Below, piece after piece: positions 1-64,000 of a DNA stretch of 64,000 nucleotides. The stretch is taken from positions 58,353 to 122,352 of the forward strand of contig CAZQBY010000002.1 of NCBI GenBank assembly GCA_964592405.1. Reading direction: 5' to 3'. The notes below the pieces were generated by a model. The model did not search any database. It saw only the letters and a list, made by a program, of their open reading frames with translations, and was not told the DNA's origin. This stretch comes from an uncultured archaeon. GTDB lineage: Archaea > Altiarchaeota > Altiarchaeia > JAFGQM01. The translations under genes were made by a program, and so were the position numbers. Every line of letters starts with the position of its first letter. Position 1 is the stretch's first letter.

Positions 1-557
1 GCCCCGATTATGAGATTGCCCTCCCGATCAATAACATCCCCCCGCAGGCTTCCAACCGGTTGCAGGAAGGCAGTGAGGTTCTGACTACTGCTCAGGATCG
101 TCTCAAACTGCGAATAATAATCCTTGCCAGGAGTGTCCATCAGATCCAGTTTTAGGATTATGTTCCAGGTAGCAGGGGGGAGCTGAATCACCATCCTGCC
201 ATTCTCACCAACAAAGCGCAGTGTTGCCACCCGCTGCTGGCCGTTATCCAGATAAAGGCGTATATGTGCATTTGTTATCGGCTGGTAATTGGTTATGTCC
301 CTGAGGTTCAAGATCAATGGCACAAGCCCTCCCGTCTCTGTTTTTTCCTCCTCTGCTCCTGCTATTGGAAGAGCCATTGCTGGCCTTCTATCGCTCCCCT
401 TTCCTACAGCCATCTCACCAGCCAGTGCTTCCTCTACGGAGGGGGGTGTTATTGCCGCATCACCAGAAGCAAAAAGCTCCTCAAGCGACTGGTTTTCTGC
501 AGCAGTTAGAGATATAAGAAGCAGGACCAGAATTCCGGAAAATTTCAATGCATGCAT
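1..557 (-). CDS. Secreted protein with carboxypeptidase-regulatory-like beta domains (3' end lies outside the window)
   Basis: Absent from the ORF track because it has no in-window stop. My translation from ATG 557 gives MHALKFSGILVLLLISLTAA (signal peptide), then ...QPITNAHIRLYL...GSLRGDVIDREGNLIIG, open to the window edge. Confidence 0.7.
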   Translation of the reverse strand, partial: MHALKFSGILVLLLISLTAAENQSLEELFASGDAAITPPSVEEALAGEMAVGKGSDRRPAMALPIAGAEEEKTETGGLVPLILNLRDITNYQPITNAHIRLYLDNGQQRVATLRFVGENGRMVIQLPPATWNIILKLDLMDTPGKDYYSQFETILSSSQNLTAFLQPVGSLRGDVIDREGNLIIG

Positions 558-588
558 CTTTAAGTTATGAAAAACTCTAAATTAAAAT

Positions 589-1425
589 GTGGAAATTATA
601 CCCATAGCTGCGGATTCTCTCGGAGTTCGTTCGATGGCCACACTTGTGAAGACCAAAGATGCAAGTATAGCCATAGATCCGGATGCTGCCCTTGGACCGT
701 CTAGGTATGGACTTCCGCCCCATCAGAGAGAGCTGGACGCACTGGCATATTATACTGATCTGGCCCACAGGACGGCCGCTGAGTCTGATGTGATAGTTAT
801 ATCGCACTATCATTTTGATCACTTTGAAATCTGGGGGGAGCACTTCAGGGGGAAGACGCTCTATGTTAAATCCATCAGAACAAACATCAACAAATCCCAG
901 ACCATCCGTGGAGAGAAGTTCAGAAATGCAGTGTCTGGTATTGCCCATAGGATAATTGAGGCAGATGGACAGAAGTTCAAACAGGGAAACACGACAATAC
1001 ACTTTTCGCCTCCAGTCCCACACGGCCCTCCGGGAATACGGCTCGGTTTTGTCCTAATGACACTGGTGGATGATGGGGATATGCGCTTCATTCACACGTC
1101 AGATGTGCAAGGTCCTGTGGCCGATGAGACCGCTGATTGGATAATAACCCAGAAGCCGGATCTCATCTACATAGACGGCCCCCCGATACTATTTCTGGGA
1201 TGGAGGTTTTCCCACAAGAATCTAGAGCAGGCGAAGCAGAACTTCCAGAGGCTGCTGGATGAGACAAAAGCAGATATCATTCTGGACCACCACCTTCTGC
1301 GTAGCCTGGACTACAGAGAGGTTTTTCCGTTTTTTGATAACAACCGCGTCAGGACAGCAGCAGAGTATCTGGGGAAGGAGAACGCTATGTTGGAGGCGCG
1401 AAGAAAGGAATTGTGGAAATCCTAA
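589..1425 (+). CDS. Metallo-beta-lactamase-fold hydrolase (UPF0282-like)
   Basis: ADSLGVRSMAT, SHYHFDH, HTSDVQGP and LDHHLLR motifs; GTG start. Confidence 0.85.
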   Translation: MEIIPIAADSLGVRSMATLVKTKDASIAIDPDAALGPSRYGLPPHQRELDALAYYTDLAHRTAAESDVIVISHYHFDHFEIWGEHFRGKTLYVKSIRTNINKSQTIRGEKFRNAVSGIAHRIIEADGQKFKQGNTTIHFSPPVPHGPPGIRLGFVLMTLVDDGDMRFIHTSDVQGPVADETADWIITQKPDLIYIDGPPILFLGWRFSHKNLEQAKQNFQRLLDETKADIILDHHLLRSLDYREVFPFFDNNRVRTAAEYLGKENAMLEARRKELWKS

Positions 1426-2069
1426 ACCGGGCAGCTGGCCATTCTCATGAGTTCAATCTCGTCCCAGATGTGCCTTGCAGTGTCCATCTTGCTACAGACG
1501 CCCAGTTCCTTGACTGTATTCCTGTTGACCAGTATGGCTTCTGTTGTTTCTGAACCAAATGGGTTTTTTTCAATATCATTTGCAACCACCAGATCCACCT
1601 TTTTCTTCTTTAGGAATTCCTCAGCAACAATCCTCAGCTCATCCCTGCGCATACCATATTCGGCCTTGAATGCCGCTATAAAGAGCTGGGGGTGCATTCT
1701 CCTTGCCTCATCTATGAGCTTGGGAGTTGGTTCTAGCACGAGGTTTATGCATTTTCCACTCTTTATTTTGCCACAAACCTTTTTGGGGGAATAGTCAGAT
1801 ATGGCTGCACAGGATATCATGATGCTATACCTATGCTTCAGCTCACCCATGACGGCATCCACCATCTCGCGTGCAGTTTTGATCCTGATTTTCTTCACAT
1901 CTGGCAGCTTTATGTCCACCGGCCCGTGGACCAGAGTCACTTCATAGCCGCGCCTCCGAGCCTCCTCAGCCAGTGCGGCTCCCATCTTGCCGGAGCTGGC
2001 ATTGGTTATGAAGCGCACATCATCTATAGGCTCCTGTGTGGGGCCTGCTGTTATTAGGACTTTTGTCAT
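1422..2069 (-). CDS. coaB: Phosphopantothenate-cysteine ligase (stand-alone CoaB half)
   Basis: VLITAGPTQEPIDDVRFITNASSGKMG, AAISDY, FKAE and VVAND motifs. Confidence 0.92.
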   Translation of the reverse strand: MTKVLITAGPTQEPIDDVRFITNASSGKMGAALAEEARRRGYEVTLVHGPVDIKLPDVKKIRIKTAREMVDAVMGELKHRYSIMISCAAISDYSPKKVCGKIKSGKCINLVLEPTPKLIDEARRMHPQLFIAAFKAEYGMRRDELRIVAEEFLKKKKVDLVVANDIEKNPFGSETTEAILVNRNTVKELGVCSKMDTARHIWDEIELMRMASCPV

Positions 2070-2404
2070 TCTCGTGTTGATTCTACCAAGTGGGTTATGT
2101 GTATGTCCTGAAGAGGAATTTTCAAGGGACTTGAAAGACCGAAAAACTGCTGGCGCCTTCCAGTTTTATTGCCAGATTGGGCTATTGACATGTGTGTGAG
2201 GAAGAATTTGCCACCGCTTGCAAAGCCCAGGAAGCTGGCCTTTTGATGCACATGACCGCTAGTTCCGGCCTTTATGTGCGCTAAGAACATCTGGCCTTCC
2301 CGCAGGGAGCCCAATGAGACCATCCCTGATCTCCACTCTCGTCTGGATAATGAGAGACTGCTTATCTCCCGCTTTCTGAGGAGCGGAGGCACACGTCGTG
2401 GCAT
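2066..2404 (-). CDS. Orphan basic protein inserted between coaC and coaB
   Basis: 112 aa, co-oriented with both neighbours; its stop overlaps the coaB ATG (ATGA); N-terminus MPRRVPPLLRKR. Confidence 0.65.
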   Translation of the reverse strand: MPRRVPPLLRKREISSLSLSRREWRSGMVSLGSLREGQMFLAHIKAGTSGHVHQKASFLGFASGGKFFLTHMSIAQSGNKTGRRQQFFGLSSPLKIPLQDIHITHLVESTRE

Positions 2405-2427
2405 AGCAGTTAATTGGAGGCTCAGGA

Positions 2428-2994
2428 TTAAAAAAAGTTGAGAACAGCCTCAGCTACCCTTTCCCACTCCAGCTTCGCCTTGCCCTCCTCCTTTCTCGGC
2501 TCGACGAACCTGACGCCTGCTTTCTTGAGCTTCCCGATGTTCTCTTGGACAAAGGAGTTGTTCATCATTGAAGCGTGCATGGCAGGGGCAATGACCACAG
2601 GCATCCCGGAGCCCAAAGCGGTTGAAGCAAAGGTTGTTATCACTGAGTCGTCTATTCCATTTGCTATTTTAGATATTGTATTGGCAGTAGCGGGGCATAT
2701 CAACAGCAGGTCGCACCTGCCCTCCCACTTGCCGCAATGCTGGATATGCTCGCATGAGCCGGTGATGTCCGTGATGGTTTTTTTGCCAGTGATGCACTCC
2801 AGCGCCCATGGATGGATGATCTTCTGGCCGCTTTCGGACAAAACACAGATGACACCCGCCCCATGACGCATGAGCTCACGTGCCAGCTTGGGCGCCTCAA
2901 TGGCGGCGATGCTGCCACAGACGGCCAGGACTATGCGCTTGCCCTTGAGCCTCTTGGACTTGCTGCCGCAAACGGTCTCCTGATGCATCATCAC
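2428..2994 (-). CDS. coaC: Phosphopantothenoylcysteine decarboxylase (stand-alone CoaC flavoprotein half)
   Basis: KRIVLAVCGSIAA, PATANTISKIANGIDD and APAMHASM motifs. Confidence 0.92.
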   Translation of the reverse strand: MMMHQETVCGSKSKRLKGKRIVLAVCGSIAAIEAPKLARELMRHGAGVICVLSESGQKIIHPWALECITGKKTITDITGSCEHIQHCGKWEGRCDLLLICPATANTISKIANGIDDSVITTFASTALGSGMPVVIAPAMHASMMNNSFVQENIGKLKKAGVRFVEPRKEEGKAKLEWERVAEAVLNFF

Positions 2995-3045
2995 TGGTAA
3001 TTGAGGTTTCGTGTTTAAAACCTTTGAATTTCAAAATATTACAAA

Positions 3046-3546
3046 ATGCTCAGGAAAAGAGGTCCAAGTGGAGGGAGAAAGCTCCCTGGAGTTAGAGAGA
3101 TGGCGATGGGAATAGGTATAGAGAAGCATTATTATGACCCTTTTTCTGAAAGGGCTAGACAACAATGCTACAACTACGTCATCAATAATCTGCTAGGCCA
3201 ACAAGTACACAATTCTCTCAAAGCGCTCGGCATGGATCCGAACAAGCCTAATGAGTGGGAGCCTGATATCAAGAAGCTGTTGGGAAAAACTCGAGGGACT
3301 GCAAGAGTAAAGAGAATAGATGAGCTAAGAAAGCACATACACTCTGTGACAGCAGGATTGAAAAATGCCACTGACCACATTCTCTCTGAATGTCTGGAGC
3401 CCAACGGAAATCCAAAAAGCGATTTGCATGGGAGGGTACGACATAGGGCACTAAACACCATAACTGCAATGGGCCTTGCCCTAGTAGCTCTTAGAAAGAA
3501 ACTGGACAATGTAGAGAGTAGAGCTCGCAGAAGACGAAGACAGTGA
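3046..3546 (+). CDS. Orphan basic, mostly helical protein
   Basis: 166-aa ORF fills the coaC-DUF434 gap exactly; polybasic N-terminus and RARRRRRQ C-terminus. Confidence 0.7.
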   Translation: MLRKRGPSGGRKLPGVREMAMGIGIEKHYYDPFSERARQQCYNYVINNLLGQQVHNSLKALGMDPNKPNEWEPDIKKLLGKTRGTARVKRIDELRKHIHSVTAGLKNATDHILSECLEPNGNPKSDLHGRVRHRALNTITAMGLALVALRKKLDNVESRARRRRRQ

Positions 3547-4155
3547 TTATATCTCCCCTACCAAATCCACTACCCTGTCCACCTTTTCGATAATCGCCGT
3601 ATCACTGGTGGCCGTTATCCAGTTGAGTCTCTTTATCTCATAGTCCACGTTCGGGGCAGTCCTCGCATCGCCATCCACTCCCATTTCGTCCATCTTCCTG
3701 CGGACGAGAGCAGCCAGTTCGCCGCTCCTGGATACCTGCGAGTCAAAGATAAAGAGAACCTTCTTGGGTCCATGCTTCTTCAGGATGTTAAGTATTCCTT
3801 CAATGGCAGGCTCGGTGAACAACCCGGGTTTGTATCTGCCGGACAGCCCAAGTGAATCTCGATGGAGACCATCCTGTGCCTTGATTATGGGCCCTCTCCC
3901 AAGAGCGCACTCCGCTCCTATCAGGACATTGAAGCCGTCGATTACAAGCCTTCTTCCCCTTATCTTCTCGATGGGCCAGAGCCGCTTTCTGTGGTCTTTT
4001 ATCTCCTTTTCCGAATAGACACTTCTGACTATGATGTTACGCTGCTTTTTGCCAAGTCGGTAGTGGCCACAGACAAAGTTCAGGGCCGTCGAACGGCGGT
4101 AGCCCCTGTCAAGCAGATATCTGAAATCCTCAGAAGCCGCTTTTATTTTGTCCAT
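3547..4155 (-). CDS. DUF434 family protein
   Basis: YLLDRGY, LVIDGFNVLI, DGLHRD and FDSQVSRSGELA motifs. Confidence 0.88.
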   Translation of the reverse strand: MDKIKAASEDFRYLLDRGYRRSTALNFVCGHYRLGKKQRNIIVRSVYSEKEIKDHRKRLWPIEKIRGRRLVIDGFNVLIGAECALGRGPIIKAQDGLHRDSLGLSGRYKPGLFTEPAIEGILNILKKHGPKKVLFIFDSQVSRSGELAALVRRKMDEMGVDGDARTAPNVDYEIKRLNWITATSDTAIIEKVDRVVDLVGEI

Positions 4156-4177
4156 TACCTAATTTTATGAATGGATT

Positions 4178-5053
4178 ATGAAAACAGCCAGAGACGTGCT
4201 TCCACACTACTTTTCAATACTCAAAGGAGATGAGAGGGCAGGATATTTGGATGCGTGCATTGGAAAAAGGGCTTTGAAAGCCCATAAGATACTCGAGGAC
4301 TGTCATTTCTGTGAGCGCAGATGTGGAGTAGACAGGACAAGGGGCGAGAGAGGCTATTGTGGCGTCGGTAAAGCAGGAATAGCCTCCAGATTCCTGCATC
4401 ACGGCGAGGAGCCGGAGCTGGTCCCCTCATTCACCGTATTCTTCTCCGGATGCACCATGAAATGCCTCTACTGCCAGAACTGGGACATAAGCCAAAATCC
4501 AAAATCGGGAGTTTATGTGGAGCCGGAGCAACTGGCTGGAGAGATATCAACCATTGGCGCGCGCAATGTCAACTGGGTGGGTGGAGACCCCACCCCCAAT
4601 CTGTATTACATCCTTCAGGTGCTTGCCATATGTGAGCGCAGTATTCCACAAATATGGAATTCCAACATGTACTGTTCAAGGGAGGCGATGGAACTGTTGG
4701 ATGGAGTGATGGACGTCTATTTAACAGACTTCAAATACGGGAATGACACCTGCGCCAAGCGCCTTTCCGATGCCCCAAACTATCTTGAAATAGTAAAGAG
4801 AAATCATCTCCTTGCTTACAAGCAGGGGGACGTCCTAGTGCGGCACCTGGTCCTGCCGAACCACTTTGAGTGCTGCACCAAACCCATATTGCGATGGTTG
4901 TCAGAAAACCTACCAAATGCACGCATCAATATCATGGACCAGTATCGCCCGGAATGGCGCGCGCATGAGGTGCAGGAGCTCATGCACAAGCCGCTGCAGG
5001 AGTACAGGGATGCCGTCAAGCTTGGAACGGAACTCGAGCTGAACCTAGTGTGA
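4178..5053 (+). CDS. Radical SAM protein, PflX-like
   Basis: CHFCERRCGVDR, HHGEEPEL, CTMKCLYC and VRHLVLPNH motifs. Confidence 0.9.
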   Translation: MKTARDVLPHYFSILKGDERAGYLDACIGKRALKAHKILEDCHFCERRCGVDRTRGERGYCGVGKAGIASRFLHHGEEPELVPSFTVFFSGCTMKCLYCQNWDISQNPKSGVYVEPEQLAGEISTIGARNVNWVGGDPTPNLYYILQVLAICERSIPQIWNSNMYCSREAMELLDGVMDVYLTDFKYGNDTCAKRLSDAPNYLEIVKRNHLLAYKQGDVLVRHLVLPNHFECCTKPILRWLSENLPNARINIMDQYRPEWRAHEVQELMHKPLQEYRDAVKLGTELELNLV

Positions 5054-5068
5054 TTTATAACCCGCCCG
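5054..5068 (+). promoter_or_regulatory. TATA box (TTTATAA) plus GC-rich element upstream of cimA
   Basis: TTTATAA lies 28-34 nt before the ATG at 5088, with no Shine-Dalgarno sequence. Confidence 0.5.
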
Positions 5069-5087
5069 TTTCAAAATAAGCCTGAAT

Positions 5088-6551
5088 ATGCGCATAAACG
5101 TGCTGGACACCACACTGAGGGACGGGGAGCAGACGCCGGGCGTCTCGCTGAGCCCCGACGAGAAGCTGAAGATAGCCAAGGCGCTGGACGGGCTAGGCGT
5201 GGACTACATAGAGGCCGGCTCGGCTGCTACAAGCCAAGGAGAGGCGGAGAGCATAAAGCTGATATCGCAGGAGAAGCTGGACGCGAAGGTCCTGAGCTTC
5301 TCGCGCGTGATAGAAAAGGAGGTGGACCTGTGCTGTGCCTGTGGCGTTGATGGTCTCTTTCTGGTTGCCCCGACCAGTGAATCACATGTGAGATACAAAC
5401 TGGGCACAACACCTGAACAGTTCCTCAAGACCCTTGACAAAGTTATCCAACACTGTCGGGACTGCGGACTTTACATAGACCTGTGTTGTGAGGATGGATC
5501 AAGAACCGAATTATCCTATCTCAAAAGGATACTGGATACTGCCGGAGGGAGGATAGACCGTTTCACGATAGCAGATACTGTTGGTGCAGCGACGCCGGAG
5601 AAGATGGCGCGCTTCTTCAGAGAACTGTCAGAATATAAAAAACTCTCCTATGGGACCCACTGCCATGATGATCTGGGACTGGCTGTCGCAAACACCCTAG
5701 CATCCGTCCGGGCAGGAGCAGACACTGTGGATGTAACAATAAATGGCCTTGGTGAGCGTGCAGGCAACGCGCCGCTGGAAGAAGTCGTGGCCTCTCTGGA
5801 GTTGCTCTATGGCTATAAGACAGGAATAAAGACCGGCAGGATATATGAGGTATCCCGCTTGGTTGAGGATCTTACAGGGGTGGCAGTCCAGCCGAACAAG
5901 GCGCTGATCGGAAAGAACGCGTTCATGCACGAATCAGGGATACATGTGGACGGTCTGCTGAAACATCCGGAGACTTATGAGTTCGTCAAGCCCGAGTATG
6001 TCGGAAGACAGAAGGTTTTTCGCTTTGGTAAGCACGTGGGTGGAAAGGGTCTTAGGGCAATACTTGAGGACCTGAAGATAAGCGTCACCGAAGAGCAATT
6101 CAGGAAGATATTTGAGGAGATAAAGGCTATGGGCGACAAGGGAAAAACCATAACGGATGCAGATCTGAGTGCTATTGTACGCCAAGTCAAGGGAGAAAAA
6201 GAGAGCAGGTTCCTTGATGTAATAGACCTTAAGGTCCAATCCGGAAGCAGTATTACCCCACATGCCGTAGTGGTTGTCAGGATGGACAACAGGGAAATGA
6301 AAGAGGAGGCAGAGGGTGACGGGCCTGTTGATGCTGCCATAAATGCGATAATGAAGGTGGTTGGCAACAGGGATATAAAGCTGGAGGAGTATCATGTTGA
6401 TGCAATAACCGGCGGCACGGATGCCACTGTTTCTGTCAGGGTCAGGATGAAATCGGGAGAGAGAGTTACCACAGCCTCAGGCACGGACACCGATATAGTA
6501 ATGGCTTCGGTTCAGGCCATAGTAAATGGTATTAACCACCTGCTGGGTTAA
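5088..6551 (+). CDS. cimA: (R)-citramalate synthase / isopropylmalate synthase family
   Basis: [25 protein letters not shown] and a C-terminal regulatory domain; GSAATSQGE resembles archaeal CimA more than LeuA. Confidence 0.75.
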
Positions 6552-6613
6552 TCCTCGGTTACCCGACTATTGCCCACAGCGCATATTTTTATAGAACTAG
6601 TCGTTAGTATGTC

Positions 6614-7021
6614 ATGCGGAAGCCTGAATTCATAGACATGAAGGGCCTGCTCTCGTTCCAGATAATGTGGATACTTAACAGGCAGAGCATGTGTGGGGAG
6701 GAGCTCATTGAGGCACTGGGAAAGATGAGATTTGACGCTCCAAGCCCGGGAACCCTTTATCCAGCCCTGAACAAGCTCAAACAAGAAGGCCTTGTGGAGT
6801 CCAAGCGTGACAACAAACGTGTGGTTTATACTCCCACACTAAAGGGCAGAAAGGATCTGGAACTGGCTGTAAGATACTTCAAGGCTGTTTATGGCGACAT
6901 ACTTGCAGGGAGGGGAAGCATAGGCTATGCTCCAGGGGAAGAAAAAATGCATTTGGCTGGAGCAGCCAAAGAGGGTATGGTTTTGCAAGATGAGGTGGAC
7001 GTAGATATAGACTATATATAA
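6614..7021 (+). CDS. PadR family transcriptional regulator
   Basis: PSPGTLYPALNKLKQEGLV...YTPTLKG winged-helix motif. Confidence 0.85.
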   Translation: MRKPEFIDMKGLLSFQIMWILNRQSMCGEELIEALGKMRFDAPSPGTLYPALNKLKQEGLVESKRDNKRVVYTPTLKGRKDLELAVRYFKAVYGDILAGRGSIGYAPGEEKMHLAGAAKEGMVLQDEVDVDIDYI

Positions 7022-7028
7022 CTGTAGA

Positions 7029-7145
7029 ATGAAAACAGACAAGATAATGTTTGCGGCAGGAGTTGCAGCAGGTGCGATGGTGGGCATTCTCCTCTACGAT
7101 GCCATTATTTATGATTTGCTAAGGAGTTTTATCTGTTCATTATGA
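7029..7145 (+). CDS. 38-aa single-pass membrane microprotein (below track cutoff)
   Basis: My translation: MKTDKIMFAAGVAAGAMVGILLYDAIIYDLLRSFICSL. Its stop overlaps the next ATG (ATGA at 7142-7145). Confidence 0.6.
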   Translation: MKTDKIMFAAGVAAGAMVGILLYDAIIYDLLRSFICSL

Positions 7146-7576
7146 CCATATACATAAACCCCAAAAAGTTCGTTGAGGGATTTGCTGTTGGAATACTGTG
7201 CTCACTTATAGCCCTGGGGGCCATTACCGTTATACCGTCAGCCGAGATAGAATGTCCGCCCAAGTGTGTTTCCAATAACACACGCGAGTTGATGCGGGGC
7301 TTGGACAACGCCAAGGTCGGACTGTTTGAATACACAAAGGTAATCTGCCTGGATGCCGGTGAGAGTATAGACGGAACAATGCTGAGCAGGATGGCAAAGA
7401 CAGGACCGGTAACCTTTGAGTGCCAGAGTGATATCTGCCATGGGGAAAATCCAAAATTACGTGTGCTGAACAGCACCATAAGAGGGGAAGAGTGGTCAAT
7501 GTTCAGGACTATTATAGCTTGTACCGGGGCAGCGAACGAGAACCGCTGCAAAATCCGGATAACGAATCCTGAATGA
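7142..7576 (+). CDS. Membrane-anchored or exported Cys-rich protein
   Basis: N-terminal hydrophobic helix followed by a small domain with seven Cys. Confidence 0.75.
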   Translation: MTIYINPKKFVEGFAVGILCSLIALGAITVIPSAEIECPPKCVSNNTRELMRGLDNAKVGLFEYTKVICLDAGESIDGTMLSRMAKTGPVTFECQSDICHGENPKLRVLNSTIRGEEWSMFRTIIACTGAANENRCKIRITNPE

Positions 7577-7579
7577 ATA

Positions 7580-7924
7580 ATGAAGATTAGGGCACCCAGA
7601 GATAGCCATGACATAGTCCTGCAGGGTATACTCAGAAGGAAGCGAGAGGAACAGCTCAAAAAGCAGGATGAACTCAGGCTCAAGAAAGCCGAAGAGGATC
7701 TGAGAAATCTGGATGTTGTGCACAAGGATTACTACATAGATATGGAAACAGAAGCCTGGCTCAAGAGCGCCGTGGAGTTTCTGTTTAAGGAGTTTCCAAA
7801 CCTGGATATCAAAACCAAGAGAGAGGTGGCAAGACAGCTTGTGGATCAGATCAGCATCACGGGCCCGCCAAGGGAGCCGATGAAGGTTGTAGTGAGGGAC
7901 ACTGTGAACAGGGTGATAGGGTAG
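7580..7924 (+). CDS. Orphan charged helical protein
   Basis: 114 aa; starts 3 nt after the previous stop; coiled-coil-like KREEQLKKQDELRLKKAEE. Confidence 0.7.
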   Translation: MKIRAPRDSHDIVLQGILRRKREEQLKKQDELRLKKAEEDLRNLDVVHKDYYIDMETEAWLKSAVEFLFKEFPNLDIKTKREVARQLVDQISITGPPREPMKVVVRDTVNRVIG

Positions 7925-7986
7925 CTGCCCGGGATAGCCTCCCACACCGGCTTTCCCAACCTCCGGCCAGTGGCAATCTAGGGCTA

Positions 7987-8014
7987 TTGCCTTAAGGGTC
8001 TTGCCTTAAGGGTC
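7987..8014. repeat. Perfect 14-bp tandem duplication (TTGCCTTAAGGGTC x2) with palindromic CCTTAAGG core
   Basis: Read directly at 7987-8000 and 8001-8014. Confidence 0.9.
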
Positions 8015-8097
8015 GGCCCATATCAATAGAATAACCCGCGTGTGCTGTTTGTAATCTTTTTCTTTTCATAACATCAAAATATACGACTGATTCTAAA

Positions 8098-8553
8098 ATG
8101 CCTTTCAAAAAATCCATTTTAGGTGGCACTTTTGACAATTTTCACTTGGGCCATGAGGAACTCCTGAGGGTTGCCTTTGATCTAAGTGATTTTGTTTTGA
8201 TCGGCATAACCAGTGACCAGTTTGCACAGAGATTCAGAACAGGAGAGGTTGAGCCGTTCAAGAAGAGGAGCGAGGTGCTGAAGCACTATTGTGAGCAGTT
8301 TGGGAAGGATTACAGGATAACAGAGATAAATGATTTTTATGGACCATCCACGACCGACCCAAACCTGATGGCAATATTTGTCAGCGAGGAGACTGCACTA
8401 CGGGCAAAGGAGATAAATGCTGTAAGACGGAAGAAAGGGCTGAAGGAACTAATGGTAGTACAAGTTCCGTTTGTACTGGCCCAGGATGGACAACCCATAA
8501 GCAGCGAGAGGATAAGGAAGGGAGAGATTGACAGGGATGGAAACCTAGCTTAG
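8098..8553 (+). CDS. coaD: Phosphopantetheine adenylyltransferase (archaeal type)
   Basis: GGTFDNFHLGH, VSEET and ISSERIRKGEID motifs. Confidence 0.92.
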   Translation: MPFKKSILGGTFDNFHLGHEELLRVAFDLSDFVLIGITSDQFAQRFRTGEVEPFKKRSEVLKHYCEQFGKDYRITEINDFYGPSTTDPNLMAIFVSEETALRAKEINAVRRKKGLKELMVVQVPFVLAQDGQPISSERIRKGEIDRDGNLA

Positions 8554-8554
8554 G

Positions 8555-9241
8555 ATGGAAAACGTGTATCGCATACTGGTATTCTCTGACATGCATGGCA
8601 ATCGGAGAGCAGTGGACATAGCAAGGACAATTCTGGAGAAGGATGGTTTCAACATGGTTGTCTATCTGGGAGACTTCTCAGAAAGAATTGGTGATGAAAA
8701 ATCCAACATAGAAGATGCAGAATATCTCATCGGCAGGCTGAGCGAAATGGCAAAGATTAAGACACTCTTTGGCAACTGCGATACACCCAAGCTTCAAAGG
8801 TTCTTGGAACATAAGGGCATATCCCTCCACAACAAACTCTTCTTCATACATAAGACTGCCCTGATAGGCTGGGGCGGGAGTCACCCAACACCCTTCCATA
8901 CTCCAAGCGAGTTCAGTGAGACCGAAATAGAAAAATCACTGGCAGAGCTTATGGATGAGGCTGCGAAGAGGGGAGCGGAAAGGCTCATATTATTCACCCA
9001 TGAGCCGCCTGCCAACACAAAGGCAGATGAACTGCCATCCGGTCATGTTGGAAGTGGAGCCATACGCCACATAATAGAAAAGTATCAGCCAAACCTGAAT
9101 GTCTGCGGCCACATACATGAGGCCAAATGTGTGGACCATGTGGGCGATACCAAGATTATCAATATCGGCCCTAGTTCAAAGGGCCATTTTCTGGCCGTGT
9201 CTGTGGACGGGACTGTTGAGACCGAGGAGATAAATATCTGA
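8555..9241 (+). CDS. Calcineurin-like metallophosphoesterase
   Basis: SDMHG, LGD, GNCD, THEPP and CGHIHE motifs. Confidence 0.9.
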   Translation: MENVYRILVFSDMHGNRRAVDIARTILEKDGFNMVVYLGDFSERIGDEKSNIEDAEYLIGRLSEMAKIKTLFGNCDTPKLQRFLEHKGISLHNKLFFIHKTALIGWGGSHPTPFHTPSEFSETEIEKSLAELMDEAAKRGAERLILFTHEPPANTKADELPSGHVGSGAIRHIIEKYQPNLNVCGHIHEAKCVDHVGDTKIINIGPSSKGHFLAVSVDGTVETEEINI

Positions 9242-9279
9242 GCAACTATTTTTTAATCCGGCCCGTAAATTATGGGAAG

Positions 9280-10185
9280 ATGATCCTGATTAAGGACAAA
9301 GAGCGCAGTTTGCCCTTTGTGAGGGAGGTGCTGGTCGAGTCACTCACGCGGGCAGGAATGAAGCCATGGCAGGCACACTCATTTGCAAGAGAGATAGAGG
9401 ATGAACTATTGGCAAAGGGGGAGGAGGAAATTGAGCGCGAGGAGTTTGCCGCACTGGTTCATAACAGGCTGAAGGACGTCAATGAGGAGGTAGCAAACAG
9501 GTTCCATGCTTGGAGGAGCATCAAAAAGGGTGAGAGAGACCCGATGATAATACTGTTGGGTGGAGGCACTGGTGTAGGAACTACCACTGTGGGAACTGAA
9601 GTGGCCCACCGAATAGGTATCCGCAACATCATCTCCACTGACTCCATACGTGAGATAATGCGAAAGACTGTCTCTGAGGAGCTACTACCTGTGCTGCACT
9701 CATCTTCGTTCGATGCTCATAAGAGCATGAAGGTTCCAATCTCAAAGGAGAAAGATGCTGTCCTGACAGGCTTTCAGCTACAGGTAACTGAAGTTAGCGT
9801 TGGTATTGAAGCCATCATAGAGCGGGCAATAAAGGAGGGAACACCCACCCTGATAGAAGGACTTCATGTCGTCCCGGGATTCATAAACGAAGGACTGCTG
9901 ACGCGCTATAATGTCATGATGTTCATCCTGCACATAGACAATGAGAAGGAACATAAGAACAGACTTTATACACGTGCCTTTGAGACCAAATTCAAGCGCT
10001 CTGTAGAAGGTTATCTGGAAAATTTCAAAAGCATAAGGGAGATACAAAGGTTCATAAAGAAAAAGGCGGATGAGCATAGAATCCCGGTGATAGAGAACAC
10101 AGATGTAGAGAGAAGTATAGTGGAAATAATAGACCATGTTATTGAAACTATTGTCAAACAGCACAGGAGGGAAGAAGGTGGGTAA
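9280..10185 (+). CDS. pgk2: 2-phosphoglycerate kinase (ATP cone plus kinase domain)
   Basis: N-terminal ATP-cone-like region; ILLGGGTGVGTTT, ISTDSIREIMR and IEGLHVVPG motifs. Confidence 0.8.
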   Translation: MILIKDKERSLPFVREVLVESLTRAGMKPWQAHSFAREIEDELLAKGEEEIEREEFAALVHNRLKDVNEEVANRFHAWRSIKKGERDPMIILLGGGTGVGTTTVGTEVAHRIGIRNIISTDSIREIMRKTVSEELLPVLHSSSFDAHKSMKVPISKEKDAVLTGFQLQVTEVSVGIEAIIERAIKEGTPTLIEGLHVVPGFINEGLLTRYNVMMFILHIDNEKEHKNRLYTRAFETKFKRSVEGYLENFKSIREIQRFIKKKADEHRIPVIENTDVERSIVEIIDHVIETIVKQHRREEGG

Positions 10186-10750
10186 TGTCCTGACAGGAAT
10201 AAAAAAAACCATCATAAGGGGGAAAAAGAGCAATGAGTTAAAGCCGATTCTCTCGGGCGACAGGATTGTAGTCTATGAAGAGAAACTGGCAAACCAGTTA
10301 CTCAATAGGTCTTTTGGTGAGACCAAAAAAAGAGGCCTATACCTGAACATCTACGAGGCCCTTCTCCTTGCCGAGGAGAAGAAGCTGGATGTTTATGATA
10401 AAAGTGGTAAAAAGGTTCCGCTGAAGAAGCTTATGGAGGTAGGTGAATCGCTGAATGAGGGCTTTGCTATGAAGTATGATGTTTTCCGCGATCTCCGACT
10501 TGCACGCGGCTATGTAGTCAAGCCAGGTATAAAGTTTGGTTGTGATTTTGTGGTATATGCACGTGGAAAGAAACCAGGGAGGACGCACTCCAAGTGGATG
10601 GTTCAGGTAATACCTGAGAGTGCCCGTATGGATTATAGCCAGTTGACCGGAGCCGCCCGTCTGGCAACTAATGTAAGGAAGAAACTCCTGCTAGCCACAG
10701 TGACAGAGAGGGGACCTGTTTATTATGAGGTGGGCAGGGCAAAGCTCTGA
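10178..10750 (+). CDS. endA: tRNA splicing endonuclease, catalytic subunit
   Basis: GYVVKPGIKFGCDFVVY...H...NVRK carries the Tyr-His-Lys triad; likely GTG start at 10178. Confidence 0.9.
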   Translation: MGNVLTGIKKTIIRGKKSNELKPILSGDRIVVYEEKLANQLLNRSFGETKKRGLYLNIYEALLLAEEKKLDVYDKSGKKVPLKKLMEVGESLNEGFAMKYDVFRDLRLARGYVVKPGIKFGCDFVVYARGKKPGRTHSKWMVQVIPESARMDYSQLTGAARLATNVRKKLLLATVTERGPVYYEVGRAKL

Positions 10751-10892
10751 GTAGGACAAAGTTGTGAGGAGAGTAAAGCTGTAGGGATGGTGAGCCGTGT
10801 GAGGATGGTGGATAGGCATAACTAATCTCCCTATTGTAGGGATTTGTGCGAAAAGCTTTTTATGAGATGTGTTTCTATTTTTTCCATACCCA

Positions 10893-11120
10893 ATGGATGA
10901 TTTTATGTCTTGCCCAGATGACCTCTATGAAGAGGGCAGGAAGAGGAAAAAGAAGAAGGATGAAATAGAGGAACTCTTTGGAGATGAGGATGACGAAGAG
11001 GAAAAAGAATGCAGGCCCAAGGATGAATTTGATGAACTCTATGAACAGGGGCAGGGCGATCCTGAGGACGTATATGCCAACGAGGATTTTGAAAACTATG
11101 ATGATGGAGTCGCAGACTAG
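10893..11120 (+). CDS. Small, very acidic, disordered protein
   Basis: 75 aa from ATG 10893, Asp/Glu-rich with one RKRKKKK patch. Confidence 0.55.
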   Translation: MDDFMSCPDDLYEEGRKRKKKKDEIEELFGDEDDEEEKECRPKDEFDELYEQGQGDPEDVYANEDFENYDDGVAD

Positions 11121-11410
11121 CGGCGGCGTCTTCTCAATTCTGCAAGAACATCATCCAACTCCACCCCTTTGGCAACGAGCAGTACAAGCAGGTGATAAAT
11201 GAGATCAGAAACCTCCCAGACTAGGGAGTCCCTGCCACTACGAAGAGGACCGCTCCTAGCGGCCTTTTCCACCTCCAAAAGCTCCTCTCTGAGTTTTTCA
11301 AGTATTCTTTCTTCATCCACAATGAGGCTACTGGTATATGAATCGCTCTTGGGATCAGCCTTGCGATCCTGTATGACCTGCCAGAGCTCCTCAATGATGT
11401 CCAAATCCAT
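11117..11410 (-). CDS. hisE: Phosphoribosyl-ATP pyrophosphatase
   Basis: IQDRK...SYTSSL, KLREELLEV, WEVSDLIYHLLVLL and ELRRRR motifs. Confidence 0.88.
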   Translation of the reverse strand: MDLDIIEELWQVIQDRKADPKSDSYTSSLIVDEERILEKLREELLEVEKAARSGPLRSGRDSLVWEVSDLIYHLLVLLVAKGVELDDVLAELRRRRR

Positions 11411-11424
11411 CGCTGATTTAGAAA

Positions 11425-13455
11425 CTACTCGCTTAAAATCTTGGAGATATTACCTTCCTTGACAAACCGCACTACTTTATCCACAAAAGACTCTATTTTC
11501 GGCTCATGACTGACAATTATTGTCTGGCGATTGTTCAACTCATGAAGCACATCCCTGACAGAATCCATCTGATCATTTGAGAACCCGTCTGTTGGCTCAT
11601 CAAGTATAAGGAGGTCCTTGGTCCTTATTTTTTCAATCAGATCATTTATGACCCGGTTGAGGGCAAGCCTATAGGTTAGGGCTATAGCTGTTCTCTCGCC
11701 TCCGGACATAAAGGAGTAATCGGTCTCATAGCCGTTCTGCTCAATTACAACTGAAAAATTGTCATCTATGCGCGCACTCATATTGTCGTCCATTACGAGA
11801 GTGGAAAACCACTTCTGAAAGAGAGAGTTGAACTCATGTTGCACACTAACCATAACATGGCGCTCTATGTTTTCCATCAACTGGACGAAAGAGTCTGTCA
11901 GCCACTCATTGTATCTCATGTAGGATTCCATGAGCCTCTTCTTTTCCAGCTTATCTTTTATTTCCATGTCCAGCGATCTTATCTGCTCCTTCAAGCCAGC
12001 CGTTTTCTGCTTCACGGCCGATTCCCTCATCTGAAGCTCATTCACAATCCTTCTCAGCTCTTCAACTTTGTGTTGTTTCTTTTTGAAATCCTCTGGAGGA
12101 GTTTCATTTTTTATCTCCCGGGCAATGGAGTTTATCCTGTCGGCAAGTTCCCTGCGCCTTTTTTGTATGGATGTAATGTCCTGCATGTATTTTAACCTCT
12201 GGTCATTTAGACCTTTCTCCATCTCCCTCAGGGAATTCCTTTCTCTAAGGCGTGATTCATATCCTTGGACTTCCTCCAGTCGCTGCCGTAGTTTCTCTAG
12301 TTTTTTGCGCAACCCGTCCTGCCTCCTTCTAAGTTCCGCTATCTCAGATTTCTTTGCCTCAATGCCCCTCCTAAAAGACTTTCTATCAGCCACCGGCTGC
12401 TTACAGGTGCCACAAATGCCGGTCTTTAGAATCTCAGAAAGTGAAGCGACCTCTGTTTCGAGGGAGGCAATCTTGGAGATAATCTCCCTTTCACTCTTCT
12501 CTAAGGCAGATATGTCTGAAACTATCTCCTTCGCAGACTTTTCCGGCTTTTTGAGATCCTTGAAAGCTGAAAGTTTTTTGGCCAGCTCCTTCAGCTTGGC
12601 TCCAATGCCCTCCAGTGATTCTTCCAGTCGGGATTTTTGTCCATTCAGGGTCTCAAATTCGGCCTTGAGAGAGGCATACTCTTGTTTCTTCCTGCTGATG
12701 GCATCTGCCTTTTTCTGAAGCAGATCCAGTTCCTTTCTCTTGTCGTCAAGTATAGCCTGCTCCAGCTTTATCTTCTCTTCGAGCTCCCTGAGCACTTTTG
12801 TTTCGGCATTCAACTGGTCCGAAAGCCCCTTCCTCCGGGTCTGTTTTTCATCCAGATCCTGTATCGAACCGTGCAACTCCCTGATTCTGCCCCTCAGTTC
12901 GCGCGCAAACAGCTTGGCATTCTCGGCTATACGCTTGTATCTGTCCATACCAAAAAGCCTGCGTATAAGGTCAAGCCGCTCCTCCCGGTCAGCCTCTATG
13001 ATATGCCGCATCTGCTCCTGTGGGGTATAAACTGTATAGCGATATATAAGGGCACTGTTTTTCTTTAGGGCTTCTGGTGGATAACCCAGCAAGTCCAGCA
13101 CGAATGCGCGCAATTCCTGAGCAGTCATCTCTTTCTTCAGTCCATCAGCAATGATATAGCCGGAAGACTGGACAACTGTGTTCTTTCCCCTTTTGAGGGT
13201 TCTCCTGATAGTGTATTCCCTGCCACCAACCTCAAAGGTCAGCTCCACCGAACCCTGATCGCTTCCATGACGCAGGAGGCTGGCACCCGGCAGATTGGGC
13301 TTCTGTATGCCAAAGAGAGCAAAGTCTATTGCTAGAAGGATAGTACTCTTGCCGCTGCCTATGTCACCAGAGAGCAGCACAGACCCCTCTGGAAACCGTA
13401 TTTCGGCAGAATTATAACTGCGTATGTTCTCAAGCTTCAATCCCCTAAGGATCAT
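11425..13455 (-). CDS. rad50: Rad50 ATPase
   Basis: Walker A GDIGSGKST, coiled coil with CGTC zinc hook, MSGGE signature, LILDEPT Walker B. Confidence 0.95.
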   Translation of the reverse strand: MILRGLKLENIRSYNSAEIRFPEGSVLLSGDIGSGKSTILLAIDFALFGIQKPNLPGASLLRHGSDQGSVELTFEVGGREYTIRRTLKRGKNTVVQSSGYIIADGLKKEMTAQELRAFVLDLLGYPPEALKKNSALIYRYTVYTPQEQMRHIIEADREERLDLIRRLFGMDRYKRIAENAKLFARELRGRIRELHGSIQDLDEKQTRRKGLSDQLNAETKVLRELEEKIKLEQAILDDKRKELDLLQKKADAISRKKQEYASLKAEFETLNGQKSRLEESLEGIGAKLKELAKKLSAFKDLKKPEKSAKEIVSDISALEKSEREIISKIASLETEVASLSEILKTGICGTCKQPVADRKSFRRGIEAKKSEIAELRRRQDGLRKKLEKLRQRLEEVQGYESRLRERNSLREMEKGLNDQRLKYMQDITSIQKRRRELADRINSIAREIKNETPPEDFKKKQHKVEELRRIVNELQMRESAVKQKTAGLKEQIRSLDMEIKDKLEKKRLMESYMRYNEWLTDSFVQLMENIERHVMVSVQHEFNSLFQKWFSTLVMDDNMSARIDDNFSVVIEQNGYETDYSFMSGGERTAIALTYRLALNRVINDLIEKIRTKDLLILDEPTDGFSNDQMDSVRDVLHELNNRQTIIVSHEPKIESFVDKVVRFVKEGNISKILSE

Positions 13456-13509
13456 CTATTATTTAGAAACGGGGAGGGTAAAAGATTAACATTCTGCTTT
13501 TGATTTAGC

Positions 13510-14754
13510 TTAGCTTCCTGCCCTCATCCGGCTGGATCTCTGACTGGATCTGCGGCTGGGTATCTGATCTGGCCTTCGAGATCCCGGCTCACCCTCCCTA
13601 CGCATCCTGAAAAGCGTTATGACAACAATCGCCGCTATCAGTGCCAGCGCAATTACAGATGGCCAGGATCCTACACCCGGGGCAGACTCCCCAGCCGGTG
13701 CAACAGGAGACTCTGATTTGAAGACAACTCCCGCAACCTCCCTTGCTGTCTCTTCCACCTCTTTAGATTCTTGTACCGGCTCTGACTGTCCGGACTCTTT
13801 TGTTGCCTCTGGCTCTCCAGCCGGTTGGCCCTCTGTCCCAGGACTTGCACTCGAGACCGCCCAATCACTATAGTGCCCCCAGTCATGGGCATACCACTCG
13901 TATTCTAGGCCATTGACGCCCGCCTGGTAGGCTGTGTGCAGAACATCAGCTATGGCATTGATTATGTTATTGATGTTTCTTCCAGTGCACTCTATGAACT
14001 GTGGGTCATTCAAATCATAGTTGTTATCCATCCATTCAGCTGAGCAGGAGCCGTCTTTCCTTCCAAGATAGGTGGCCACACCCACCCTCAACACAGCATC
14101 ATAAGGCGATATGATCTCCAGTCTGCCGTCAAATTTTATATAGCTGCCGTATACCTCCTGAAACTCATCCGAGGGATATGTTATATCGGTCAGCCTGAGC
14201 ATATAGGTTTCGTAGTCAATGCCATGCTTTTTGTTGTCCAGAACCCGTGTGAATAAACCAGCATCTGAGATATATGATGCGATGACACCTGCCCATTTGG
14301 ATGCCGTGCCGGTGGCCCCAGATGCCAGAGAGTTGATGAGGAGCTCATATCTTTTCATAGAGCGCTTGGCCAGAGATGCGTCCAGAAGATTTCCTTTTTC
14401 ATCAAACCTTAGATATTGAGCCAATAGGTCATTTATACTCTCGGCATAGCCACTGCTATCAGGGAGTTCTGTGCCATAAAGATATAGTCTCTCACTGACC
14501 CATTCAGCCTCCTCAGGGGCCTGCCTGGCGAGCATTTCCAAGGCGGCCTTAGCAAAATAGTCATGGGTGCCAAACATGTTGGTTCTTTGCCACAACATTG
14601 GGTCATCCACAAATGTGGGCTCCCCCCACAAAGAATTGCCATTGCCCCAAGAAGAAACAGGAGGGATCATAGATAATGCAAAAAGCATGATAAGGGATAT
14701 CACAAAGAACCTGAATCCGGCCCTGGTGGGTGTGATCACAAACCTGGCTTCCAT
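13510..14754 (-). CDS. Secreted, C-terminally membrane-anchored protein with Zn-dependent phospholipase C / S1-P1 nuclease-like fold
   Basis: Signal peptide ending VSS-W; GTHD, ELPD, SYISD and HGIDYE motifs; Pro/Glu-rich linker; transmembrane helix followed by an Arg-rich tail. Confidence 0.65.
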   Translation of the reverse strand: MEARFVITPTRAGFRFFVISLIMLFALSMIPPVSSWGNGNSLWGEPTFVDDPMLWQRTNMFGTHDYFAKAALEMLARQAPEEAEWVSERLYLYGTELPDSSGYAESINDLLAQYLRFDEKGNLLDASLAKRSMKRYELLINSLASGATGTASKWAGVIASYISDAGLFTRVLDNKKHGIDYETYMLRLTDITYPSDEFQEVYGSYIKFDGRLEIISPYDAVLRVGVATYLGRKDGSCSAEWMDNNYDLNDPQFIECTGRNINNIINAIADVLHTAYQAGVNGLEYEWYAHDWGHYSDWAVSSASPGTEGQPAGEPEATKESGQSEPVQESKEVEETAREVAGVVFKSESPVAPAGESAPGVGSWPSVIALALIAAIVVITLFRMRREGEPGSRRPDQIPSRRSSQRSSRMRAGS

Positions 14755-14760
14755 ATATTG

Positions 14761-16035
14761 TTAATCAAAGCTTTTATTTAAATCCCCCCTATCGACGGTC
14801 TTCCCACTGATTATTGCATAGGCCTGAGAGTTTAATCTCTCCTCAAATGCCGAACTGGTTTCCCCTTCTGCCTTTTCAGTGTCAAATGCCGTAATAAAGC
14901 GTTTGATAAGCCATGCCTGCTTCTCATCCTTGGCATATTCCTCTATCAGGCGCCGTTCAAGGTTTTCCACGGTATCATGTGAAACCCTGACTTTTCCATA
15001 TTCTCTTGAGCTAAGCCCGCTGGTATTACGGAGGACAGCATACGCACCGTTCTCGTAGGCCATCTCCATATACCTTCGAAAATCTATATCAGTTGGCCGG
15101 CCTTCCTTAAGCGTGCCAAATACGCGCCAGAGGACTATCTGCCCGCCTTCTGATCCAGTCGCCGAGAGTCCAGAATTCAGGGTCTCTTTCGAACTGCTGG
15201 ATACTATCCTTTCCACACTCTGTGCAAGCTGAGCCTCTACCTCCCCGGGAGTCCTGCCATCAGCATTAATTTCATGGCATAAGATCGGATGAAGCACAAG
15301 TCTAATAAATGTGGGTTTGTTGTTATCTACAATAAAGAATCCGCATCCACTATCCGACAGATCCCACATCTCCCTGAAGTTGCAGGGAAAGATGGGTCCG
15401 GGGAATATCAGCCTCCCTCCATAGAAGTCAGTTTCGCTCCTGCGGTGTATATGTCCGCCGGCATAGTAGTCAAAACCCTTGGGAAGTAGCGACGCTGGTA
15501 TGCCCTCCACACGCTTCATATCCTCTGGTAGATAGTCCCTTATGCCTGAATGGAACATAAATATCTTATAGCCCTCACCCCTGCTTATGGAGCGGTCGAG
15601 TTCCCGATAGTATTGTTCTTCCAGGCCACCCTTCCTGCCAAACATGCCAACAATCATTGCTCCGGATTTGTCTTTGGTTGGATTCAGGACCAGTTTTCCA
15701 TTCTCTTCACTCCCCCTAGCCACATTCGTAATGAGCTCGGCATTCTCAAACACCCTGAGCATGGTTTTGCCTGAAGGGGAATAGTCATGCGAGCCGCAAA
15801 TTGTATAAACAGGAATTCCTGCTCTTTTGAGCAGGCTCAGCTTTTTTGAGACAAATGCCAGTGTATCAAGGGGTGGGACGGAGGTGTCAAACAGGTCGCC
15901 ACTTATGAGAATAAAATCAACATTCCGCTCTATGCAGATATCTACTGCCATCTCGAATGCCCTGAGATTTGCCTTCTGCAACTTTGGATCCCGCCACCCC
16001 CCCAGATGGAGGTCGGCCATGTGTGCAAATATCAT
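14761..16035 (-). CDS. mre11: Mre11 nuclease
   Basis: ADLHLG, GDLFD, GSHD and GGHIH motifs; ATG at 16035. Confidence 0.93.
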   Translation of the reverse strand: MIFAHMADLHLGGWRDPKLQKANLRAFEMAVDICIERNVDFILISGDLFDTSVPPLDTLAFVSKKLSLLKRAGIPVYTICGSHDYSPSGKTMLRVFENAELITNVARGSEENGKLVLNPTKDKSGAMIVGMFGRKGGLEEQYYRELDRSISRGEGYKIFMFHSGIRDYLPEDMKRVEGIPASLLPKGFDYYAGGHIHRRSETDFYGGRLIFPGPIFPCNFREMWDLSDSGCGFFIVDNNKPTFIRLVLHPILCHEINADGRTPGEVEAQLAQSVERIVSSSSKETLNSGLSATGSEGGQIVLWRVFGTLKEGRPTDIDFRRYMEMAYENGAYAVLRNTSGLSSREYGKVRVSHDTVENLERRLIEEYAKDEKQAWLIKRFITAFDTEKAEGETSSAFEERLNSQAYAIISGKTVDRGDLNKSFD

Positions 16036-16070
16036 TGTGACTACACTAAAATTATTCGGACTCACAAAAA

Positions 16071-16673
16071 TTACGGTTTTTCCTCCTCCCAGTCGGTATT
16101 TACATATCTGGTTATGTATTCAATAGGGACCTTGTTTATTGGAACCTGATGTACACTGCCATCCATAGCCCTAACCTCTGGTATGTGCCCGGGTTTCAGG
16201 CGGACCACTTCATAATCGCCGATTATGCCATGCTTCTTTGCCTTTTTGGCAGTCTCCGATATGTCCCTTATATACTCTTCGCTGACATTATTTAACATAC
16301 CTCCCGGGATTATGGTCAACTTTGTTTCGCTAGGCTCCCATATCCCAAGCCTGCTTTTCCCATGCCTTCCCTTAATCGCCCTCAGCATGAACCCCAGAAA
16401 ATCCTCCGGGTGGTGAAGCCGGTTTGTGACATTGACGACGTCTCCGCCCAACAGCCTGCTTATATCCCTCTCTGTGGGAAACTCTCGCATAGCCTTGGCG
16501 GACTGAGTAACCCTGTGACCAACAACTGCTCCCGGTTTTCCCGGCCTGTGAAGTACTATACCGGTGCAGATGCTGATTGGGGTATATATGGCATGGTGTT
16601 TGTTTGAAGCAACCACATAGCCGGACCCCAGCACCATTTTTTTTATCCTAGGCCTTGGAGACTTTGGAGGCAT
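16071..16673 (-). CDS. CheD/CNF1-fold deamidase-like orphan, copy 1
   Basis: YTPISICTGIV...VVGH and KLTIIPGGM align by eye with CheD TLGLGSCVAV...AMAH and AKIAGGASM; ATG 16673 lies 2 nt after the herA stop. Confidence 0.65.
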   Translation of the reverse strand: MPPKSPRPRIKKMVLGSGYVVASNKHHAIYTPISICTGIVLHRPGKPGAVVGHRVTQSAKAMREFPTERDISRLLGGDVVNVTNRLHHPEDFLGFMLRAIKGRHGKSRLGIWEPSETKLTIIPGGMLNNVSEEYIRDISETAKKAKKHGIIGDYEVVRLKPGHIPEVRAMDGSVHQVPINKVPIEYITRYVNTDWEEEKP

Positions 16674-16675
16674 TT

Positions 16676-18214
16676 TTATGAGAATTCCGACAGATCGGTC
16701 TTTGTCTGCCTGACAGACGATTGACATGAACCCGAGATAAAATCCCTATCAAACAGAGGGATGTGGACTGGAATGGCAAACTTTGTAAAGGTGGAGGTTA
16801 TCAGCGCCTCTCCCTTGTCCAGTGAGGCAATATTGCGTCCGTCCTTGCTAAGGTCTTGGGATGCACTCTCGATAATGGCACGCCTCTCCGGCTCCATCTC
16901 AATGCCCAATATTATCTTGGTGTTCATGTTGGCTAGGACCTCGCGCGGTATAAGGGATGGGAGCTGCGTTATCGCGATGAGGCCTATCTTGAACTTTCTA
17001 CCCTCCCGCGCAATGGTAGAGAAGATGTTCGGCCCGGCCTGCAACACGTCCTTCCCAAGGACGCGTGGAGCCTCCTCTATTATTATGGATATCACGGGCT
17101 TTGTGGAGAGCTTGCCATTCTTCTTGTAGTACTTGTACCTGTCCAGCGCCTCTGAGGCGACCATTGAGGATATGAGGAGTTCCAGCTCGCTGGAGAGTGG
17201 GGATGTGTCCACTATTACAGTCTTGCCCATCTCCAGTGCAGAAACCATGTTCTCCAGTGTATTCTCATACTTCTCCTCTGCAAAGACTCCCTCGCACTTG
17301 ACGGTACCGTCCTCCGATGATATGCCCAGTATGTTGAGTTTCCTTATCAGCACGGCAAGCGTTTCCTCCTTGACACCGGTAGCCGGTTCACCACTCAGTA
17401 TATTTGCCACCCACTCCTCCTTGTCCAATTTGTAGTATGTGAACAGCGCATCACGCTGGGCAGGTGAGAGATTGAGAACCCCTTGGAAGAACCACGGCTT
17501 CAGCAGGTGATAGTTTATCCTGAGCGTTTCCGCGCCAGCCGGCGGATTGGTGGAGTAATAGACAATTTTTTCTCCTGCCCTTGGGTGATTCCCCAGCCCC
17601 GCCTCTTTTCCGCCGGGGCCGTTGTAGTACTCATCATGCGGGTCAAGTATCAGCATACCGCAATAGTTCTTGTCAATGGCAGACCAAGACATTATTCTGA
17701 CAAGATTCGACTTGCCACGCCCGGTGGTGGCTGATATGAGGACATGGTGAGAGAGCACCTTCCTACCATCCAGCTCGACTGGTATGCCCATGTCTTTTGA
17801 TCCGGAGCGGATGTTGCCGACATAGAGGGCATTCTCCTCCCTGCCCAGGAAGTCCAGATCAGCCTTGTTTATCCTCCTGACAGGGCTGAAGAAGCTCGGC
17901 AACGTCTTGGGCATGCGCGCAATGCCTGCGTTTATGGACACCAGCCCTTTGACTTCTGCTAGAACATAATTGCGCAAGTCCGCCTCCATAAAGCCTAGAT
18001 CAGAGCCATGGCCCTCCAGTTCCATGCCGGAAAGCAGTTCCAGCGACTTTGGAGGTATCTGTGAGGCATAAAGGAGGTTGTATACCTGCAGAATGGTTTT
18101 TTTGTTGCCGTTCTCTGTCACAAGCAGCTCGCCCAGCTCCAGCTCCTCACCGCTTTTCTGGCGCACTAGAAGCTCGCCAAATTCCCCAGATAGAATCTGC
18201 CCAACTACTTCCAC
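16676..18214 (-). CDS. herA: HerA bipolar helicase
   Basis: N-terminal HAS barrel, [14 protein letters not shown] and [10 protein letters not shown]...ITQLP motifs. Confidence 0.93.
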
Positions 18215-18247
18215 TTTTGAGTTAATTTGACAAACATGGGAAATAAA

Positions 18248-18964
18248 TCACTGCCTTTCGACTAGTTTGAAGGGTATGTTTTGAAAATTTCTTTTGTAGA
18301 ATTTCTTTTTCCTCGACATCACAGCTTTGGACACCTTGGGGTGCTCGATTACTATCCCAAGTATCTGTTCTGGGCCGAATTTCTCGATTCCCCCCTGCTC
18401 TGGCTTTCCTGAACGTGTCATAGGGGCCATGATATGGAGAGTATATCTGTCACCCCTTATGGACTTGATAGACCTGGCATAAGGCAGATTTGGTGATGCC
18501 CAAGAGCTTGGGATTTTTCTCTCGTAAACCCTGTCAACATTGGGCCACCTTTCGGACCTGAATCCCTCTGAGAGTATAATTTTCAAAACCCCAAAGCTAT
18601 CTATCTTGTATGTTAGTGGGCGGATACCATGCATAACAGGATTCTGGTGCACAACAAAGCGCATTTTGCCCTTTGGGGAGCGGGCCACCCTAAAGTCCAC
18701 AACACCGTTTGGAAGACCAAAACTGAATATGTGCTGGCTTGCACTCCTCGTCTTCAGGTCCTGCATGCGGCGAATCACAGCCTCTTTCAGCCTTTTTGCA
18801 GTTTTCATCGCATGCGTTCTCTCGGAAAATTGCACCCCTGAATCCTCAAAAGCCGAGATTATCTTCTTTAGCGGCGTCCTGCGCGCATCTGTCAGTGTGC
18901 CCTCAAAAATGTGAAACGGCCTAGCCCCCCTAATCCTCTGTCTATGAAATCTTCTTATGGGCAT
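18248..18964 (-). CDS. Orphan basic protein with ADP-ribosyltransferase-like C-terminal domain
   Basis: VMHGI...ILSEGFRS...SWASPNLPYA...YTLHI...PEQILGI follows the ART/Tpt1-like motif order. Confidence 0.55.
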   Translation of the reverse strand: MPIRRFHRQRIRGARPFHIFEGTLTDARRTPLKKIISAFEDSGVQFSERTHAMKTAKRLKEAVIRRMQDLKTRSASQHIFSFGLPNGVVDFRVARSPKGKMRFVVHQNPVMHGIRPLTYKIDSFGVLKIILSEGFRSERWPNVDRVYERKIPSSWASPNLPYARSIKSIRGDRYTLHIMAPMTRSGKPEQGGIEKFGPEQILGIVIEHPKVSKAVMSRKKKFYKRNFQNIPFKLVERQ

Positions 18965-18987
18965 GTGAAAGTTAGAAGGGATAGGTA

Positions 18988-20094
18988 TTAAACCATTCTG
19001 TCCAGCCAGTCATGGGCATCACTTGCAGCGAGCAGGTCCGTGAAATCCTGAAAATCGCCGGTTCTGGATATCTCAGAGAATAACAGCATGCGAAGACTGT
19101 CCAGACCCTCCCGGCGGATTCGGGCATTCTTGTCTGCATCAATGAGGCCATATGGATATCCCGGAAATGTGATATCCCTGGAATTTGCAGCAATAGCAGA
19201 CATTATCCTTTCTTTCTGATCCTCCTGTCCCTGCAGTACTTCCACCCTGAGGGTATATCGGCTTTGTGGATGGAAGCAGGCAAAGTTCAGGTCTGCCCTG
19301 TGTGCCGTATCAGTGATATCCACAATGTTCTCATAATACCATGGCGCATGCACTCCATTTTCGCGTGCAAGTCTGTTTATGGCCACTGTAAGCGGTAGCC
19401 CGGATGTCGTATAGAGATGGGAGGTCTTTGAGATACCGCAAAACAGCACATTCTGCCTGTGTGCGGCATCATAGGCAGCCTCCGCATACCCAATCTGGTT
19501 TGTGTATGGTGCATGGAGCGTTCCGTCCCTGATGAATATACTGCCATCTGGCAGGGCACGACAGACAAAGGAGGCATAGTTCCACTCGGCAAAAGAGCGC
19601 GCAACATCGCCAACCCGTGGTATTCTTATCTGTTCCAAACCCTCTCTTATTGTCTTATCATAGGAATCAAAAACCAGATCTTCTTCATTGGGCAGATATT
19701 GGGCATGCTCCTTATGCAACGGAATAAAAGTGTTTTTATATTCTATTTGATTACCATTGCCCTCCCCATCCACACCGGCGGCAGTTGTGATGACAAAAAA
19801 TTCCAGCCTGTTTGGAATACCCAGCCTGATGCGCTTGTTATCCTGAAAACAGCTTACATATATCCTTTCAAAGTGTACTGCAAACGATGGCGCCTGTATC
19901 AACGCCATATTGCCGCCATCCAGAAAAGCTATAATTGTATCACGGTCGTGTGGGGAGGGAATCCTCCTGAAGTTCTTTGCATCAAAGTCCCTTGCCTTAT
20001 AATGGTCTTCCGGCCGGAAACTGGGCCTACCTAGGGGTAAATCAACTACCTGATCAGCTATATGTGCAACCCTCTTGGCAGCATCGGTTATCAT
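18988..20094 (-). CDS. nurA: NurA nuclease
   Basis: AFLDGG, IFIRDG, GISKTS and GYPYGL motifs; position upstream of herA. Confidence 0.9.
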   Translation of the reverse strand: MITDAAKRVAHIADQVVDLPLGRPSFRPEDHYKARDFDAKNFRRIPSPHDRDTIIAFLDGGNMALIQAPSFAVHFERIYVSCFQDNKRIRLGIPNRLEFFVITTAAGVDGEGNGNQIEYKNTFIPLHKEHAQYLPNEEDLVFDSYDKTIREGLEQIRIPRVGDVARSFAEWNYASFVCRALPDGSIFIRDGTLHAPYTNQIGYAEAAYDAAHRQNVLFCGISKTSHLYTTSGLPLTVAINRLARENGVHAPWYYENIVDITDTAHRADLNFACFHPQSRYTLRVEVLQGQEDQKERIMSAIAANSRDITFPGYPYGLIDADKNARIRREGLDSLRMLLFSEISRTGDFQDFTDLLAASDAHDWLDRMV

Positions 20095-21068
20095 CAGAAG
20101 GTTTCCGAAGGCAGTATTTGTTTATCCACCGCAGATATAATCAGATACTTTCTCTGGTTGTTTTTGAGATTGGCCACAAGCGCCTTGTATTTTGGATAAT
20201 ATATGGTCTGTGTTTCAATAGTTATACTCTCTTCCATAAGGGTTTTGTAGACTGGAGGGCGCTGGATTATCTGAGGCGTAAGGACCCTGGTGGTATAATC
20301 CTGCGGAGCAGCCTGCGTTCCAAGGACAGCACTTCTTGGTATGGGTTTTTCAGGGTTGAACTGGACCGTGGGTTTATCCCTGATATAGTTTTCCAGTACC
20401 GGTTTTTCAGCCCAGTTCAGATCATAATAAATGCTTTTCTCCACTACCTTGTTTACAATTTGTGAAACAGTCAGCTTGAGGGTTGGTGCAGATGAGCTGA
20501 AAAAGCCGCCGGCAGAGGGAGGTGATTCTATGTCATGCACCTTACTATCCATTATGACCTTGATAGTATCCGGATCCAGCGGCAGATTAAACTCCTTGAG
20601 GACTTCAAATATGCCCCGGTAGGTAGCCCTTATAAGGTGTATGGGCTCGTATATTTTTGTCAGTGACTCAACACGAAGGTCCGTGGGTTGCGGGCCGCCA
20701 AAGAAGCCGGAGAATGCCTTGGTCTTGAGGCCCCCGGATTCCAGTGCATCTTCGGCAGCCTTAAAATCCATGGATTCCTTCAGAGCCAGTATAACCGGTG
20801 GCTTTGTTATGATCTTCTTGACATCCAGTGCAGGGACTTGGGATGGTTTTGGGGGCGCTTTTGGAGGTGTTTTTGGAGACGGTTTCGGAGGCGGTACCTG
20901 CCTCTGGGCCTGAGCCGGTTTTTGTGCAGCTGGCTGTGGGCCGGTCACCGGCTCTTTGACTTTTTGGCCGGATGTAGTGAAGGGCACTATTTTCGGAACC
21001 GCAGCACCGCAATTTGTGCAGAACTTAGCATCATCGTGCAGTTGCATCCCGCATCTGGGGCAGAACAT
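20094..21068 (-). CDS. Double zinc-ribbon protein with Pro-rich linker
   Basis: CPRCG...FCTNCG; PPPKPSPKTPPKAPPKP linker; stop overlaps the nurA ATG. Confidence 0.8.
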   Translation of the reverse strand: MFCPRCGMQLHDDAKFCTNCGAAVPKIVPFTTSGQKVKEPVTGPQPAAQKPAQAQRQVPPPKPSPKTPPKAPPKPSQVPALDVKKIITKPPVILALKESMDFKAAEDALESGGLKTKAFSGFFGGPQPTDLRVESLTKIYEPIHLIRATYRGIFEVLKEFNLPLDPDTIKVIMDSKVHDIESPPSAGGFFSSSAPTLKLTVSQIVNKVVEKSIYYDLNWAEKPVLENYIRDKPTVQFNPEKPIPRSAVLGTQAAPQDYTTRVLTPQIIQRPPVYKTLMEESITIETQTIYYPKYKALVANLKNNQRKYLIISAVDKQILPSETF

Positions 21069-21120
21069 CTTGTTACCTCACTTGAAAACCTATATTTAAA
21101 CTCTTTCCCATAAAAAACTT

Positions 21121-21960
21121 GTGGATGTCTTCTTTGATCCTGTGTTCCTGAAGCATGATACCGGTTTCCACCCGGAAAACGCCGGCAGGCTGGAGCTGAT
21201 ATTGGACTCACTGGATGAGGATAAGCTGAAGAAGCCGCGCAATGGAGAGGGGTTCCTCAAGCTGGCCCACACGCCTGATTACATCACCAAGGTCAGGCAG
21301 GCCTGCAAAGATGGCGGTTATCTTGACATGGACACTCCTGTCTCGCCTGACACCTACAAAGCGGCATGCATGGCAGTCGGGGCTGCAGTAGATGCCTCAG
21401 AATCCGAAGGCTTCGCGCTGGTGAGGCCACCGGGGCACCACGCCTTCGCGGACCGCGGGTCTGGGTTCTGCATATTCAACAACATGGCCATAGCGGCCAT
21501 CAGGCTAGCTGAAAAGGGTAAAAGGGTCTTCATCTTGGACATAGATGTACACCATGGAAACGGAACGGAGGCATTGGTGTTGGGAAGGGAAAACATAGAG
21601 TTCCTCTCCATACATCAGAGCCCTCTTTATCCAGGAAGCGGGCTGACAGACCGGCCCCCAAATGTGATTAACATTCCCCTTCCGCCGAACACTGGTGACG
21701 AGGGTTACATTGCTGCTCTAGAAGAGAGGGTCGAACCAGAGATAAAAAAATTTGATCCGGATAATGTTGGAGTCTCAGTCGGCTTTGACGCCTACTATCT
21801 GGACTGTGGTTCTGTCTTAGGTAATGCCCTGACTATCACACAGAAGACCTATAAAAGGATCAGGGATATGCTCATACCTTATAAAACCTTCTTCACACTT
21901 GAAGGCGGATACCACCCCCGGAGCCTGCTGGAGGGTGCACACGCGCTGATGGACTTATGA
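21121..21960 (+). CDS. Histone deacetylase family (class II-like) amidohydrolase
   Basis: HPEN, RPPGHHA, GFCIFNN, DIDVHHGNGT, GFD and EGGY motifs. Confidence 0.93.
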   Translation: MDVFFDPVFLKHDTGFHPENAGRLELILDSLDEDKLKKPRNGEGFLKLAHTPDYITKVRQACKDGGYLDMDTPVSPDTYKAACMAVGAAVDASESEGFALVRPPGHHAFADRGSGFCIFNNMAIAAIRLAEKGKRVFILDIDVHHGNGTEALVLGRENIEFLSIHQSPLYPGSGLTDRPPNVINIPLPPNTGDEGYIAALEERVEPEIKKFDPDNVGVSVGFDAYYLDCGSVLGNALTITQKTYKRIRDMLIPYKTFFTLEGGYHPRSLLEGAHALMDL

Positions 21961-22613
21961 TGACCAGAAAGCATAAGACGAGGGCCATGACACCAGCAAG
22001 GAAGTTCAGGATATCTGCAAGTAATCCTGTATTAATGTCTGAAGTTAAGGTAGTAAAGGAAAGGGAAGGAGCAACGAGCTTTGGCACAGGGCCGTGCTTC
22101 ACGCTGGTCTTCCAGCGCAGGGGCAAAGTTGTAAGGGAGAGGGGACCGCATGGCGTTAGGAGAAAGCGGGGGAAACCCACAAGCGTCATCTGGCATGCCA
22201 TGCCGACTTATATCTACTACAACCCCCGGCAGGGGCCGGAGGGTAGTAAAGAGGTAGCGAAAAAGCTGAAGGAGGCAGGGGGGCTCCGAAAGTATGAAAC
22301 TGATGAATTTCACCCAAAGACTGTTACAGACGGCATACTGGACTATCTTTACGGCAGGGGGAGAGGAAGTGCGCGGATATCTGTAACCATCATACCGGGC
22401 AGGATGACCCTGAATAGTCCGCTTTTTTCAAGATCTATGGATGAGATAATAAAGCTCCTGCACATGTACAAAAAGGAAGGCAAGATACACAGCCTCCGCA
22501 CCCGTGGGATATCAAAGGGCAAGGGAAGTCTTATCACACATGTGGACCAACACGGAAGGATATACAGAGACTCATTGAAGCCGTGGAAGAGAAGAGGGGA
22601 GGGTAGAGCATAA
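21957..22613 (+). CDS. CheD/CNF1-fold deamidase-like orphan, copy 2
   Basis: VLMSEVKVV...SFGTGPCFTLVF...VIWHAMP...VTIIPGRM; ATGA overlap with the deacetylase stop. Confidence 0.65.
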   Translation: MMTRKHKTRAMTPARKFRISASNPVLMSEVKVVKEREGATSFGTGPCFTLVFQRRGKVVRERGPHGVRRKRGKPTSVIWHAMPTYIYYNPRQGPEGSKEVAKKLKEAGGLRKYETDEFHPKTVTDGILDYLYGRGRGSARISVTIIPGRMTLNSPLFSRSMDEIIKLLHMYKKEGKIHSLRTRGISKGKGSLITHVDQHGRIYRDSLKPWKRRGEGRA

Positions 22614-22749
22614 AGACAAAAAGGTAAAATCAAAACAGGATAGCCTGGCAGCCTGCTTGGGCAAGGGGACACCCGCACATCTGGGATGAAGGCATATGGG
22701 GGTGTGTAGATCTGTCCCGGCGTCAGGATTTACAGACTGAAGTGAAAAA

Positions 22750-23406
22750 ATGGTGAAAACCATTTTTATTCCATGCCGCGCGGAGGCGGACATCAAGCTC
22801 GTGGTTGAGAGCATATTGGAGAAGGTGGACTACGACAAGATAGGCCTGGTGACGACGGCCCAGTTTGTCCACCAGTTGAATGAAGTCAAAAGGGGACTTG
22901 AGAAGGGGGGTAAGACCGTTGTCATCTCCCCGGGCCACCCAAACCCCGGACAGATCCTGGGCTGTGATGTGCGCGCAGCAAGGGATGCCGACTGCTATGT
23001 CTATCTGGGCACAGGCCACTTCCACCCGCTGAGGGTGGCAGAGGAGACTGGCAAGCCCGTGTTCATGGTCCACCCGAGCGGAGGTATTGAGGCAGTATCC
23101 GAAGACCAGCTTATGAAGCGCGCAAAGATACGCGCTGCGCGCATGCACAGGTTCAAAGAGGCTAAGACCGTGGGCGTGATAGTCTCTACAAAACCGGGTC
23201 AGAACAGGATAGGAAAGGCACTGGAATTGAGGGAGAGGCTCAGAGGAAAAAAACAAACGTTTATATTCGCCGCGAATGAAATTAAACCCGACTGTTTTGA
23301 AGGATATGATGTGGACGCATGGGTCAATACGGCGTGCCCGCGAATTACCGAGGACCGTTTTGGAAGGCCCATGGTTGACATTTCTGAGATCTGGAGGGAT
23401 TTGTAA
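22750..23406 (+). CDS. dph2: Diphthamide biosynthesis protein Dph2, short form
   Basis: LVTTAQF, GQILGCD, GHFHP, STKPGQ and NTACPRI motifs. Confidence 0.85.
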   Translation: MVKTIFIPCRAEADIKLVVESILEKVDYDKIGLVTTAQFVHQLNEVKRGLEKGGKTVVISPGHPNPGQILGCDVRAARDADCYVYLGTGHFHPLRVAEETGKPVFMVHPSGGIEAVSEDQLMKRAKIRAARMHRFKEAKTVGVIVSTKPGQNRIGKALELRERLRGKKQTFIFAANEIKPDCFEGYDVDAWVNTACPRITEDRFGRPMVDISEIWRDL

Positions 23407-23426
23407 GGATTTAATAAGAGTGAAAA

Positions 23427-23981
23427 ATGGCTGAAAAATTTGTTATACCCGGGGATGTTGTGAAAACCCAGAAAGGAACCGGCCCCGGCCTTTATACTGA
23501 GAACGGCCAGACGTATGCTGCGCTGGCCGGGATATTGAAGGAGGATGACAAGATGGTCTCAGTGGAGTCTATAAACCCACTGGTAGAGGTACATGAGGGG
23601 GACACGGTAATAGCATCTGTTGAGGCTATCAAGGGGGAGAAGGTCGTGCTAGTGAAGATACTGAAGGTTGTGGGAAAACAGAGGACCCTGCCGACAGAGG
23701 ACTATGGGGTTATAAGAGTCATGGACATTGCCCCGGGCTACACGGAAAAGGCCAGTGATGAGTTCAAGGTTGGTGATATCGTGAAGGCAGAGGTTATGTA
23801 TGTACTGCCCGATGATATAATACTGACTACAAAAGGACCAAATCTGGGGGTTATTGAGGGCTATTGCTCCAGATGTAGGAGCATACTCCGGATGAAGGGA
23901 GACAGACTCTTTTGCGACATATGCGATCGTTTCGAGAGGCGAAAGGTGTCAAGGGATTATCTAATAAAAAAGGGGGAATGA
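23427..23981 (+). CDS. csl4: Exosome cap protein Csl4
   Basis: FVIPGD, S1 domain (FKVGDIVKA) and CSRC...CDIC zinc ribbon. Confidence 0.9.
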   Translation: MAEKFVIPGDVVKTQKGTGPGLYTENGQTYAALAGILKEDDKMVSVESINPLVEVHEGDTVIASVEAIKGEKVVLVKILKVVGKQRTLPTEDYGVIRVMDIAPGYTEKASDEFKVGDIVKAEVMYVLPDDIILTTKGPNLGVIEGYCSRCRSILRMKGDRLFCDICDRFERRKVSRDYLIKKGE

Positions 23982-23982
23982 C

Positions 23983-24249
23983 ATGGAGGCAAAGATAATA
24001 GAAAAAAAGAAGGGAAAGACAAGATTTTCACTGAAGGGCGTTGACCATACGCTGATGAATCTGCTCACAAAGAAGCTTATGGAGAGCAAGGGTGTTGAAT
24101 TTGCCACCTATTCAGTCCCGCATCCGCTCTTGGAGGAATTCCAACTTACTGTAAAAGCAAGGGATCCGGAAGGCGAGGTGAAAAAGGCCCTTGATGGCCT
24201 CAAGAAGGAAACCGCCCAGATGGGAAAGGCCTTCAGGACAGCCAAATAA
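23983..24249 (+). CDS. rpoL: RNA polymerase subunit Rpo11 (L)
   Basis: GVDHTLMNLL...FATYSVPHPL; follows csl4. Confidence 0.92.
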   Translation: MEAKIIEKKKGKTRFSLKGVDHTLMNLLTKKLMESKGVEFATYSVPHPLLEEFQLTVKARDPEGEVKKALDGLKKETAQMGKAFRTAK

Positions 24250-24266
24250 ACAACAGATCCTCCAAA

Positions 24267-25736
24267 ATGCCGCTGGGTGGTCTGAAATGGAGGGATGAGC
24301 TAGAGCCCAAGGAGTTCAGGAGAATCAAGAGCGAGGTCCAGATTCTGGGCATAGATGATGCGCCCTTCGGGAGGAAGGACAAGAATGTCAAGATAGTTGC
24401 AGTCCTTACGCGGGGTGCCAAGATGCTGGACGGCGTCTTTCACTCCAGTATAAAAAAGGATGGGCTTGATGCCACAGACAGGATAATCCAGCTTGTAAAG
24501 GACATAAAGCGTGAGAACGTGCGCACCATACTGCTGGACGGTATCACATACGGCGGCTTCAACACTGTTGACATCCAGAGAGTTTACCATGAGACTGGTA
24601 TTCCGGTAATTGTTTCTATGCAGAAGCGCCCGGACCACGCAAAGATACATGCAGCCCTGAGGAATCTTGAGAATGCAGATCTGAGGAAGAGTATGATAGA
24701 TGCAGCCGGCAGGGTATATGAGATCCGGCTGGATGGTAACAGAAAGGTTTATATGCAGACTGCCGGGATAAGGAGGGAAGATGCAGAGGAGATTATCAGG
24801 CTCACAACAGTTAATGGCCTGGTGCCGGAGCCAATACGGGCAGCCCATATGATAGCCAAGGGTGCCTACACTGAGATACCAAAAGAGCAGCGCAATGATG
24901 AATGGCTGCATATGAAAGCGTATAACTATGTGAGGGATACCCACAGAAAGGTCAAAAAGTGGAAGAGGAAAACCTTTCCGGGCTTTGCCGGCGAAGTAGT
25001 CAGCTTCCTTTTTGCCCTTTTGCTCGCCTGGCTCTTCATACAGATGTTGGGCTGGATGCTAAACACATCCTCACCACTGGTGGTTGTAGAATCAGAGTCT
25101 ATGGTGCATACCGGCGACTGGATGACATGGTATTTCGACCATAATCTTGACCCAATGACCTATGGCTTTGGCAGCGGGATGGGCGTCGGCGATATCATAA
25201 TCGTAAAGGGAGACAATCCTGATGATATAAACATAGGGGATGTAATCCTGTACACCAAATACAGCTCCAGGACAATCGGCGGCGAGCCGGTTATCCACAG
25301 GGTAGTTGGTATTGTGGGCATAAACGGTGATGAGGTTTACACTGAGGGCGCGGTAAGATGGGACGGAGAAAGGATTATTACACCATGTAGCAGCAGTTCT
25401 AGTTACAGCCTTGATGAGATAAGGAGCCTGTATTCGGGCGATGCTATAAACCGTGTAGTGCCGGGGGTGAAGGACGATCTGACCAGCTTCCGGCTTTTCA
25501 TAACAAAGGGGGACAACCCCAAAAACAATCCCCGGGAAGACCAGTGCAGATTTGGAGGCTCTCCGATGATATCCTATCCCGTCCATGAAAGAACTGTTGT
25601 TGGGAGGGCCAAACTTGACATTCCTTATATCGGATACGTCAAGCTGGGTCTGGTCTGCGCCTACCGCTTTGCCACAGGCAACGTCTGCGGCTGCAGGTGC
25701 TGGTGGGCCGCCGACCATCCCAACTGCTGCAGGTAA
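24267..25736 (+). CDS. Fusion of DUF99 (endonuclease V-like) domain and signal peptidase I (S26)
   Basis: N half: ILGIDDAPF, LLDGITYGGFN and PEPIRAAH. After a transmembrane helix: VVESESM, GDIIIV, VIHRVV and FITKGDN. Confidence 0.85.
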   Translation: MPLGGLKWRDELEPKEFRRIKSEVQILGIDDAPFGRKDKNVKIVAVLTRGAKMLDGVFHSSIKKDGLDATDRIIQLVKDIKRENVRTILLDGITYGGFNTVDIQRVYHETGIPVIVSMQKRPDHAKIHAALRNLENADLRKSMIDAAGRVYEIRLDGNRKVYMQTAGIRREDAEEIIRLTTVNGLVPEPIRAAHMIAKGAYTEIPKEQRNDEWLHMKAYNYVRDTHRKVKKWKRKTFPGFAGEVVSFLFALLLAWLFIQMLGWMLNTSSPLVVVESESMVHTGDWMTWYFDHNLDPMTYGFGSGMGVGDIIIVKGDNPDDINIGDVILYTKYSSRTIGGEPVIHRVVGIVGINGDEVYTEGAVRWDGERIITPCSSSSSYSLDEIRSLYSGDAINRVVPGVKDDLTSFRLFITKGDNPKNNPREDQCRFGGSPMISYPVHERTVVGRAKLDIPYIGYVKLGLVCAYRFATGNVCGCRCWWAADHPNCCR

Positions 25737-25740
25737 CGCA

Positions 25741-26139
25741 ATGGAAAAAAAGATATCCCGGATAACTGCAGATGCTGTCATAATAGAAAACGGCAAGATA
25801 CTTCTTATAAAGAGAGGCAGGGAGCCGTTCAGGGGAAGCTGGGCCCTTCCGGGAGGACATGTAGAGTATAATGAGGTGGTTGAGGATACCATGGTGCGTG
25901 AGGCAAGAGAGGAAACTGGGCTGGATGTAGAGCCCGCCGGGATTGTAGGGGTTTATTCCAAGCCCGGGCGGGATCCACGGGGGCATTATGTGACAATAGC
26001 ATACCTCGCAAGGGTTAGGGGCGGATGCCCTAGACCAGGTGATGACGCGGAAGATGTTAGATGGTGGCCGCTCGATAATCTACCAGAGATGGCCTTCGAC
26101 CACGCGGAAATCATCCGGGATGCAGAAGGTTTGGTCTAA
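25741..26139 (+). CDS. NUDIX hydrolase
   Basis: GGHVEYNEVVEDTMVREAREETGL Nudix box; ATG at 25741. Confidence 0.92.
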   Translation: MEKKISRITADAVIIENGKILLIKRGREPFRGSWALPGGHVEYNEVVEDTMVREAREETGLDVEPAGIVGVYSKPGRDPRGHYVTIAYLARVRGGCPRPGDDAEDVRWWPLDNLPEMAFDHAEIIRDAEGLV

Positions 26140-26302
26140 TCCTCTTGGGGCGTGATAGATATTATTTAAGGAGCAAAAAATTTTGGCGACCTGTGTCAGC
26201 AGCCTCTTCGCTCACTCTGACAGTCCGGACCGTGCCAAAATACTCCAAAGTAACCTTTTTATTCATTGACCCATTAAATTCGCGCAAATTTGGGGGAACG
26301 AG

Positions 26303-27043
26303 ATGCTGAAATTAACAATATCTGATGCCAACTCTTGGAAGAGGAGTGTTGACGCTATAGCCGCACTGATAGACGAGGGGACATTTGAATTCACGGAAGA
26401 CGGGATGGCACTCAAGGCCATGGACCCGTCGCAGATAGCAATGGTTGACTTTGAGATGCCAAAAAAGGCGTTCAGGGTTTACAACATCAGTGAGAAACAG
26501 AGCGTTGGTATAGATTTCTCAGAATTGTCTAGGGTTATGAGGAGGGCCCATCCGGATGACACAATCCACATAGAGCTTAAGGAGAACAAACTTGAGATAA
26601 TATTTGAGGGTAAAGGTAAAAGCAAGAGAAGGTTTCTTCTCCCCGTTATAGATGCAACTGCACATCCAAACAAGCCGAAGATAGAGTTTGATGTGGTTGT
26701 CAAGATGCCAGCGAACGATGTCAAGGAGGTGCTGGCAGACGTTGAACTGGTGAGCAACTATGTGGTTTTTGAAGCAGATGCCAAAGGTCTCCGGATATCC
26801 TCCGAAAGCGAGAGCGGCAAGGCCGAGATAGACCTGTCAAAGGATACGCTCATTGAGCTCAAGGCAAAGCAGGCTGCAAGGGCGATGTTCCCGCTGGAGT
26901 ATCTGAAAAACATGACGCGCAACACGGATGTTGCAACCGTCATACAGATAAGCCTCAAGAAGGACAACCCGCTGGAGATGAAGTACACCATCGGGGAGGG
27001 AAGCGTTACCTATTTCCTGGCTCCACGGATAGAGAATCCCTGA
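26303..27043 (+). CDS. pcn: PCNA sliding clamp
   Basis: AMDPSQIAMV and C-terminal YFLAPRIE. Confidence 0.96.
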   Translation: MLKLTISDANSWKRSVDAIAALIDEGTFEFTEDGMALKAMDPSQIAMVDFEMPKKAFRVYNISEKQSVGIDFSELSRVMRRAHPDDTIHIELKENKLEIIFEGKGKSKRRFLLPVIDATAHPNKPKIEFDVVVKMPANDVKEVLADVELVSNYVVFEADAKGLRISSESESGKAEIDLSKDTLIELKAKQAARAMFPLEYLKNMTRNTDVATVIQISLKKDNPLEMKYTIGEGSVTYFLAPRIENP

Positions 27044-27139
27044 GCGCCCGCACCAAAGATAGGATTGTCTAGGCTGTTTTCAAATATTTTTATTGTCCTA
27101 GAGCTGAAAACCGCGGACGGTCTTCTCACCGGAGTCAAG

Positions 27140-28084
27140 ATGCCTGGTTATTATCCGTTCCTGAACAGTGAGAGGGACAGGCTCAAATCACTGGATGTGA
27201 GAATAGAGGATATCGCCGACAGCCCCATATATTCAAAAGCCCTAGAAAACGCCGCCAAGGACATCCTAGGCATGGCCAGTGAACCCGGAGACCGCGACCT
27301 GGCCATAGTAGAATTCACACTGGCAAAGATACTCCTGTCAATAATAGGAAATCCTACATTGAATGAAAGGTATGCAGAGCGCAAGAGTAGCGAGTTTATG
27401 CAGGGACTTGAAAGAGAAAGCCTGCCCTATCTGATAAAAATAGCCCGTGGAGACTTCGGTATGGACATAAAAACCGAGGATAGTCTGAGGATACACTTCA
27501 TTGATTTCCTTAGTTATAAGCCAGATTTCCTCAAACTGTTCCAGATGGATATGCTGAAGGGATATGTTCAGGTAACAAAAAGCCAGCTGGCCTGGATACT
27601 GAGGGGCGCAATAAAGGAAAGAATACTCAAAACAATACCGGAGAGGACAAGGTTCCCGGAAGCTCTGGAGAAGACTGCCAAGGGCATAAAGGAAAGGGCA
27701 ATACGCGAAAGGAGGTTGCCTGCAAGCCGGCCAAGGGTAGGCAAGCTGAACGAGGCTGCACTTCCGCCATGCATAAAGAATATTATAAATGCCTTGGAGA
27801 CGGGGACGGCCGGCCACAATGCCCATTTTGTGTTGGTGACCTTTCTCCATGGTCTGGGTTTGGATGAGGAGTCTATACTACAGGTATTCAGGAGATCACC
27901 AAGGTTTAAGGAGAAGACAACACGCTACCAGATAAGGTTCTCAAGGGAGAGAGGATATACATGTCCTGCATGCATATCCATAAAGGAATATGGCTTGTGT
28001 CCTGCAAACTGCCCGAGGAAGCACCCGGTTTCAAATTATTTCCTCAATCTCAAAAAGCTGCGTGCAGAAGGGAGGAAAAAATGA
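27140..28084 (+). CDS. priL: DNA primase large subunit
   Basis: YPF start; LPPCI...H...Y.CPAC...LC..NC Fe-S domain; ATG at 27140. Confidence 0.88.
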   Translation: MPGYYPFLNSERDRLKSLDVRIEDIADSPIYSKALENAAKDILGMASEPGDRDLAIVEFTLAKILLSIIGNPTLNERYAERKSSEFMQGLERESLPYLIKIARGDFGMDIKTEDSLRIHFIDFLSYKPDFLKLFQMDMLKGYVQVTKSQLAWILRGAIKERILKTIPERTRFPEALEKTAKGIKERAIRERRLPASRPRVGKLNEAALPPCIKNIINALETGTAGHNAHFVLVTFLHGLGLDEESILQVFRRSPRFKEKTTRYQIRFSRERGYTCPACISIKEYGLCPANCPRKHPVSNYFLNLKKLRAEGRKK

Positions 28085-29160
28085 GCGGAAATGATATGCT
28101 CCGGACTAAACTCTGGCTCAAGGGCCTCTTTTCAGATTATTACTCCGGCTTGGATAAACCTCCGCCTGTATCCGAACTCCACCGGAGAGAGTTTGGCTTC
28201 GGTTCATTCTCAAAGAAGATTGTTGTCCGTCACCGGGCATTCCGAGACCAGAAAGAGCTGGATGAGTATCTGAAAAGAGAAGCACCGGCTCATGTAAGCC
28301 ATTCCACTGCCCGCTATGAGTTTCCGGCAGCAGAGGATATGACTGAGAAGGTCTGGCTGGGGAGTGATCTGGTATTTGACATAGATATAGGTGACCTCAA
28401 TCTGAAGCACCAGCACGAGAGTGGATGGATATGTGAGGAATGTTTTACAGCCCTGAAGGAGGAAGCCTATAAACTCATCGATTTTCTGGGTGATGATTTC
28501 GGATTTGCGAAGGATGAGCTCTTGGTCAACTTCTCGGGATCCAGAGGCTACCATGTGAGAATAAAAAACGAGAAAGTCCTCACGCTGGACAGCAAGGCGA
28601 GGAAGGAGATATGCAGCTATTTGAGCCTTGATATGAATCTGAATGAACTTATCGTTGAGCATGAGGGGATGATACTCGGGCCGCGCCCGGATCAGCATGG
28701 GCTGAAGGGCCGTATCGCTAAGACGGTGATAAACAGAATTGCCAACTCCGAAATGAAAAACCGGGAGTGGGTGATCAAACAGATAGGGGAGGGCAACTGG
28801 GGGGCCTTTCCGAGGGGGTATGGCCTGAAGAAGGTAATAGAATATATAAGAGATGCTGCAGTTAGAATACCAGTGGATTCAAGGGTTACCACAGATTTGA
28901 CGCATTTGATACGTATGGCCGACACCCTCCACGGAGGCAGCAGTCTGCTGGCAAAGACCGTCAGCAATCTGGACCGCTTCAATCCCCTCAGCGACTGCTT
29001 TGTCTTCAACGATATGGAAACAGAGGTGGAGTTTGTAATGAAAACCCCAGAGTTGGTGGCTAAGGAGCAGACATTTGGACCGTTTGAAAAGGGTAGGGCC
29101 AGACTGCCGAGGTATCTGGCCGCTTATCTGGGGGCGAAGGGGAGGTGCACAGTAGGATGA
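28081..29160 (+). CDS. priS: DNA primase small subunit
   Basis: REFGFG, LVFDID, FSGSRGYH and RMADTLHG motifs; ATGA overlap with priL. Confidence 0.92.
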   Translation: MSGNDMLRTKLWLKGLFSDYYSGLDKPPPVSELHRREFGFGSFSKKIVVRHRAFRDQKELDEYLKREAPAHVSHSTARYEFPAAEDMTEKVWLGSDLVFDIDIGDLNLKHQHESGWICEECFTALKEEAYKLIDFLGDDFGFAKDELLVNFSGSRGYHVRIKNEKVLTLDSKARKEICSYLSLDMNLNELIVEHEGMILGPRPDQHGLKGRIAKTVINRIANSEMKNREWVIKQIGEGNWGAFPRGYGLKKVIEYIRDAAVRIPVDSRVTTDLTHLIRMADTLHGGSSLLAKTVSNLDRFNPLSDCFVFNDMETEVEFVMKTPELVAKEQTFGPFEKGRARLPRYLAAYLGAKGRCTVG

Positions 29161-29924
29161 TAAAGGGTTACATATTTGATATGGACGGTGTCATCTGGGA
29201 TGGTAACAGGAGAATACCACATGCCGTCGACGGGATAAACAGGGTAATCCGGGCCGGCAGAGAGTATATGTTCATGACAAATAATGCCCTCAGGTCCAGA
29301 AAGAGCTATGTGGAAAGGCTTGAAAGACATGGTATTAGGACAGGTCCGGAGCATGTGGTAACTGCCTCTTACGCAGCAGGCCTCTACATCAGGAGGAAAA
29401 GCGGCCCCTCGTGCACATACCCGATGGGGACCAGAGAACTCGGGGATGAGCTGGAATCAGCAGGCCATAAAATTGTGGATGAGGGAGCAGACTTTGTGGT
29501 TGTTGGACTGGACAAGGAGCTGACCTACTCCAAAATGGACAAGGCCTTCAGAAATCTGCTGGCTGGAGCGGAGCTGATAGCATGTGCCCCGGATTTAACA
29601 TATCTTGAGGATGGGCACAAACATATAGGCAGCGGAGCATTTGCAAGGGTTTTGGAAATGGTCTCCGGCAGGGAGCTGATCATAGTGGGCAAACCCAACA
29701 CCATCATGGTGGAGCTTGCCATAGAAAAGATGAGGCTGAAACCGGAAGAGGTGCTGATGGTGGGCGATAAGCTTCATACGGATATTCTAGCCGCAAAAAA
29801 AGCAGGCATGAGAGCAGCACTGGTCCTTACCGGAGAAACAGACTTGACAGATGTCGGAAAATCAAACATAAAGCCGGATTACATAATAAAGGATCTGAGA
29901 GAGCTTCCGGAAGAGGGCTGCTGA
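29157..29924 (+). CDS. HAD-IIA (NagD-like) phosphatase
   Basis: FDMDGV, TNN, GKP and VGDKLHTDI motifs. Confidence 0.92.
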   Translation: MIKGYIFDMDGVIWDGNRRIPHAVDGINRVIRAGREYMFMTNNALRSRKSYVERLERHGIRTGPEHVVTASYAAGLYIRRKSGPSCTYPMGTRELGDELESAGHKIVDEGADFVVVGLDKELTYSKMDKAFRNLLAGAELIACAPDLTYLEDGHKHIGSGAFARVLEMVSGRELIIVGKPNTIMVELAIEKMRLKPEEVLMVGDKLHTDILAAKKAGMRAALVLTGETDLTDVGKSNIKPDYIIKDLRELPEEGC

Positions 29925-29938
29925 ACCAATGGACGTCC

Positions 29939-31339
29939 TCAGGCCTCAGTCAGCTTCATCTGCTTGGCTCTCAGTCCGCCGAGCTCACTTGGATAATCCT
30001 CATTCAAGCAGGCCATACAAAGACTCTTCCTAGGTATGCCCAAGGCTTCAACCAGATTGTCTATTGTATTGTAGGCTATTGAGTCAACACCTATGAATCT
30101 TCCGATCTCCTCTACAGTCTTTTCATTGGCTATGAACTGCTTGTATTGCTGCATATCCACCCCATAGAAACATGGGGCTATGATTGGCGGGCATGATATC
30201 CTCAGATGTATCTTTTTCGCCCCTACCTGCCTGACCAGGGCGACTATCTGCTTCATTGTCGTGCCGCGGACTATTGAATCATCAACAAGTATGACCTCCT
30301 TTCCCTTTATCTCTTCCTCCAATGGTATGATTTTTGTGCGGACTATCTGGTCTCTCTTGGCCTGTGAAGGCATGATGAAGCTCCTGCCGGCATAACGGTT
30401 CCTCAGCAATGCCTCGGTGTAGGGTATTCCACTCACCTCCGAATAACCAATAGCAGATGCAACGCCGGAGTAGGGCACAGCAGAGACTATATCTGCTTCC
30501 ACGGGGAAGTCCCTAGCCAACAGCCTGCCCAAGGTCTTTCTGGCCTTGTAAACCGAAACATTGTTGAGTGTTGAATCAGGGCGGGAGAAGTATACATATT
30601 CAAACATACAATAGGCACGCCTGTTTATCCTGCCTATGCGGTCTGTGTGGATCCCGTCCTTGTTCACACACACAATCTCACCCGGCTTAACGTCCCGCAC
30701 AACCTTGGATGGTAGAATCTCAAAGGCACAGTCCTCCGAAGCGAATGCATACCCCCCAGGAAAGTCGCACATCATCAGCGGCCGGAATCCAAAGGGATCA
30801 CGAATAGCATAAAGTTCATCAGGTGTCAGTATGAGGAGGGAATAGGCACCATCAAGATGGCGGGCTGCATTCTTTATGGCTGAAAAGAAGTTCTCTTCCT
30901 TGAGATACTCGCTAACCAGTATCTTGGAGATGACTTCCGTATCAGCCGAAGTAGAGAAGGTATGCCCCCTTTCAATAAGCCTCTCACGCAGTTCGGTGAA
31001 GTTGACCAGATTGCCGTTGTGGGCTATGGCAAACTGAATATTTGCCCCTTTGGTTATGAATGGTTGGGCATTGTTTATATCAGACTCTCCGGCAGTTGAA
31101 TATCTAACATGACCTATCCCCATATTGCCCTTTACCTCGCCCAGAATCCTGCCGTTGAACACCTGATTGACCAATCCCATTCCGCGTATGAGGTCTATTT
31201 CACCATTTCTGACAACCGCCATGCCTGCCGACTCCTGGCCGCGGTGCTGAAGAGCCGACAAGCCGTAGTATATCCTTGTTGCACAGTCTGACTTGGAGAG
31301 GATACCGAATACCCCACAGCTTTCCCTAGGACCAAACAT
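29939..31339 (-). CDS. purF: Amidophosphoribosyltransferase
   Basis: ESCG N-terminal nucleophile, QHRGQE, HNGNL and VDDSIVRGTT motifs. Confidence 0.96.
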   Translation of the reverse strand: MFGPRESCGVFGILSKSDCATRIYYGLSALQHRGQESAGMAVVRNGEIDLIRGMGLVNQVFNGRILGEVKGNMGIGHVRYSTAGESDINNAQPFITKGANIQFAIAHNGNLVNFTELRERLIERGHTFSTSADTEVISKILVSEYLKEENFFSAIKNAARHLDGAYSLLILTPDELYAIRDPFGFRPLMMCDFPGGYAFASEDCAFEILPSKVVRDVKPGEIVCVNKDGIHTDRIGRINRRAYCMFEYVYFSRPDSTLNNVSVYKARKTLGRLLARDFPVEADIVSAVPYSGVASAIGYSEVSGIPYTEALLRNRYAGRSFIMPSQAKRDQIVRTKIIPLEEEIKGKEVILVDDSIVRGTTMKQIVALVRQVGAKKIHLRISCPPIIAPCFYGVDMQQYKQFIANEKTVEEIGRFIGVDSIAYNTIDNLVEALGIPRKSLCMACLNEDYPSELGGLRAKQMKLTEA

Positions 31340-31436
31340 CTTCTAGTTATCTATCTTAAGAAAACATATAAACACACGGCAGACCATGTAGTGTTGTGAT
31401 TGTAAAGTTTTTTAATGGAAAGAGGAAAATAGGTCT

Positions 31437-32756
31437 ATGACCAATGAGGATGTGAAGGGTGTGGTTCCGGAAAGGACAAAGGATGCATACTGCAGCATAC
31501 TTCAATGGATGCTACAAAGCACTGAATGGCGGAGGGAGTGTATAAATCTAATAGCAAGTGAGAATGTTGTCAGCCCTGCAGTAAGGGCGGCATTGGTCAG
31601 TGATTTTGGGGGGAGGTATGCAGAAGGTCGCCCCGGAGAGCGTTTCTATCAGGGAAGTTGGATGTTTGATGAGATAGAGATAATCGGTCAGGAGCTGGTC
31701 AAACGCCTGTTTGATTGTGATTACGCAGATCTAAGCCCCCTGTCCGGTGCAAACGGCAACCTTGCAGCCCTTATGGCACTTACCCGAAAGGGTGATAAGA
31801 TAATGAGCCTGTCGCTACAACATGGGGCCCATATAACCCAGACCAGCGTCTCTGCAGCCGGGGTACTAGGACTTAAGTCTGTCTATTTCCCGTTTGATGT
31901 TAAGAAAATGAATATTGATGCCGAAAAAGCAAAGAAGCTCATAATCAAAACCAGACCAAAACTGGTAATCACAGCCGGATCAATATACCTTTTCCCACAT
32001 CCGGTAGAAGAGCTGAAGGAGGCATGCGACAGGGTTGGTGCACATATTATGTATGATGGAGCGCATGTAGCTGGTTTGATAGCAGGAAAGGCATTTCCAA
32101 ACCCGTTCGAACAGGGAGCTGATGTGGTAACCTTCTCAACCCACAAAACATTTCCCGGCCCCCAGGGAGGGATGATACTCTATAATGATTCACTGGATAA
32201 CAGTCTGAAAAAGCGGCTTAGAAATGCAACATTCCCTCGCCTGGTCAGTAACCATCATCTCCACCATGTTGCCGGAAAGGCGATAGCTGCTGCTGAGATG
32301 CTGGAATTCGGAATGGAGTATGCCGAACAGACAATCACCAATGCGAAGATGCTCGCAAAGATGTTGGATGAAAACGGTATAACGGTTCTGGCAAAGAAGA
32401 ACGGCTTTACTGAATCGCACCAAGTCCTCATGGATGTGAGCAGACAGGGTGGTGGAAGGGAGATTGCCGAGAAGATGGAGCGTGCCAATATCATAGTGAG
32501 CAAGCAGGTTCTGCCATGGGAAAACGATTTCATCAATCCTTCAGGTATAAGGCTGGGAACGCAGGAAGTAACGCGTCTTGGTATGGGAGAGGATGAGATG
32601 TCAGCAATTGCCGAGCTCATAAAGAGAATAGTAATTGACGGGGAAGATGCCAAGAGGGTCAAGCCGGATGTAATGGTCCTTAAAAAGAACTTCAACAAGG
32701 TCAGATACTGCTTTGAGCCAGGAGAGGCCTATGATTATATAGACAGGATAATATGA
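31437..32756 (+). CDS. glyA: Serine hydroxymethyltransferase
   Basis: NLIASEN, RYAEG, THKTFPGPQGG and GIRLGT motifs. Confidence 0.95.
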   Translation: MTNEDVKGVVPERTKDAYCSILQWMLQSTEWRRECINLIASENVVSPAVRAALVSDFGGRYAEGRPGERFYQGSWMFDEIEIIGQELVKRLFDCDYADLSPLSGANGNLAALMALTRKGDKIMSLSLQHGAHITQTSVSAAGVLGLKSVYFPFDVKKMNIDAEKAKKLIIKTRPKLVITAGSIYLFPHPVEELKEACDRVGAHIMYDGAHVAGLIAGKAFPNPFEQGADVVTFSTHKTFPGPQGGMILYNDSLDNSLKKRLRNATFPRLVSNHHLHHVAGKAIAAAEMLEFGMEYAEQTITNAKMLAKMLDENGITVLAKKNGFTESHQVLMDVSRQGGGREIAEKMERANIIVSKQVLPWENDFINPSGIRLGTQEVTRLGMGEDEMSAIAELIKRIVIDGEDAKRVKPDVMVLKKNFNKVRYCFEPGEAYDYIDRII

Positions 32757-32769
32757 TAGATAGGATAAT

Positions 32770-33378
32770 ATGAAACTCACAGATGAACAGGGAAAGAAGG
32801 CAGTGCATATAGCCAGAAGGACTGTGGACACCTTTGTCAGAGGGAGGGGGAGGTATGTGCCAGAGGAATTTCCAGAAATCTTTAAAGAGAAGCGTGGGGT
32901 GTTTGTAACCCTGCAGAAATATCCGGGTGGAGAGCTTCGGGGCTGTATAGGCTTTCCTGAACCAGTGGCACAATTGATAGACGCACTCATTGATTCGGCC
33001 ATATCGGCAGCGTCCAGGGATCCAAGATTCGAGCCGGTCAGGGAGGATGAACTGGATGGAATAACCGTTGAGGTCTCAGTTCTAACGCCTCCGCAGTTGC
33101 TGAAAGTAAAGGATACACAAGATTACCCGAAGAGAATCAGTATAGGCAGAGACGGGTTGATTATAAGGCAGGGATTTGCATCCGGGTTGCTGTTGCCGCA
33201 GGTCCCGGTAGAGTGGGGATGGGATGAGGAGGAATTCCTCTCACAGACATGCTGGAAGGCAGGGCTTCCGCCAGACGCATGGCTAGACCCGGAAGCTGAG
33301 ATCTATTCATTCCAAGCACAAATTTGGACGGAGAAGACGCCAAGAGGAGAGGTTGTGAAAAAGGAACTAGATAAGTAG
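32770..33378 (+). CDS. AmmeMemoRadiSam protein A (AMMECR1 family)
   Basis: GVFVTL, LRGCIG and GLLLPQV motifs. Confidence 0.93.
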   Translation: MKLTDEQGKKAVHIARRTVDTFVRGRGRYVPEEFPEIFKEKRGVFVTLQKYPGGELRGCIGFPEPVAQLIDALIDSAISAASRDPRFEPVREDELDGITVEVSVLTPPQLLKVKDTQDYPKRISIGRDGLIIRQGFASGLLLPQVPVEWGWDEEEFLSQTCWKAGLPPDAWLDPEAEIYSFQAQIWTEKTPRGEVVKKELDK

Positions 33379-33768
33379 ATATGGCTTCTCCTCAATCACC
33401 CTTTTATATTTCCTATAAAAGCTGTTGACAGTTTTGGTATCTATCCGTTTTCCAAAGCACTCATGGGGCACAAGGGCGCCACTGAAAGTCTTTGGCACGT
33501 GGAGAAGCTCGTGAATAAGTGTCTTATCCTGTTCCTCTTCTGACATATTATCAAATTTTTCGGAGATTACTTCTATTATATAATATGCCCTGAGGTAGAG
33601 GGCCTGTTGCCATATCCTTGGCAACCCCCATATACGCGCAACGGCACGTGTCTTTGCACCGGTAGAACGCATGCAGATTATATGCTTGCCGCTAACATGT
33701 TTCAGATCCAACGCACGCACCATGGCCCTTATCCTGTGGTCAATATCCGGAGCCAGCTCAGTCTTCAT
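33367..33768 (-). CDS. Putative metallopeptidase (HExxH)
   Basis: ARIWGLP, YIIEVISE and LIHELLH motifs. Confidence 0.8.
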   Translation of the reverse strand: MKTELAPDIDHRIRAMVRALDLKHVSGKHIICMRSTGAKTRAVARIWGLPRIWQQALYLRAYYIIEVISEKFDNMSEEEQDKTLIHELLHVPKTFSGALVPHECFGKRIDTKTVNSFYRKYKRVIEEKPYLLI

Positions 33769-34999
33769 CCTTCAGCAGATCTCTGCTTATCTTGACAGAG
33801 CAGAATTCCCCGCACATGGAGCATGCCTCATCACTCCTGGCTGGGCATTCCCCACGCATCCTCCGGGCAGTGGAGGGATCTATCGCCAGTTCAAACATTC
33901 TCTTCCAGTCTAGGGCCGCGCGCGCCTTTGACATATCATCATCCCAGTTGCGGGCGCCCGGGAGACCCTTAGCAATATCTGCAGCATGGGCAGCAATCCT
34001 ACTGGAAATAGTCGCCATTTTTATATCTTCTATGTCCGGAAGGCCCAGATGCTCCTTCGGACTTACAGCACAAAGATAATCCGCCCCGTAGTAGGCTGCC
34101 AGTGTGCCCCCAATGGCCGATGTGATGTGATCATAGCCTGGAGCAATATCAGTTACCAGAGGGCCAAGAACATAAAACGGTGCCCCATGGCATATCCTTT
34201 TTTCCTGCTTTATGTTGAACTCAATTTGGTCCAGCGGAACATGACCGGGGCCCTCAATTATAACCTGAACCCCCTTATTCTGTGCACGCCTGGTAAGCCT
34301 GCCAAGAATTCTCAGCTCATGCAGCTGTGCCTCATCTGTGGCATCCCCCAAACAACCGGGCCGCAGGCCATCGCCAAGGCTTATGACAACCTCATATTCC
34401 CTGAGTATGTCCAGTATGGAGTCAAAGCCTGTGTACAGAGGGTTTTCAGCCTGGTTCTCCAGCATCCACTTTACAAGGAAGGAACCGCCACGGCTGACCA
34501 CGCCCATCATACGCTTCTTTATGAGAGGCAGAGCTGCACGCGTCAAACCGCAGTGTAGTGTAACAAAATCCACGCCGTCCCTGCAATGGTGTTCAATAGT
34601 GTTGAGTATATGATCTATGCTCATGTCTTCAATCCCGCCGTTGGTTATGGCTGCCTGATATATGGGCACAGTCCCAAGCGGTAGGCCGGATTCCCTCAGC
34701 AGCCGGGCGCGCACCCTGTCAATATCGCCACCAGTGCTCAGGTCCATGACAGTATCTGCCCCATATTTTACGGCAATCTTGAGCTTCCTGACTTCATTGT
34801 TTATGTCCTCCCTTGCCGGGCTGGTTCCAAGGTTGACGTTTATCTTGGTTCGCAGACCTTCCCCTATGCCCAATGGCCTGATATCCCTACGGGCATTTTT
34901 GACAATGACCACCCTGCCATCCTCAGTAAGGCGGGACAGCTTTTCAGAACTTATGCCCTCATCTTCTGCTACAGTCTCCAGTAGTTCTCTCGCAACCAT
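33758..34999 (-). CDS. thiC: Phosphomethylpyrimidine synthase
   Basis: TKINVNLG, MDLSTGG, SRGGS, EGPGH and C-terminal CSMCGEFC. Confidence 0.96.
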   Translation of the reverse strand: MVARELLETVAEDEGISSEKLSRLTEDGRVVIVKNARRDIRPLGIGEGLRTKINVNLGTSPAREDINNEVRKLKIAVKYGADTVMDLSTGGDIDRVRARLLRESGLPLGTVPIYQAAITNGGIEDMSIDHILNTIEHHCRDGVDFVTLHCGLTRAALPLIKKRMMGVVSRGGSFLVKWMLENQAENPLYTGFDSILDILREYEVVISLGDGLRPGCLGDATDEAQLHELRILGRLTRRAQNKGVQVIIEGPGHVPLDQIEFNIKQEKRICHGAPFYVLGPLVTDIAPGYDHITSAIGGTLAAYYGADYLCAVSPKEHLGLPDIEDIKMATISSRIAAHAADIAKGLPGARNWDDDMSKARAALDWKRMFELAIDPSTARRMRGECPARSDEACSMCGEFCSVKISRDLLKDED

Positions 35000-35140
35000 G
35001 CCAGCTTATTTTTAATTTCTATCAATAAAACCTACAAGCAAATCGACAAATAGAAGATAATAATAGTATTATTAAAAGTATATTTTCTAGAACAATAAAA
35101 ACCGATACATTTTTATAGGCTTAATAGCAATATACTCACG

Positions 35141-35220
35141 GGTTGGGCTTGGGAGTCTGGCAACAGCTCCCCTCTATTTCTCCCTAATGCTTATGGATGA
35201 GCATAGCCGGCCGTTCAACT
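35141..35220 (+). ncRNA. Candidate structured small RNA or leader (three-way junction)
   Basis: GGGAG(U)CUG-GCAA-CAG-CUCCC hairpin, AUGCUUA-UGGA-UGAGCAU hairpin, closing GGCU/AGCC stem; TTTTATA upstream and a short T-run downstream. Confidence 0.3.
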
Positions 35221-35246
35221 TTTATTAATCTTCCAGTAATTAGCCC

Positions 35247-35555
35247 ATGCTTGTCATAGCCTATATTCCGTGCAGTTCCGAGGAGGAGGCACAGAGGATT
35301 TCCAAAAGCCTCATAGCGGAGAAGCTGGTCGCATGCGTCAACATAATCAAGAGCAGGTCCATATATCTGTGGGAGGGCCAGCCGAGGAGTGAAAATGAGT
35401 GGATAATTCTTGGCAAGAGTCTGCCAAAAATGTTTCCGGCAATCAAAAAACGTGTTATGGAGCTGCACTCCTATGAGCTTCCTTGCATAATAGGGATACC
35501 TGTGGCAGACGTCAATGAACCCTATCTGGAATGGGTGGAAGATCAGGTAAAATGA
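35247..35555 (+). CDS. cutA: Divalent-cation tolerance protein CutA
   Basis: LVACVNI, SIYLWEG and HSYELPCI motifs. Confidence 0.93.
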   Translation: MLVIAYIPCSSEEEAQRISKSLIAEKLVACVNIIKSRSIYLWEGQPRSENEWIILGKSLPKMFPAIKKRVMELHSYELPCIIGIPVADVNEPYLEWVEDQVK

Positions 35556-36205
35556 ACAAACGTCACCTTATGGAGCACCTGATAAAGACCAATCACATAA
35601 AGAGTGTGGCAGTCGAGAAGGCCTTCATGAACGTGGATCGCGGCAATTTTATACCGGAGGACCAGAAGGGGATGGCTTACTATGACATCCCCCTCTCTAT
35701 CCCCGGCGGACAGACAATATCAGCCCCCTCAATGGTGGCCACAATGCTAGAGGTTGCAGAGCTCAAGCCCGGGTTGAAGGTACTGGAGATCGGAGCCGGC
35801 TCCGGATGGAATGCCGCACTGCTGGCAGAGATAATCGGACAGGAGAATGTTATAACCATAGAGCGTCTGCCCGAGCTGGTTGCCTTCGCCAAGATAAATC
35901 TGGAGAAGAACGGTTATGGGAAAGTGAAGGTGATTAGGGGTGATGGCAGCTTGGGATATCCGGAGGAGGCACCATACGACAGGATAATCTCAACGGCTGC
36001 AGCCCCAAGGATACCCCGGTCATGGATAGACCAGCTAAAGCCCGGCGGGCTTATAGTAGCCCCCATAGGGGGGCGCCACTTCTATCAGGAGCTTATAGTT
36101 ACACGCAAGAACAGTAATGGGCGCATGAACCAGCTCAGATACGGAGGATGTGTCTTTGTCCCGCTTATAGGGGCACAGGGGTGGCCCGAATATTCCGAAC
36201 GTTAA
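35552..36205 (+). CDS. pcm: Protein-L-isoaspartate O-methyltransferase
   Basis: QTISAP, VLEIGAGSGW, GDGSLGYPEEAPYDRI and FVPL motifs; ATG 35552 overlaps the cutA stop. Confidence 0.94.
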   Translation: MNKRHLMEHLIKTNHIKSVAVEKAFMNVDRGNFIPEDQKGMAYYDIPLSIPGGQTISAPSMVATMLEVAELKPGLKVLEIGAGSGWNAALLAEIIGQENVITIERLPELVAFAKINLEKNGYGKVKVIRGDGSLGYPEEAPYDRIISTAAAPRIPRSWIDQLKPGGLIVAPIGGRHFYQELIVTRKNSNGRMNQLRYGGCVFVPLIGAQGWPEYSER

Positions 36206-36321
36206 TCTGCAAAGAAACCTGTTGCCAGCAGAAACATGATGAAAACCAGTATGAACCCGCCTATTTCAAGGGAAACTGCTCTCCAGTTGATGTTTTTTAT
36301 GATTTTCCGGATATCTGCCAC
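36202..36321 (-). CDS. Possible 39-aa single-pass membrane microprotein
   Basis: My translation from GTG 36321: MADIRKIIKNINWRAVSLEIGGFILVFIMFLLATGFFAD. Confidence 0.4.
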   Translation of the reverse strand: MADIRKIIKNINWRAVSLEIGGFILVFIMFLLATGFFAD

Positions 36322-36399
36322 AGATAATTATGGTGGGGTGGGAGAAAAATGGTAGGAAAAAAGTGCAGAGAGTGTCTGCATGAAATGCTACCGTAACTA

Positions 36400-37344
36400 T
36401 CAACCCCCGATAAGGAAGGTGATTTTCAGCTCCTCAAAGCCGGGCTGGGAGAAGAGAAATCTGTAAGCACCCATCCTGACAGGAAAGGAAACCGAACCAT
36501 CCACTCCGAGTGTATACTCCCTGCCGTTTATGAAAACCGGCAGGCTGGCCAGCGCCTTGCCCATTGAGGTAAGGATTACAGTAAACGGCTTCTTCAGATC
36601 AGTTATGACTTTGGGGTAGTAGTCATATTCCACTCCTCTCAGGGAGCTGCCCCCAAAGCCTTCAGCAATGATGTCGGTGTTGTTTTTTTGTGAGAACTCT
36701 TCAGCTTTTTGCTGTTCAGCTCTGTGTTCCCTACAGCGCCTTGCAAGGTTCTGAGGCGGGATACGATCCGTATATTCTATCCCACAGTCTTCTGCATACC
36801 TCCTCCAAAACGGTCGTGAAGACTGTAATATCTTCTTTTGAACCGGCCCTCTATTAGGCTTTTCACCGCAGATGTCTGCAAAGCTGAGGAATTCCGGATA
36901 ACCGGATGGGAAGTTATCTGTGAAGTGAAAACCAAGAACATCACCATCACGCGCACAATAGTGGCCCTCATAGGACGGTGTCCTGTAGTCTCGATTCCAG
37001 CAGCCTCCGGCCGTGAAACCGACAGGTGAGTGGCAAGTCCAGCCATCTGAGCGGTTCAGTGAAAGGCTAAATGCCCAGTAGGAATTCCAGTCAGAACAGG
37101 CAGTCCCGACGGGCTCTGAACCCACGCCTTCTATCTTGCACAGCGCGCGCCCCCAAGGGCCATCATCAGACCATTCTGTCTCCAGTCCGGTGCTCCTCAG
37201 TATCCGATATGCACTGCTACCGTCTGGGACGGAAACACATCTTGGGATGATACTCCCATTAGGGAGTTCCACCACCACCCCAACCTCCGCACAAGACAGT
37301 CCTGCCAAAGCCAGAACCAACACCGGCAAAAACAACCTGTTCAT
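36400..37344 (-). CDS. Secreted protein with DUF4430 (transcobalamin-like) N-terminal domain
   Basis: Signal peptide MNRLFLPVLVLALAGLSCA; LCKIEGVG...YWAF...PVG...DGDVLGF pattern. Confidence 0.7.
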   Translation of the reverse strand: MNRLFLPVLVLALAGLSCAEVGVVVELPNGSIIPRCVSVPDGSSAYRILRSTGLETEWSDDGPWGRALCKIEGVGSEPVGTACSDWNSYWAFSLSLNRSDGWTCHSPVGFTAGGCWNRDYRTPSYEGHYCARDGDVLGFHFTDNFPSGYPEFLSFADICGEKPNRGPVQKKILQSSRPFWRRYAEDCGIEYTDRIPPQNLARRCREHRAEQQKAEEFSQKNNTDIIAEGFGGSSLRGVEYDYYPKVITDLKKPFTVILTSMGKALASLPVFINGREYTLGVDGSVSFPVRMGAYRFLFSQPGFEELKITFLIGG

Positions 37345-37458
37345 TTTGTTTGTATGATCAGCAAAAACAGCCATCAGTAAAGCTTGGATATTATATCCAA
37401 GTAAAGTCCCGTATTTTTAGAAACATGGGGTATAAAAATGCAGGATAATCAAGAATAA

Positions 37459-38046
37459 TCAGTTCAGTAGAGTCGAAGCTGCCACCCAGGCAGCCTCCTC
37501 GGCCATCTGCGGGTTGTCCTCGCTGCCGATAATAATAACGCTCTCGTCATCTGGTCTTAGAAGGCTTTTTATCTTCTGTGCATCATCAGGGTAGATCTCA
37601 TCTACCACCAGGCTCTCGTCAAATCCGGGCATAATGAGCCTGCCTTCTCGGACGACCAGGGTTGTTACACCACTCCGGCCGGCCTTTATTGCCTCATCTC
37701 TCTGCTCCATTCCGGACTTCACTTTTCCGGCCATATCCTTTATCATTACGATGCAGTTGTTGATTTTCTTGGTCATCTCCAGACGGCCAACGCGCTCTAC
37801 CCTTATCATCCCGTTTAGCTTTCTGATTACCTTCAAGCCGTGCTCGGTAAGCATCCTGCCGGAGCGGGCAGACCTCACCAGTCCATATTCCTCAAGCCTT
37901 CTGAGTATGGTCCGCAGGCTCCCCTCTCCCAGATTGGTTTTTGTTACAAGCATCTTGCGGCCCATGGGCTGGTTATTGGCTATCTTCCAGAAAACCCAGT
38001 TTACATGAGCTTCTTTGAACTTTGGGGGCGCTCCAGCTTTGGCCAT
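37459..38046 (-). CDS. Winged-helix protein, DUF4443-like
   Basis: PMGRK...LGEGSLRTILRRL HTH; GMEQRDEAIKAG. Confidence 0.75.
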   Translation of the reverse strand: MAKAGAPPKFKEAHVNWVFWKIANNQPMGRKMLVTKTNLGEGSLRTILRRLEEYGLVRSARSGRMLTEHGLKVIRKLNGMIRVERVGRLEMTKKINNCIVMIKDMAGKVKSGMEQRDEAIKAGRSGVTTLVVREGRLIMPGFDESLVVDEIYPDDAQKIKSLLRPDDESVIIIGSEDNPQMAEEAAWVAASTLLN

Positions 38047-38171
38047 TCTTTAGGAGTAGCTAGAGAATTATAAAAGAAAAGAATAAAAAATGAGGATGGA
38101 AATGAGGATAGTATGGGGGGTATAGAAATAACAAAGACTGGAAAGATGGATGGAGACCTTATATCATAATA

Positions 38172-39518
38172 TTATAATATCTCCAGATATTTGCTTATCT
38201 CCCAGTCGGTAACCACTGTACAATATTCGTTCCATTCAGCCATCTTGTTTCTGAGGAACTGGATATATGCATGCTCGCCCAAGGTCTCTCGGACAATCTT
38301 GCTTGTCTGCATCTCCTCAAGGGCCTCACCCAGGGATGCGGGAAGTGTCCTTATGTACCTGGACTCGAGCTTTTTGTCGTCAAACTCATAAACGTCCTCT
38401 TCCACAGGCTCGGGAGGCTTCTTCTTTTTCTTTATACCCTCCAGACCGGTCTTCAGCATAACGGCAAATGCCAGGTATGGATTACAGGATGGATCAGGAC
38501 ACCGAAGTTCAGCCCTAGTTGCCTTTTCCCTGCCGGAGGAGTATCTGGGCACGCGTATGAGAGCACTGCGGTTCTTCTGTCCCCAGCAGATATAAACCGG
38601 TGCCTCATATCCCGGAACAAGTCTCTTGTAGGAGTTTACAGTAGGTGCTATGATGGCGGATATTTCCCTTACATGTTCCAGTTGTCCTGCTATAAAACCA
38701 TATGCGACATCCGAAAGCCTGTATTTGTCATCCTTATCGAAGAAAGCATTGTTGCCTTTTTTGTCAAACAGACTCTGGTGAACGTGCATGCCACTACCAT
38801 TGACACCATATATCGGCTTTGGCATGAATGTCGCATGGAGATTATGCATGTTGGCTATTGCCTTGAATGCATACTTGAGGGTTATTGCATTGTCGGCTGT
38901 TGTGATGGCAGGTCCATAGCGAAAGTCTATCTCATGCTGGCCAGCCGCCACCTCATGATGGCTCATCTCAACTGTTATGCCAAGCCGCTCAAGGGCCAGA
39001 ATCATATCGCGTCTCACGCCATAAGCTAGGTCCATGGACAGATCAAAGTAGCTGCCCCTGTCATGCGGCAGAGGAGTGGTAAGACCATTTTCACGTTGAA
39101 ACAGGAAAAATTCCAGCTCAGGACCAGTATTATAATAATAGCCCATCTCCTCCGCTTCCTTCACCACTTTTTTGAGGATGTACCTCGGATCTCCCTCAAA
39201 TGGCTTTCCGTCGGGCATATAAACATCGCATATCATCCTCGCCGTGCTGCCGCTCTCCACAACCCTCCAGGGTATCACTGCATAAGTGCGGGGATCTGGC
39301 ACAAGATACATGTCGCTCTCGCATATTCGGGTGAAACCCTCTATAGACGAGCCGTCAAACCACGTCCCCTTCTCAAAAGACTCCTCCAGATGCTCCGCGG
39401 GTATCGTCACGCTCTTGACCGTGCCGAACAAATCGGTGAACTGCAGGTCGACGAACCTGACCCCGTCCTTTCTGGCCCTTTCCAGAACCTGCTCTTTCTC
39501 CCTATTTATGGATTCCAT
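38172..39518 (-). CDS. glnA: Glutamine synthetase type I
   Basis: FDGSSI, GPELEF, HHEVAAGQHE, GSGMHVH and ELRCPD motifs; ATG at 39518. Confidence 0.96.
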   Translation of the reverse strand: MESINREKEQVLERARKDGVRFVDLQFTDLFGTVKSVTIPAEHLEESFEKGTWFDGSSIEGFTRICESDMYLVPDPRTYAVIPWRVVESGSTARMICDVYMPDGKPFEGDPRYILKKVVKEAEEMGYYYNTGPELEFFLFQRENGLTTPLPHDRGSYFDLSMDLAYGVRRDMILALERLGITVEMSHHEVAAGQHEIDFRYGPAITTADNAITLKYAFKAIANMHNLHATFMPKPIYGVNGSGMHVHQSLFDKKGNNAFFDKDDKYRLSDVAYGFIAGQLEHVREISAIIAPTVNSYKRLVPGYEAPVYICWGQKNRSALIRVPRYSSGREKATRAELRCPDPSCNPYLAFAVMLKTGLEGIKKKKKPPEPVEEDVYEFDDKKLESRYIRTLPASLGEALEEMQTSKIVRETLGEHAYIQFLRNKMAEWNEYCTVVTDWEISKYLEIL

Positions 39519-39525
39519 TTTCAAT

Positions 39526-39556
39526 ATATGTTTATTTTACAGATATGTTTATTTTA
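39526..39556. promoter_or_regulatory. 14-bp direct repeat (ATATGTTTATTTTA x2, 17-bp period) immediately upstream of glnA
   Basis: Read at 39526-39539 and 39543-39556, within the very AT-rich glnA-lrp divergent region. Confidence 0.45.
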
Positions 39557-39771
39557 ACGGTAATTTAATATATAATCCTTTAAAAACTTTAGATTTTTAT
39601 ATTATTTTTTTAAAAAATAAATTAAAAAATAAAGACATCTAAATGGACCCGGTCTTGTTTTGGAAAAGGCTGATAGGAGGGAGAGAAGACACGAAAGAGC
39701 ACAACGGGGGAGAGATCTGCGGATCCCAGGAGTAGGATAGCTTTTTCAAAGTTGGCCGGCAAAAGATAATT

Positions 39772-40221
39772 ATGGAAAAAATCGACGACCTTGACCTGAA
39801 GATAATCAAGGAACTCCAGAAAGACGGGCGGGCCAGTTTCAGGGATATCGCCGAGAAGATAAAGGTCTCTGAAGGCACAGTATACAACCGCGTCAACAAA
39901 CTTCTGGAGGCTAGGGTGATAAGAAAGTTCATGCCGGACCTTGACTACTCAAAACTGGGCTATGATCTGACTGTTCTTGTAGGCCTCATAACCGAAGGCG
40001 GGAAGCTCATGGACATCGAACGAAGGATAACCGAATCACCAAATGTGAGCGCAGTCTATGATGTTACTGGTGAATACGACGCCATAATAATAGCCCAGTT
40101 CAAGAGCCGCGAGGAACTCAACGACTTTGTCAAGGCTCTGCTTGCCATGGAAGGAGTCAAGCGCACGAATACTATGCTCGTCTTGAACACAATGAAAGAG
40201 GAGCACGGTGTCTGGCTTTAA
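39772..40221 (+). CDS. Lrp/AsnC family regulator
   Basis: IDDLDLKIIKELQKDGRASF HTH; VYDVTGEYD RAM domain. Confidence 0.93.
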   Translation: MEKIDDLDLKIIKELQKDGRASFRDIAEKIKVSEGTVYNRVNKLLEARVIRKFMPDLDYSKLGYDLTVLVGLITEGGKLMDIERRITESPNVSAVYDVTGEYDAIIIAQFKSREELNDFVKALLAMEGVKRTNTMLVLNTMKEEHGVWL

Positions 40222-40267
40222 CAGCCAAATAAGGCTTTAATAAGGGCTTTTTCTAATTAGGCGGAAG

Positions 40268-41053
40268 ATGGACGCATACTCTATCTTGCAATCTGTCAGA
40301 GAGAAGAGACCACTCATCCACCATCTGACCAACTGGGTAACAATATATGATTGTGCCGCTGTAACAAGAGCCGTGGGTGCGCTTCCGGTCATGGCCCATG
40401 CACCTGAGGAGGTAGCACAAATGACAGGAATAGCCAGCGCACTGGTCCTGAACATCGGCACGCTGACCCGAGAGTTCATTGATGCGATGATAATCGCCGG
40501 CAGGGCGGCCAACAAGAAAGGTATACCAATTGTCCTAGACGCTGTGGGGACAGGAGCCACAGACCTGCGGACGCAGGAGTCCAAGAGGCTTCTCAGGGAG
40601 CTTAGGATAAGCATAATCAAGGGCAACGCCGGCGAGATAAGCACCCTGGCAGGGACCGAGGCCGAGGTCAAGGGAGTAGAATCTATCAGATCGGGCGACC
40701 CGGTGAAGGTCGCTCAGTCTTTGGCCAAGTCAAGCGGCTCGGTCATCGCCATAACCGGGAGGGAGGATATCGTTTCAGACGGGAAAAAGACCTACAGGAT
40801 ACTCAACGGCCATGAGATGATGGGCAAGGTGGTTGGGACAGGCTGCATGGCTGCTTCAGTCATCGGGAGCTTCGCGGCTGTTGAGAGGGATTACGCGAAA
40901 GCGGCCGCCTCGGCGCTGGCCTGCTTCGGGATAGCCGGCGAGATAGCCGCCCAGACCGCGAAGGGCCCGGGGACTTTCAAGGGGGCTTTTTTCGACGCGC
41001 TTTATAACCTGAAGAAAGAGGACATCGCCAAGCTAAGGGTAGATGAACTTTAA
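40268..41053 (+). CDS. thiM: Hydroxyethylthiazole kinase
   Basis: PLIHHLTNWV, NIGTL, IKGNAGE and GTGC motifs. Confidence 0.94.
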   Translation: MDAYSILQSVREKRPLIHHLTNWVTIYDCAAVTRAVGALPVMAHAPEEVAQMTGIASALVLNIGTLTREFIDAMIIAGRAANKKGIPIVLDAVGTGATDLRTQESKRLLRELRISIIKGNAGEISTLAGTEAEVKGVESIRSGDPVKVAQSLAKSSGSVIAITGREDIVSDGKKTYRILNGHEMMGKVVGTGCMAASVIGSFAAVERDYAKAAASALACFGIAGEIAAQTAKGPGTFKGAFFDALYNLKKEDIAKLRVDEL

Positions 41054-41657
41054 CGGCTTCTACTTCATCACGGACAGCAGGCTGAGCAGGCAGGGCATAG
41101 TCAGGGACGTGGAGGACGCCATAAGGGGCGGAGCGACCATAATCCAGTACCGCGAGAAGGAGAAGGACACTGGTCCCATGATTGAAGAGGCGCGTGAAAT
41201 AAAGGGGGTATGCAGAGGGAAGGCTGCTTTTCTAATCAACGACCGTGTAGATGTCTGCCTTGCTGTTGACGCAGATGGGCTACACCTCGGCCAGACGGAT
41301 ATGGGCTACAAGGATGCGCGCAGGCTCCTCGGTGATAAGATAATCGGAATAACGGTCCACAACCTGAAGGAGGCCAAGGCCGCTGAAGCCATGGGAGCCG
41401 ACTATGTCGGCGTGAGCCCCATCTTCGAGACGAAGACGAAGGCGGACGCCGGCCCGGCGGCCGGACTGGAGACGCTAAAGGAGATAGCGCAGAACCTTGC
41501 GATACCCGTAGTAGCCATAGGCGGAATAACACTGGAGAATGCAAAGAGCGTCATGGAGGCCGGAGCCACCACCCTCTGCGCAATGTCGGCAACGATAGGC
41601 GAGGATGTGGGGAGAAGGGTCAGGGCATTCACAAACATAATCAATGCTTCCAAGTAA
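41043..41657 (+). CDS. thiE: Thiamine-phosphate synthase
   Basis: QYREKE, INDRVD, HLGQTD, TKTK and AIGGI motifs. Confidence 0.94.
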   Translation: MNFNGFYFITDSRLSRQGIVRDVEDAIRGGATIIQYREKEKDTGPMIEEAREIKGVCRGKAAFLINDRVDVCLAVDADGLHLGQTDMGYKDARRLLGDKIIGITVHNLKEAKAAEAMGADYVGVSPIFETKTKADAGPAAGLETLKEIAQNLAIPVVAIGGITLENAKSVMEAGATTLCAMSATIGEDVGRRVRAFTNIINASK

Positions 41658-41702
41658 TTCCCACTTTTATTCATTTAACAGTTATTAACTCCTAACCATA
41701 CG

Positions 41703-41879
41703 ATGGCTCTGATAGTGGAGGAAACCTTTGAAGCGTTGTTTGCCCTAACGGACATCCGTCAATTGCTCAGAGAGACAAAACCCTCATACAAGCTCACTCC
41801 GGAGCAGAGGAAGCTGCTTGAAAAGAGGATTGCGCGCGTACGCAAGGCACTGGAGATTATTGAGAAGGAATTTGGATAA
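41703..41879 (+). CDS. 58-aa helical protein coupled to SepCysS (candidate SepCysE-N-like partner)
   Basis: My translation: MALIVEETFEALFALTDIRQLLRETKPSYKLTPEQRKLLEKRIARVRKALEIIEKEFG; TAATG overlap with the pscS start; TATA box upstream. Confidence 0.7.
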   Translation: MALIVEETFEALFALTDIRQLLRETKPSYKLTPEQRKLLEKRIARVRKALEIIEKEFG

Positions 41880-43054
41880 TGCAGCCAATACGCAATATAC
41901 AGGTTAGGACGCGCGAAGAGGAGTACATCAACATCCAGCCGATACAGGCCGCTGGCCGTCTGACTGCAGACGCCATGAAGGCGCTCATCGCCTATGGGGA
42001 TGGTTACTCGACCTGCGATTTGTGTCTCAAGCCGTTCCGTCTGGATTATATCAGGAAGCCGAATATCGCCGATTTCTACACAGACTTGGCCAAGTTTGTC
42101 AACATGGATGTCGCGCGCGTCATGCCGGGCGCGCGAAGAGCCTTTCAGGCTGTCTGCCTGAGCCTGTTGAGTAAGGGTGACACCGCCTTGATAAGCCAGT
42201 ATGGCCACTACTCACTAGCCTTGGCCATCGAACAAAGCGGCGCACAGTGGAGGGAGATTCCTGCAAATGACAAAAACCTAATTACTGCAGAAGCAACAGC
42301 ACAGAAGATAGAATTAGTCAAAAAGGAGACAGGAAATCTGCCAAAGCTGGTTGCCATGCATCACTTTGACTACATGCTTGCCAACGAGCATGAAATCAAG
42401 GATATAATCAGGGTGGCTCATGAGTATGATATCCCCCTCCTCTACAACGGGGCATATACAGTTGGTGTGATGCCCGTAGACGGCAAGAAGTTAGGTGCTG
42501 ACTTTGTTGTTGGATCAGGCCACAAATCCATGGCGGCTCCGGCACCAACGGGTGTTCTGGCAATGACAGAGGAATGGGCTGAGAAAGTCTTGAACACTAC
42601 AAACGCCGCCGGGGATGTTACAGGCAGAAAATTCGGCATCAAGGAGGTCCAGCTCTTGGGCTGTACGGTCATGGGCGCGCCGCTGATAGCCATGATGGCT
42701 TCTTTCCCCCATGTGCAGGAGCGCATCAAGCACTGGGATGAAGAGGTCAGAAAGTCCAACTATTTCATAGATGAGATGCTCAGGATAGAGGGAACTACAT
42801 GCATAAGTGAGTATCCACGAAAACACACTTTGACAAAAATAAACACAGAGGGTTTTGACAGGGTGGCAAAGACCCACAAAAAACGCGGTTTTTTCCTGAC
42901 CAGTGAGCTCTCAAAGCGTCACATAACCGGGCCGTTCCCCGGGGCAACCCGCGACTGGAAGCTGAACACCTACGGGCTGACCTGGGAGCAGATAGAATAC
43001 ACTGCTAACGCCTTCCATGAGATTGCCAAGAAGAGCGGCCTGACCGTTTCTTAA
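41879..43054 (+). CDS. pscS: O-phosphoseryl-tRNA:Cys-tRNA synthase (SepCysS)
   Basis: INIQPIQAAGRL, GDGYSTCDLC, GSGHKS (PLP Lys) and LLGCT motifs. Confidence 0.93.
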   Translation: MQPIRNIQVRTREEEYINIQPIQAAGRLTADAMKALIAYGDGYSTCDLCLKPFRLDYIRKPNIADFYTDLAKFVNMDVARVMPGARRAFQAVCLSLLSKGDTALISQYGHYSLALAIEQSGAQWREIPANDKNLITAEATAQKIELVKKETGNLPKLVAMHHFDYMLANEHEIKDIIRVAHEYDIPLLYNGAYTVGVMPVDGKKLGADFVVGSGHKSMAAPAPTGVLAMTEEWAEKVLNTTNAAGDVTGRKFGIKEVQLLGCTVMGAPLIAMMASFPHVQERIKHWDEEVRKSNYFIDEMLRIEGTTCISEYPRKHTLTKINTEGFDRVAKTHKKRGFFLTSELSKRHITGPFPGATRDWKLNTYGLTWEQIEYTANAFHEIAKKSGLTVS

Positions 43055-43090
43055 AACAGGATTTATTAATCCCGACCGGCAAGATTACCC

Positions 43091-44266
43091 GTGGACTACA
43101 TCTATCTGGATAATGACGCCTCTACGCGCGTGGATGATGAGGTAGTGGAGGCAATGATACCCTTCTTCACCAAAGACTATGGCATGGCCAGCTCCGACTT
43201 CGGTCACACCTACGGAGTCAAGTGCAGGCGCGCCATAGAGGAAGCGCGCGCAATAATAGCCGAAAAGATAAATGCTGAACCGGAAGAGGTTTTATTCACC
43301 TCTGGTGTGGCAGAGTCCAATAACACCGCCATCCGCGGGATGGGAATGGGCAAAAATGGTAATATGGTGACCAGCACCATCGAGCAGAAAACAGTTCTCA
43401 ACGTCATGAAGTTTCTCGAGGACCACAAGCGGGTCAAGAGGGCGGTCGTAGGAGTTGACAACGAGGGTTTCGTGGATTTTGAAGAGCTGGAAAGGGCGAT
43501 TACCAAAGACACGAGGGTAGTATCCATCCAGCATGCGAACCATGAGATAGGCACAATACAAGACATTGCCCGGATAGGCAGGCTCTGTAGCGAGAAGGGC
43601 ATCCCCTTCCACACGGATGCATCACACAGCTTCCTGAAAACCGATATAGATGTAGAGAGGATGAACATAGACCTGATGACTATAAGCGCACACAACATAT
43701 ACGGGCCGAAGGGTGTGGGTGCACTCTACGTCAGGAAGGGTATAGAAATCACACCGCTACTGATTGGCGGGGGGGAGCAGAGAGGACTGCGCTCCGGGCT
43801 GGAGGATGTTCCAGCAATAGTCGGATTTGCTAAGGCAGTAGAGATATACAACGAGAAGGACAACGCCAAAATGCGCGTACTGAGGGATTATTTGATAGAT
43901 GGACTGCTGGGAATAGAGGATACACACCTCAACGGTCCCAAGGGCAAGAAACGCCTGTGCAACAACGCCAACATAACATTCAAATACGTAGAGGGCGAAT
44001 CTATCCTGCTCCATCTGGACATGCGTGGTATAGCAGTCACAACCGGCTCTGCCTGTTTCAGCAGGGAGCTCACCCCAAGCCATGTAATACATGCTATAGG
44101 TGGCAGCCATGCAGACGCACATGGATCAGTCAGGTTCAGTTTGTCCAAGTACAATAACAGGCAGGAGATGGATTATACAGTGAAAAACGTCAGGGAGGTT
44201 GTCGAAAAGTTAAGGGAGATAAGCCCTGTTGGAGGGGGCAAGACCAAAAGGGGGACTAAAGACTAA
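43091..44266 (+). CDS. iscS: IscS-family protein with the PLP-binding Lys replaced by Asn
   Basis: YLDNDAST, HANHEIGT, SAHNIYGPKG and TTGSACFS motifs. Confidence 0.88.
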   Translation: MDYIYLDNDASTRVDDEVVEAMIPFFTKDYGMASSDFGHTYGVKCRRAIEEARAIIAEKINAEPEEVLFTSGVAESNNTAIRGMGMGKNGNMVTSTIEQKTVLNVMKFLEDHKRVKRAVVGVDNEGFVDFEELERAITKDTRVVSIQHANHEIGTIQDIARIGRLCSEKGIPFHTDASHSFLKTDIDVERMNIDLMTISAHNIYGPKGVGALYVRKGIEITPLLIGGGEQRGLRSGLEDVPAIVGFAKAVEIYNEKDNAKMRVLRDYLIDGLLGIEDTHLNGPKGKKRLCNNANITFKYVEGESILLHLDMRGIAVTTGSACFSRELTPSHVIHAIGGSHADAHGSVRFSLSKYNNRQEMDYTVKNVREVVEKLREISPVGGGKTKRGTKD

Positions 44267-44278
44267 AAGAAGCTGAAG

Positions 44279-44917
44279 ATGTATACAGAGAAGGTCATGG
44301 ATCACTTCAAGAACCCACGCAATGTAGGGGAGATAAAAAACCCGGATGCAAAGTCAACTGAAGGCAGTCTTGCCTGCGGAGATATGGTAACCATGTATCT
44401 CAGGATAGACAAGAAGTCGCATGTGATAAAGGACATCAAGTTCAAATCCTTCGGATGCGCATCCAACATCGCCACATGCTCCGCGCTGACAGAGATGGTA
44501 AAAGGCAAGACCATTGAGGATGCCAAAAACATCAAATTTGAGGAGATTGCTGATTATCTGGGCGGCCTGCCCAAGATAAAGATGCACTGCGCGGTTTTGG
44601 CTACAGTGGCCCTGCGCTCGGCAATCAAGAACTATGAGGAGGAGCATGGCCTTGTTGATGTTAGGGAGGAGGTGAATGAGGAGAATGTCAAGAAGCGACT
44701 ACGCCATGTCATGGATCCGGACAGTGGTAAGGATATTGTCAGCCTAGGAATAGTCAAGAGAATAATGATAAAGGGCGAGACCATTGAGATTCTGGTCGAG
44801 CTTCCCCCCAACTACCGCTATGCAGAGGTGGTGTTTGACGAGATAAAGGAAAAGCTGATAGGTCTGCCCAAGATCAAAAAAATTGACGTCAAGCTCGTTA
44901 AGGGCGGGGCTTTCTGA
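44279..44917 (+). CDS. iscU: IscU scaffold fused to a C-terminal DUF59/MIP18-like domain
   Basis: DHFKNPRNVG, ACGD, FGCAS and KMHC motifs, then VMDPDSGKDIVSLGIV. Confidence 0.88.
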   Translation: MYTEKVMDHFKNPRNVGEIKNPDAKSTEGSLACGDMVTMYLRIDKKSHVIKDIKFKSFGCASNIATCSALTEMVKGKTIEDAKNIKFEEIADYLGGLPKIKMHCAVLATVALRSAIKNYEEEHGLVDVREEVNEENVKKRLRHVMDPDSGKDIVSLGIVKRIMIKGETIEILVELPPNYRYAEVVFDEIKEKLIGLPKIKKIDVKLVKGGAF

Positions 44918-45539
44918 TCGGAATCTTCGATTTTTCATGCATCATGTGCCCCGGCGGATTGTATCCCCGGGGGAGTTCAGTTATGCCAGGTATCCATGTC
45001 AGCATCCTTTGGTTTACACCTACTGTCCTAAATTTGGAATACGGGCCAGCCTTCGGCTTTGTGCCAAAACTCACGGCAGATATACCCAGATGTTCACCCT
45101 GCATAAGCTCATTCAAACCTATTTCACTTCCCAAGCCCAAGCCCTTTATGACGGCCACCTCACCGGGCCCCACAGTCATATGCTCTAGTTTTCTCTGACT
45201 TTTTCCCCTCCATTCAGGTGAGGCGTGGAACATAAGAAGACCCTCGATCCTTGGACTGACTTTATAGGCCGTCATGTTGGGAGTATACTGTATGCAGGCC
45301 ACAGGTGTGAGCCTCCCTGCCTCACCCACGTGGTTGACAAGCAACATTTGGTGGTGTCCGCCTCTCTTGATCTTTTTGTACCATCTCTGGACTACAATAC
45401 CGTGTCCTTCCCTCACCTTTCTCATCTCATAACCGGCCCTCTTAAGGCCTTCCTGGGTGGGAATCCTCAGGTTTGGGCGCCTATGAACCTCCATCCTGAT
45501 AGGATGTGTGTGCCCATGCTGTGGTTTTCGGTGAGGCAT
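44898..45539 (-). CDS. Orphan basic protein, GNAT-like fold
   Basis: LMFHASPEWRGK...KGLGLGSEI resembles a split acetyl-CoA motif A; polybasic termini. Confidence 0.55.
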   Translation of the reverse strand: MPHRKPQHGHTHPIRMEVHRRPNLRIPTQEGLKRAGYEMRKVREGHGIVVQRWYKKIKRGGHHQMLLVNHVGEAGRLTPVACIQYTPNMTAYKVSPRIEGLLMFHASPEWRGKSQRKLEHMTVGPGEVAVIKGLGLGSEIGLNELMQGEHLGISAVSFGTKPKAGPYSKFRTVGVNQRMLTWIPGITELPRGYNPPGHMMHEKSKIPIRKPRP

Positions 45540-45663
45540 TTTTGTGGTTTTAATGAAATAAAAAATAAAAACCTACCTAGAGGACTGTGGCAGATGCAAG
45601 GTGGAGAAGCCGGCAGAAAACCTCTGATTTTTATATAATCTATCCAAAAATTAGGGTTTTACT

Positions 45664-46242
45664 ATGGCCGAGAGTGTGTTAGAGATTCGCATCCACGGAA
45701 GAGGGGGCCAGGGCGGTAAAACTGCAGCACAGTTCATAGCCGAGGCAGGGGTTGACGAAGGAAAATTTGTACAGGCCTTCCCGGAGTATGGGCCAGAGAG
45801 AAGCGGTGCCCCTGTGACAGCCTACGCGCGCATATCCAACAAACGCATCCGCCTCTACCAGCCAGTGCACAACCCGGACATCGTCCTAGTCATTGACCCC
45901 ACGCTCATAGGCCCGATAGACGTTACCGAGGGCATGAAAGATGATGGCATACTCATAGTCAACACCCCCAAATCTCCAGAGGAGATAAGAAAGCAAACAA
46001 AATTTAATGGCCGGATATACACTGTGGATGCCACCAAGATATCCATGGATGCCACAGGGACCAACAAACCCAACGTCCCCATGCTGGGGGCTATGATAAG
46101 GGTCACAGGAGTCATAAAGCTGGACAGTATTGAGAACAAGATACGCCACAAGTTTACCAAGAAACTGGGCGAGGAGAGAACACAGGCCACTGTGGATGCC
46201 ATCAAACGGGCATATAAGGAGGTTGTGGGTTATACAGGCTAG
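45664..46242 (+). CDS. porC: Pyruvate/2-oxoacid:ferredoxin oxidoreductase gamma subunit
   Basis: EIRIHGRGGQG and YGPERSGAPV motifs. Confidence 0.93.
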   Translation: MAESVLEIRIHGRGGQGGKTAAQFIAEAGVDEGKFVQAFPEYGPERSGAPVTAYARISNKRIRLYQPVHNPDIVLVIDPTLIGPIDVTEGMKDDGILIVNTPKSPEEIRKQTKFNGRIYTVDATKISMDATGTNKPNVPMLGAMIRVTGVIKLDSIENKIRHKFTKKLGEERTQATVDAIKRAYKEVVGYTG

Positions 46243-46255
46243 CACTATACTTAAG

Positions 46256-46588
46256 ATGACAGAGGACAAATTGGTAGAGAACAAATCCAAGGCATTATTA
46301 CGGAAGAAGGGCTGGAGGGAGATACCGATAGGTGGGGTAATTGAAAACACGCCCACCTCCCTAATAAACAAAACTGGTGCGTGGCGTGCATTCAGACCTG
46401 TCTGGGACAAAGAGAAGTGTATAAACTGCATGATATGCGTAGCCTACTGCCCGGACATGTGCATACCTGTTGAGGGCGACAAACGTCTAGAGACCAATTT
46501 TGACTATTGCAAGGGTTGTGGTATCTGTGCCACAGTGTGCCCAGTCAAATGCATCAGAATGGAGGAGGAGGGTAAATTCAGAGAATGA
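46256..46588 (+). CDS. porD: Oxidoreductase delta subunit (2x[4Fe-4S])
   Basis: TGAWRAFRP, CINCMIC..CP and CKGCGIC...CP motifs; ATG at 46256. Confidence 0.92.
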   Translation: MTEDKLVENKSKALLRKKGWREIPIGGVIENTPTSLINKTGAWRAFRPVWDKEKCINCMICVAYCPDMCIPVEGDKRLETNFDYCKGCGICATVCPVKCIRMEEEGKFRE

Positions 46589-47751
46589 GCAGAGTGAGGC
46601 CTTTGACAGGAGCAGGAGCAGTCGCGGAGGCAATGAGGCAGATAGACCCTGATGTAGTTGCAGCATATCCCATAACCCCCCAGTCGCCGATAGTTGAGGC
46701 CTTTGCCAAATTTGTGGCAGATGGGAGAGTTAAGGCAGAAATGATAAGGGTTGAGTCAGAACATTCCGCACTGAGCGCAGTAGTAGGCTCTGCCTATGCC
46801 GGAGCCAGATCAATGACTGCCACATCCTCGGCCGGACTTGCGCTTATGCATGAAGTACTTGGTGTGGCCTCCGGATTAAGGGCACCAATCGTAATGGCAA
46901 TCGCCAACCGCGCGCTGTCAGCCCCGCTCAACATTCACTGTGACCACTCTGACACTATGAGTGCACGTGAGATGGGATGGATCCAGATCTATGCTGAAAA
47001 TGCACAGGAGGCCTATGAGAATATCCTGCTATCCGTGAGGCTGGCCGAACACAAGGATGTCCTCACCCCCGTAATGAGCTGTATGGATGGTTTCATAACC
47101 AGCCATGGGGTGGAAAATGTCAACATTTATGAGGATGATGTAGTCAGCAGGTTCATAGGAGAATACAGATTTCCGTTTAATCTTCTGGATTATAAACATC
47201 CGATAACAGTAGGCCCCATAGAATTAACAGATTACCTCTTTGAGACCAAGCGTCAGCAGGTCGAAGCCATGAAGAACGTGCCAAAAGTCCTGCCGGGCAT
47301 CGCCAAGGAGCTGTCCAAGATAACGGGCAGTAAGTTTGATGTTGTGGAGGAATACAAAACCAAAGATGCAGATGTTGTAGTAGTGACTATGAGCTCGGTT
47401 GCAGGAACAGCAAAGACTGTAGTAGACAAAATGCGTAAAAAGGACAAAAAAGTGGGTCTCCTGAAGCTCAGAATGTTCCGTCCGTTTCCATACAGGAGGG
47501 TAGCCAGTGTGCTCGATGGCACCAAGGCTGTAGCCGTTCTTGACAGGGCCTTTTCTTATGGTGCACATGCACCCATATATTCAGATGTTCTTAATGCATT
47601 ATTTGATTTGAAATCCAAACCAAAAATACAGAGTTATGTCTTTGGGATTGGCGGAAGAGACATAAGCGACTTCCACATAGAGGCTGTCTTTGAGAGATTG
47701 CTCAGGGGGGACATAACTGGGAAAGAGGAATACATAAATCTAAGAGAATGA
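46585..47751 (+). CDS. porA: Oxidoreductase alpha subunit
   Basis: AYPITPQS, ESEHSA and ANRALSAP motifs. Confidence 0.94.
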   Translation: MSRVRPLTGAGAVAEAMRQIDPDVVAAYPITPQSPIVEAFAKFVADGRVKAEMIRVESEHSALSAVVGSAYAGARSMTATSSAGLALMHEVLGVASGLRAPIVMAIANRALSAPLNIHCDHSDTMSAREMGWIQIYAENAQEAYENILLSVRLAEHKDVLTPVMSCMDGFITSHGVENVNIYEDDVVSRFIGEYRFPFNLLDYKHPITVGPIELTDYLFETKRQQVEAMKNVPKVLPGIAKELSKITGSKFDVVEEYKTKDADVVVVTMSSVAGTAKTVVDKMRKKDKKVGLLKLRMFRPFPYRRVASVLDGTKAVAVLDRAFSYGAHAPIYSDVLNALFDLKSKPKIQSYVFGIGGRDISDFHIEAVFERLLRGDITGKEEYINLRE

Positions 47752-48671
47752 ACTATAAGGACTTCGCAAAGAAGGAAGCAAGACTGGCCCCGGGCCATGG
47801 CCTATGCGGAGGATGTACACAACCCATGATAGTCAAGACTATCTTGGGTGCAACAGACAAACCCGTGGTTGTGGCAAACGCCACCGGCTGTCTGGAGGTA
47901 TCGACCACAATCTATCCAAAATCCGCTTGGAGGCTTCCTTGGATACACAGTGCGTTTGAGAATGCAGCCGCAACCATCGCAGGCGTTGAAACAGCCTATA
48001 AATCCCTCAGGAAGCAGGGAAGGATCAAGGAGGACATTAAGTTTGTGGCCTTTGGGGGGGATGGAGGAACCTATGATATTGGTTTGCAGTCACTCTCCGG
48101 AGCCCTTGAGAGGGGGCACGATTTTCTCTACGTCTGCCTTGACAACGAGGCTTATATGAACACAGGGGGACAGAGATCAGGTGCCACACCGTATGGTGCC
48201 TCTGCCACTACTGCACCCGCCGGAAAACTCATCCAAGGGAAGATGGAGTGGAAAAAGGATTTGATAAGAATCTGTGTCGCCCACAACATACCCTACGCAG
48301 CGCAGGCGTCCGCCGGCAACTGGTTGGACCTTGCGAACAAGGCGGAGAAGGCCTGGACCATTGAGGGGCCCAAGGTGCTCTTGGTCTACTCACCCTGCAC
48401 CACGCTCTGGGGTTTTCCAAACAGCAAGGCCATAGAGATCTCCAAACTGCTCATCGAGACGGGTGCGTGGCCATTATATGAGGTGGAGAACGGCAAGTAC
48501 AGGCTCACATATAAGCCCAAGAAGCGCAAGCCTATAGCAGAATATCTCAAAACTCAGAGGCGTTTCAAACACCTGCTCAAACCAGGAAATGAGGAGCACA
48601 TCAGGCATATACAGGAGGGCATTGACAAGTACTGGAATGAGATCCTCAGGCTCTGTGGCGAAAGTGAGTGA
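47748..48671 (+). CDS. porB: Oxidoreductase beta subunit
   Basis: GHGLCGGC, ATGC, GGDGGTYDIG, DNEAYMNTG and SPC motifs. Confidence 0.94.
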   Translation: MNYKDFAKKEARLAPGHGLCGGCTQPMIVKTILGATDKPVVVANATGCLEVSTTIYPKSAWRLPWIHSAFENAAATIAGVETAYKSLRKQGRIKEDIKFVAFGGDGGTYDIGLQSLSGALERGHDFLYVCLDNEAYMNTGGQRSGATPYGASATTAPAGKLIQGKMEWKKDLIRICVAHNIPYAAQASAGNWLDLANKAEKAWTIEGPKVLLVYSPCTTLWGFPNSKAIEISKLLIETGAWPLYEVENGKYRLTYKPKKRKPIAEYLKTQRRFKHLLKPGNEEHIRHIQEGIDKYWNEILRLCGESE

Positions 48672-48703
48672 GAGTTGGTAGGCCAAAGTCAGGGTAATTG
48701 AAA

Positions 48704-49195
48704 TCAGGGTAACTCTATCTGCGCAAGCATATTCACATAATAATCCAGCCGCTTTATTTCCCTCTCAAGAATATCAATTATTCGCCTGATTCTCCTTTGC
48801 TCATTGCGGTCCAGTCCATCAAGGTGCTCCCTGCTCTCTTCGAACTCCCTGAGTGAGTCAGCTAGAGTCTTCTTGACCCGAATCACCACCGCTTTCTTCA
48901 GGATATCCAGAAGGCTTCCATTGAGCTTGACGTAGAGTTTTCTGTCGCCCGGTTTCTTGATTTTCTTCACAACCTCCATGACCTCCAGGAAGTCCAGACT
49001 TAGGGATATCATGGATAAGGAATAGCCAGTCTCCTTGCTCAGTTCCTGGAGAGAGACTGGTTTGCTTTTTATCAGGAGGACCCCAATTATCTTCCCGTGC
49101 AGTGGAGAATACCCGATGGTTTCAGCCACCGCAGCAAAATTGTTGAGTATCTTCTTCTCCAGTTGTCTTTCATTGAGTTTCTCAGCCACTGCCAC
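48704..49195 (-). CDS. GbsR/MarR family regulator
   Basis: GKIIGVL...SLQELSKETGYSLSMIS...PGDRKLY winged helix. Confidence 0.85.
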   Translation of the reverse strand: MAVAEKLNERQLEKKILNNFAAVAETIGYSPLHGKIIGVLLIKSKPVSLQELSKETGYSLSMISLSLDFLEVMEVVKKIKKPGDRKLYVKLNGSLLDILKKAVVIRVKKTLADSLREFEESREHLDGLDRNEQRRIRRIIDILEREIKRLDYYVNMLAQIELP

Positions 49196-49268
49196 CTACC
49201 ATTAAGTTTATATACTCAGTATATTAAAATTTACAAGTTTTAATAAGTATTAAAAGTTTGACAAGAAA

Positions 49269-50894
49269 TTGGCTGGAACCTCAGACATAGAGCCAACGAC
49301 CGGATACAAGCAGCCCCTTCCACACAGGACTAGCTCACTCTGCCCGGAGTGCAAGAGGAAGATAGACGCATTGGTATACGCTGAGGGCGATATAGTCTGG
49401 ATGAAGAAGGAATGTCCAGAGCACGGCGAGTTCAGGGAGAAGTACTGGGAAAGTGTGAAGATGTACGAACGGGAGCGTCGCCATGGCGCTGTTGGAGTGC
49501 CCACCTTAAACCCCAATGTTGACACCAACGGCCTGAACTGTCCATTTGACTGTGGACTCTGCACCCGCCACAAAAGCCACACTGCACTGGCCAACATAGT
49601 AGCGACCAATCGGTGCGATCTGAGTTGCTGGTACTGCTTCTTCTACGCGAAGGAGGGCCAGCCCATATATGAGCCATCTCTGGAGCAGATAAGGGCCATG
49701 GTAAGAAACCTGCGTCAAGAGAAGCCGGTTCCCTGCAATGCAGTCCAGATAACAGGGGGAGAACCCACCCTTAGAAAGGATCTCATTGACATCATAAGGA
49801 TATGCAAGGAAGAGGGCATCGATCACGTGCAGGTCAACACCGACGGCATAAACTTCGCCTTCAATCCCGATTTGGTGCGGCGCATACGGGAGGCAGGCAC
49901 CAACACCGTCTACATGAGCTTCGACGGCATGACTCCGAAGAGCAACCCAAAGAATCACTGGGAGGCCCCATATGCCATAGAGAACTGCAGAAAGGTCGGA
50001 ATGGGAATTGTGCTTGTTCCAACAGTCATAAAAGGCATCAATGACGGAGAAGTCGGCCAGATGATTAACTTCGCTCTGAACCATAATGACGTCATACGTG
50101 GCGTCAACTTCCAGCCGGTCTCGCTGGTCGGGCGCATGCCCCAGAAGCAGAGGGAGCAGCAGAGGATAACCATACCCAAGATCATAGAGAACATTGAGGA
50201 ACAGACCAATGGTATGGTAACCAAGGAGGATTTCTACTCCGTCCCAATAGTATCCCCCATAACTGAGATTGTGGAAGTCATGACGGGTAAGAGTAAATAC
50301 CGTTTGAGCACACACTTTGCCTGTGGGATGGCCACCTACATCATAAGAGGTAATGACGACAAGATAGTCCCCCTCCCGCAATTCGTGGATGTGGAAGGGC
50401 TTATGGAATATCTGCACGAGACTGCGGAGGAGAGGAAAGGCAAGGGCAAAATATGGACAGGCCTGAAAATCTGGAGGAATATCGGGCGCTTCATTGATAA
50501 GAGTAAACAGCCCAAGGGGTTCAACCTGAACAAGATGCTCATGCAGGCGCTCATAAAGCATGACTACCGCTCGCTGGGTATCCTGCACCACCGCTCGCTG
50601 TTCATAGGCATGATGCACTTTCAGGACCCCTACAACTATGATGTGGAGAGGGTTGAAAGATGCTGTATACACTACACCATGCCCGACGGCCGAATAATAC
50701 CATTCTGCGCATTCAATGTCATTCCTGAGATTTACAGAGACAAGGTGCAAGCTGAATATGCCATCCCGGCAGGGGAATGGGAAAGGAAAACCGGGCGCAA
50801 GCTGGCAGAAGACAAATACAAAAGGGATGCCAAGAAACTGGAAGAAGGGCAGATTTACAAGGACATTTACACCCTGAAAGACTATTTCAAATGA
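49269..50894 (+). CDS. tes: Tetraether lipid synthase (MJ0619-family radical SAM)
   Basis: TSSLCPEC...CPEHG, CPFDCGLC..HKSHTALANI, NRCDLSCWYC, HFACG and RCCIHY...PFC motifs. Confidence 0.85.
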   Translation: MAGTSDIEPTTGYKQPLPHRTSSLCPECKRKIDALVYAEGDIVWMKKECPEHGEFREKYWESVKMYERERRHGAVGVPTLNPNVDTNGLNCPFDCGLCTRHKSHTALANIVATNRCDLSCWYCFFYAKEGQPIYEPSLEQIRAMVRNLRQEKPVPCNAVQITGGEPTLRKDLIDIIRICKEEGIDHVQVNTDGINFAFNPDLVRRIREAGTNTVYMSFDGMTPKSNPKNHWEAPYAIENCRKVGMGIVLVPTVIKGINDGEVGQMINFALNHNDVIRGVNFQPVSLVGRMPQKQREQQRITIPKIIENIEEQTNGMVTKEDFYSVPIVSPITEIVEVMTGKSKYRLSTHFACGMATYIIRGNDDKIVPLPQFVDVEGLMEYLHETAEERKGKGKIWTGLKIWRNIGRFIDKSKQPKGFNLNKMLMQALIKHDYRSLGILHHRSLFIGMMHFQDPYNYDVERVERCCIHYTMPDGRIIPFCAFNVIPEIYRDKVQAEYAIPAGEWERKTGRKLAEDKYKRDAKKLEEGQIYKDIYTLKDYFK

Positions 50895-51193
50895 CTCACG
50901 GAACGAAAGTTGGGGAGCTTCCGTTTGAGAAGGTGATGATGGCGGAGTTCGAGCTCAGGGGACTGGAGTCTATGGAGCACGCCGCGCACCTGCAGTACAA
51001 ACTGCTTCTGCTGGAGCCGGTCATAAGGGCGCATGTGGACTTCGTGAATAAGTCCATGAAGGTCTGCTACCTGGAGCCCAACAGGACCACCGAGAAGATT
51101 CTTGAGACCATCAAGCCTGTGAGGGCCACGCTGAAGAGTAGAAGTATAGTGGAGTACGACAAGATAGTGGCCAAAGGCTACCATTTAGTCTGA
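50891..51193 (+). CDS. Small HMA-like ferredoxin-fold protein lacking CxxC
   Basis: ATGA overlap with tes; FELRGLESMEHAAHL...AHVDFVNKSMKV pattern. Confidence 0.65.
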   Translation: MTHGTKVGELPFEKVMMAEFELRGLESMEHAAHLQYKLLLLEPVIRAHVDFVNKSMKVCYLEPNRTTEKILETIKPVRATLKSRSIVEYDKIVAKGYHLV

Positions 51194-51358
51194 GGGATGT
51201 CTTACAGGGGTCCCTGTTATGACAGCCTGATGTGCGTCCCCACAGTGCGTTTAGCCATTTCAGGGTGATATCAAACATTATGCAAAATTAAAGCCATAGC
51301 TAATAGGAGTAGCTAAGTAGCTAGGAGGGTAAAAAATAAAGAAAGAGCGAGCGGCCGC

Positions 51359-52627
51359 TTACGCAGCCAGCTCCTCTAATAGCGCGTCAATGACCTCCCT
51401 GAAGTCCTGCGCCTCGGCCTCCAGGTCGCCCTCGCGCTCGTGGGCGTTCCCAATCCTGTAGTACTTGCACCCAAAGACGAATGTCGGGACGCTGGGGGGC
51501 CTTGAACTGAAGGTGCTGTATATCTCCAACTCAGACTCTGGCACCTCGCTCTCGACCTCTTCAGTCAGTGTGTCGTCGCCCGTGATAACCTCCCAGTGGT
51601 GGGCGACTATCTTGCCCTCGTCCACATACTCTTTGACCGTAGAGTCAAACGTATCTTTTATCCAGTTGCAGTGCGGGCACCCAGTCGTCGTGAACAGGCG
51701 CACTATAGGCTTGCCGTCCTCTGTGCAGATGCCATCAGGCAATAGGAGGCTGTCAAACGATGCCACACTTTCGCCCCTCTCGGGTGGAGGCTCCGGGAAA
51801 TCGCCCTTCAGGGCTTTCTGGATAGGCTCCTCAAAGGCCGAGAACGGCTGTGCACCGACAACCTTGTAACCATTCTCACCGCCAACAAAGAATGTTGGAG
51901 TGCCTGTTACACCCCATTCTCTGCCCAATCGGGTATCAGCATCCACAACGGCCTTCTTCTCACCGCTGTCAAGGCAGGAATCGAATTTATCAGCGTCCAG
52001 CCCTATCTGAGCAGCATACTGCTTGAGATCATCAGGTTCCAGATTGCCCTGATTCTGGAACATTATATCATGCATCTCCCAGAACTTGCCCTGATCGCGC
52101 GCGCACTCGGCGGCCTCGGCGGCCTTTCTGGCAGAATCATGCACAATATAATGCTTGAACACAATAGCAACGTCATCCCCATATTTCTCTTTTATATTTG
52201 GTATTGCAGGTTTGTATGACGGATCTTGAGATTGGAACCGTTTAATCAGATTCTTGTTAAAGCCTGTTGCAGCGCTGCAGAACGGACACTTAAACTCACT
52301 GAACTCATAGATTAGGAGTTTGTCTCCGGTATCCTCTGTTCCGGCACCTTCGCCACTATCACCGGCAGTATTGTCGTTGCCTGTGGCACCAGTATTACCG
52401 CTCTCATCTCCCGTGCCGGCCGGCACAGTACCACTCTCCATATAGGTAGAAGCAACTGCTGCACCGATCGGGCAGTTCGCATTAGAAGCGAAGTAGAATG
52501 TTGCCATTCCCAACAGTAATACCAATACAACCAGACCCACAAACACGGGGTCCTGTATATATCTCGAATATGCCCTGCGGCTCTTCTTAGAGGCCTTTCC
52601 TTTGTTATCAGTTGTATTATCAGTCAT
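51359..52627 (-). CDS. Membrane-anchored DsbA-like protein with two thioredoxin domains
   Basis: N-terminal transmembrane helix; FSEFKCPFC...GVTGTPTF; second domain TTTGCPHC...VPTFVF. Confidence 0.88.
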   Translation of the reverse strand: MTDNTTDNKGKASKKSRRAYSRYIQDPVFVGLVVLVLLLGMATFYFASNANCPIGAAVASTYMESGTVPAGTGDESGNTGATGNDNTAGDSGEGAGTEDTGDKLLIYEFSEFKCPFCSAATGFNKNLIKRFQSQDPSYKPAIPNIKEKYGDDVAIVFKHYIVHDSARKAAEAAECARDQGKFWEMHDIMFQNQGNLEPDDLKQYAAQIGLDADKFDSCLDSGEKKAVVDADTRLGREWGVTGTPTFFVGGENGYKVVGAQPFSAFEEPIQKALKGDFPEPPPERGESVASFDSLLLPDGICTEDGKPIVRLFTTTGCPHCNWIKDTFDSTVKEYVDEGKIVAHHWEVITGDDTLTEEVESEVPESELEIYSTFSSRPPSVPTFVFGCKYYRIGNAHEREGDLEAEAQDFREVIDALLEELAA

Positions 52628-52745
52628 TTTCACGTTTTTTAGCTTTTTAGTTAATGTTGTCTTTTTTAGTTAGTTCAGTTTTTAGTTAATAGTTAATTGT
52701 TGGTTTGCTTATTTTTAATTATATTTTAACATTATCCTATAAAAA

Positions 52746-52765
52746 TTACCACTGCAAGGTGGTAA
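52746..52765 (-). terminator. Hairpin TTACCAC-N6-GTGGTAA followed by T5 on the minus strand
   Basis: Lies 47 nt downstream of the 52812 stop. Confidence 0.4.
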
Positions 52766-52811
52766 CATCTGTTCTTTTTCTTTTTTCTATTCTCTTCTTT
52801 TTCTTTATTCC

Positions 52812-54170
52812 TTATTCTTTTCTGGCACCCACTAGCTTGGTGCAGATGTCTTTGTCATCGACACAATAATATTTCAGTTCAAGATAATCGCCAAATTCCT
52901 CTTTAAGCTTGTCTAGGAGGTGTCTCTGGTCCTCACAGGCCTGAGAGCCCGGCCTGTGGAATACCTGCAATAGGACAGTGTCATTATCTGGTTTGCAAGA
53001 TTCCTGCCCGGTCTCATACATCGAGAATATGTACTCCGTGGGCAACTGCACTTCTATATCCCCTGTTGCGTTGCTGAATACCCCCAAGGGTTCGCACAGT
53101 TGCCTTGGATTGCCATTATTATACATACAGGTAAGGGTCTTAAGAACATTTTCTTCCAAACCCTGCGGAACTTCGCCGGCCTGTTCGGCACTGGCAAGAG
53201 TCCTTGCCAAGGCAAATTTGCAGTTCCATACAAGGCGTGGAACAGATTCGATATTGTAAGCCTTAATCAGAACAGGGTTATATTCATCAAAGGTCACAGA
53301 GCTTTTATCCCTTAACTCATAGCTGTAGCGCAGTTTCCCGGGAGCGATCCTGTCCACATAGACAAAAACCCCCTTTCTGACATCCTCCTCCGGGATGTCC
53401 AGCTCATTGGTTACTATACCCTTCCTGAATCCATGTCTGTAGTAATAGCCATTCAGAGTAGTCTTCACAAAGCCGTCTCCTATCTCCAGCCTGTAGGGAT
53501 AAGAGGTTCCGCTACAATTGATTGTTTTAGGTATTGTCATTATATGTCGCTGAATGGCAGTGCCATTTACCCACCGGCCGATAAGGTTTGGTATAATTGC
53601 CTTCTCGTTAAATATCTTGGCACAGGACTGGAAGGTGTTTGGAGTACGCTGCGACCGCATGAACTCATCCGGCCTGAGCATGGCACCGTTGAGGCCTATA
53701 AATTGGAGCTCTAGATTTTCATCCAGAATGACATCAAATGTCCTGTATTCATCGGACCCCTCAATGGGAAATCTCACAATCGTTGACTTTGAATTGTTGC
53801 CAGAAATGATTTCGCCCTGATTGCGGAGTATTACAAAGTGGTTTGTCTCTTCCGCCAGGTCCATAGCATCACTCGCGGAGACTGTGGCTCTTGCTAGTAT
53901 ATGGGCCTTTCCAGAAGTATTTTCCTGTGGTGTTGTAAGAACCAGAATGCCTGCAGTGATTACTGCAAGACCCAATATCACTACAGCATAGTAGAAGAGA
54001 ATACTCCGCTTCCCTTCTGGTTTGCTTCCAGCTTTGGCTTCTGCCTTCTTTAGGTCCTTGGCTCCCGGTTTTGTCTCAGATTCTGTCTGCCTCTTTTCTG
54101 TTTGTTTCTGCTTCTTCTTTTTCCCTTTGTTTTCTTCTACTGCATTCCCTCTGGTTTCTTCTCTGTCCAT
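52812..54170 (-). CDS. Membrane-anchored protein with C-terminal degenerate thioredoxin domain (SxxC)
   Basis: Likely start ATG 54170; charged N-tail, transmembrane helix, then VLLQVFHRPGSQACEDQRHLLDKLKEEF. Confidence 0.75.
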   Translation of the reverse strand: MDREETRGNAVEENKGKKKKQKQTEKRQTESETKPGAKDLKKAEAKAGSKPEGKRSILFYYAVVILGLAVITAGILVLTTPQENTSGKAHILARATVSASDAMDLAEETNHFVILRNQGEIISGNNSKSTIVRFPIEGSDEYRTFDVILDENLELQFIGLNGAMLRPDEFMRSQRTPNTFQSCAKIFNEKAIIPNLIGRWVNGTAIQRHIMTIPKTINCSGTSYPYRLEIGDGFVKTTLNGYYYRHGFRKGIVTNELDIPEEDVRKGVFVYVDRIAPGKLRYSYELRDKSSVTFDEYNPVLIKAYNIESVPRLVWNCKFALARTLASAEQAGEVPQGLEENVLKTLTCMYNNGNPRQLCEPLGVFSNATGDIEVQLPTEYIFSMYETGQESCKPDNDTVLLQVFHRPGSQACEDQRHLLDKLKEEFGDYLELKYYCVDDKDICTKLVGARKE

Positions 54171-54368
54171 TTGCCTTTTTCTCCTTCCCCCTGCCCCAAC
54201 TTTTGAAACCCCTAATCTTGAAAGTAGATATATAAATACCTTGAGTTCGAGGAGATTGCTGGTGAGGCGATTGTCTGTTCTGTTACTCTTCCAAATGCTG
54301 CCTGTCTTTATATGGTAACTGTGTGCCTCCCCCAGATTCAGCAAGCTTACGCATCTTGGAAAGTCTGG

Positions 54369-54518
54369 CTAAAGCGGCCTTGGCTCGGACAGCATTCCCA
54401 TCGCTTTGTCAATATCCTTCTCAACCCTTGCTCTTGCCCCAGCCTTTTTTTCCTCAACCAACTGGTTTATCCGGGCCTTGTAATCCGCTATCCGTTTTAT
54501 CTTCTCCAACTCATTCAT
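54369..54518 (-). CDS. Possible 49-aa helical microprotein
   Basis: My translation: MNELEKIKRIADYKARINQLVEEKKAGARARVEKDIDKAMGMLSEPRPL. Confidence 0.4.
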   Translation of the reverse strand: MNELEKIKRIADYKARINQLVEEKKAGARARVEKDIDKAMGMLSEPRPL

Positions 54519-54673
54519 TCGCAAATTTTGACAAGATAAGAACTAAAAATATATGGAATTTTTCTAATTTCTATGGTATGCTTCCAAGGTACGCCCGATT
54601 ATCTGTTTGGCGTGACAGGTGGTGTAGCGGTATGGCGCTGTGGCATTCAAGGGCCGCCACATCGGTCATAGCA

Positions 54674-56065
54674 CTATTCAAGTTCTATTCTTAATAATTC
54701 AATAACCCTTCTTGCATCCGCACGGCCGCGCATTTTTCGCATGACCTGACCCATCAGGAAGTTCATGGCCTCCTTCTTGCCGGACTTGTAGTCTCTGACA
54801 GGGCCAGGGTTCTCGGATATTATATCCAACACAGCCTTTTTGAGGGCCTGTTCATCCTTCACTACATCTAGTCCCTCATTCCTAACGATTTCCATAGGGG
54901 ATTCGCCACTGTCTATTATGCGCTCTAGGAGTTTTTTGGCAATGGTATCTGTTACCTTCTTGCTGTCAACAAGCTCAAGAAGCTCTGACATTTCATCCAC
55001 TGTGAGCTTGGTTTCCGAGAGTGCCACTTCACGATAGTTCAGCTGTGCTAATACCTCTTCCGCAATCCACGTCGCAGCAAGGTGCGGATCAACTCTCGAG
55101 GCCAGCTGTTCAAAGAAGAGGGCAAGCCCCTTTTCCTTTGTTAGAACCTTGGCATATTTGTCCGAAATTCCATACTTGCTCTTAAAGCGTGCACGCATCT
55201 CCTGAGGAGTCTCCGGTCGTCCGGCCCTGAGTCTGGACTCCAGGGTTTTCTCTATCTTCAGGGGCGGCAGATCCGGATCAGGAATATAACGATAATCCTC
55301 GGCTGATTCCTTGGTTCGCATAAGGTAGGTCTCACCCTTGTCATCATCCCAACCACGGGTCTCCTGCTGCACTCGACGCCCCTTGGACACAATTCCCTCT
55401 TGACGTGCAATTTCATGCTCTATAGCGCGGTAGATGCTACGGATGGAATTGACATTTTTTATCTCAGCACGATTTCCTCCATTCAGTGAGACATTGACAT
55501 CAGCACGGATGATACCAGCACCTCCAAGAATCAGATCGGAATACTCCAGCATCTTGACCAGCTCCTTCATGAATGCGCGCGCCTGCTCGGCCGATTTGAT
55601 GTCGGGAGCTGTTACTATCTCAACAAGTGGAACGCCGCTGCGGTTGTAGTCCACCAGCCCCTTGACAGGGTTATACTGCCCTGGATCCTCTTCCAGATGA
55701 ACCTCCCATATGCCAATGTCGCCAAAGCTACCATCCTCAAACACAAACTTTCCATCCTTTCCTATCGGCTCTGAGGTTATCTGGTAACCCTTTGGCAAAT
55801 CGGGGTAATCGTAATGCTTTCTCTTCATGAATATCCTCCCCCGTGGGATTTTACAGTTCAGGAGATGGGCTATGGTTATCACGGCTTCCAGAGCGCGCAT
55901 GTTCACCGGTCGCGGTTTTATTCCGGGCATGCCCGTGCAGACCTCGCAGACCAGACTGTTCGGCTCATTCGTGTCATGGTATGATGTGGGGCAATCACAG
56001 AAGAGCTTCTTCCCTGTCTTCAATGGAACGTGGATCTCCAGACCTATGTTGATATCAGTCATCAA
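54674..56065 (-). CDS. gatB: Asp/Glu-tRNA amidotransferase subunit B
   Basis: IGLEIH, RKHYDYPDLPKGYQI, DYNRSGVPLVE, DYRYIPDPDL and NFLMGQVM motifs. Confidence 0.95.
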   Translation of the reverse strand: MMTDINIGLEIHVPLKTGKKLFCDCPTSYHDTNEPNSLVCEVCTGMPGIKPRPVNMRALEAVITIAHLLNCKIPRGRIFMKRKHYDYPDLPKGYQITSEPIGKDGKFVFEDGSFGDIGIWEVHLEEDPGQYNPVKGLVDYNRSGVPLVEIVTAPDIKSAEQARAFMKELVKMLEYSDLILGGAGIIRADVNVSLNGGNRAEIKNVNSIRSIYRAIEHEIARQEGIVSKGRRVQQETRGWDDDKGETYLMRTKESAEDYRYIPDPDLPPLKIEKTLESRLRAGRPETPQEMRARFKSKYGISDKYAKVLTKEKGLALFFEQLASRVDPHLAATWIAEEVLAQLNYREVALSETKLTVDEMSELLELVDSKKVTDTIAKKLLERIIDSGESPMEIVRNEGLDVVKDEQALKKAVLDIISENPGPVRDYKSGKKEAMNFLMGQVMRKMRGRADARRVIELLRIELE

Positions 56066-56116
56066 TATATTATTTGCTAGCCGTATTAAAGCGGGATACG
56101 GAAGGGGCAGGACGGA

Positions 56117-56530
56117 CTAAGATGGATATGTCATCCATAGATTGAACAGAAATACCAAGAGACTCACAGCCGCCGCCGTCCTGTTCACCATGCTGTTATG
56201 TGCACTAAAAAGACGCAACCCATAGTGCTTCTTCCGCCATGGATATAATATTGGAACGCCTGACTTTGTGATAAAATCAAGGAGGACATGGGAAGATACT
56301 GCCAGAAACGCCACAAGTGCATAGACATGCTGGAAACCAGATGCAACAAACGCTACAATTGAGAATATCAGGGCTGTGAAGATTGAATGGCTGAACCAGT
56401 GGCGATGTCCAAAAGGTTTATCAATGTCCGGAACCAGAGAGAGAAGAGCAGCCAAAAGCAGTAGCATGGGATCCACAATAAGAAGTGATACCATCGCCAA
56501 GCTGAACAGCAGATGGGCATACCAGAACAT
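56117..56530 (-). CDS. Membrane-bound metal-dependent hydrolase (YdjM-like)
   Basis: PDID, HRHWFSHS, SHVLLD and GVPILYP motifs. Confidence 0.88.
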   Translation of the reverse strand: MFWYAHLLFSLAMVSLLIVDPMLLLLAALLSLVPDIDKPFGHRHWFSHSIFTALIFSIVAFVASGFQHVYALVAFLAVSSHVLLDFITKSGVPILYPWRKKHYGLRLFSAHNSMVNRTAAAVSLLVFLFNLWMTYPS

Positions 56531-56578
56531 AAGATAATAGAGGCTAACGGCTTAAAAGCATTTGATTGATGCCTCCAA

Positions 56579-57841
56579 TTAGATATTTTGAAAATCCCTC
56601 AATGACTTTTGGGTGTTGTCATAGAAGTTCTCCCTAAGTGGCTTTTTGTAGAGAGGCCGGCCATACCTTCCACCGCCACCAGCATCATAGAGCATACTGC
56701 CGTTTCTGAAGGACTCTATAATACCACCTATCTTGGAGTCATAATCTTTTAGGTCTGCAATAGGCGTGTCTATGAGTATAGTAATCTCAGGTCCAAATTC
56801 ATTTACCATGGTTTGCCACTCCGCCTGCACTTTCGGGCTGTGCAGGGTTTTCACCTCCCGTGCCATACTTATCACCTCCGCCAAGGGGACTATGTGAATA
56901 TACGGCGGTCTGTGTTCCGGGCGGACAGTCTTTCGTCCATGAGCGAGTTCTCCTATCCTCTCCCTGACGCCCTTCTTGATTACGCCTCCGCACTCAGGAC
57001 ATCTGCGTCCAAGACGGATGGCATCACTAATCCTGAATTTCAGAAAGCAACGCGTGCAAGCAGTTTCATGGTATTTTCCCTCCCGGGGGTTGAGACCCAC
57101 ATTTAGGATGAATCTCCGCCCGTTCTTCCGCTCTATGGCCTTTTTTATTTCCTTGAAGCTCAGATCTCTCACAAGCAGCCGGTTAAATTCTCTCCCGAGC
57201 CTGTGCGGCCACGGGCTGTGGGCATCGCTGTTGCTCATAAAGGTCATATCCCTCAGCTCCTCAATTCTGTCAGCCATGTCGCTGTCGGCACTCAGACCCA
57301 GCTCCAGGAATCTAACATATCTGAGATTATCGCCATAACACCCGCTCAGAGAGTCGTATGTTTTATAGACTGATGTCCAAGGTGTGAAAGCGTGGCACGG
57401 ACCTATCATCGCATCACAGTCATTGGCCAAGTCCACAAGCTCCTCACCGCTCAGCCCGACCCTCGGACGGCCATCCCTGTCTATGTCTGGCGAGCTCCCC
57501 TTTATATCATCCCTAAACCTGCGGGCACAGTCCAAATCAGGAAATAAGAGGAGGTGGTGCACACGATCCCTGCCCTCAACCTCTGCTGTTATGAGAAATC
57601 TTGTCTTTGAGTTGTTATAGGAATATATGCCATTACCATCATGCTCAAGATTCTTCTCAAGATGCTCCAGCCAGTGAGGGTTTGTGGCGTCGCCTGTTCC
57701 TACAACATCCAGCCCCTTGCCTTCCCCACCCTCGGCTATGCGAGGAATGTTCATATCCCTAGATGTGCCACCGGAATACCTGGAATGTATGTGGAAATCC
57801 ACATTTATTTCTTGCATAGCGGAATCGTCCAAATTGTCCAT
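56579..57841 (-). CDS. endQ: Endonuclease Q (TIGR00375 PHP family)
   Basis: DFHIHSRYS, GTGD, NSDAHS, GREFN and GKYH.TAC.RC...CPECG motifs. Confidence 0.85.
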   Translation of the reverse strand: MDNLDDSAMQEINVDFHIHSRYSGGTSRDMNIPRIAEGGEGKGLDVVGTGDATNPHWLEHLEKNLEHDGNGIYSYNNSKTRFLITAEVEGRDRVHHLLLFPDLDCARRFRDDIKGSSPDIDRDGRPRVGLSGEELVDLANDCDAMIGPCHAFTPWTSVYKTYDSLSGCYGDNLRYVRFLELGLSADSDMADRIEELRDMTFMSNSDAHSPWPHRLGREFNRLLVRDLSFKEIKKAIERKNGRRFILNVGLNPREGKYHETACTRCFLKFRISDAIRLGRRCPECGGVIKKGVRERIGELAHGRKTVRPEHRPPYIHIVPLAEVISMAREVKTLHSPKVQAEWQTMVNEFGPEITILIDTPIADLKDYDSKIGGIIESFRNGSMLYDAGGGGRYGRPLYKKPLRENFYDNTQKSLRDFQNI

Positions 57842-57881
57842 AACCTAGAGATATCAAAACAAAAAACCACAAGAAGTTGAA

Positions 57882-58676
57882 TCAGCGTATGTAACGCATG
57901 ATGTCCTCATCCGAGGACTGCACCATTGCCATCTGAAGGGCCTTGGCCTGTTCATCCTGGAGTTTCTTGATTTTTTCCAGCTCCCTCTCTGTCCTTCTGG
58001 CGTGATCCTCAAGATCTTTCATATCCACTTTTAGTTTTAGTATCTTGGATAGTTTTTCCAGCAGGATTTTGGCCGCCTTGGCATCAACCACCTGTCCCAC
58101 GGTTTCCCCCATCAGACATACCGCATCAATTCCCCTCAGCTTTCCCAATCCCAGCAGTAATCCGGATGCACCAAATATTCCTCCTCCCTCCCTGTCTCTA
58201 AATATCAGGCCGTGTTTTTCATGCGAAGCTATGAGCTTCTCATTATTGGTTGCAGCATACACCTTGGGAGATTTCACTATCTTCCCTGTCCCCAGCCCTC
58301 CCAATGTGTATATTATCTTGGGTTTGAATTGCTCCAAGACATCAAGTATCTTGCCGGTGATCTCATATTGAGATTCGGGGCTCATGCCCTGATAGTCGCC
58401 TCCCAAAAGTATAAAATCCCGGCCGTTGCCATTGTCATCTTTCTCTGATAGATAATAAAAGTCGTTCTTCACAAGGCGCACTACGCCCCGGCTATCAGTT
58501 ATGACCTGTGGAGGGAAATAGGGCGAATAAAGCTCGCAGAACTTCTTGGCCTTGGTCTTGGCAATTAGATGATCAGCAGCTATCTTGCCAACCAGTCCTA
58601 TGCCCGGAAGTCCCTCTATGACTATTGGTGACTTGAGTTTGGGTTTTGACAGAAATCGCACCTCAGTCTCTTTCAT
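57882..58676 (-). CDS. Proteasome assembly chaperone family (PAC2/PbaB-like)
   Basis: IEGLPGIGLVGKIA, TLGG and GASGLLLG motifs. Confidence 0.9.
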   Translation of the reverse strand: MKETEVRFLSKPKLKSPIVIEGLPGIGLVGKIAADHLIAKTKAKKFCELYSPYFPPQVITDSRGVVRLVKNDFYYLSEKDDNGNGRDFILLGGDYQGMSPESQYEITGKILDVLEQFKPKIIYTLGGLGTGKIVKSPKVYAATNNEKLIASHEKHGLIFRDREGGGIFGASGLLLGLGKLRGIDAVCLMGETVGQVVDAKAAKILLEKLSKILKLKVDMKDLEDHARRTERELEKIKKLQDEQAKALQMAMVQSSDEDIMRYIR

Positions 58677-58739
58677 GATAATTAATTTGGGGATGGAGAT
58701 TAAAAAACAATGGTCAACTTATAGTGAGGTCTCCCCAAA

Positions 58740-58792
58740 GCCCTCTTCCAGGCCCTCTTCCAGGCCCTCTTCCAGACCTCCTTCCAGACCCT
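58740..58792. repeat. 12-bp tandem repeat (GCCCTCTTCCAG x3 plus two degenerate copies)
   Basis: Read directly from the intergenic sequence. Confidence 0.9.
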
Positions 58793-58793
58793 A

Positions 58794-60431
58794 TCATCTC
58801 TTCGTGATGTTATATTTGGTAGCCCGCAGGAGGTTGGATATCCGGCGGGGAGGCTCCCCGATTCTCCCGGCCCGGAACAGAATCGCCAATATTACGATTA
58901 TCCCAATAGCAGCAATTATCCACAGCCAAAGCCCTCCACCAACAGCTTCGGGCTTCATGTCCGGTCTTTTGGAAGGTATCGTAGTTTCCATATTGGACGG
59001 CAACTGTTCTGCTGGTGGAGCTTCTCTTAAGAAAATCCTCTTGACTATCGTATCGCCCTTTGGTGTAACATAAGTAAATATCCAGTAGCCGGATTGGTCA
59101 GGAACTATTGTTGTATCTCCATCCTCCAGTCTCATCTTGAAAGAGCTTCCGTCTGGTTTTGTAATTATCAACTCACCATCGACAGCTATGCCACTGGAAT
59201 CCACCAAAGAAACGGTGAGTGTTCGCCCAACCTGAGGATTCTCCGTTCTCACAATAATTTCTATTTCGGCTTCTGGGGGAGTTGTTACATCCCCCCTTGG
59301 ATAGCCCGGCCAGAGATATGCTGTCACGGCTTCAGAAACCTCCTCTTCCTTTTTTGGCTTCTTGCAGTCGCGCCGGCAGGTTCGCCATGTCTCGCCGCAG
59401 TTGCATATCTTGTCCCCACAGTGAGAGACCAGAACTGAGGCAGAAGACTGGGAAGTGGTGGTGCCGTATGGGCCAACAATAGTTGCATTTACCAAGTTGG
59501 TTATGGAAGAGCACGAAGCAGTTGTGGTATAGCTCGTGGTATTGGATGCCCCGGGGGCAAGGAGGCTTATTGTGAAGTTTCTGCCGTTTGAATCGTTCAG
59601 GGTTACATTAACAGTTAACGAGCCTGTATTGTTGACAACTATAGTCCAGTTGAGGATGTCGCCGGGTTCCACTACCGAAGCATCCACTGATTTTGTAACT
59701 ACGACGCTCAGAGCTGTGTAGTTGACAGTCAGCCATGCAAGCGTGGTGTTGGCGCTGTTGCCTGCTGTGTCCTCACAGGCCGCCCAAACAGAGGAGTAAT
59801 TGCCATTGGCTAAGTCCGCCAGACTCCATGTTATATCCATACCGGAAGTGGAATTGACATAGTCAGTACCGTTGAAGTGGAGTGTGCAGTTCATGGCCTC
59901 GGAAGCATGTACGCCTATCCGGGTGTAATTGACATGTATTGTGGAGTTTATATCAGACCAGTTCCAGTCCGGGGCCGGGGAAATTGTGTCCACCCTGAGC
60001 CAATATGGATTAGAGTCTCCAGAGTTACCATACAGGTCTTCACAAGTGTAATAGATGGTGGAATAATTGCCGTTGCCCAGCCCTGTGATATACCAGGTTA
60101 TCTTGGTCGCGTTGCTGGTATTGATATAGTCCGTGCCGTTGAGATGGAGTGTGCAGTTGCCGGTTTCACTCAGAGAGACATTGAAGATGTGGTGGTCTGT
60201 TGATAGGGATGTATTTTTGGGGGAATTGACAGTAATGGAGGGGGGAACATCATCTGTTAGGACCAATGAGACACTGAAGGAGTCTGAAGCCGAATATGCC
60301 CCGGTTCCAGAATCTGCAAACAGAGTAGTAACACTGGCCAGAAGAAATGAAATCGCCAGCACTGCCATGAGGGAGTTTTGTTCCTTCAACTGGCCTCTTG
60401 TCTTTTGTTCATCCACCGGCTGTTTAATCAT
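58794..60431 (-). CDS. Surface protein: Ig-like repeats, DUF11, Cys-rich motif, C-terminal transmembrane anchor
   Basis: Signal or transmembrane N-terminus; two NCTLH.NGTDY repeats; TKSVD..VVEPGD..WTIVVNNTG; CGDKICNCGETWRTCRRDC; C-terminal WLWIIAAIGIIVILAILF. Confidence 0.85.
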   Translation of the reverse strand: MIKQPVDEQKTRGQLKEQNSLMAVLAISFLLASVTTLFADSGTGAYSASDSFSVSLVLTDDVPPSITVNSPKNTSLSTDHHIFNVSLSETGNCTLHLNGTDYINTSNATKITWYITGLGNGNYSTIYYTCEDLYGNSGDSNPYWLRVDTISPAPDWNWSDINSTIHVNYTRIGVHASEAMNCTLHFNGTDYVNSTSGMDITWSLADLANGNYSSVWAACEDTAGNSANTTLAWLTVNYTALSVVVTKSVDASVVEPGDILNWTIVVNNTGSLTVNVTLNDSNGRNFTISLLAPGASNTTSYTTTASCSSITNLVNATIVGPYGTTTSQSSASVLVSHCGDKICNCGETWRTCRRDCKKPKKEEEVSEAVTAYLWPGYPRGDVTTPPEAEIEIIVRTENPQVGRTLTVSLVDSSGIAVDGELIITKPDGSSFKMRLEDGDTTIVPDQSGYWIFTYVTPKGDTIVKRIFLREAPPAEQLPSNMETTIPSKRPDMKPEAVGGGLWLWIIAAIGIIVILAILFRAGRIGEPPRRISNLLRATKYNITKR

Positions 60432-60561
60432 CTGGGTAGTCCATCCCTTTTTTATTTCCTTGCATATTTCCTCCTGCTTTTATCCATCTCTCTGTTTTTA
60501 TTCACCCTTTTATGTTTTTACTCATCTTTTATGTTTTTATTCGCCTTTTTTCCACTTCTGT

Positions 60562-61290
60562 TCATCTATGTCTGTGCATATTCCAGAACCTAATCGACAA
60601 CAGCACTGTCACAGCAACTATGATTAATACTGCAATAACCACCAGCATGCTGCCATCTGCACCTGCACCGGCATTTGTCTGTTTCCTGATTTGTGGCAAT
60701 TCCGTCTGAGGACATTCGCCACAGTCTTCTGGACAGGTCTTGCAGGTCTCATCGCCGTTGCATTCTTTATCACCACACTCCGGCGGCAGGTTGACCGTTC
60801 TGGGAAGCTGGCCACAGCGATCCGGCACTACGGTATCTGAATCCACAACCCTTATGACAAATCCCGAACCTATTTTTCCAACAAGATTAACCATACCCGA
60901 TCCGGAGGGGGGAGCTACACCCTCAACCAAGAAGCTCACCCTATACTCCGCTCCTATCTCCTCACCGGCTGGGGGAGTTATATAGAAGATTATGGCTTCT
61001 GAGCTTCCTTTTGTGGTATTGTAAATCCCGTCTTCCCTCAGATCTACCTGCACGAAGTCCGGCAGAGATGATGGATTCAAGACCAATCTGGCCTGCCCAT
61101 GCTCAATTGTTGGTGATGTAGAAAGCCATATCCTGTGGCAGGTTGTCCCGCCTCTCGGGGCCTTGACCACTTCATCCTCCATATAGTCCTGGATGACACC
61201 TATACTCCCAAAAGCATCGGAAGTTAGGACCATTACCAGTACCAAGACAAGTAGTGGAAGGATCCATGATCCAAGTATTTTCCGGCTCAT
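60562..61290 (-). CDS. Surface protein: signal peptide, one beta-sandwich domain, Cys-rich motif, C-terminal transmembrane helix
   Basis: ITPPAGEEIGAEYRVSFLV...GSGFVIRV; CGDKECNGDETCKTCPEDCGEC. Confidence 0.82.
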   Translation of the reverse strand: MSRKILGSWILPLLVLVLVMVLTSDAFGSIGVIQDYMEDEVVKAPRGGTTCHRIWLSTSPTIEHGQARLVLNPSSLPDFVQVDLREDGIYNTTKGSSEAIIFYITPPAGEEIGAEYRVSFLVEGVAPPSGSGMVNLVGKIGSGFVIRVVDSDTVVPDRCGQLPRTVNLPPECGDKECNGDETCKTCPEDCGECPQTELPQIRKQTNAGAGADGSMLVVIAVLIIVAVTVLLSIRFWNMHRHR

Positions 61291-61381
61291 TTTGTTCCTC
61301 TTATAGTTTGCATTTTATTTTTTATTTGATTTTGTGAGAGGTTTTTGTTTTGTGGAAGTGTTTGATTTTGTGAAAATGAAA

Positions 61382-61398
61382 TGGGGCTTTTCGCCCCA
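61382..61398 (-). terminator. GC stem-loop (TGGGGC-GAAAA-GCCCCA) just after the putative major subunit gene
   Basis: 6-bp stem 9 nt after the 61407 stop, followed by TTTCATTTT on the minus strand. Confidence 0.5.
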
Positions 61399-61406
61399 AA
61401 AGTCAT

Positions 61407-62297
61407 TTACGGATTCTGGTTTCCTGCATTGTATACTGTCAGCACCCAATTCTGTGCAGAATTGTAGGTCTGCGGACTGACTAGAGACGATATCTGCTCC
61501 AGGTATACATAGACATCCTCTGTGCTTCCCTGGCCGATTAACAAACTCGTGCCAGCCACAGTAACAGCTGTGTCGTTTGCAAGTTGCTCGCCCTCTGAGG
61601 CATCAACATCGTTCGCACTGAAATCGCTTGCGGCTATCTTGTCTGTTGCATCTGTTGTCCCTACCAGCTCGTATGCGGTTATGTTCAGGTTTGCGAAGTA
61701 GGCGTTGCCCAGATTCTCTACGGTAACCGGGTCGTCGTCCGCACCCACATTTGTGCTGGTCTGGGAGACTGAACTCCAGCTTATCGAGGCTGGTGTTACA
61801 TCCACAGACTCCAGCCGGTTGTATGTCAGCGTCTGCGTGTCGTCGTTGTCTGAAGCCGAACTGTTATCAACTACTGTACAGTTCACTACCCAGTCAGAAC
61901 CGGACAGGTAGTAGTACTGCATGTTGCCACCAGTGCAGTTCAGGGTTACCGTCGTTGCACTGGAATTGCTTATATTCGTGCAACTCAGGTTTACGACAGT
62001 GCTTCCCTTGCTGACATTACAGTAGGTGGCACTCAGGTTTATGTCTTTCCAGCCATCCTCGTCCGTTACATCTATTGCTACGCTTATTGCGGTTACGCTT
62101 CCTGACGTCGGATTGTAGGTTCCACCATTACCCACTGTTACCGAATTTATGACAGGTGCGGTGTTGCCAAGGACAAGCGACGCGCTGAATGTGTCACTCG
62201 CTGAGTCGGCAGCCAAAACAAGAGTGGCTCCGAAAACAGCGGCAATCGCCAGCGAAAAAAGCGCCAAGCTCATGCTTATTCCATTTCTGTTTCTCAT
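61407..62297 (-). CDS. Secreted two-domain protein, putative major filament/surface subunit
   Basis: GGAGG Shine-Dalgarno sequence; signal peptide; no C-terminal transmembrane helix; ends QTYNSAQNWVLTVY. Confidence 0.85.
   Translation of the reverse strand: MRNRNGISMSLALFSLAIAAVFGATLVLAADSASDTFSASLVLGNTAPVINSVTVGNGGTYNPTSGSVTAISVAIDVTDEDGWKDINLSATYCNVSKGSTVVNLSCTNISNSSATTVTLNCTGGNMQYYYLSGSDWVVNCTVVDNSSASDNDDTQTLTYNRLESVDVTPASISWSSVSQTSTNVGADDDPVTVENLGNAYFANLNITAYELVGTTDATDKIAASDFSANDVDASEGEQLANDTAVTVAGTSLLIGQGSTEDVYVYLEQISSLVSPQTYNSAQNWVLTVYNAGNQNP
61545..61828. repeat. 284-bp segment, copy 1 (identical to 62492-62775)
   Basis: Line-by-line comparison at offset 947 shows no mismatch; similarity with mismatches continues about 60 nt further. 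Confidence 0.9.
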
Positions 62298-62350
62298 TCC
62301 CTTTTCCTCCTTTTTGTTTTGTTTGTTTTTTGTGTGTTATGTTGTGACTT

Positions 62351-64000
62351 TTATGGATTTGAGTTCTCTGCTCCGTAGACCATCAGCTCCCACGGCGATA
62401 CCGAACTGTATGACTGCTTGCCCAGCGGGGCGTTTGAGATCTGCTCCAGATAAACATATACGTCCTCTGTGCTTCCTGCTCCGATTAACAGACTCGTGCC
62501 AGCCACAGTAACAGCTGTGTCGTTTGCAAGTTGCTCGCCCTCTGAGGCATCAACATCGTTCGCACTGAAATCGCTTGCGGCTATCTTGTCTGTTGCATCT
62601 GTTGTCCCTACCAGCTCGTATGCGGTTATGTTCAGGTTTGCGAAGTAGGCGTTGCCCAGATTCTCTACGGTAACCGGGTCGTCGTCCGCACCCACATTTG
62701 TGCTGGTCTGGGAGACTGAACTCCAGCTTATCGAGGCTGGTGTTACATCCACAGACTCCAGCCGGTTGTATGTCATATTTGTTGATGATTTGTTGCTTGC
62801 AGAGTTGTTGCTCTGGTCATATACCGTGCAGTTCACCTCCCAGTCATCTCCGCTCAGATAGTAATACTGCATGTATCCCGTGCAGGATAATGCTATGGTA
62901 GTGGAGCTTGAGTTTGTCAGGTTAGTGCATGAGCTCAGGTTGACTGTCCTTGAGCCCTTCGTGACATTGCAGTAGGAGTTGGTCCAGTTGACATCCTGCC
63001 AGCCGTCGGAATCGGTGACGTTCATGGTGATGTTTATTAGGGTGGCACCGCCCGATGTCGGATTGTAGACACCGCCGTTGCCAACTGTGATATCCTTGAC
63101 AGACAACGTGGGCATCTCCCCTATAGTGTAGTTGCTCCATGCACTGACGTTGAAGACTACCACAGCAGCGTTTAGAGGGGTGAGATTGTGACAGCATGGG
63201 GTGGTGGTATCATCACAGACCGCTCCATTCCTGAGTATCACCGGGTTGCTGAAGCCCCACTCGTCGATTTCGTAGAGGGTAATGTTGGCAGGCCTGTCGA
63301 ATCCGGGAGCCGCGACGGTGTCCACAGTAACTGTGTTATTGCCTATATAGACTATTGAGCTGATGCCCACATTTAAACTTGAACCAGTCCCGTTGACGGC
63401 CTGCAAGAAGCGTATCTCTCCCTGGTTGGTGTCTCTGAAGTAGACAGGAGAACCATTCTGGCTTATGTTGTAGGTGCCGAGATGCGTGTCTATCAGATAG
63501 GTGATGGTGGTGTCCTGTCCTATATAGAGGTCAGAATAACCAGATTTTGTTACACTTACAGTGATGTTTGTGAAGTTATTCTCGCCGGAAACCGAGCCGC
63601 TTATGTCTATGCCATCCTCGCTTGAGTTGTAGATTGAGATGTTCTCGAATACATTACCATAGGTCGCACTCAGAAGTATACCGTTCTTCGCGGTGTCATT
63701 TATCACGGCATTGGAAAAGGTGTTGTTATAGCCGCCAAGAATCACTATGCCCTTGTTGGAGTTATTGACCAGTTCGATGTTGGTGAAGGAGCAGCCATGG
63801 CACGAGTCGCTGTTACAGAATATGCCATGGTAGGTGTTGTGACTGGATGTTATGTTGTCAGCCGATACATTCACTGTGTCACTCCTGAGATATAGGCCAT
63901 AATAGCCATTTCTAAGGGCGGTTATGTTGGTCAGCACGGCGTGGTCCGACCACCGGATATACACACCGGACTGATGATTGTCATTTGTGACTATGTTCTT
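62351..64000 (-). CDS. Large surface protein: right-handed beta-helix repeats plus the same two C-terminal domains as 61407 (5' end lies outside the window)
   Basis: N..GI.L PbH1-type repeats; PANITLY...PVILRNG..C...C.N...FNVSAWSNYTIG motif; frame open to base 64000. Confidence 0.88.
   Translation of the reverse strand, partial: KNIVTNDNHQSGVYIRWSDHAVLTNITALRNGYYGLYLRSDTVNVSADNITSSHNTYHGIFCNSDSCHGCSFTNIELVNNSNKGIVILGGYNNTFSNAVINDTAKNGILLSATYGNVFENISIYNSSEDGIDISGSVSGENNFTNITVSVTKSGYSDLYIGQDTTITYLIDTHLGTYNISQNGSPVYFRDTNQGEIRFLQAVNGTGSSLNVGISSIVYIGNNTVTVDTVAAPGFDRPANITLYEIDEWGFSNPVILRNGAVCDDTTTPCCHNLTPLNAAVVVFNVSAWSNYTIGEMPTLSVKDITVGNGGVYNPTSGGATLINITMNVTDSDGWQDVNWTNSYCNVTKGSRTVNLSSCTNLTNSSSTTIALSCTGYMQYYYLSGDDWEVNCTVYDQSNNSASNKSSTNMTYNRLESVDVTPASISWSSVSQTSTNVGADDDPVTVENLGNAYFANLNITAYELVGTTDATDKIAASDFSANDVDASEGEQLANDTAVTVAGTSLLIGAGSTEDVYVYLEQISNAPLGKQSYSSVSPWELMVYGAENSNP
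62492..62775. repeat. 284-bp segment, copy 2 (identical to 61545-61828)
   Basis: See copy 1. Confidence 0.9.

What the first reader, a model, noticed from the sequence alone, without database searches (positions are those of the whole stretch)
58794..64000. Four-gene surface operon with the logic of a donor-strand filament (tip, major subunit, accessory, anchor)
Seen, in transcription order: (A) a large beta-helix adhesin-like protein ending in a two-domain module; (B) a small secreted protein made of only an N-terminal strand plus the same module, with a strong Shine-Dalgarno sequence and a stem-loop behind it; (C) a one-domain membrane protein; (D) an Ig-repeat/DUF11 stalk with a C-terminal transmembrane helix that begins with the same N-terminal strand as B but lacks the module. 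The module ends in a Y-x5-6-WxL strand (YNSAQNWVL, YSSVSPWEL) and contains ISW...VTVENLGN, reminiscent of WxL and TasA-like domains. Established: chaperone-usher pili, TasA and archaeal bundling pili polymerise by donor-strand complementation, and Firmicute WxL clusters pair large and small WxL proteins with a membrane DUF916 protein. Inference: an undescribed archaeal non-type-IV fimbria in which B polymerises, A caps the tip, D terminates and anchors, and C assists assembly; possibly used for host attachment.
Basis: partly seen in the sequence, partly recalled or inferred. Interest (0 to 1): 0.82.

Follow-up and report, generated by a model that had tools for sequence, protein, structure and literature searches.

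The report
Archaeal surface-assembly operon, possible donor-strand fibre
Four neighbouring genes of an uncultured methanogen-like archaeon encode a conserved, undescribed set of cell-surface proteins that look built to plug into one another, perhaps as a short fibre carrying an enzyme or adhesin, but polymerisation could not be tested here.

Summary
On the minus strand lie A (62351 to beyond 64000, cut by the window end), B (61407-62297), C (60562-61290) and D (58794-60431).

- **Shared module:** A ends in the two-domain module that makes up nearly all of B (75% identity, including a 284-nt identical tract).
- **Shared strand:** B and D start, after their signal peptides, with the same amphipathic strand.
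- **Anchors:** C and D each have a C-terminal membrane helix.
- **Expression signals:** B has a GGAGG ribosome-binding site and a stem-loop right after its stop codon.
- **Conservation:** gene order A-B-C-D recurs in four related lineages. The B-C pair recurs in lineages with only about 30% identity to B.
- **Family size:** at least 1,111 representative clusters, with no Pfam, NCBIfam or PDB sequence match.
- **Fold:** AlphaFold2 (pLDDT 92) gives two beta-sandwiches with an undocked N-terminal strand. Foldseek finds only generic Ig-like folds.

Homology to WxL or TasA is not supported. Neither is a DPANN host, since the window encodes purF, thiC, glnA, leuA and SepCysS. The closest parallel in gene logic is the Firmicute WxL cluster; in mechanism, archaeal threads and Tafi.

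A donor-strand chain D→Bn→A is consistent with the data and is my preferred model (about 0.4), but it is untested.

The parts
62351..64000 (-). Gene A, C-terminal 549 codons; the N-terminus lies beyond the window. It is a secreted large protein: right-handed beta-helix (about 63518-63949), a small beta domain, then the two-domain module (62351-63100).
   Evidence: Frame open to base 64000. Pfam Beta_helix 3.5e-8. Module 75% identical to B. A2 profile E 5.6e-72. Only the last ~354 aa are shared with the L001 orthologue, whose N-terminus is a GH5 mannanase. 31 N-glycosylation sequons.
62492..62775 (-). 284-nt tract in A that is identical to B 61545-61828 (domain 2 of the module): recent gene conversion between A and B.
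   Evidence: In L005 a different part of the module (domain 1) is identical between A and B.
62306..62310 (-). GGAGG ribosome-binding site 8 nt upstream of the ATG of B.
   Evidence: Read directly. The same GGAGG is present in the L001 A-B spacer.
61407..62297 (-). Gene B, 296 aa: signal peptide (aa 1-29), N-terminal strand region (aa 30-47, 62157-62210), beta-sandwich domain 1 (aa ~48-160), beta-sandwich domain 2 (aa ~161-296) ending in the W284-x-L strand.
   Evidence: AlphaFold2 pLDDT 92.2, with no secondary structure for aa 23-47. No Pfam, NCBIfam or PDB sequence hit. 1,111 representative homologues. 10 sequons, 4 Cys, pI 4.05.
62157..62210 (-). B N-terminal extension 'ADSASDTFSASLVLGNTA': an amphipathic strand followed by the GNxAP linker; candidate donor strand.
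   Evidence: Alternating hydrophobic columns (F37 47%, A39 64%, L41 93%, L43 99% hydrophobic across 101-103 sequences). Shared with D. Only B and D carry the motif in the window.
61372..61398 (-). Stem-loop TGGGGCGAAAAGCCCCA plus TTTCATTTTC, 9 nt after the stop codon of B: a likely attenuator or 3' stabiliser that raises B output relative to C and D.
   Evidence: dG -15.7, z -4.0, 0 of 200 shuffles as stable. Hairpins of different sequence at the same place in L001, L003 and L015, but not in L005.
60562..61290 (-). Gene C, 242 aa: signal peptide, conserved mature N-terminus 'SIGVIQDYMED', one ~125-aa beta domain, Cys-rich knot CGDKECNGDETCKTCPEDCGEC, TM helix (60592-60648), basic tail.
   Evidence: No Pfam or PDB family. 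A C-like gene follows the small gene in L001, L003, L005, L015, L011, L018 and L020.
60493..60550 (-). Three imperfect ~19-20-nt direct repeats in the C-D spacer, followed by a 13-codon upstream ORF with its own AGGAGG whose stop overlaps the ATG of D. Possible regulatory or translational-coupling element for D.
   Evidence: for the repeats. The upstream ORF was read directly. Not followed further.
58794..60431 (-). Gene D, 545 aa: signal peptide, N-terminal strand 'SASDSFSVSLVL' (60258-60293), two Big_13-like Ig domains, a DUF11/CARDB-like domain, Cys knot CGDKICNCGETWRTCRRDC, a further beta domain, TM helix (58875-58931), a 26-aa conserved cytoplasmic tail. No module.
   Evidence: D-type proteins with the same strand, unrelated ectodomains and, where the C-terminus is on the contig, a C-terminal TM helix occur in L001 and L015; L005_D has the strand but is cut by the contig end. 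24 sequons.

Best explanation
This is a conserved archaeal cell-surface assembly cluster built from two separable interaction elements: a two-beta-sandwich module (the likely acceptor) and an orphan amphipathic beta-strand at the mature N-terminus (the likely donor).

Shown:
- A is variable cargo plus the module. The cargo is a beta-helix here, a GH5 mannanase in one relative and a beta-propeller in another.
- B is the strand plus the module. Its ribosome-binding site and the hairpin after it suggest it is made in excess.
- D is the strand, a variable Ig-rich ectodomain and a membrane helix.
- C is a membrane-tethered single beta domain and the most constant partner of B.
- All four are Sec-exported. 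A, B and D carry many glycosylation sequons.

Inferred mechanism:
- The proteins join head to tail by insertion of the N-terminal strand into the module of the next protein.
- The membrane-anchored D donates its strand to a B. Each B donates to the next B. The chain ends in A, which has an acceptor but, as far as can be seen, no donor.
- The result is a stalk or thin fibre of unknown length that holds an enzyme or adhesin away from the cell.
- C either anchors or primes B at the membrane through its own conserved N-terminal strand, in the way WxLIP is predicted to bind WxL domains.

That the four proteins co-function at the surface is near certain (about 0.85). Strand donation in trans with B as a repeating unit is the preferred but untested model.
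For: - Module shared by A and B, with repeated gene conversion in two lineages.
- A-B-C-D order conserved in the window, L001, L005 and L015/L016 (in L005 D runs off the contig); A-B-C in L003, L006 and L011.
- D-type proteins in L001, L005 and L015 keep the N-terminal strand while their ectodomains are unrelated; L001_D and L015_D end in a C-terminal TM helix, and L005_D is cut by the contig end.
- The strand is conserved as F-x-V-x-L-x-V/I then G-N in 104 small homologues. By comparison with inter-domain junctions in the large proteins, it corresponds to the last strand of a missing preceding Ig domain.
- AlphaFold2 (pLDDT 92) folds both domains and leaves residues 23-47 without secondary structure.
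- The one full-length close-lineage A (L015) lacks the strand after its signal peptide.
- The hairpin after B is conserved in position but not in sequence.
- Small strand-plus-module genes make up 71% of the top 157 family members and can stand alone or with C only. That fits a self-associating structural subunit.
- Precedents: the thread subunit with its donor-only putative cap Saci_0405 (PMC9715654), and the Tafi tip and anchor proposal (PMC12337348).
Against: - There is no direct evidence for an open acceptor groove. Both domains are predicted with pLDDT 97-98 as apparently complete sandwiches, and no coordinates or multimer prediction were available.
- Residues 41-50 have pLDDT 95, so part of the strand region may pack in cis.
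- Foldseek finds only generic tandem Ig/FnIII folds: RbmA TM 0.23-0.30, CfaB TM 0.42.
- In many relatives the large protein carries a TM helix immediately after the module, so it cannot be a distal tip there.
- Some large relatives (P0011, P0067) have strand-like N-termini.
- The most conserved pair is B-C, as in non-filamentous WxL clusters.
Confidence: 0.4

Rival explanations
1. Non-polymeric surface display complex, an archaeal analogue of the Firmicute WxL/Csc cluster. The module is a docking domain. The membrane protein C (and D) binds the module of A and of B by strand or hairpin insertion and so retains them on the membrane. B is a small partner of fixed stoichiometry, not a repeating subunit.
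For: There is a one-to-one parallel in gene architecture with WxL clusters, which hold a small protein that is only the domain, a large protein with that domain at its C-terminus behind beta-helix or Ig adhesin domains, an Ig-like protein with a C-terminal TM helix, and a further anchored protein (PMC9772566, PMC10599100).
B-C is the most conserved linkage here.
The cargo of A includes a GH5 mannanase, as in the carbohydrate-utilisation reading of Csc clusters.
The module sits directly on the membrane in many large relatives.
Against: It does not explain why B and the unrelated D proteins share an orphan N-terminal strand.
It does not explain why B has an attenuator-like hairpin and a strong ribosome-binding site.
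It does not explain why small genes occur alone (L009, L021).
There is no sequence or profile similarity to WxL, DUF916 or DUF3324.
Confidence: 0.28
2. Two-dimensional surface layer or sheath. B is the lattice protein, A-type proteins co-assemble through the same module to display cargo, and C and D are membrane stalks, in the manner of SlaA/SlaB.
For: B looks like an abundant, acidic, glycosylated secreted protein with a terminator hairpin.
The family is widespread and often present as a lone small gene.
Module-bearing large proteins have the module next to the membrane.
Against: A 27-kDa two-domain protein is small for an archaeal S-layer protein.
The cargo and ectodomains of A and D are swapped between close relatives, which suggests an accessory rather than an essential envelope.
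No similarity to known S-layer folds appears among the top Foldseek hits.
Confidence: 0.15
3. No trans interaction of the strand. The shared N-terminus of B and D is simply the first (A) strand of related Ig-like domains, or a signal-peptidase or export context. The four genes encode independently acting surface proteins that are merely co-regulated.
For: The pattern strand, then GNxAP kink, then strand could be a split A/A' strand.
Residues 41-50 have pLDDT 95.
Similar alternating patterns occur at other secreted N-termini.
Against: The segment aligns with the last strand plus linker of inter-domain junctions in the large proteins, not with a domain's first strand.
DSSP finds no pairing for it.
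The conserved synteny, gene conversion and B-C coupling argue for physical interaction.
Confidence: 0.12

Closest known systems
WxL / Csc cell-surface clusters of Lactobacillales and Listeria (small WxL, large WxL, WxLIP = DUF916-DUF3324-TM, LPxTG protein)
   Same: Same four-part gene logic: a small secreted protein consisting only of the shared C-terminal domain; a large protein with variable beta-helix, Ig or enzyme-like N-terminal domains and that domain at its C-terminus; an Ig-like protein with a C-terminal TM helix; and a further anchored protein. Binding by beta-strand insertion is predicted for WxLIP-WxL (PMC10599100). The last strand carries a W-x-L.
   Different: No sequence or profile homology (no Pfam WxL, DUF916 or DUF3324 hit).
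One W-x-L rather than two.
The module is two beta-sandwiches.
Archaeal host without peptidoglycan.
C has one domain, not two.
B and D carry an orphan N-terminal strand that is not described for WxL proteins.
Archaeal thread filament of Sulfolobus acidocaldarius (Saci_0406 with putative cap Saci_0405; PDB structure, PMC9715654)
   Same: Sec signal peptide cleaved by signal peptidase I.
N-terminal donor strand.
Beta-sandwich subunit with many N-glycans.
A co-transcribed protein with the donor strand but no acceptor (compare D).
No chaperone or usher.
   Different: No sequence match to any PDB chain, and the thread is not among the top 50 Foldseek hits.
Here the donor-only protein is membrane-anchored.
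An acceptor-only protein carries large cargo.
A dedicated membrane Ig protein (C) is present.
Euryarchaeal rather than crenarchaeal host.
Tat-fimbriae (Tafi) of haloarchaea (TafA/TafE pilins, TafC proposed tip, TafF proposed membrane anchor, TafD signal peptidase; PMC12337348, PMC11821415)
   Same: An operon with a proposed tip, a major pilin and a membrane anchor. Assembly by strand donation.
   Different: Tat signal peptides and a dedicated signal peptidase in the locus; neither is present here.
Jelly-roll pilin fold.
No sequence or Foldseek similarity detected.
TasA / archaeal bundling pili (AbpA) / camelysin family (Pfam Peptidase_M73)
   Same: An N-terminal strand right after the signal peptide with an F-x-x-x-L-x-L type pattern, and an N-x-G-N/S motif in a beta-sandwich.
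   Different: No Pfam Peptidase_M73 hit. The NCBIfam TasA model hits only D, at E 0.11.
No Foldseek hit in the top 50.
No SipW-type peptidase or TapA-like gene in the cluster.
Two domains instead of one jelly roll.
Chaperone-usher pili (e.g. CFA/I CfaB, type 1, P pili)
   Same: Tip-adhesin, major-subunit and terminator logic.
A hairpin after the major subunit gene.
CfaB is a weak Foldseek match (E 3e-3, TM 0.42 over ~150 aa).
   Different: No usher and no PapD-like chaperone (no Pfam hits).
No outer membrane.
The terminator here is a TM-anchored protein.

Membership tests
WxL domain proteins / WxL cluster | Pfam WxL domain (PF13731) with two conserved W-x-L motifs at the C-terminus | tested here: not met
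   No Pfam hit for A or B at E<=1. None for 59 relatives at E<=10. Only one invariant Trp (W284) in a W-x-L/I strand.
WxL domain proteins / WxL cluster | Cluster of small plus large domain-bearing proteins with a DUF916-DUF3324-TM protein | tested here: inconclusive
   The architecture is matched (small B, large A, membrane Ig protein C). However, C and its six homologues have no DUF916 or DUF3324 hit. This is analogy, not membership.
TasA / camelysin / AbpA (Peptidase_M73) | Profile match to Peptidase_M73 or to the NCBIfam TasA model | tested here: not met
   No hit for B or for 59 relatives. The TasA NCBIfam model hits D only, at E 0.11 and 11.9 bits against a cut-off of 450.
TasA / camelysin / AbpA (Peptidase_M73) | TasA-like jelly-roll fold | tested here: not met
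   Foldseek against PDB: the top 50 are RbmA, integrin calf domains, Fabs and CfaB. No TasA or AbpA entry is listed. Caveat: the query was a two-domain model, not split into domains.
Archaeal thread (Saci_0406, arCOG10215) | Sequence or fold similarity to Saci_0406 | tested here: not met
   phmmer and profile searches against PDB sequences found no thread chain. It is not in the Foldseek top 50.
Donor-strand-complemented filaments (general mechanism) | N-terminal extension with alternating hydrophobic residues that is not part of the subunit's own fold | tested here: met
   Conserved F-x-V-x-L-x-V pattern in 104 sequences. No secondary structure and lower pLDDT for residues 23-44 in a pLDDT-92 model.
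Donor-strand-complemented filaments (general mechanism) | Acceptor groove in the subunit, filled in trans by the neighbour's strand | not testable with these tools
   No multimer prediction and no access to model coordinates.
Chaperone-usher pili | Usher and PapD-like periplasmic chaperone genes in the operon | tested here: not met
   None of A-D hits Usher or PapD families. C has no Pfam family.
Type IV pili / archaella | Class III signal peptide, hydrophobic N-terminal helix, and PilB/PilC-like ATPase and platform | tested here: not met
   B has a classical signal peptide with an A-x-A-type site (VLA|AD) followed by a polar beta-strand. No ATPase or platform gene lies in or next to the cluster.

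The most novel reading that the evidence does not exclude
This would be a fourth structural class of archaeal donor-strand pili or stalks, beside ABP/thread-like, CanA-like and Tafi. It would be found in more than 1,000 sequence clusters across uncultured archaea. A Sec-exported two-Ig-domain subunit would polymerise without chaperone or usher. A transmembrane protein carrying only the donor strand would anchor and terminate the fibre. An acceptor-only protein would place interchangeable cargo (glycoside hydrolase, beta-helix, beta-propeller) at the distal end. The outcome would be an archaeal counterpart of both pili and cellulosome-like enzyme display.
Probability: 0.35. Interest if true: 0.8.

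Novelty: new variant of a known kind. Interest (0 to 1): 0.62.

Why it matters
Archaeal surface appendages other than type IV pili are known from only a few cultured extremophiles (threads, bundling pili, cannulae, Tafi).

This family has no Pfam or NCBIfam model and no solved relative, yet it has at least 1,111 representative clusters at 50% identity. It also has a recurrent operon grammar: acceptor-only, donor-plus-acceptor, donor-plus-anchor, and a membrane Ig partner.

If the strand-donation model is right, three things follow:
- It defines how many uncultured archaea, including methanogen- or ANME-like lineages, tether enzymes and adhesins to a cell that lacks a wall.
- It shows convergence with the WxL clusters of Gram-positive bacteria.
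- It offers a simple, chaperone-free, modular display scaffold.

The hypothesis can be tested directly with AF-Multimer and with one recombinant protein.

Tried and rejected
- **First AlphaFold2 run** with 9 close sequences failed (pLDDT 45). It was redone with 59 diverse sequences.
- **Second homologue search** with the 59-sequence profile returned only 9 proteins because of the word-index cap and added nothing.
- **Locus scans:** Genome contigs found only the L001 contig again. Viral contigs found none. Alignments A2 and A4 were too diverse for locus scanning.
- **Foldseek:** PDB and BFVD gave only generic Ig-like matches.
- **Sequence and profile searches for B, C and D:** PDB searches gave noise only, such as IL-21 receptor at E 0.003 and actin at E ~1.
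- **The listing of cluster members** returned no names or taxa, so the organism could not be named.
- **Rfam** found nothing in the window.
- **Rejected, type IV pilus:** there is no class III signal peptide and no ATPase.
- **Rejected, chaperone-usher system:** there is no usher or chaperone.
- **Rejected, viral origin:** the L012/L015 context has many small ORFs upstream, but no viral contig carries the family.
- **Rejected, a formal test of co-variation between the B and D strands:** only five lineages are available. Within-genome similarity (6-7 of 9 positions) is not clearly above between-genome similarity.

Full report
**1. What is there**

Four ORFs lie head to tail on the minus strand.
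- A runs from beyond base 64000 to 62351. The frame is open to the window end, so only its last 549 codons are visible and more genes may lie upstream.
- B is 61407-62297 (296 aa).
- C is 60562-61290 (242 aa).
- D is 58794-60431 (545 aa).
- Downstream come housekeeping genes: a PAC2-family proteasome assembly chaperone, a protein with no Pfam match (56579-57841), and GatB.

A has a right-handed beta-helix (Pfam 3.5e-8). Its last 250 residues are 75% identical to B residues 50-296 (E 1e-124). A 284-nt stretch is identical at the DNA level, which points to recent gene conversion. In the relative L005 a different part of the module is identical between A and B, so homogenisation recurs.

B is a signal peptide, then 'ADSASDTFSASLVLGNTAP', then the module. 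D has 'SASDSFSVSLVL' after its own signal peptide. D also has Ig-like regions with only sub-threshold hits to Big_13, DUF7507, CARDB and DUF11, a C-terminal TM helix and no module.

C has a signal peptide, a conserved mature N-terminus (SIGVIQDYMED), one beta domain, a Cys-rich knot that D also carries, a TM helix and a basic tail.

GGAGG precedes B. A stable stem-loop with a T-rich tail follows its stop codon (dG -15.7, z -4.0).

**2. Conservation**

Only eight 90%-identity clusters are close to B. Every contig long enough shows the same order:
- A-like protein ending in the module,
- B,
- C,
- then, where the contig reaches far enough, a D-type protein.

The D-type proteins of L001, L005 and L015 have unrelated ectodomains with no Pfam hits. 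All start with the B-like strand (AADSANDTFSVSLTL, SADFATDTFVATAEIL, AFDTFTASVVL). L001_D and L015_D end in a TM helix and a basic tail; L005_D is cut by the contig end. The L003 protein at this position has at most a weak version of the strand and is also cut.

The cargo of A is swapped even between close relatives:
- Window A and L001 A share only their last ~354 residues (69% identity).
- L001 A starts with a GH5 beta-mannanase (PDB 8gf3, E 6e-45).
- L015 A is a PQQ-type beta-propeller.

The one full-length close-lineage A (L015) has an ordinary signal peptide and no B-like strand.

A hairpin directly after B is present in the window, L001, L003 and L015 with different sequences, and absent in L005.

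**3. The wider family**

A profile of B found 1,111 representative proteins at E<=1e-3, and 792 at E<=1e-10, among 1.84 billion.

Of the best 157, 112 are small proteins of the B type. The other 45 are large and fall into two groups:
- module at the extreme C-terminus, as in A;
- module followed immediately by a TM helix, an RKKK stretch and a cytoplasmic tail with two sigma-70-region-4-like HTH repeats (Pfam 1.4e-6 in L011 A).

At ~30% identity to B the linkage persists:
- L011 has large-small-C-like.
- L018 has the tail of a large protein, then small, then C-like.
- L020 has small followed by C-like (C profile E 1.5e-14 and 8.8e-10).
- L009 and L021 have the small gene without C.

The B-C pair is thus the most conserved core. 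None of B, C or 59 relatives of B matches any Pfam family convincingly. The exception is DUF7034, weakly, in 6 of 59. NCBIfam and PDB sequence searches are also empty.

**4. Structure**

With 59 diverse sequences AlphaFold2 gives pLDDT 92.2 and pTM 0.78.
- Domain 1 (about residues 48-160) and domain 2 (about 161-296) are both all-beta sandwiches at pLDDT 97-98.
- Residues 23-47 have no secondary structure.
- Block confidences are 56 (residues 21-30), 74 (31-40) and 95 (41-50).

Foldseek against PDB (to April 2026) returns only generic tandem Ig/FnIII proteins: RbmA (E 2e-4, TM 0.23-0.30), integrin calf domains, Fabs, and the CFA/I pilin CfaB (E 3e-3, TM 0.42). No TasA, AbpA, thread, cannula or Tafi entry is in the top 50. 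BFVD is equally generic.

**5. The N-terminal strand**

Across 104 aligned small proteins, the positions equivalent to B residues F37, A39, L41 and L43 are 47%, 64%, 93% and 99% hydrophobic. The intervening positions are T, S or N, and a near-invariant G-N-x-A-P follows.

In the large relatives the same pattern, followed by a D/N-x-x-P linker, is the last strand of the Ig domain that precedes the module (for example 'RTFWVNVTPVTNVAPQI' in L011 A and 'AWYNVDTTPSII' in L015 A). In B and D the strand is therefore best read as an orphan last strand without its domain. That is the classical make-up of a donor strand.

This is inference from sequence. Partial packing in cis is not excluded, given pLDDT 95 for residues 41-50.

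**6. Mechanism**

Shown:
- The proteins are exported. A, B and D carry many glycosylation sequons (31, 10 and 24; C has 1) and all four are Cys-containing.
- They are co-conserved.
- They share two interaction elements in a combinatorial pattern.

Preferred model (confidence about 0.4): head-to-tail assembly by strand insertion, from membrane-anchored D to Bn to A, with C as anchor or primer for B. Its length is unknown; it could be a short stalk rather than a long fimbria.

Precedents exist. The thread subunit Saci_0406 has a co-transcribed protein, Saci_0405, that has the donor strand but no acceptor (PMC9715654). Tafi loci have a proposed tip (TafC) and anchor (TafF) (PMC12337348).

Rivals:
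- A WxL-like complex that does not polymerise (0.28). WxL clusters have the same small, large and membrane-Ig grammar, and AlphaFold2 predicts that WxLIP inserts a hairpin into WxL (PMC9772566, PMC10599100).
- A planar lattice (0.15).
- No trans interaction at all (0.12).

The fact that many large relatives are TM-anchored right after the module argues against a universal 'A is the tip' rule.

**7.

- WxL and TasA are analogies at best (see the membership tests).
- The organism is not an obviously reduced DPANN. The window encodes PurF, GlyA, ThiC, GlnA, LeuA, SepCysS, 2-phosphoglycerate kinase, pyruvate:ferredoxin oxidoreductase, a methanopterin-type radical-SAM methylase, and Rad50/Mre11/HerA. 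This is the profile of a methanogen- or ANME-like euryarchaeon.
- Host attachment is thus unsupported. A mannanase cargo in the nearest relative points instead to polymer degradation or substrate adhesion.

**8. Novelty and verdict**

The family is real, large and undescribed in Pfam, NCBIfam, PDB and the literature searched. The assembly principle proposed is known from other archaeal and bacterial fibres, so I rate it a new variant of a known kind. Interest is 0.62: a clear, cheap, decisive test exists, but nothing yet shows polymerisation.

Noticed in passing
window 60432-60561 (minus strand), C-D spacer: Three imperfect ~19-20-nt direct repeats (60493-60550). There is also a 13-codon upstream ORF with its own AGGAGG whose stop codon overlaps the ATG of D (ATGATTAA). 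This may be translational coupling or regulation of D.
   Followed up: partly
window 24267-25736 (+): A single 489-aa ORF joins an endonuclease dU / PRK00766-like N-terminal half (7e-62) to a segment matching archaeal signal peptidase I (TIGR02228, 1.4e-13, just below cut-off). This is an unusual fusion, or two genes read as one.
   Followed up: no
window 51359-52633 (-) and 52812-54344 (-): The first is a membrane-anchored DsbA/thioredoxin-like protein (Pfam 1e-22). The second is a TM protein with a Cys-rich ectodomain. Both lie 4-7 kb downstream of D. They might oxidise the conserved cysteines of A-D: B has 4 Cys, C 8 and D 10.
   Followed up: no
C residues ~165-192 (window ~60715-60798) and D residues ~338-356 (window ~59364-59420): C and D share a Cys-rich motif, CGD[KG]xCNxxExxxxCxxDC, just outside the membrane-proximal region. 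It is also present in L001 C and D, but not in L015 C. It has no Pfam match.
   Followed up: partly
L011 1579-6177; L018 3-356; L021 2553-3074; proteins P0036, P0042, P0054, P0077 and others: Large family members have an N-terminal cytoplasmic coiled-coil, a TM helix, a giant ectodomain, the module, a second TM helix, and a cytoplasmic tail with two sigma70-region-4-like HTH repeats ('LNRDERTIWTAYKKA'). In L021 this tail is a separate 173-aa gene overlapping the start of the small gene. This suggests membrane-tethered transcription factors linked to this surface system.
   Followed up: partly
L012 / L015 / L016, 1-7800: About 15 short same-strand ORFs without Pfam matches (one is DUF6948) lie upstream of the A-B-C-D cluster in the 51%-identity lineage. 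This looks like a mobile or viral-like region, but no IMG/VR contig carries the family.
   Followed up: partly
window 11425-18214 (-): A Rad50 / unnamed 414-aa ORF / Mre11 / 218-aa ORF / HerA-like gene block typical of archaea. It is ordinary and useful only for placing the organism.
   Followed up: no
Small family members such as P0018, P0020, P0085 and P0089 (first 45 residues): About a quarter of the small proteins carry an extra conserved segment, 'AGF-x-DWF-x-x-ITG[KR]A', between the signal peptide and the strand. Large relatives have 'F[ST]FTGF[AT]V' right after their N-terminal TM helix. This may be a processing or sorting motif.
   Followed up: no

What the first reader, a model, noticed from the sequence alone, without database searches (positions are those of the whole stretch)
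60258..62204. Shared 12-residue N-terminal strand in two otherwise unrelated secreted proteins
Seen: SASDTFSASLVL (62169-62204) and SASDSFSVSLVL (60258-60293), 10 of 12 residues identical, each just after a predicted cleavage site with ADS and each followed by a short linker to Pro. The codons differ at synonymous sites, so conservation is at the protein level. The alternating F-x-A/V-x-L-x-L pattern is typical of a donor beta-strand. The downstream domains are not alike.
Basis: partly seen in the sequence, partly recalled or inferred. Interest (0 to 1): 0.68.

Follow-up and report, generated by a model that had tools for sequence, protein, structure and literature searches.

The report
Shared N-terminal docking strand, archaeal surface proteins
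Two different secreted proteins of an uncultured hydrothermal-vent archaeon start with nearly the same short beta-strand; the strand marks two genes of a conserved four-gene surface-protein cluster and probably clips the cluster's proteins together, though no binding was shown.

Summary
SASDTFSASLVL (62169-62204) and SASDSFSVSLVL (60258-60293) share 10 of 12 residues. No shuffle in 1000 exceeded 8 of 12, and only 22 of 36 nucleotides match.

The proteins are p296 (61407-62297) and p545 (58794-60431). They are genes 2 and 4 of a conserved cluster:
- Gene 1 is a giant protein that ends in a two-domain beta-sandwich "module".
- Gene 2 is p296: signal peptide, strand, then the same module.
- Gene 3 is p242: one Ig-like domain and a membrane anchor.
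- Gene 4 is p545: signal peptide, strand, variable ectodomain and a C-terminal anchor.

I found this order in 12 genomes, including DPANN archaea. Gene-4 ectodomains differ widely, yet all begin with an F-x-V-x-[LVI]-x-[LVI] strand. About 100 p296-family representatives carry the strand before a GNxAP linker.

A confident AlphaFold model of p296 (pLDDT 94) gives the strand no beta pairing within its own chain. Weak covariation links the strand to the module's second domain.

The donor-strand reading is therefore plausible (about 0.4) but unproven. No complex could be modelled and no acceptor was identified. No TasA, DUF1102, fimbrial or other Pfam family matches. I rate it a possible new variant of donor-strand assembly, of moderate interest.

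The parts
61407..62297 (-). p296 (gene 2): signal peptide, N-terminal strand, GNTAP linker and a two-domain beta-sandwich module. It has no membrane anchor.
   Evidence: ORF list. Orthologues with 48-81% identity. 1093 representatives match the family profile. AlphaFold model with pLDDT 94. One hydrophobic segment only, at the N-terminus.
62211..62297 (-). Predicted Sec signal peptide of p296 (residues 1-29). The likely cleavage is VLA|ADS or AADS|A.
   Evidence: Hydrophobic window at residues 5-34. Helix 9-25 in the model. An A-x-A site is conserved in orthologues, e.g. AYA|GDT and VIA|GDT. The cleavage site is inferred from the -3/-1 rule and was not computed with a predictor.
62169..62204 (-). 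Strand motif SASDTFSASLVL of p296 (residues 32-43).
   Evidence: Family-wide pattern [TF]-x-[VL]-x-[LV]-x-[IV]-G-N-x-A-P. No DSSP strand or bridge at residues 26-48 in the model. pLDDT falls from 96 (41-50) to 82 (31-40) to 61 (21-30).
61821..62153 (-). Module domain 1 (residues 49-159): a seven-strand Ig/cadherin-like sandwich with an NxAP start and a DxDG loop.
   Evidence: DSSP strands of the model. Conserved columns P48, D79, G82, C106, C121, W136, D144. Foldseek finds only generic tandem Ig/FnIII folds.
61422..61805 (-). Module domain 2 (residues 165-292): a beta sandwich and the candidate acceptor of the strand.
   Evidence: Model. Covariation couplings L41-W174, S38-S171, V42-L239 and L43-A208; these are weak, with an effective sequence number of about 101.
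60562..61290 (-). p242 (gene 3): signal peptide, conserved mature N-terminus SIGVIQDYMED, one Ig-like (CARDB-like by sequence pattern) ectodomain, a Cys-rich CGDxxCN motif and a C-terminal membrane anchor. It is an alternative acceptor or assembly partner.
   Evidence: Homologues lie between gene 2 and gene 4 in all loci examined. No Pfam or PDB sequence hit for the window protein. A DPANN homologue gives a weak, sub-threshold WxLIP_PGBD match.
58794..60431 (-). p545 (gene 4): signal peptide, N-terminal strand, TDDVPP linker, two Big_13-like Ig repeats, a DUF11/CARDB-like domain, a Cys-rich motif, a further beta domain, a C-terminal membrane anchor and a basic tail.
   Evidence: Orthologue P0010 has AADSANDTFSVSLTLTD. 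Relatives with other N-terminal domains lack the strand.
60258..60293 (-). Strand motif SASDSFSVSLVL of p545 (residues 47-58).
   Evidence: Equivalent strands head gene-4 proteins in L002, L005, L008, L010, L012, L014, L020, L024, L028, L034, L038 and L096.
58854..58952 (-). C-terminal transmembrane anchor of p545 (about residues 494-526).
   Evidence: Hydropathy maximum 2.99.
62351..64000 (-). 3' part of gene 1, the giant surface protein, which runs off the window end. It has a right-handed beta-helix region followed by a C-terminal module paralogous to p296 residues 50-296. The module is not preceded by a free strand.
   Evidence: Pfam Beta_helix. 75% identity to p296 over 250 aa. The L002 orthologue has more than 1310 aa. 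Giants ending in the module occur in DPANN loci.
61489..61788 (.). Gene-conversion tract in p296 domain 2. Its twin lies in the giant's domain 2 at 62436-62735.
   Evidence: 300-nt direct repeat at 97% identity. 100% nucleotide identity over codons about 168-248 against 56-71% in the flanks. Domain 2 (residues 165-252) is 100% identical at protein level in the window and in L096 but not in seven other genomes.

Best explanation
The 12 residues are the core of a conserved N-terminal beta-strand extension that stays on the mature protein after Sec signal-peptide cleavage.

In sequence it resembles the last (G) strand plus inter-domain linker of a tandem Ig/cadherin-like array, but the domain it would belong to is absent.

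It marks two gene products of a conserved archaeal surface-protein cluster:
- Gene 2 (p296) is the strand plus a two-domain module.
- Gene 4 (p545) is the strand plus a variable ectodomain plus a C-terminal membrane anchor.

I propose that it works in trans as a docking (donor) strand that adds to a beta sheet of a partner encoded in the same cluster. The best candidate acceptor is the second sandwich domain of the module, which both the giant gene-1 protein and p296 carry. The alternative is the Ig-like ectodomain of p242. Docking would couple the anchorless secreted proteins (giant, p296) to the membrane-anchored p545 and so build a tip-adaptor-anchor surface assembly.

What is shown and what is inferred:
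- Shown: the motif, its conservation, the cluster, and the lack of beta pairing within the chain in the model.
- Inferred: retention after cleavage, binding in trans, and the identity of the acceptor.
For: 1. The similarity is not chance or recent copying: 10/12 identity, shuffles reach at most 8/12, and only 22/36 nucleotides are identical.

2. Orthologues keep an A-x-A site followed by (G/A)D(S/T)A(S)DT-x-x-A-x-L-x-L-GN. In about 100 family representatives at 25-35% identity the strand [TF]x[VL]x[LV]x[IV]GNxAP is kept, with one hydrophobic face.

3. The cluster giant(module) / small(strand+module) / p242-like / gene 4 recurs in the window, L002, L003, L005, L008, L010, L012, L014, L020, L024, L028/L034/L038 and L096. 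Apart from L003, gene-4 proteins have unrelated ectodomains: Big_13 repeats, GLUG-like, Cys-rich, or a 425-aa DPANN type. Yet each starts just after the predicted cleavage site with F-x-V-x-[VLI]-x-[VLI], and, where the C-terminal part is in the locus, carries a downstream membrane segment or a cytoplasmic tail domain. A feature conserved across different downstream domains argues for a common partner in trans.

4. The AlphaFold model of p296 with a 103-sequence alignment has pLDDT 94 and pTM 0.80. Both sandwich domains are confident. Residues 26-48 have no strand or bridge, and confidence decays towards the N-terminus.

5. In large proteins the same module stands without a free strand, preceded by another domain's last strand. 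This sequence arrangement suggests the module folds without the strand.

6. Mean-field covariation on the 103 sequences ranks L41-W174 15th and V42-L239 21st of all pairs. The residue pairs are size-complementary (L-F 39, V-W 18, I-W 14). Twelve strand-to-domain-2 pairs against five strand-to-domain-1 pairs fall in the top 150.

7. The strands of gene 2 and gene 4 are more alike within a genome than between genomes (permutation p 0.003-0.017).

8. There is precedent. TapA and TasA share an N-terminal donor-strand sequence (PMC9674648, PMC10151520). The haloarchaeal tafi model joins a tip protein, an adaptor, a shaft protein and a membrane-anchored terminator by donor strands (PMC11821415).
Against: - I cannot say where the strand lies in the model.
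- pLDDT of 82-96 for residues 31-48 may mean it is docked within its own chain without a regular ladder.
- Neither module domain nor p242 shows an obviously missing strand. Domain 1 has seven strands and domain 2 about ten.
- The covariation signal rests on about 101 effective sequences. There are 33 domain-1-to-domain-2 pairs in the top 150, so many of these may be false positives. The L/F versus V,I/W pattern follows subfamilies.
- The within-genome excess of strand similarity is driven by one clade (window, L002, L005); in DPANN loci it is not seen.
- L003's gene 4 has no recognisable strand.
- A lineage whose giant protein has its own membrane anchor still keeps genes 2-4. Anchoring the giant is therefore not the whole function.
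Confidence: 0.4

Rival explanations
1. The strand is a structural element within its own chain. It packs as an N-terminal strap or cap on the same protein, for example over the calcium-site-like top of the first Ig/cadherin-like domain or in the interface between domains 1 and 2 of p296. Under this reading p296 and p545 resemble each other because they inherited or exchanged an N-terminal cassette of signal peptide, first strand and inter-domain-type linker. No subunit-to-subunit docking is involved.
For: - pLDDT is high for residues 41-48 (96) and fair for 31-40 (82) in the monomer model.
- Couplings V42-I50, T46-D81 and N45-D144 place the linker at the top of domain 1. Strand-to-domain-2 couplings could be contacts within the chain if the domains pack side by side, as pTM 0.80 allows.
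- The BLASTP similarity between p296 and p545 extends into the signal peptide, as expected for a shared cassette.
- The strand-plus-linker sequence looks like ordinary domain junctions inside the large proteins.
Against: - DSSP finds no ladder or bridge for residues 26-48 although the rest of the model is near-perfect.
- The module occurs in hundreds of large proteins without a free strand.
- Gene-4 proteins have unrelated first domains, so they offer no common docking surface within the chain, yet they keep the same strand pattern.
- Synonymous divergence (22/36 nucleotides) shows the 10/12 identity has been held by selection for a long time.
Confidence: 0.3
2. The strand is a recognition tag rather than a building element. 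A cluster-encoded or general factor binds the first residues of the mature protein transiently for processing, export, glycosylation or assembly quality control. The factor could be p242 acting as a membrane-bound holdase, or a dedicated peptidase in the manner of SipW for TasA and TapA.
For: - The strand always lies 3-6 residues after the predicted cleavage site, or after a conserved TGxA motif in DPANN relatives.
- p242-like genes always sit between the two strand-bearing genes. In DPANN loci they overlap the start of gene 4, which suggests coupled translation.
- A PpiD/SurA-like chaperone gene and a DUF87 ATPase gene are conserved nearby in DPANN loci.
Against: - No signal peptidase or other processing enzyme is encoded in the window cluster.
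- There is no match to the SipW-type signal model or to Peptidase_M73.
- Type I signal peptidases need little beyond position +1.
- An amphipathic beta strand kept over such wide divergence is more typical of a structural interface.
Confidence: 0.15
3. The match is a coincidence of low-complexity Ser/Ala-rich sequence after two signal peptides and has no shared function.
For: The motif is rich in S, A, L and V, and the proteins are Ser/Thr/Asn-rich.
Against: - Zero of 1000 shuffles exceed 8/12.
- The same strand recurs in orthologues and in the same two cluster positions in 12 genomes.
Confidence: 0.02

Closest known systems
TapA / TasA of Bacillus subtilis (donor-strand exchange fibre; PMC9674648, PMC10151520)
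   Same: Two secreted proteins with different folds, encoded in one operon, share a similar segment at the mature N-terminus. [quoted passage not shown] TapA's similar N-terminus is proposed to supply the first donor strand. The local sequence is also reminiscent (TasA ..KDATFASGTLDL.. as recalled from memory, a lead only, against ..SDTFSASLVLG.. here).
   Different: There is no homology. Peptidase_M73, the TasA model and the SipW-type signal model do not match. No dedicated signal peptidase gene is present. The domains here are Ig/cadherin-like sandwiches, not the TasA jelly roll. No fibre has been shown.
Haloarchaeal Tat-fimbriae (tafi: TafC tip, TafE adaptor, TafA shaft, TafF membrane anchor; PMC11821415) and DUF1102 relatives
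   Same: An archaeal cluster encodes several subunits with N-terminal donor strands, a tip protein carrying an extra functional domain, and a terminator with a C-terminal membrane span. This tip-adaptor-anchor logic is what I propose here.
   Different: The tafi subunits use Tat signals and a cluster-encoded peptidase (TafD), and are small FimA-like or DUF1102 domains. Here the signals are Sec-type (no twin arginine), no DUF1102 hit is found, the strand-bearing protein p545 itself carries the anchor, and gene 1 is a giant multidomain protein.
Chaperone-usher pilins (N-terminal extension completing a G-strand-less Ig fold)
   Same: A short N-terminal extension with alternating hydrophobic residues precedes an Ig-like domain and resembles a G strand.
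   Different: No usher, periplasmic chaperone or outer membrane exists here. No fimbrial Pfam family matches. The Ig-like domains in the p296 model do not visibly lack a strand.
Archaeal bundling pili AbpA/AbpB, Sulfolobus threads and Pyrodictium cannulae (PMC9245690, PMC9715654, 10.1101/2024.12.30.630787)
   Same: Sec-secreted, heavily N-glycosylated archaeal beta-sandwich subunits are joined by N-terminal donor strands without a chaperone. AbpB is a proposed strand-donating initiator or anchor.
   Different: Those are homopolymeric filaments of a single small subunit with a solved structure. Here neither a filament nor homology is shown.
Classical cadherin EC1 strand swapping
   Same: An N-terminal strand ahead of a Pro-containing hinge (GNTAP, TDDVPP) of a cadherin-like domain with DxDG and NxAP motifs could be exchanged between partners.
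   Different: There is no Trp2-type anchor residue. No Pfam cadherin match reaches significance beyond 1 of 103 members. The partners here would be different proteins.

Membership tests
TasA/camelysin (Peptidase_M73) with SipW-type signal peptide | Match to Pfam PF12389 or the NCBIfam TasA models | tested here: not met
   No PF12389 hit at E<=1 for p296, p242 or p545. The only NCBIfam TasA hit is p545 residues 215-299, E 0.11, 11.9 bits against a cut-off of 450.
TasA/camelysin (Peptidase_M73) with SipW-type signal peptide | Dedicated signal peptidase (SipW-like) in the operon and a SipW-cognate signal motif | tested here: not met
   No peptidase is encoded among the cluster genes or the neighbours examined. 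The SipW-cognate signal-peptide model did not match.
Donor-strand-complemented surface fibres (generic mechanism) | The N-terminal strand is retained on the mature subunit, amphipathic and conserved | tested here: met
   The strand follows a conserved A-x-A site and shows an alternating hydrophobic pattern in about 100 family representatives and 12 gene-4 proteins. Retention is inferred from the -3/-1 rule, not measured.
Donor-strand-complemented surface fibres (generic mechanism) | The strand is not part of the subunit's own fold | tested here: inconclusive
   There is no DSSP strand or bridge for residues 26-48 in a pLDDT-94 model, but pLDDT of 82-96 over residues 31-50 leaves non-ladder packing within the chain possible. 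No coordinates were available.
Donor-strand-complemented surface fibres (generic mechanism) | An acceptor subunit with an incomplete sheet or groove that the strand fills in trans | not testable with these tools
   No multimer prediction was available. Only weak covariation points to module domain 2.
Tafi / DUF1102 archaeal fimbriae | DUF1102 or TafA-like domain; Tat signal in haloarchaea; cluster-encoded signal peptidase | tested here: not met
   No DUF1102 hit. The N-regions lack a twin-arginine motif. No peptidase gene is present.
Chaperone-usher pilins | Fimbrial Pfam domain; usher and chaperone genes | tested here: not met
   No fimbrial family matches except one chance-level Fimbrial_K88 hit in 1 of 103 members. 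The organism is an archaeon without an outer membrane (inferred from the gene content).
Archaeal type IV pilin-like proteins (class III signal peptide) | [KR]-G cleavage motif before the hydrophobic segment, which is retained as an N-terminal helix | tested here: not met
   A KG-[IM]-S-M-T pattern is present in only two orthologues (P0002, P0003). The window protein has N-G, and most family members have charged residues after G plus a clear A-x-A site after the hydrophobic region. p545 has no such motif.

The most novel reading that the evidence does not exclude
A widespread, so far undescribed archaeal surface-assembly system, found in DPANN lineages and in this vent archaeon that carries methanopterin-pathway genes. 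In it, giant adhesin- or enzyme-bearing proteins and small adaptor proteins share a two-domain module. They are joined to membrane-anchored partners by 'orphan G-strand' complementation. The N-terminal strand plus linker of one protein would complete or extend the terminal sandwich of another, recreating a tandem-Ig junction non-covalently, without chaperone, usher or sortase.
Probability: 0.3. Interest if true: 0.75.

Novelty: new variant of a known kind. Interest (0 to 1): 0.55.

Why it matters
If the strand is a docking element, it gives a simple rule for how archaea with no cell wall, sortase or outer membrane hold very large secreted proteins on their surface. For DPANN archaea, which live attached to host cells, it would point to the parts that mount their giant surface proteins. 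It would also define a large unannotated protein family (more than 1000 representatives, no Pfam model) and a conserved four-gene cluster. Finally, it would add a heteromeric, anchor-directed variant to the growing list of archaeal donor-strand assemblies. If the strand only acts within its own chain, the finding reduces to a conserved N-terminal cap in a new family of Ig-like surface proteins, which is useful for annotation but not surprising.

Tried and rejected
- **TasA link.** The local resemblance to the TasA N-terminus prompted tests against Peptidase_M73, TasA and SipW-signal models. None matched.
- **First structure run.** AlphaFold with the 8-sequence orthologue alignment gave pLDDT 48 and was unusable. 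It was replaced by the 103-sequence run.
- **Genome collection.** The scan returned only the one locus already known.
- **PDB searches.** Sequence searches for the module profile, p242 and p545 gave nothing. Foldseek against PDB gave only generic tandem Ig/FnIII folds such as RbmA and integrin alpha (TM 0.2-0.34).
- **Pilin signal.** A type IV pilin (class III signal) reading was considered and rejected.
- **Gene conversion.** I asked whether the giant's and p296's second domains are always kept identical, as a shared acceptor might be. They are 100% identical in the window and in L096 but only 31-64% identical in seven other genomes. Conversion is therefore sporadic and not evidence.
- **Anchored giants.** I asked whether lineages whose giant has its own membrane anchor lose gene 4. 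They do not, so the test did not discriminate.
- **Strand similarity within genomes.** It is significant overall but carried by one clade.
- **First p242 alignment.** It was too diverse for the metagenome scan, so a narrower one was used.
- **Expression.** No RNA runs hold the region, only hydrothermal-vent and marine DNA metagenomes, so expression was not checked.
- **Literature.** Searches found no description of this cluster.

Full report
**1. Checking the observation**

The two peptides exist at the given coordinates, but on the minus strand. The plus-strand frames contain stops. The minus strand reads SASDSFSVSLVL at 60258-60293 and SASDTFSASLVL at 62169-62204.

They belong to two complete ORFs:
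- p296: 61407-62297, 296 aa.
- p545: 58794-60431, 545 aa.

Identity is 10/12. In 1000 shuffles of both proteins the best 12-mer match was 6-8. BLASTP finds only this N-terminal stretch in common (E 8e-4). Only 22 of 36 nucleotides agree and the serines use both codon families. The identity is therefore held at protein level and is not a recent DNA copy.

A six-frame scan of the window finds no further good copy. Both strands are followed by four residues and then Pro.

ADS overlaps the motif in p296 and lies five residues upstream in p545.

**2. Anatomy of the locus**

Four minus-strand genes lie head to tail.

| Gene | Coordinates | Main features |
|---|---|---|
| 1, giant | 62351 to beyond 64000 | Beta-helix region; C-terminal 250 aa 75% identical to p296 residues 50-296 |
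| 2, p296 | 61407-62297 | One N-terminal hydrophobic segment, no anchor |
| 3, p242 | 60562-61290 | Signal peptide, about 130-aa ectodomain, Cys-rich CGDKECNGDETCKTCPEDCGECP motif, C-terminal membrane span |
| 4, p545 | 58794-60431 | Signal peptide, strand, weak Big_13 / DUF11 / CARDB-type Ig domains, similar Cys-rich motif, C-terminal membrane span, basic tail |

All are dense in N-x-S/T sequons: 10 in p296, 24 in p545, and 31 in the visible 537 aa of the giant. There are none in the strand itself.

Downstream neighbours are housekeeping genes: PAC2, GatB/E, PFOR subunits and a methanopterin-pathway radical SAM enzyme. The sequence occurs in hydrothermal-vent metagenomes.

**3. The p296 family**

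A word-indexed search found only seven orthologues. In them the region reads A-x-A|(G/A)D(S/T)A(S)DT-x-x-(A/T)-(S/T)-(L/A)-x-(L/M)-GN-(T/A)-AP.

A full HMMER scan with the family profile found 1093 representatives at E<=1e-3 and 778 at E<=1e-10. They have two architectures:
- About 270-320-aa proteins: signal peptide, strand, module.
- Proteins of 500-3000 aa with the module at or near the C-terminus.

In the about 100 small representatives, a strand [TF]-x-[VL]-x-[LV]-x-[IV]-G-N-x-A-P always precedes the first domain. In the large proteins the module follows another domain's last strand and an (x)N-x-A-P linker.

The p296 strand is therefore an ancestral family feature. In sequence it looks like a G strand plus inter-domain linker whose own domain is missing. 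p545's SLVL-TDDVPPS likewise resembles its internal junction WLRV-DTISPAP.

No Pfam or NCBIfam model covers the module.

**4. Structure**

The first AlphaFold run with eight sequences failed (pLDDT 48). With the 103-sequence alignment A4 the p296 model has pLDDT 94 and pTM 0.80:
- Domain 1 is a seven-strand sandwich (residues 49-159).
- Domain 2 is a second sandwich (residues 165-292).
- Residues 26-48, which include the motif, have no strand or bridge in DSSP.
- Block pLDDT falls from 96 (41-50) to 82 (31-40) to 61 (21-30).

Foldseek finds only generic tandem Ig/FnIII proteins.

I had no coordinates, so I cannot exclude non-ladder packing.

**5. The cluster is conserved and gene 4 always carries the strand**

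The order giant / p296-like / p242-like / gene 4 is found in these places:
- A related uncultured archaeon (L002) and two metagenome contigs (L003, L005).
- DPANN archaea (L008, L010, L012, L014, L096; two p242-family hits carry Nanoarchaeia and Woesearchaeota source labels). There a small cytoplasmic Sigma70_r4-like protein sits after the giant. A lipoprotein-like gene, a CBS protein, a DUF87 ATPase and a PpiD/SurA-like gene lie nearby.
- Further loci among 80 fetched from metagenomes with the p242-family profile: L020, L024, L028, L034 and L038.

Gene-4 ectodomains are unrelated to one another: Big_13 repeats, GLUG-like, Cys-rich, or a 425-aa DPANN type. Eleven of the twelve nevertheless begin, right after the predicted cleavage site, with a strand like that of gene 2 in the same genome.

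| Locus | Gene 2 strand | Gene 4 strand |
|---|---|---|
| window | DTFSASLVL | DSFSVSLVL |
| L005 | DTFTAGATL | DTFVATAEI |
| L024 | SFSVRLDL | QFDVGLQL |
| L038 | YFNVSLTI | GFNVQTVI |
| L014 | NFSANVTV | TFDVSVSV |
| L096 | LNITL | INISV |

Where the C-terminal part is in the locus, the gene-4 protein carries a membrane segment or a cytoplasmic tail domain downstream. L003 is the one exception: its gene 4 shows no recognisable strand.

p545 relatives that carry other N-terminal domains lack the strand.

**6. Evidence on what the strand touches**

*Covariation.* Mean-field analysis on A4 (about 101 effective sequences) gives plausible intradomain contacts at the top of the ranking. It ranks L41-W174 15th and V42-L239 21st. 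Further pairs are S38-S171, L43-A208, V42-I50 and T46-D81. The 41/174 pairs are size-complementary but follow subfamilies. The many domain-1-to-domain-2 pairs in the top 150 suggest substantial noise.

*Strand similarity within genomes.* It exceeds the between-genome value (p 0.003-0.017), but one clade drives this.

*Gene conversion.* In the window, a tract makes p296 codons about 165-252 identical in DNA to the giant's domain 2. The same occurs in L096 but not in seven other genomes. I record this as an observation, not as evidence.

**7. Interpretation**

*Best explanation (about 0.4).* The strand is a docking or donor strand acting in trans among the cluster's products.
- The most likely acceptor is module domain 2, with p242 as the alternative.
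- Docking would tie anchorless module proteins to the membrane-anchored gene-4 protein.
- The strongest arguments are:
  - the strand is conserved at the head of proteins with different first domains;
  - the module occurs without a free strand in the large proteins;
  - the confident model shows no beta pairing of the strand within the chain.

*Rivals.*
- A strap or cap within the same chain, inherited as an N-terminal cassette (0.3).
- A transient recognition tag for an assembly or processing factor (0.15).
- Chance (0.02).

What is missing is any direct view of a complex.

**8. Comparison with known systems**

The logic matches two described systems:
- TapA and TasA, where two different proteins share a donor-strand-like N-terminus (PMC9674648, PMC10151520).
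- The haloarchaeal tafi model of tip, adaptor, shaft and membrane-anchored terminator (PMC11821415).

It also resembles archaeal bundling pili, threads and cannulae (PMC9245690, PMC9715654, 10.1101/2024.12.30.630787).

Membership in any of these families was tested and not met. There are no Peptidase_M73, SipW-type signal, DUF1102 or fimbrial matches, no Tat motif, no dedicated peptidase and no class III signal. Literature searches found no description of this cluster.

**9. Verdict**

It marks a conserved, unannotated archaeal surface-protein system. The donor-strand mechanism is a reasonable but untested inference.

If true, it would be a new variant of a known kind. I score overall interest at 0.55.

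Noticed in passing
window 61489-61788 and 62436-62735: A gene-conversion tract. The DNA of p296 codons about 165-252 (module domain 2) is 97-100% identical to the giant protein's domain 2, while the flanks are 56-71% identical. The same 100% identity of domain 2 between the small and giant proteins occurs independently in DPANN locus L096, but not in seven other genomes.
   Followed up: yes
window 60712-60777 (p242) and 59364-59420 (p545): Both membrane-anchored proteins carry a Cys-rich motif of the form CGD-x-x-CN-x-x-E(T)C-x-x-C-x-x-DC(G-x-C) between the beta domains and the anchor. The L002 orthologues and L024 gene 4 have it too. Its function is unknown.
   Followed up: no
L008 8909-9931; L010 5412-5894; L012 2872-3405; proteins P0037, P0048, P0064, P0069: In DPANN relatives a cytoplasmic protein with Sigma-70 region-4-like helix-turn-helix repeats is encoded right after the giant gene. 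In other lineages the same sequence is fused to the giant or small protein behind a membrane span (module, membrane segment, RRKKK, HTH). This suggests a surface protein wired to a DNA-binding tail.
   Followed up: partly
L014 7001-7978 and more than 521 metagenome loci: DPANN p242-like proteins have a conserved cytoplasmic tail (HHYFHLRNGxSLKNL ... KNDFANW) with a weak DUF5752 match. It also occurs in many other proteins, including gene 4 of L028, L034 and L038. Most of the 80 fetched loci matched only this tail.
   Followed up: partly
proteins P0028, P0030, P0031, P0034, P0037, P0041 and others; L010 7977-9266: Many DPANN family members have an extra motif AGF-x-DWF-x-KITG(K/R)ATS upstream of the strand. 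Many DPANN surface proteins have (L/I)TG-x-A just after the N-terminal hydrophobic segment, possibly the signal-peptidase site.
   Followed up: no
window 58794-64000: The density of N-x-S/T sequons is very high: 24 in p545, 10 in p296 and 31 in 537 aa of the giant. p242 has only one, and the strand has none in this clade. In DPANN relatives the strand often contains a sequon (NVT, NIT, NLT).
   Followed up: partly
window 49269-50894, 45664-48671: A radical SAM enzyme with the HMPTM zinc ribbon (methanopterin pathway) and pyruvate:ferredoxin oxidoreductase subunits are present. Together with the hydrothermal-vent metagenome origin, this suggests a methanopterin-using euryarchaeon rather than a DPANN archaeon.
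   Followed up: partly
window 52812-54344 and 56579-57841: Two long minus-strand ORFs (510 aa and 420 aa) have no Pfam match at E<=0.001.
   Followed up: no
L014 7001-7975: The p242-like protein gives a weak, sub-threshold match to the WxL-interacting-protein peptidoglycan-binding domain (E 6e-4). In Gram-positive bacteria that domain belongs to membrane-anchored members of multi-protein cell-surface complexes. This is a possible functional analogy.
   Followed up: no
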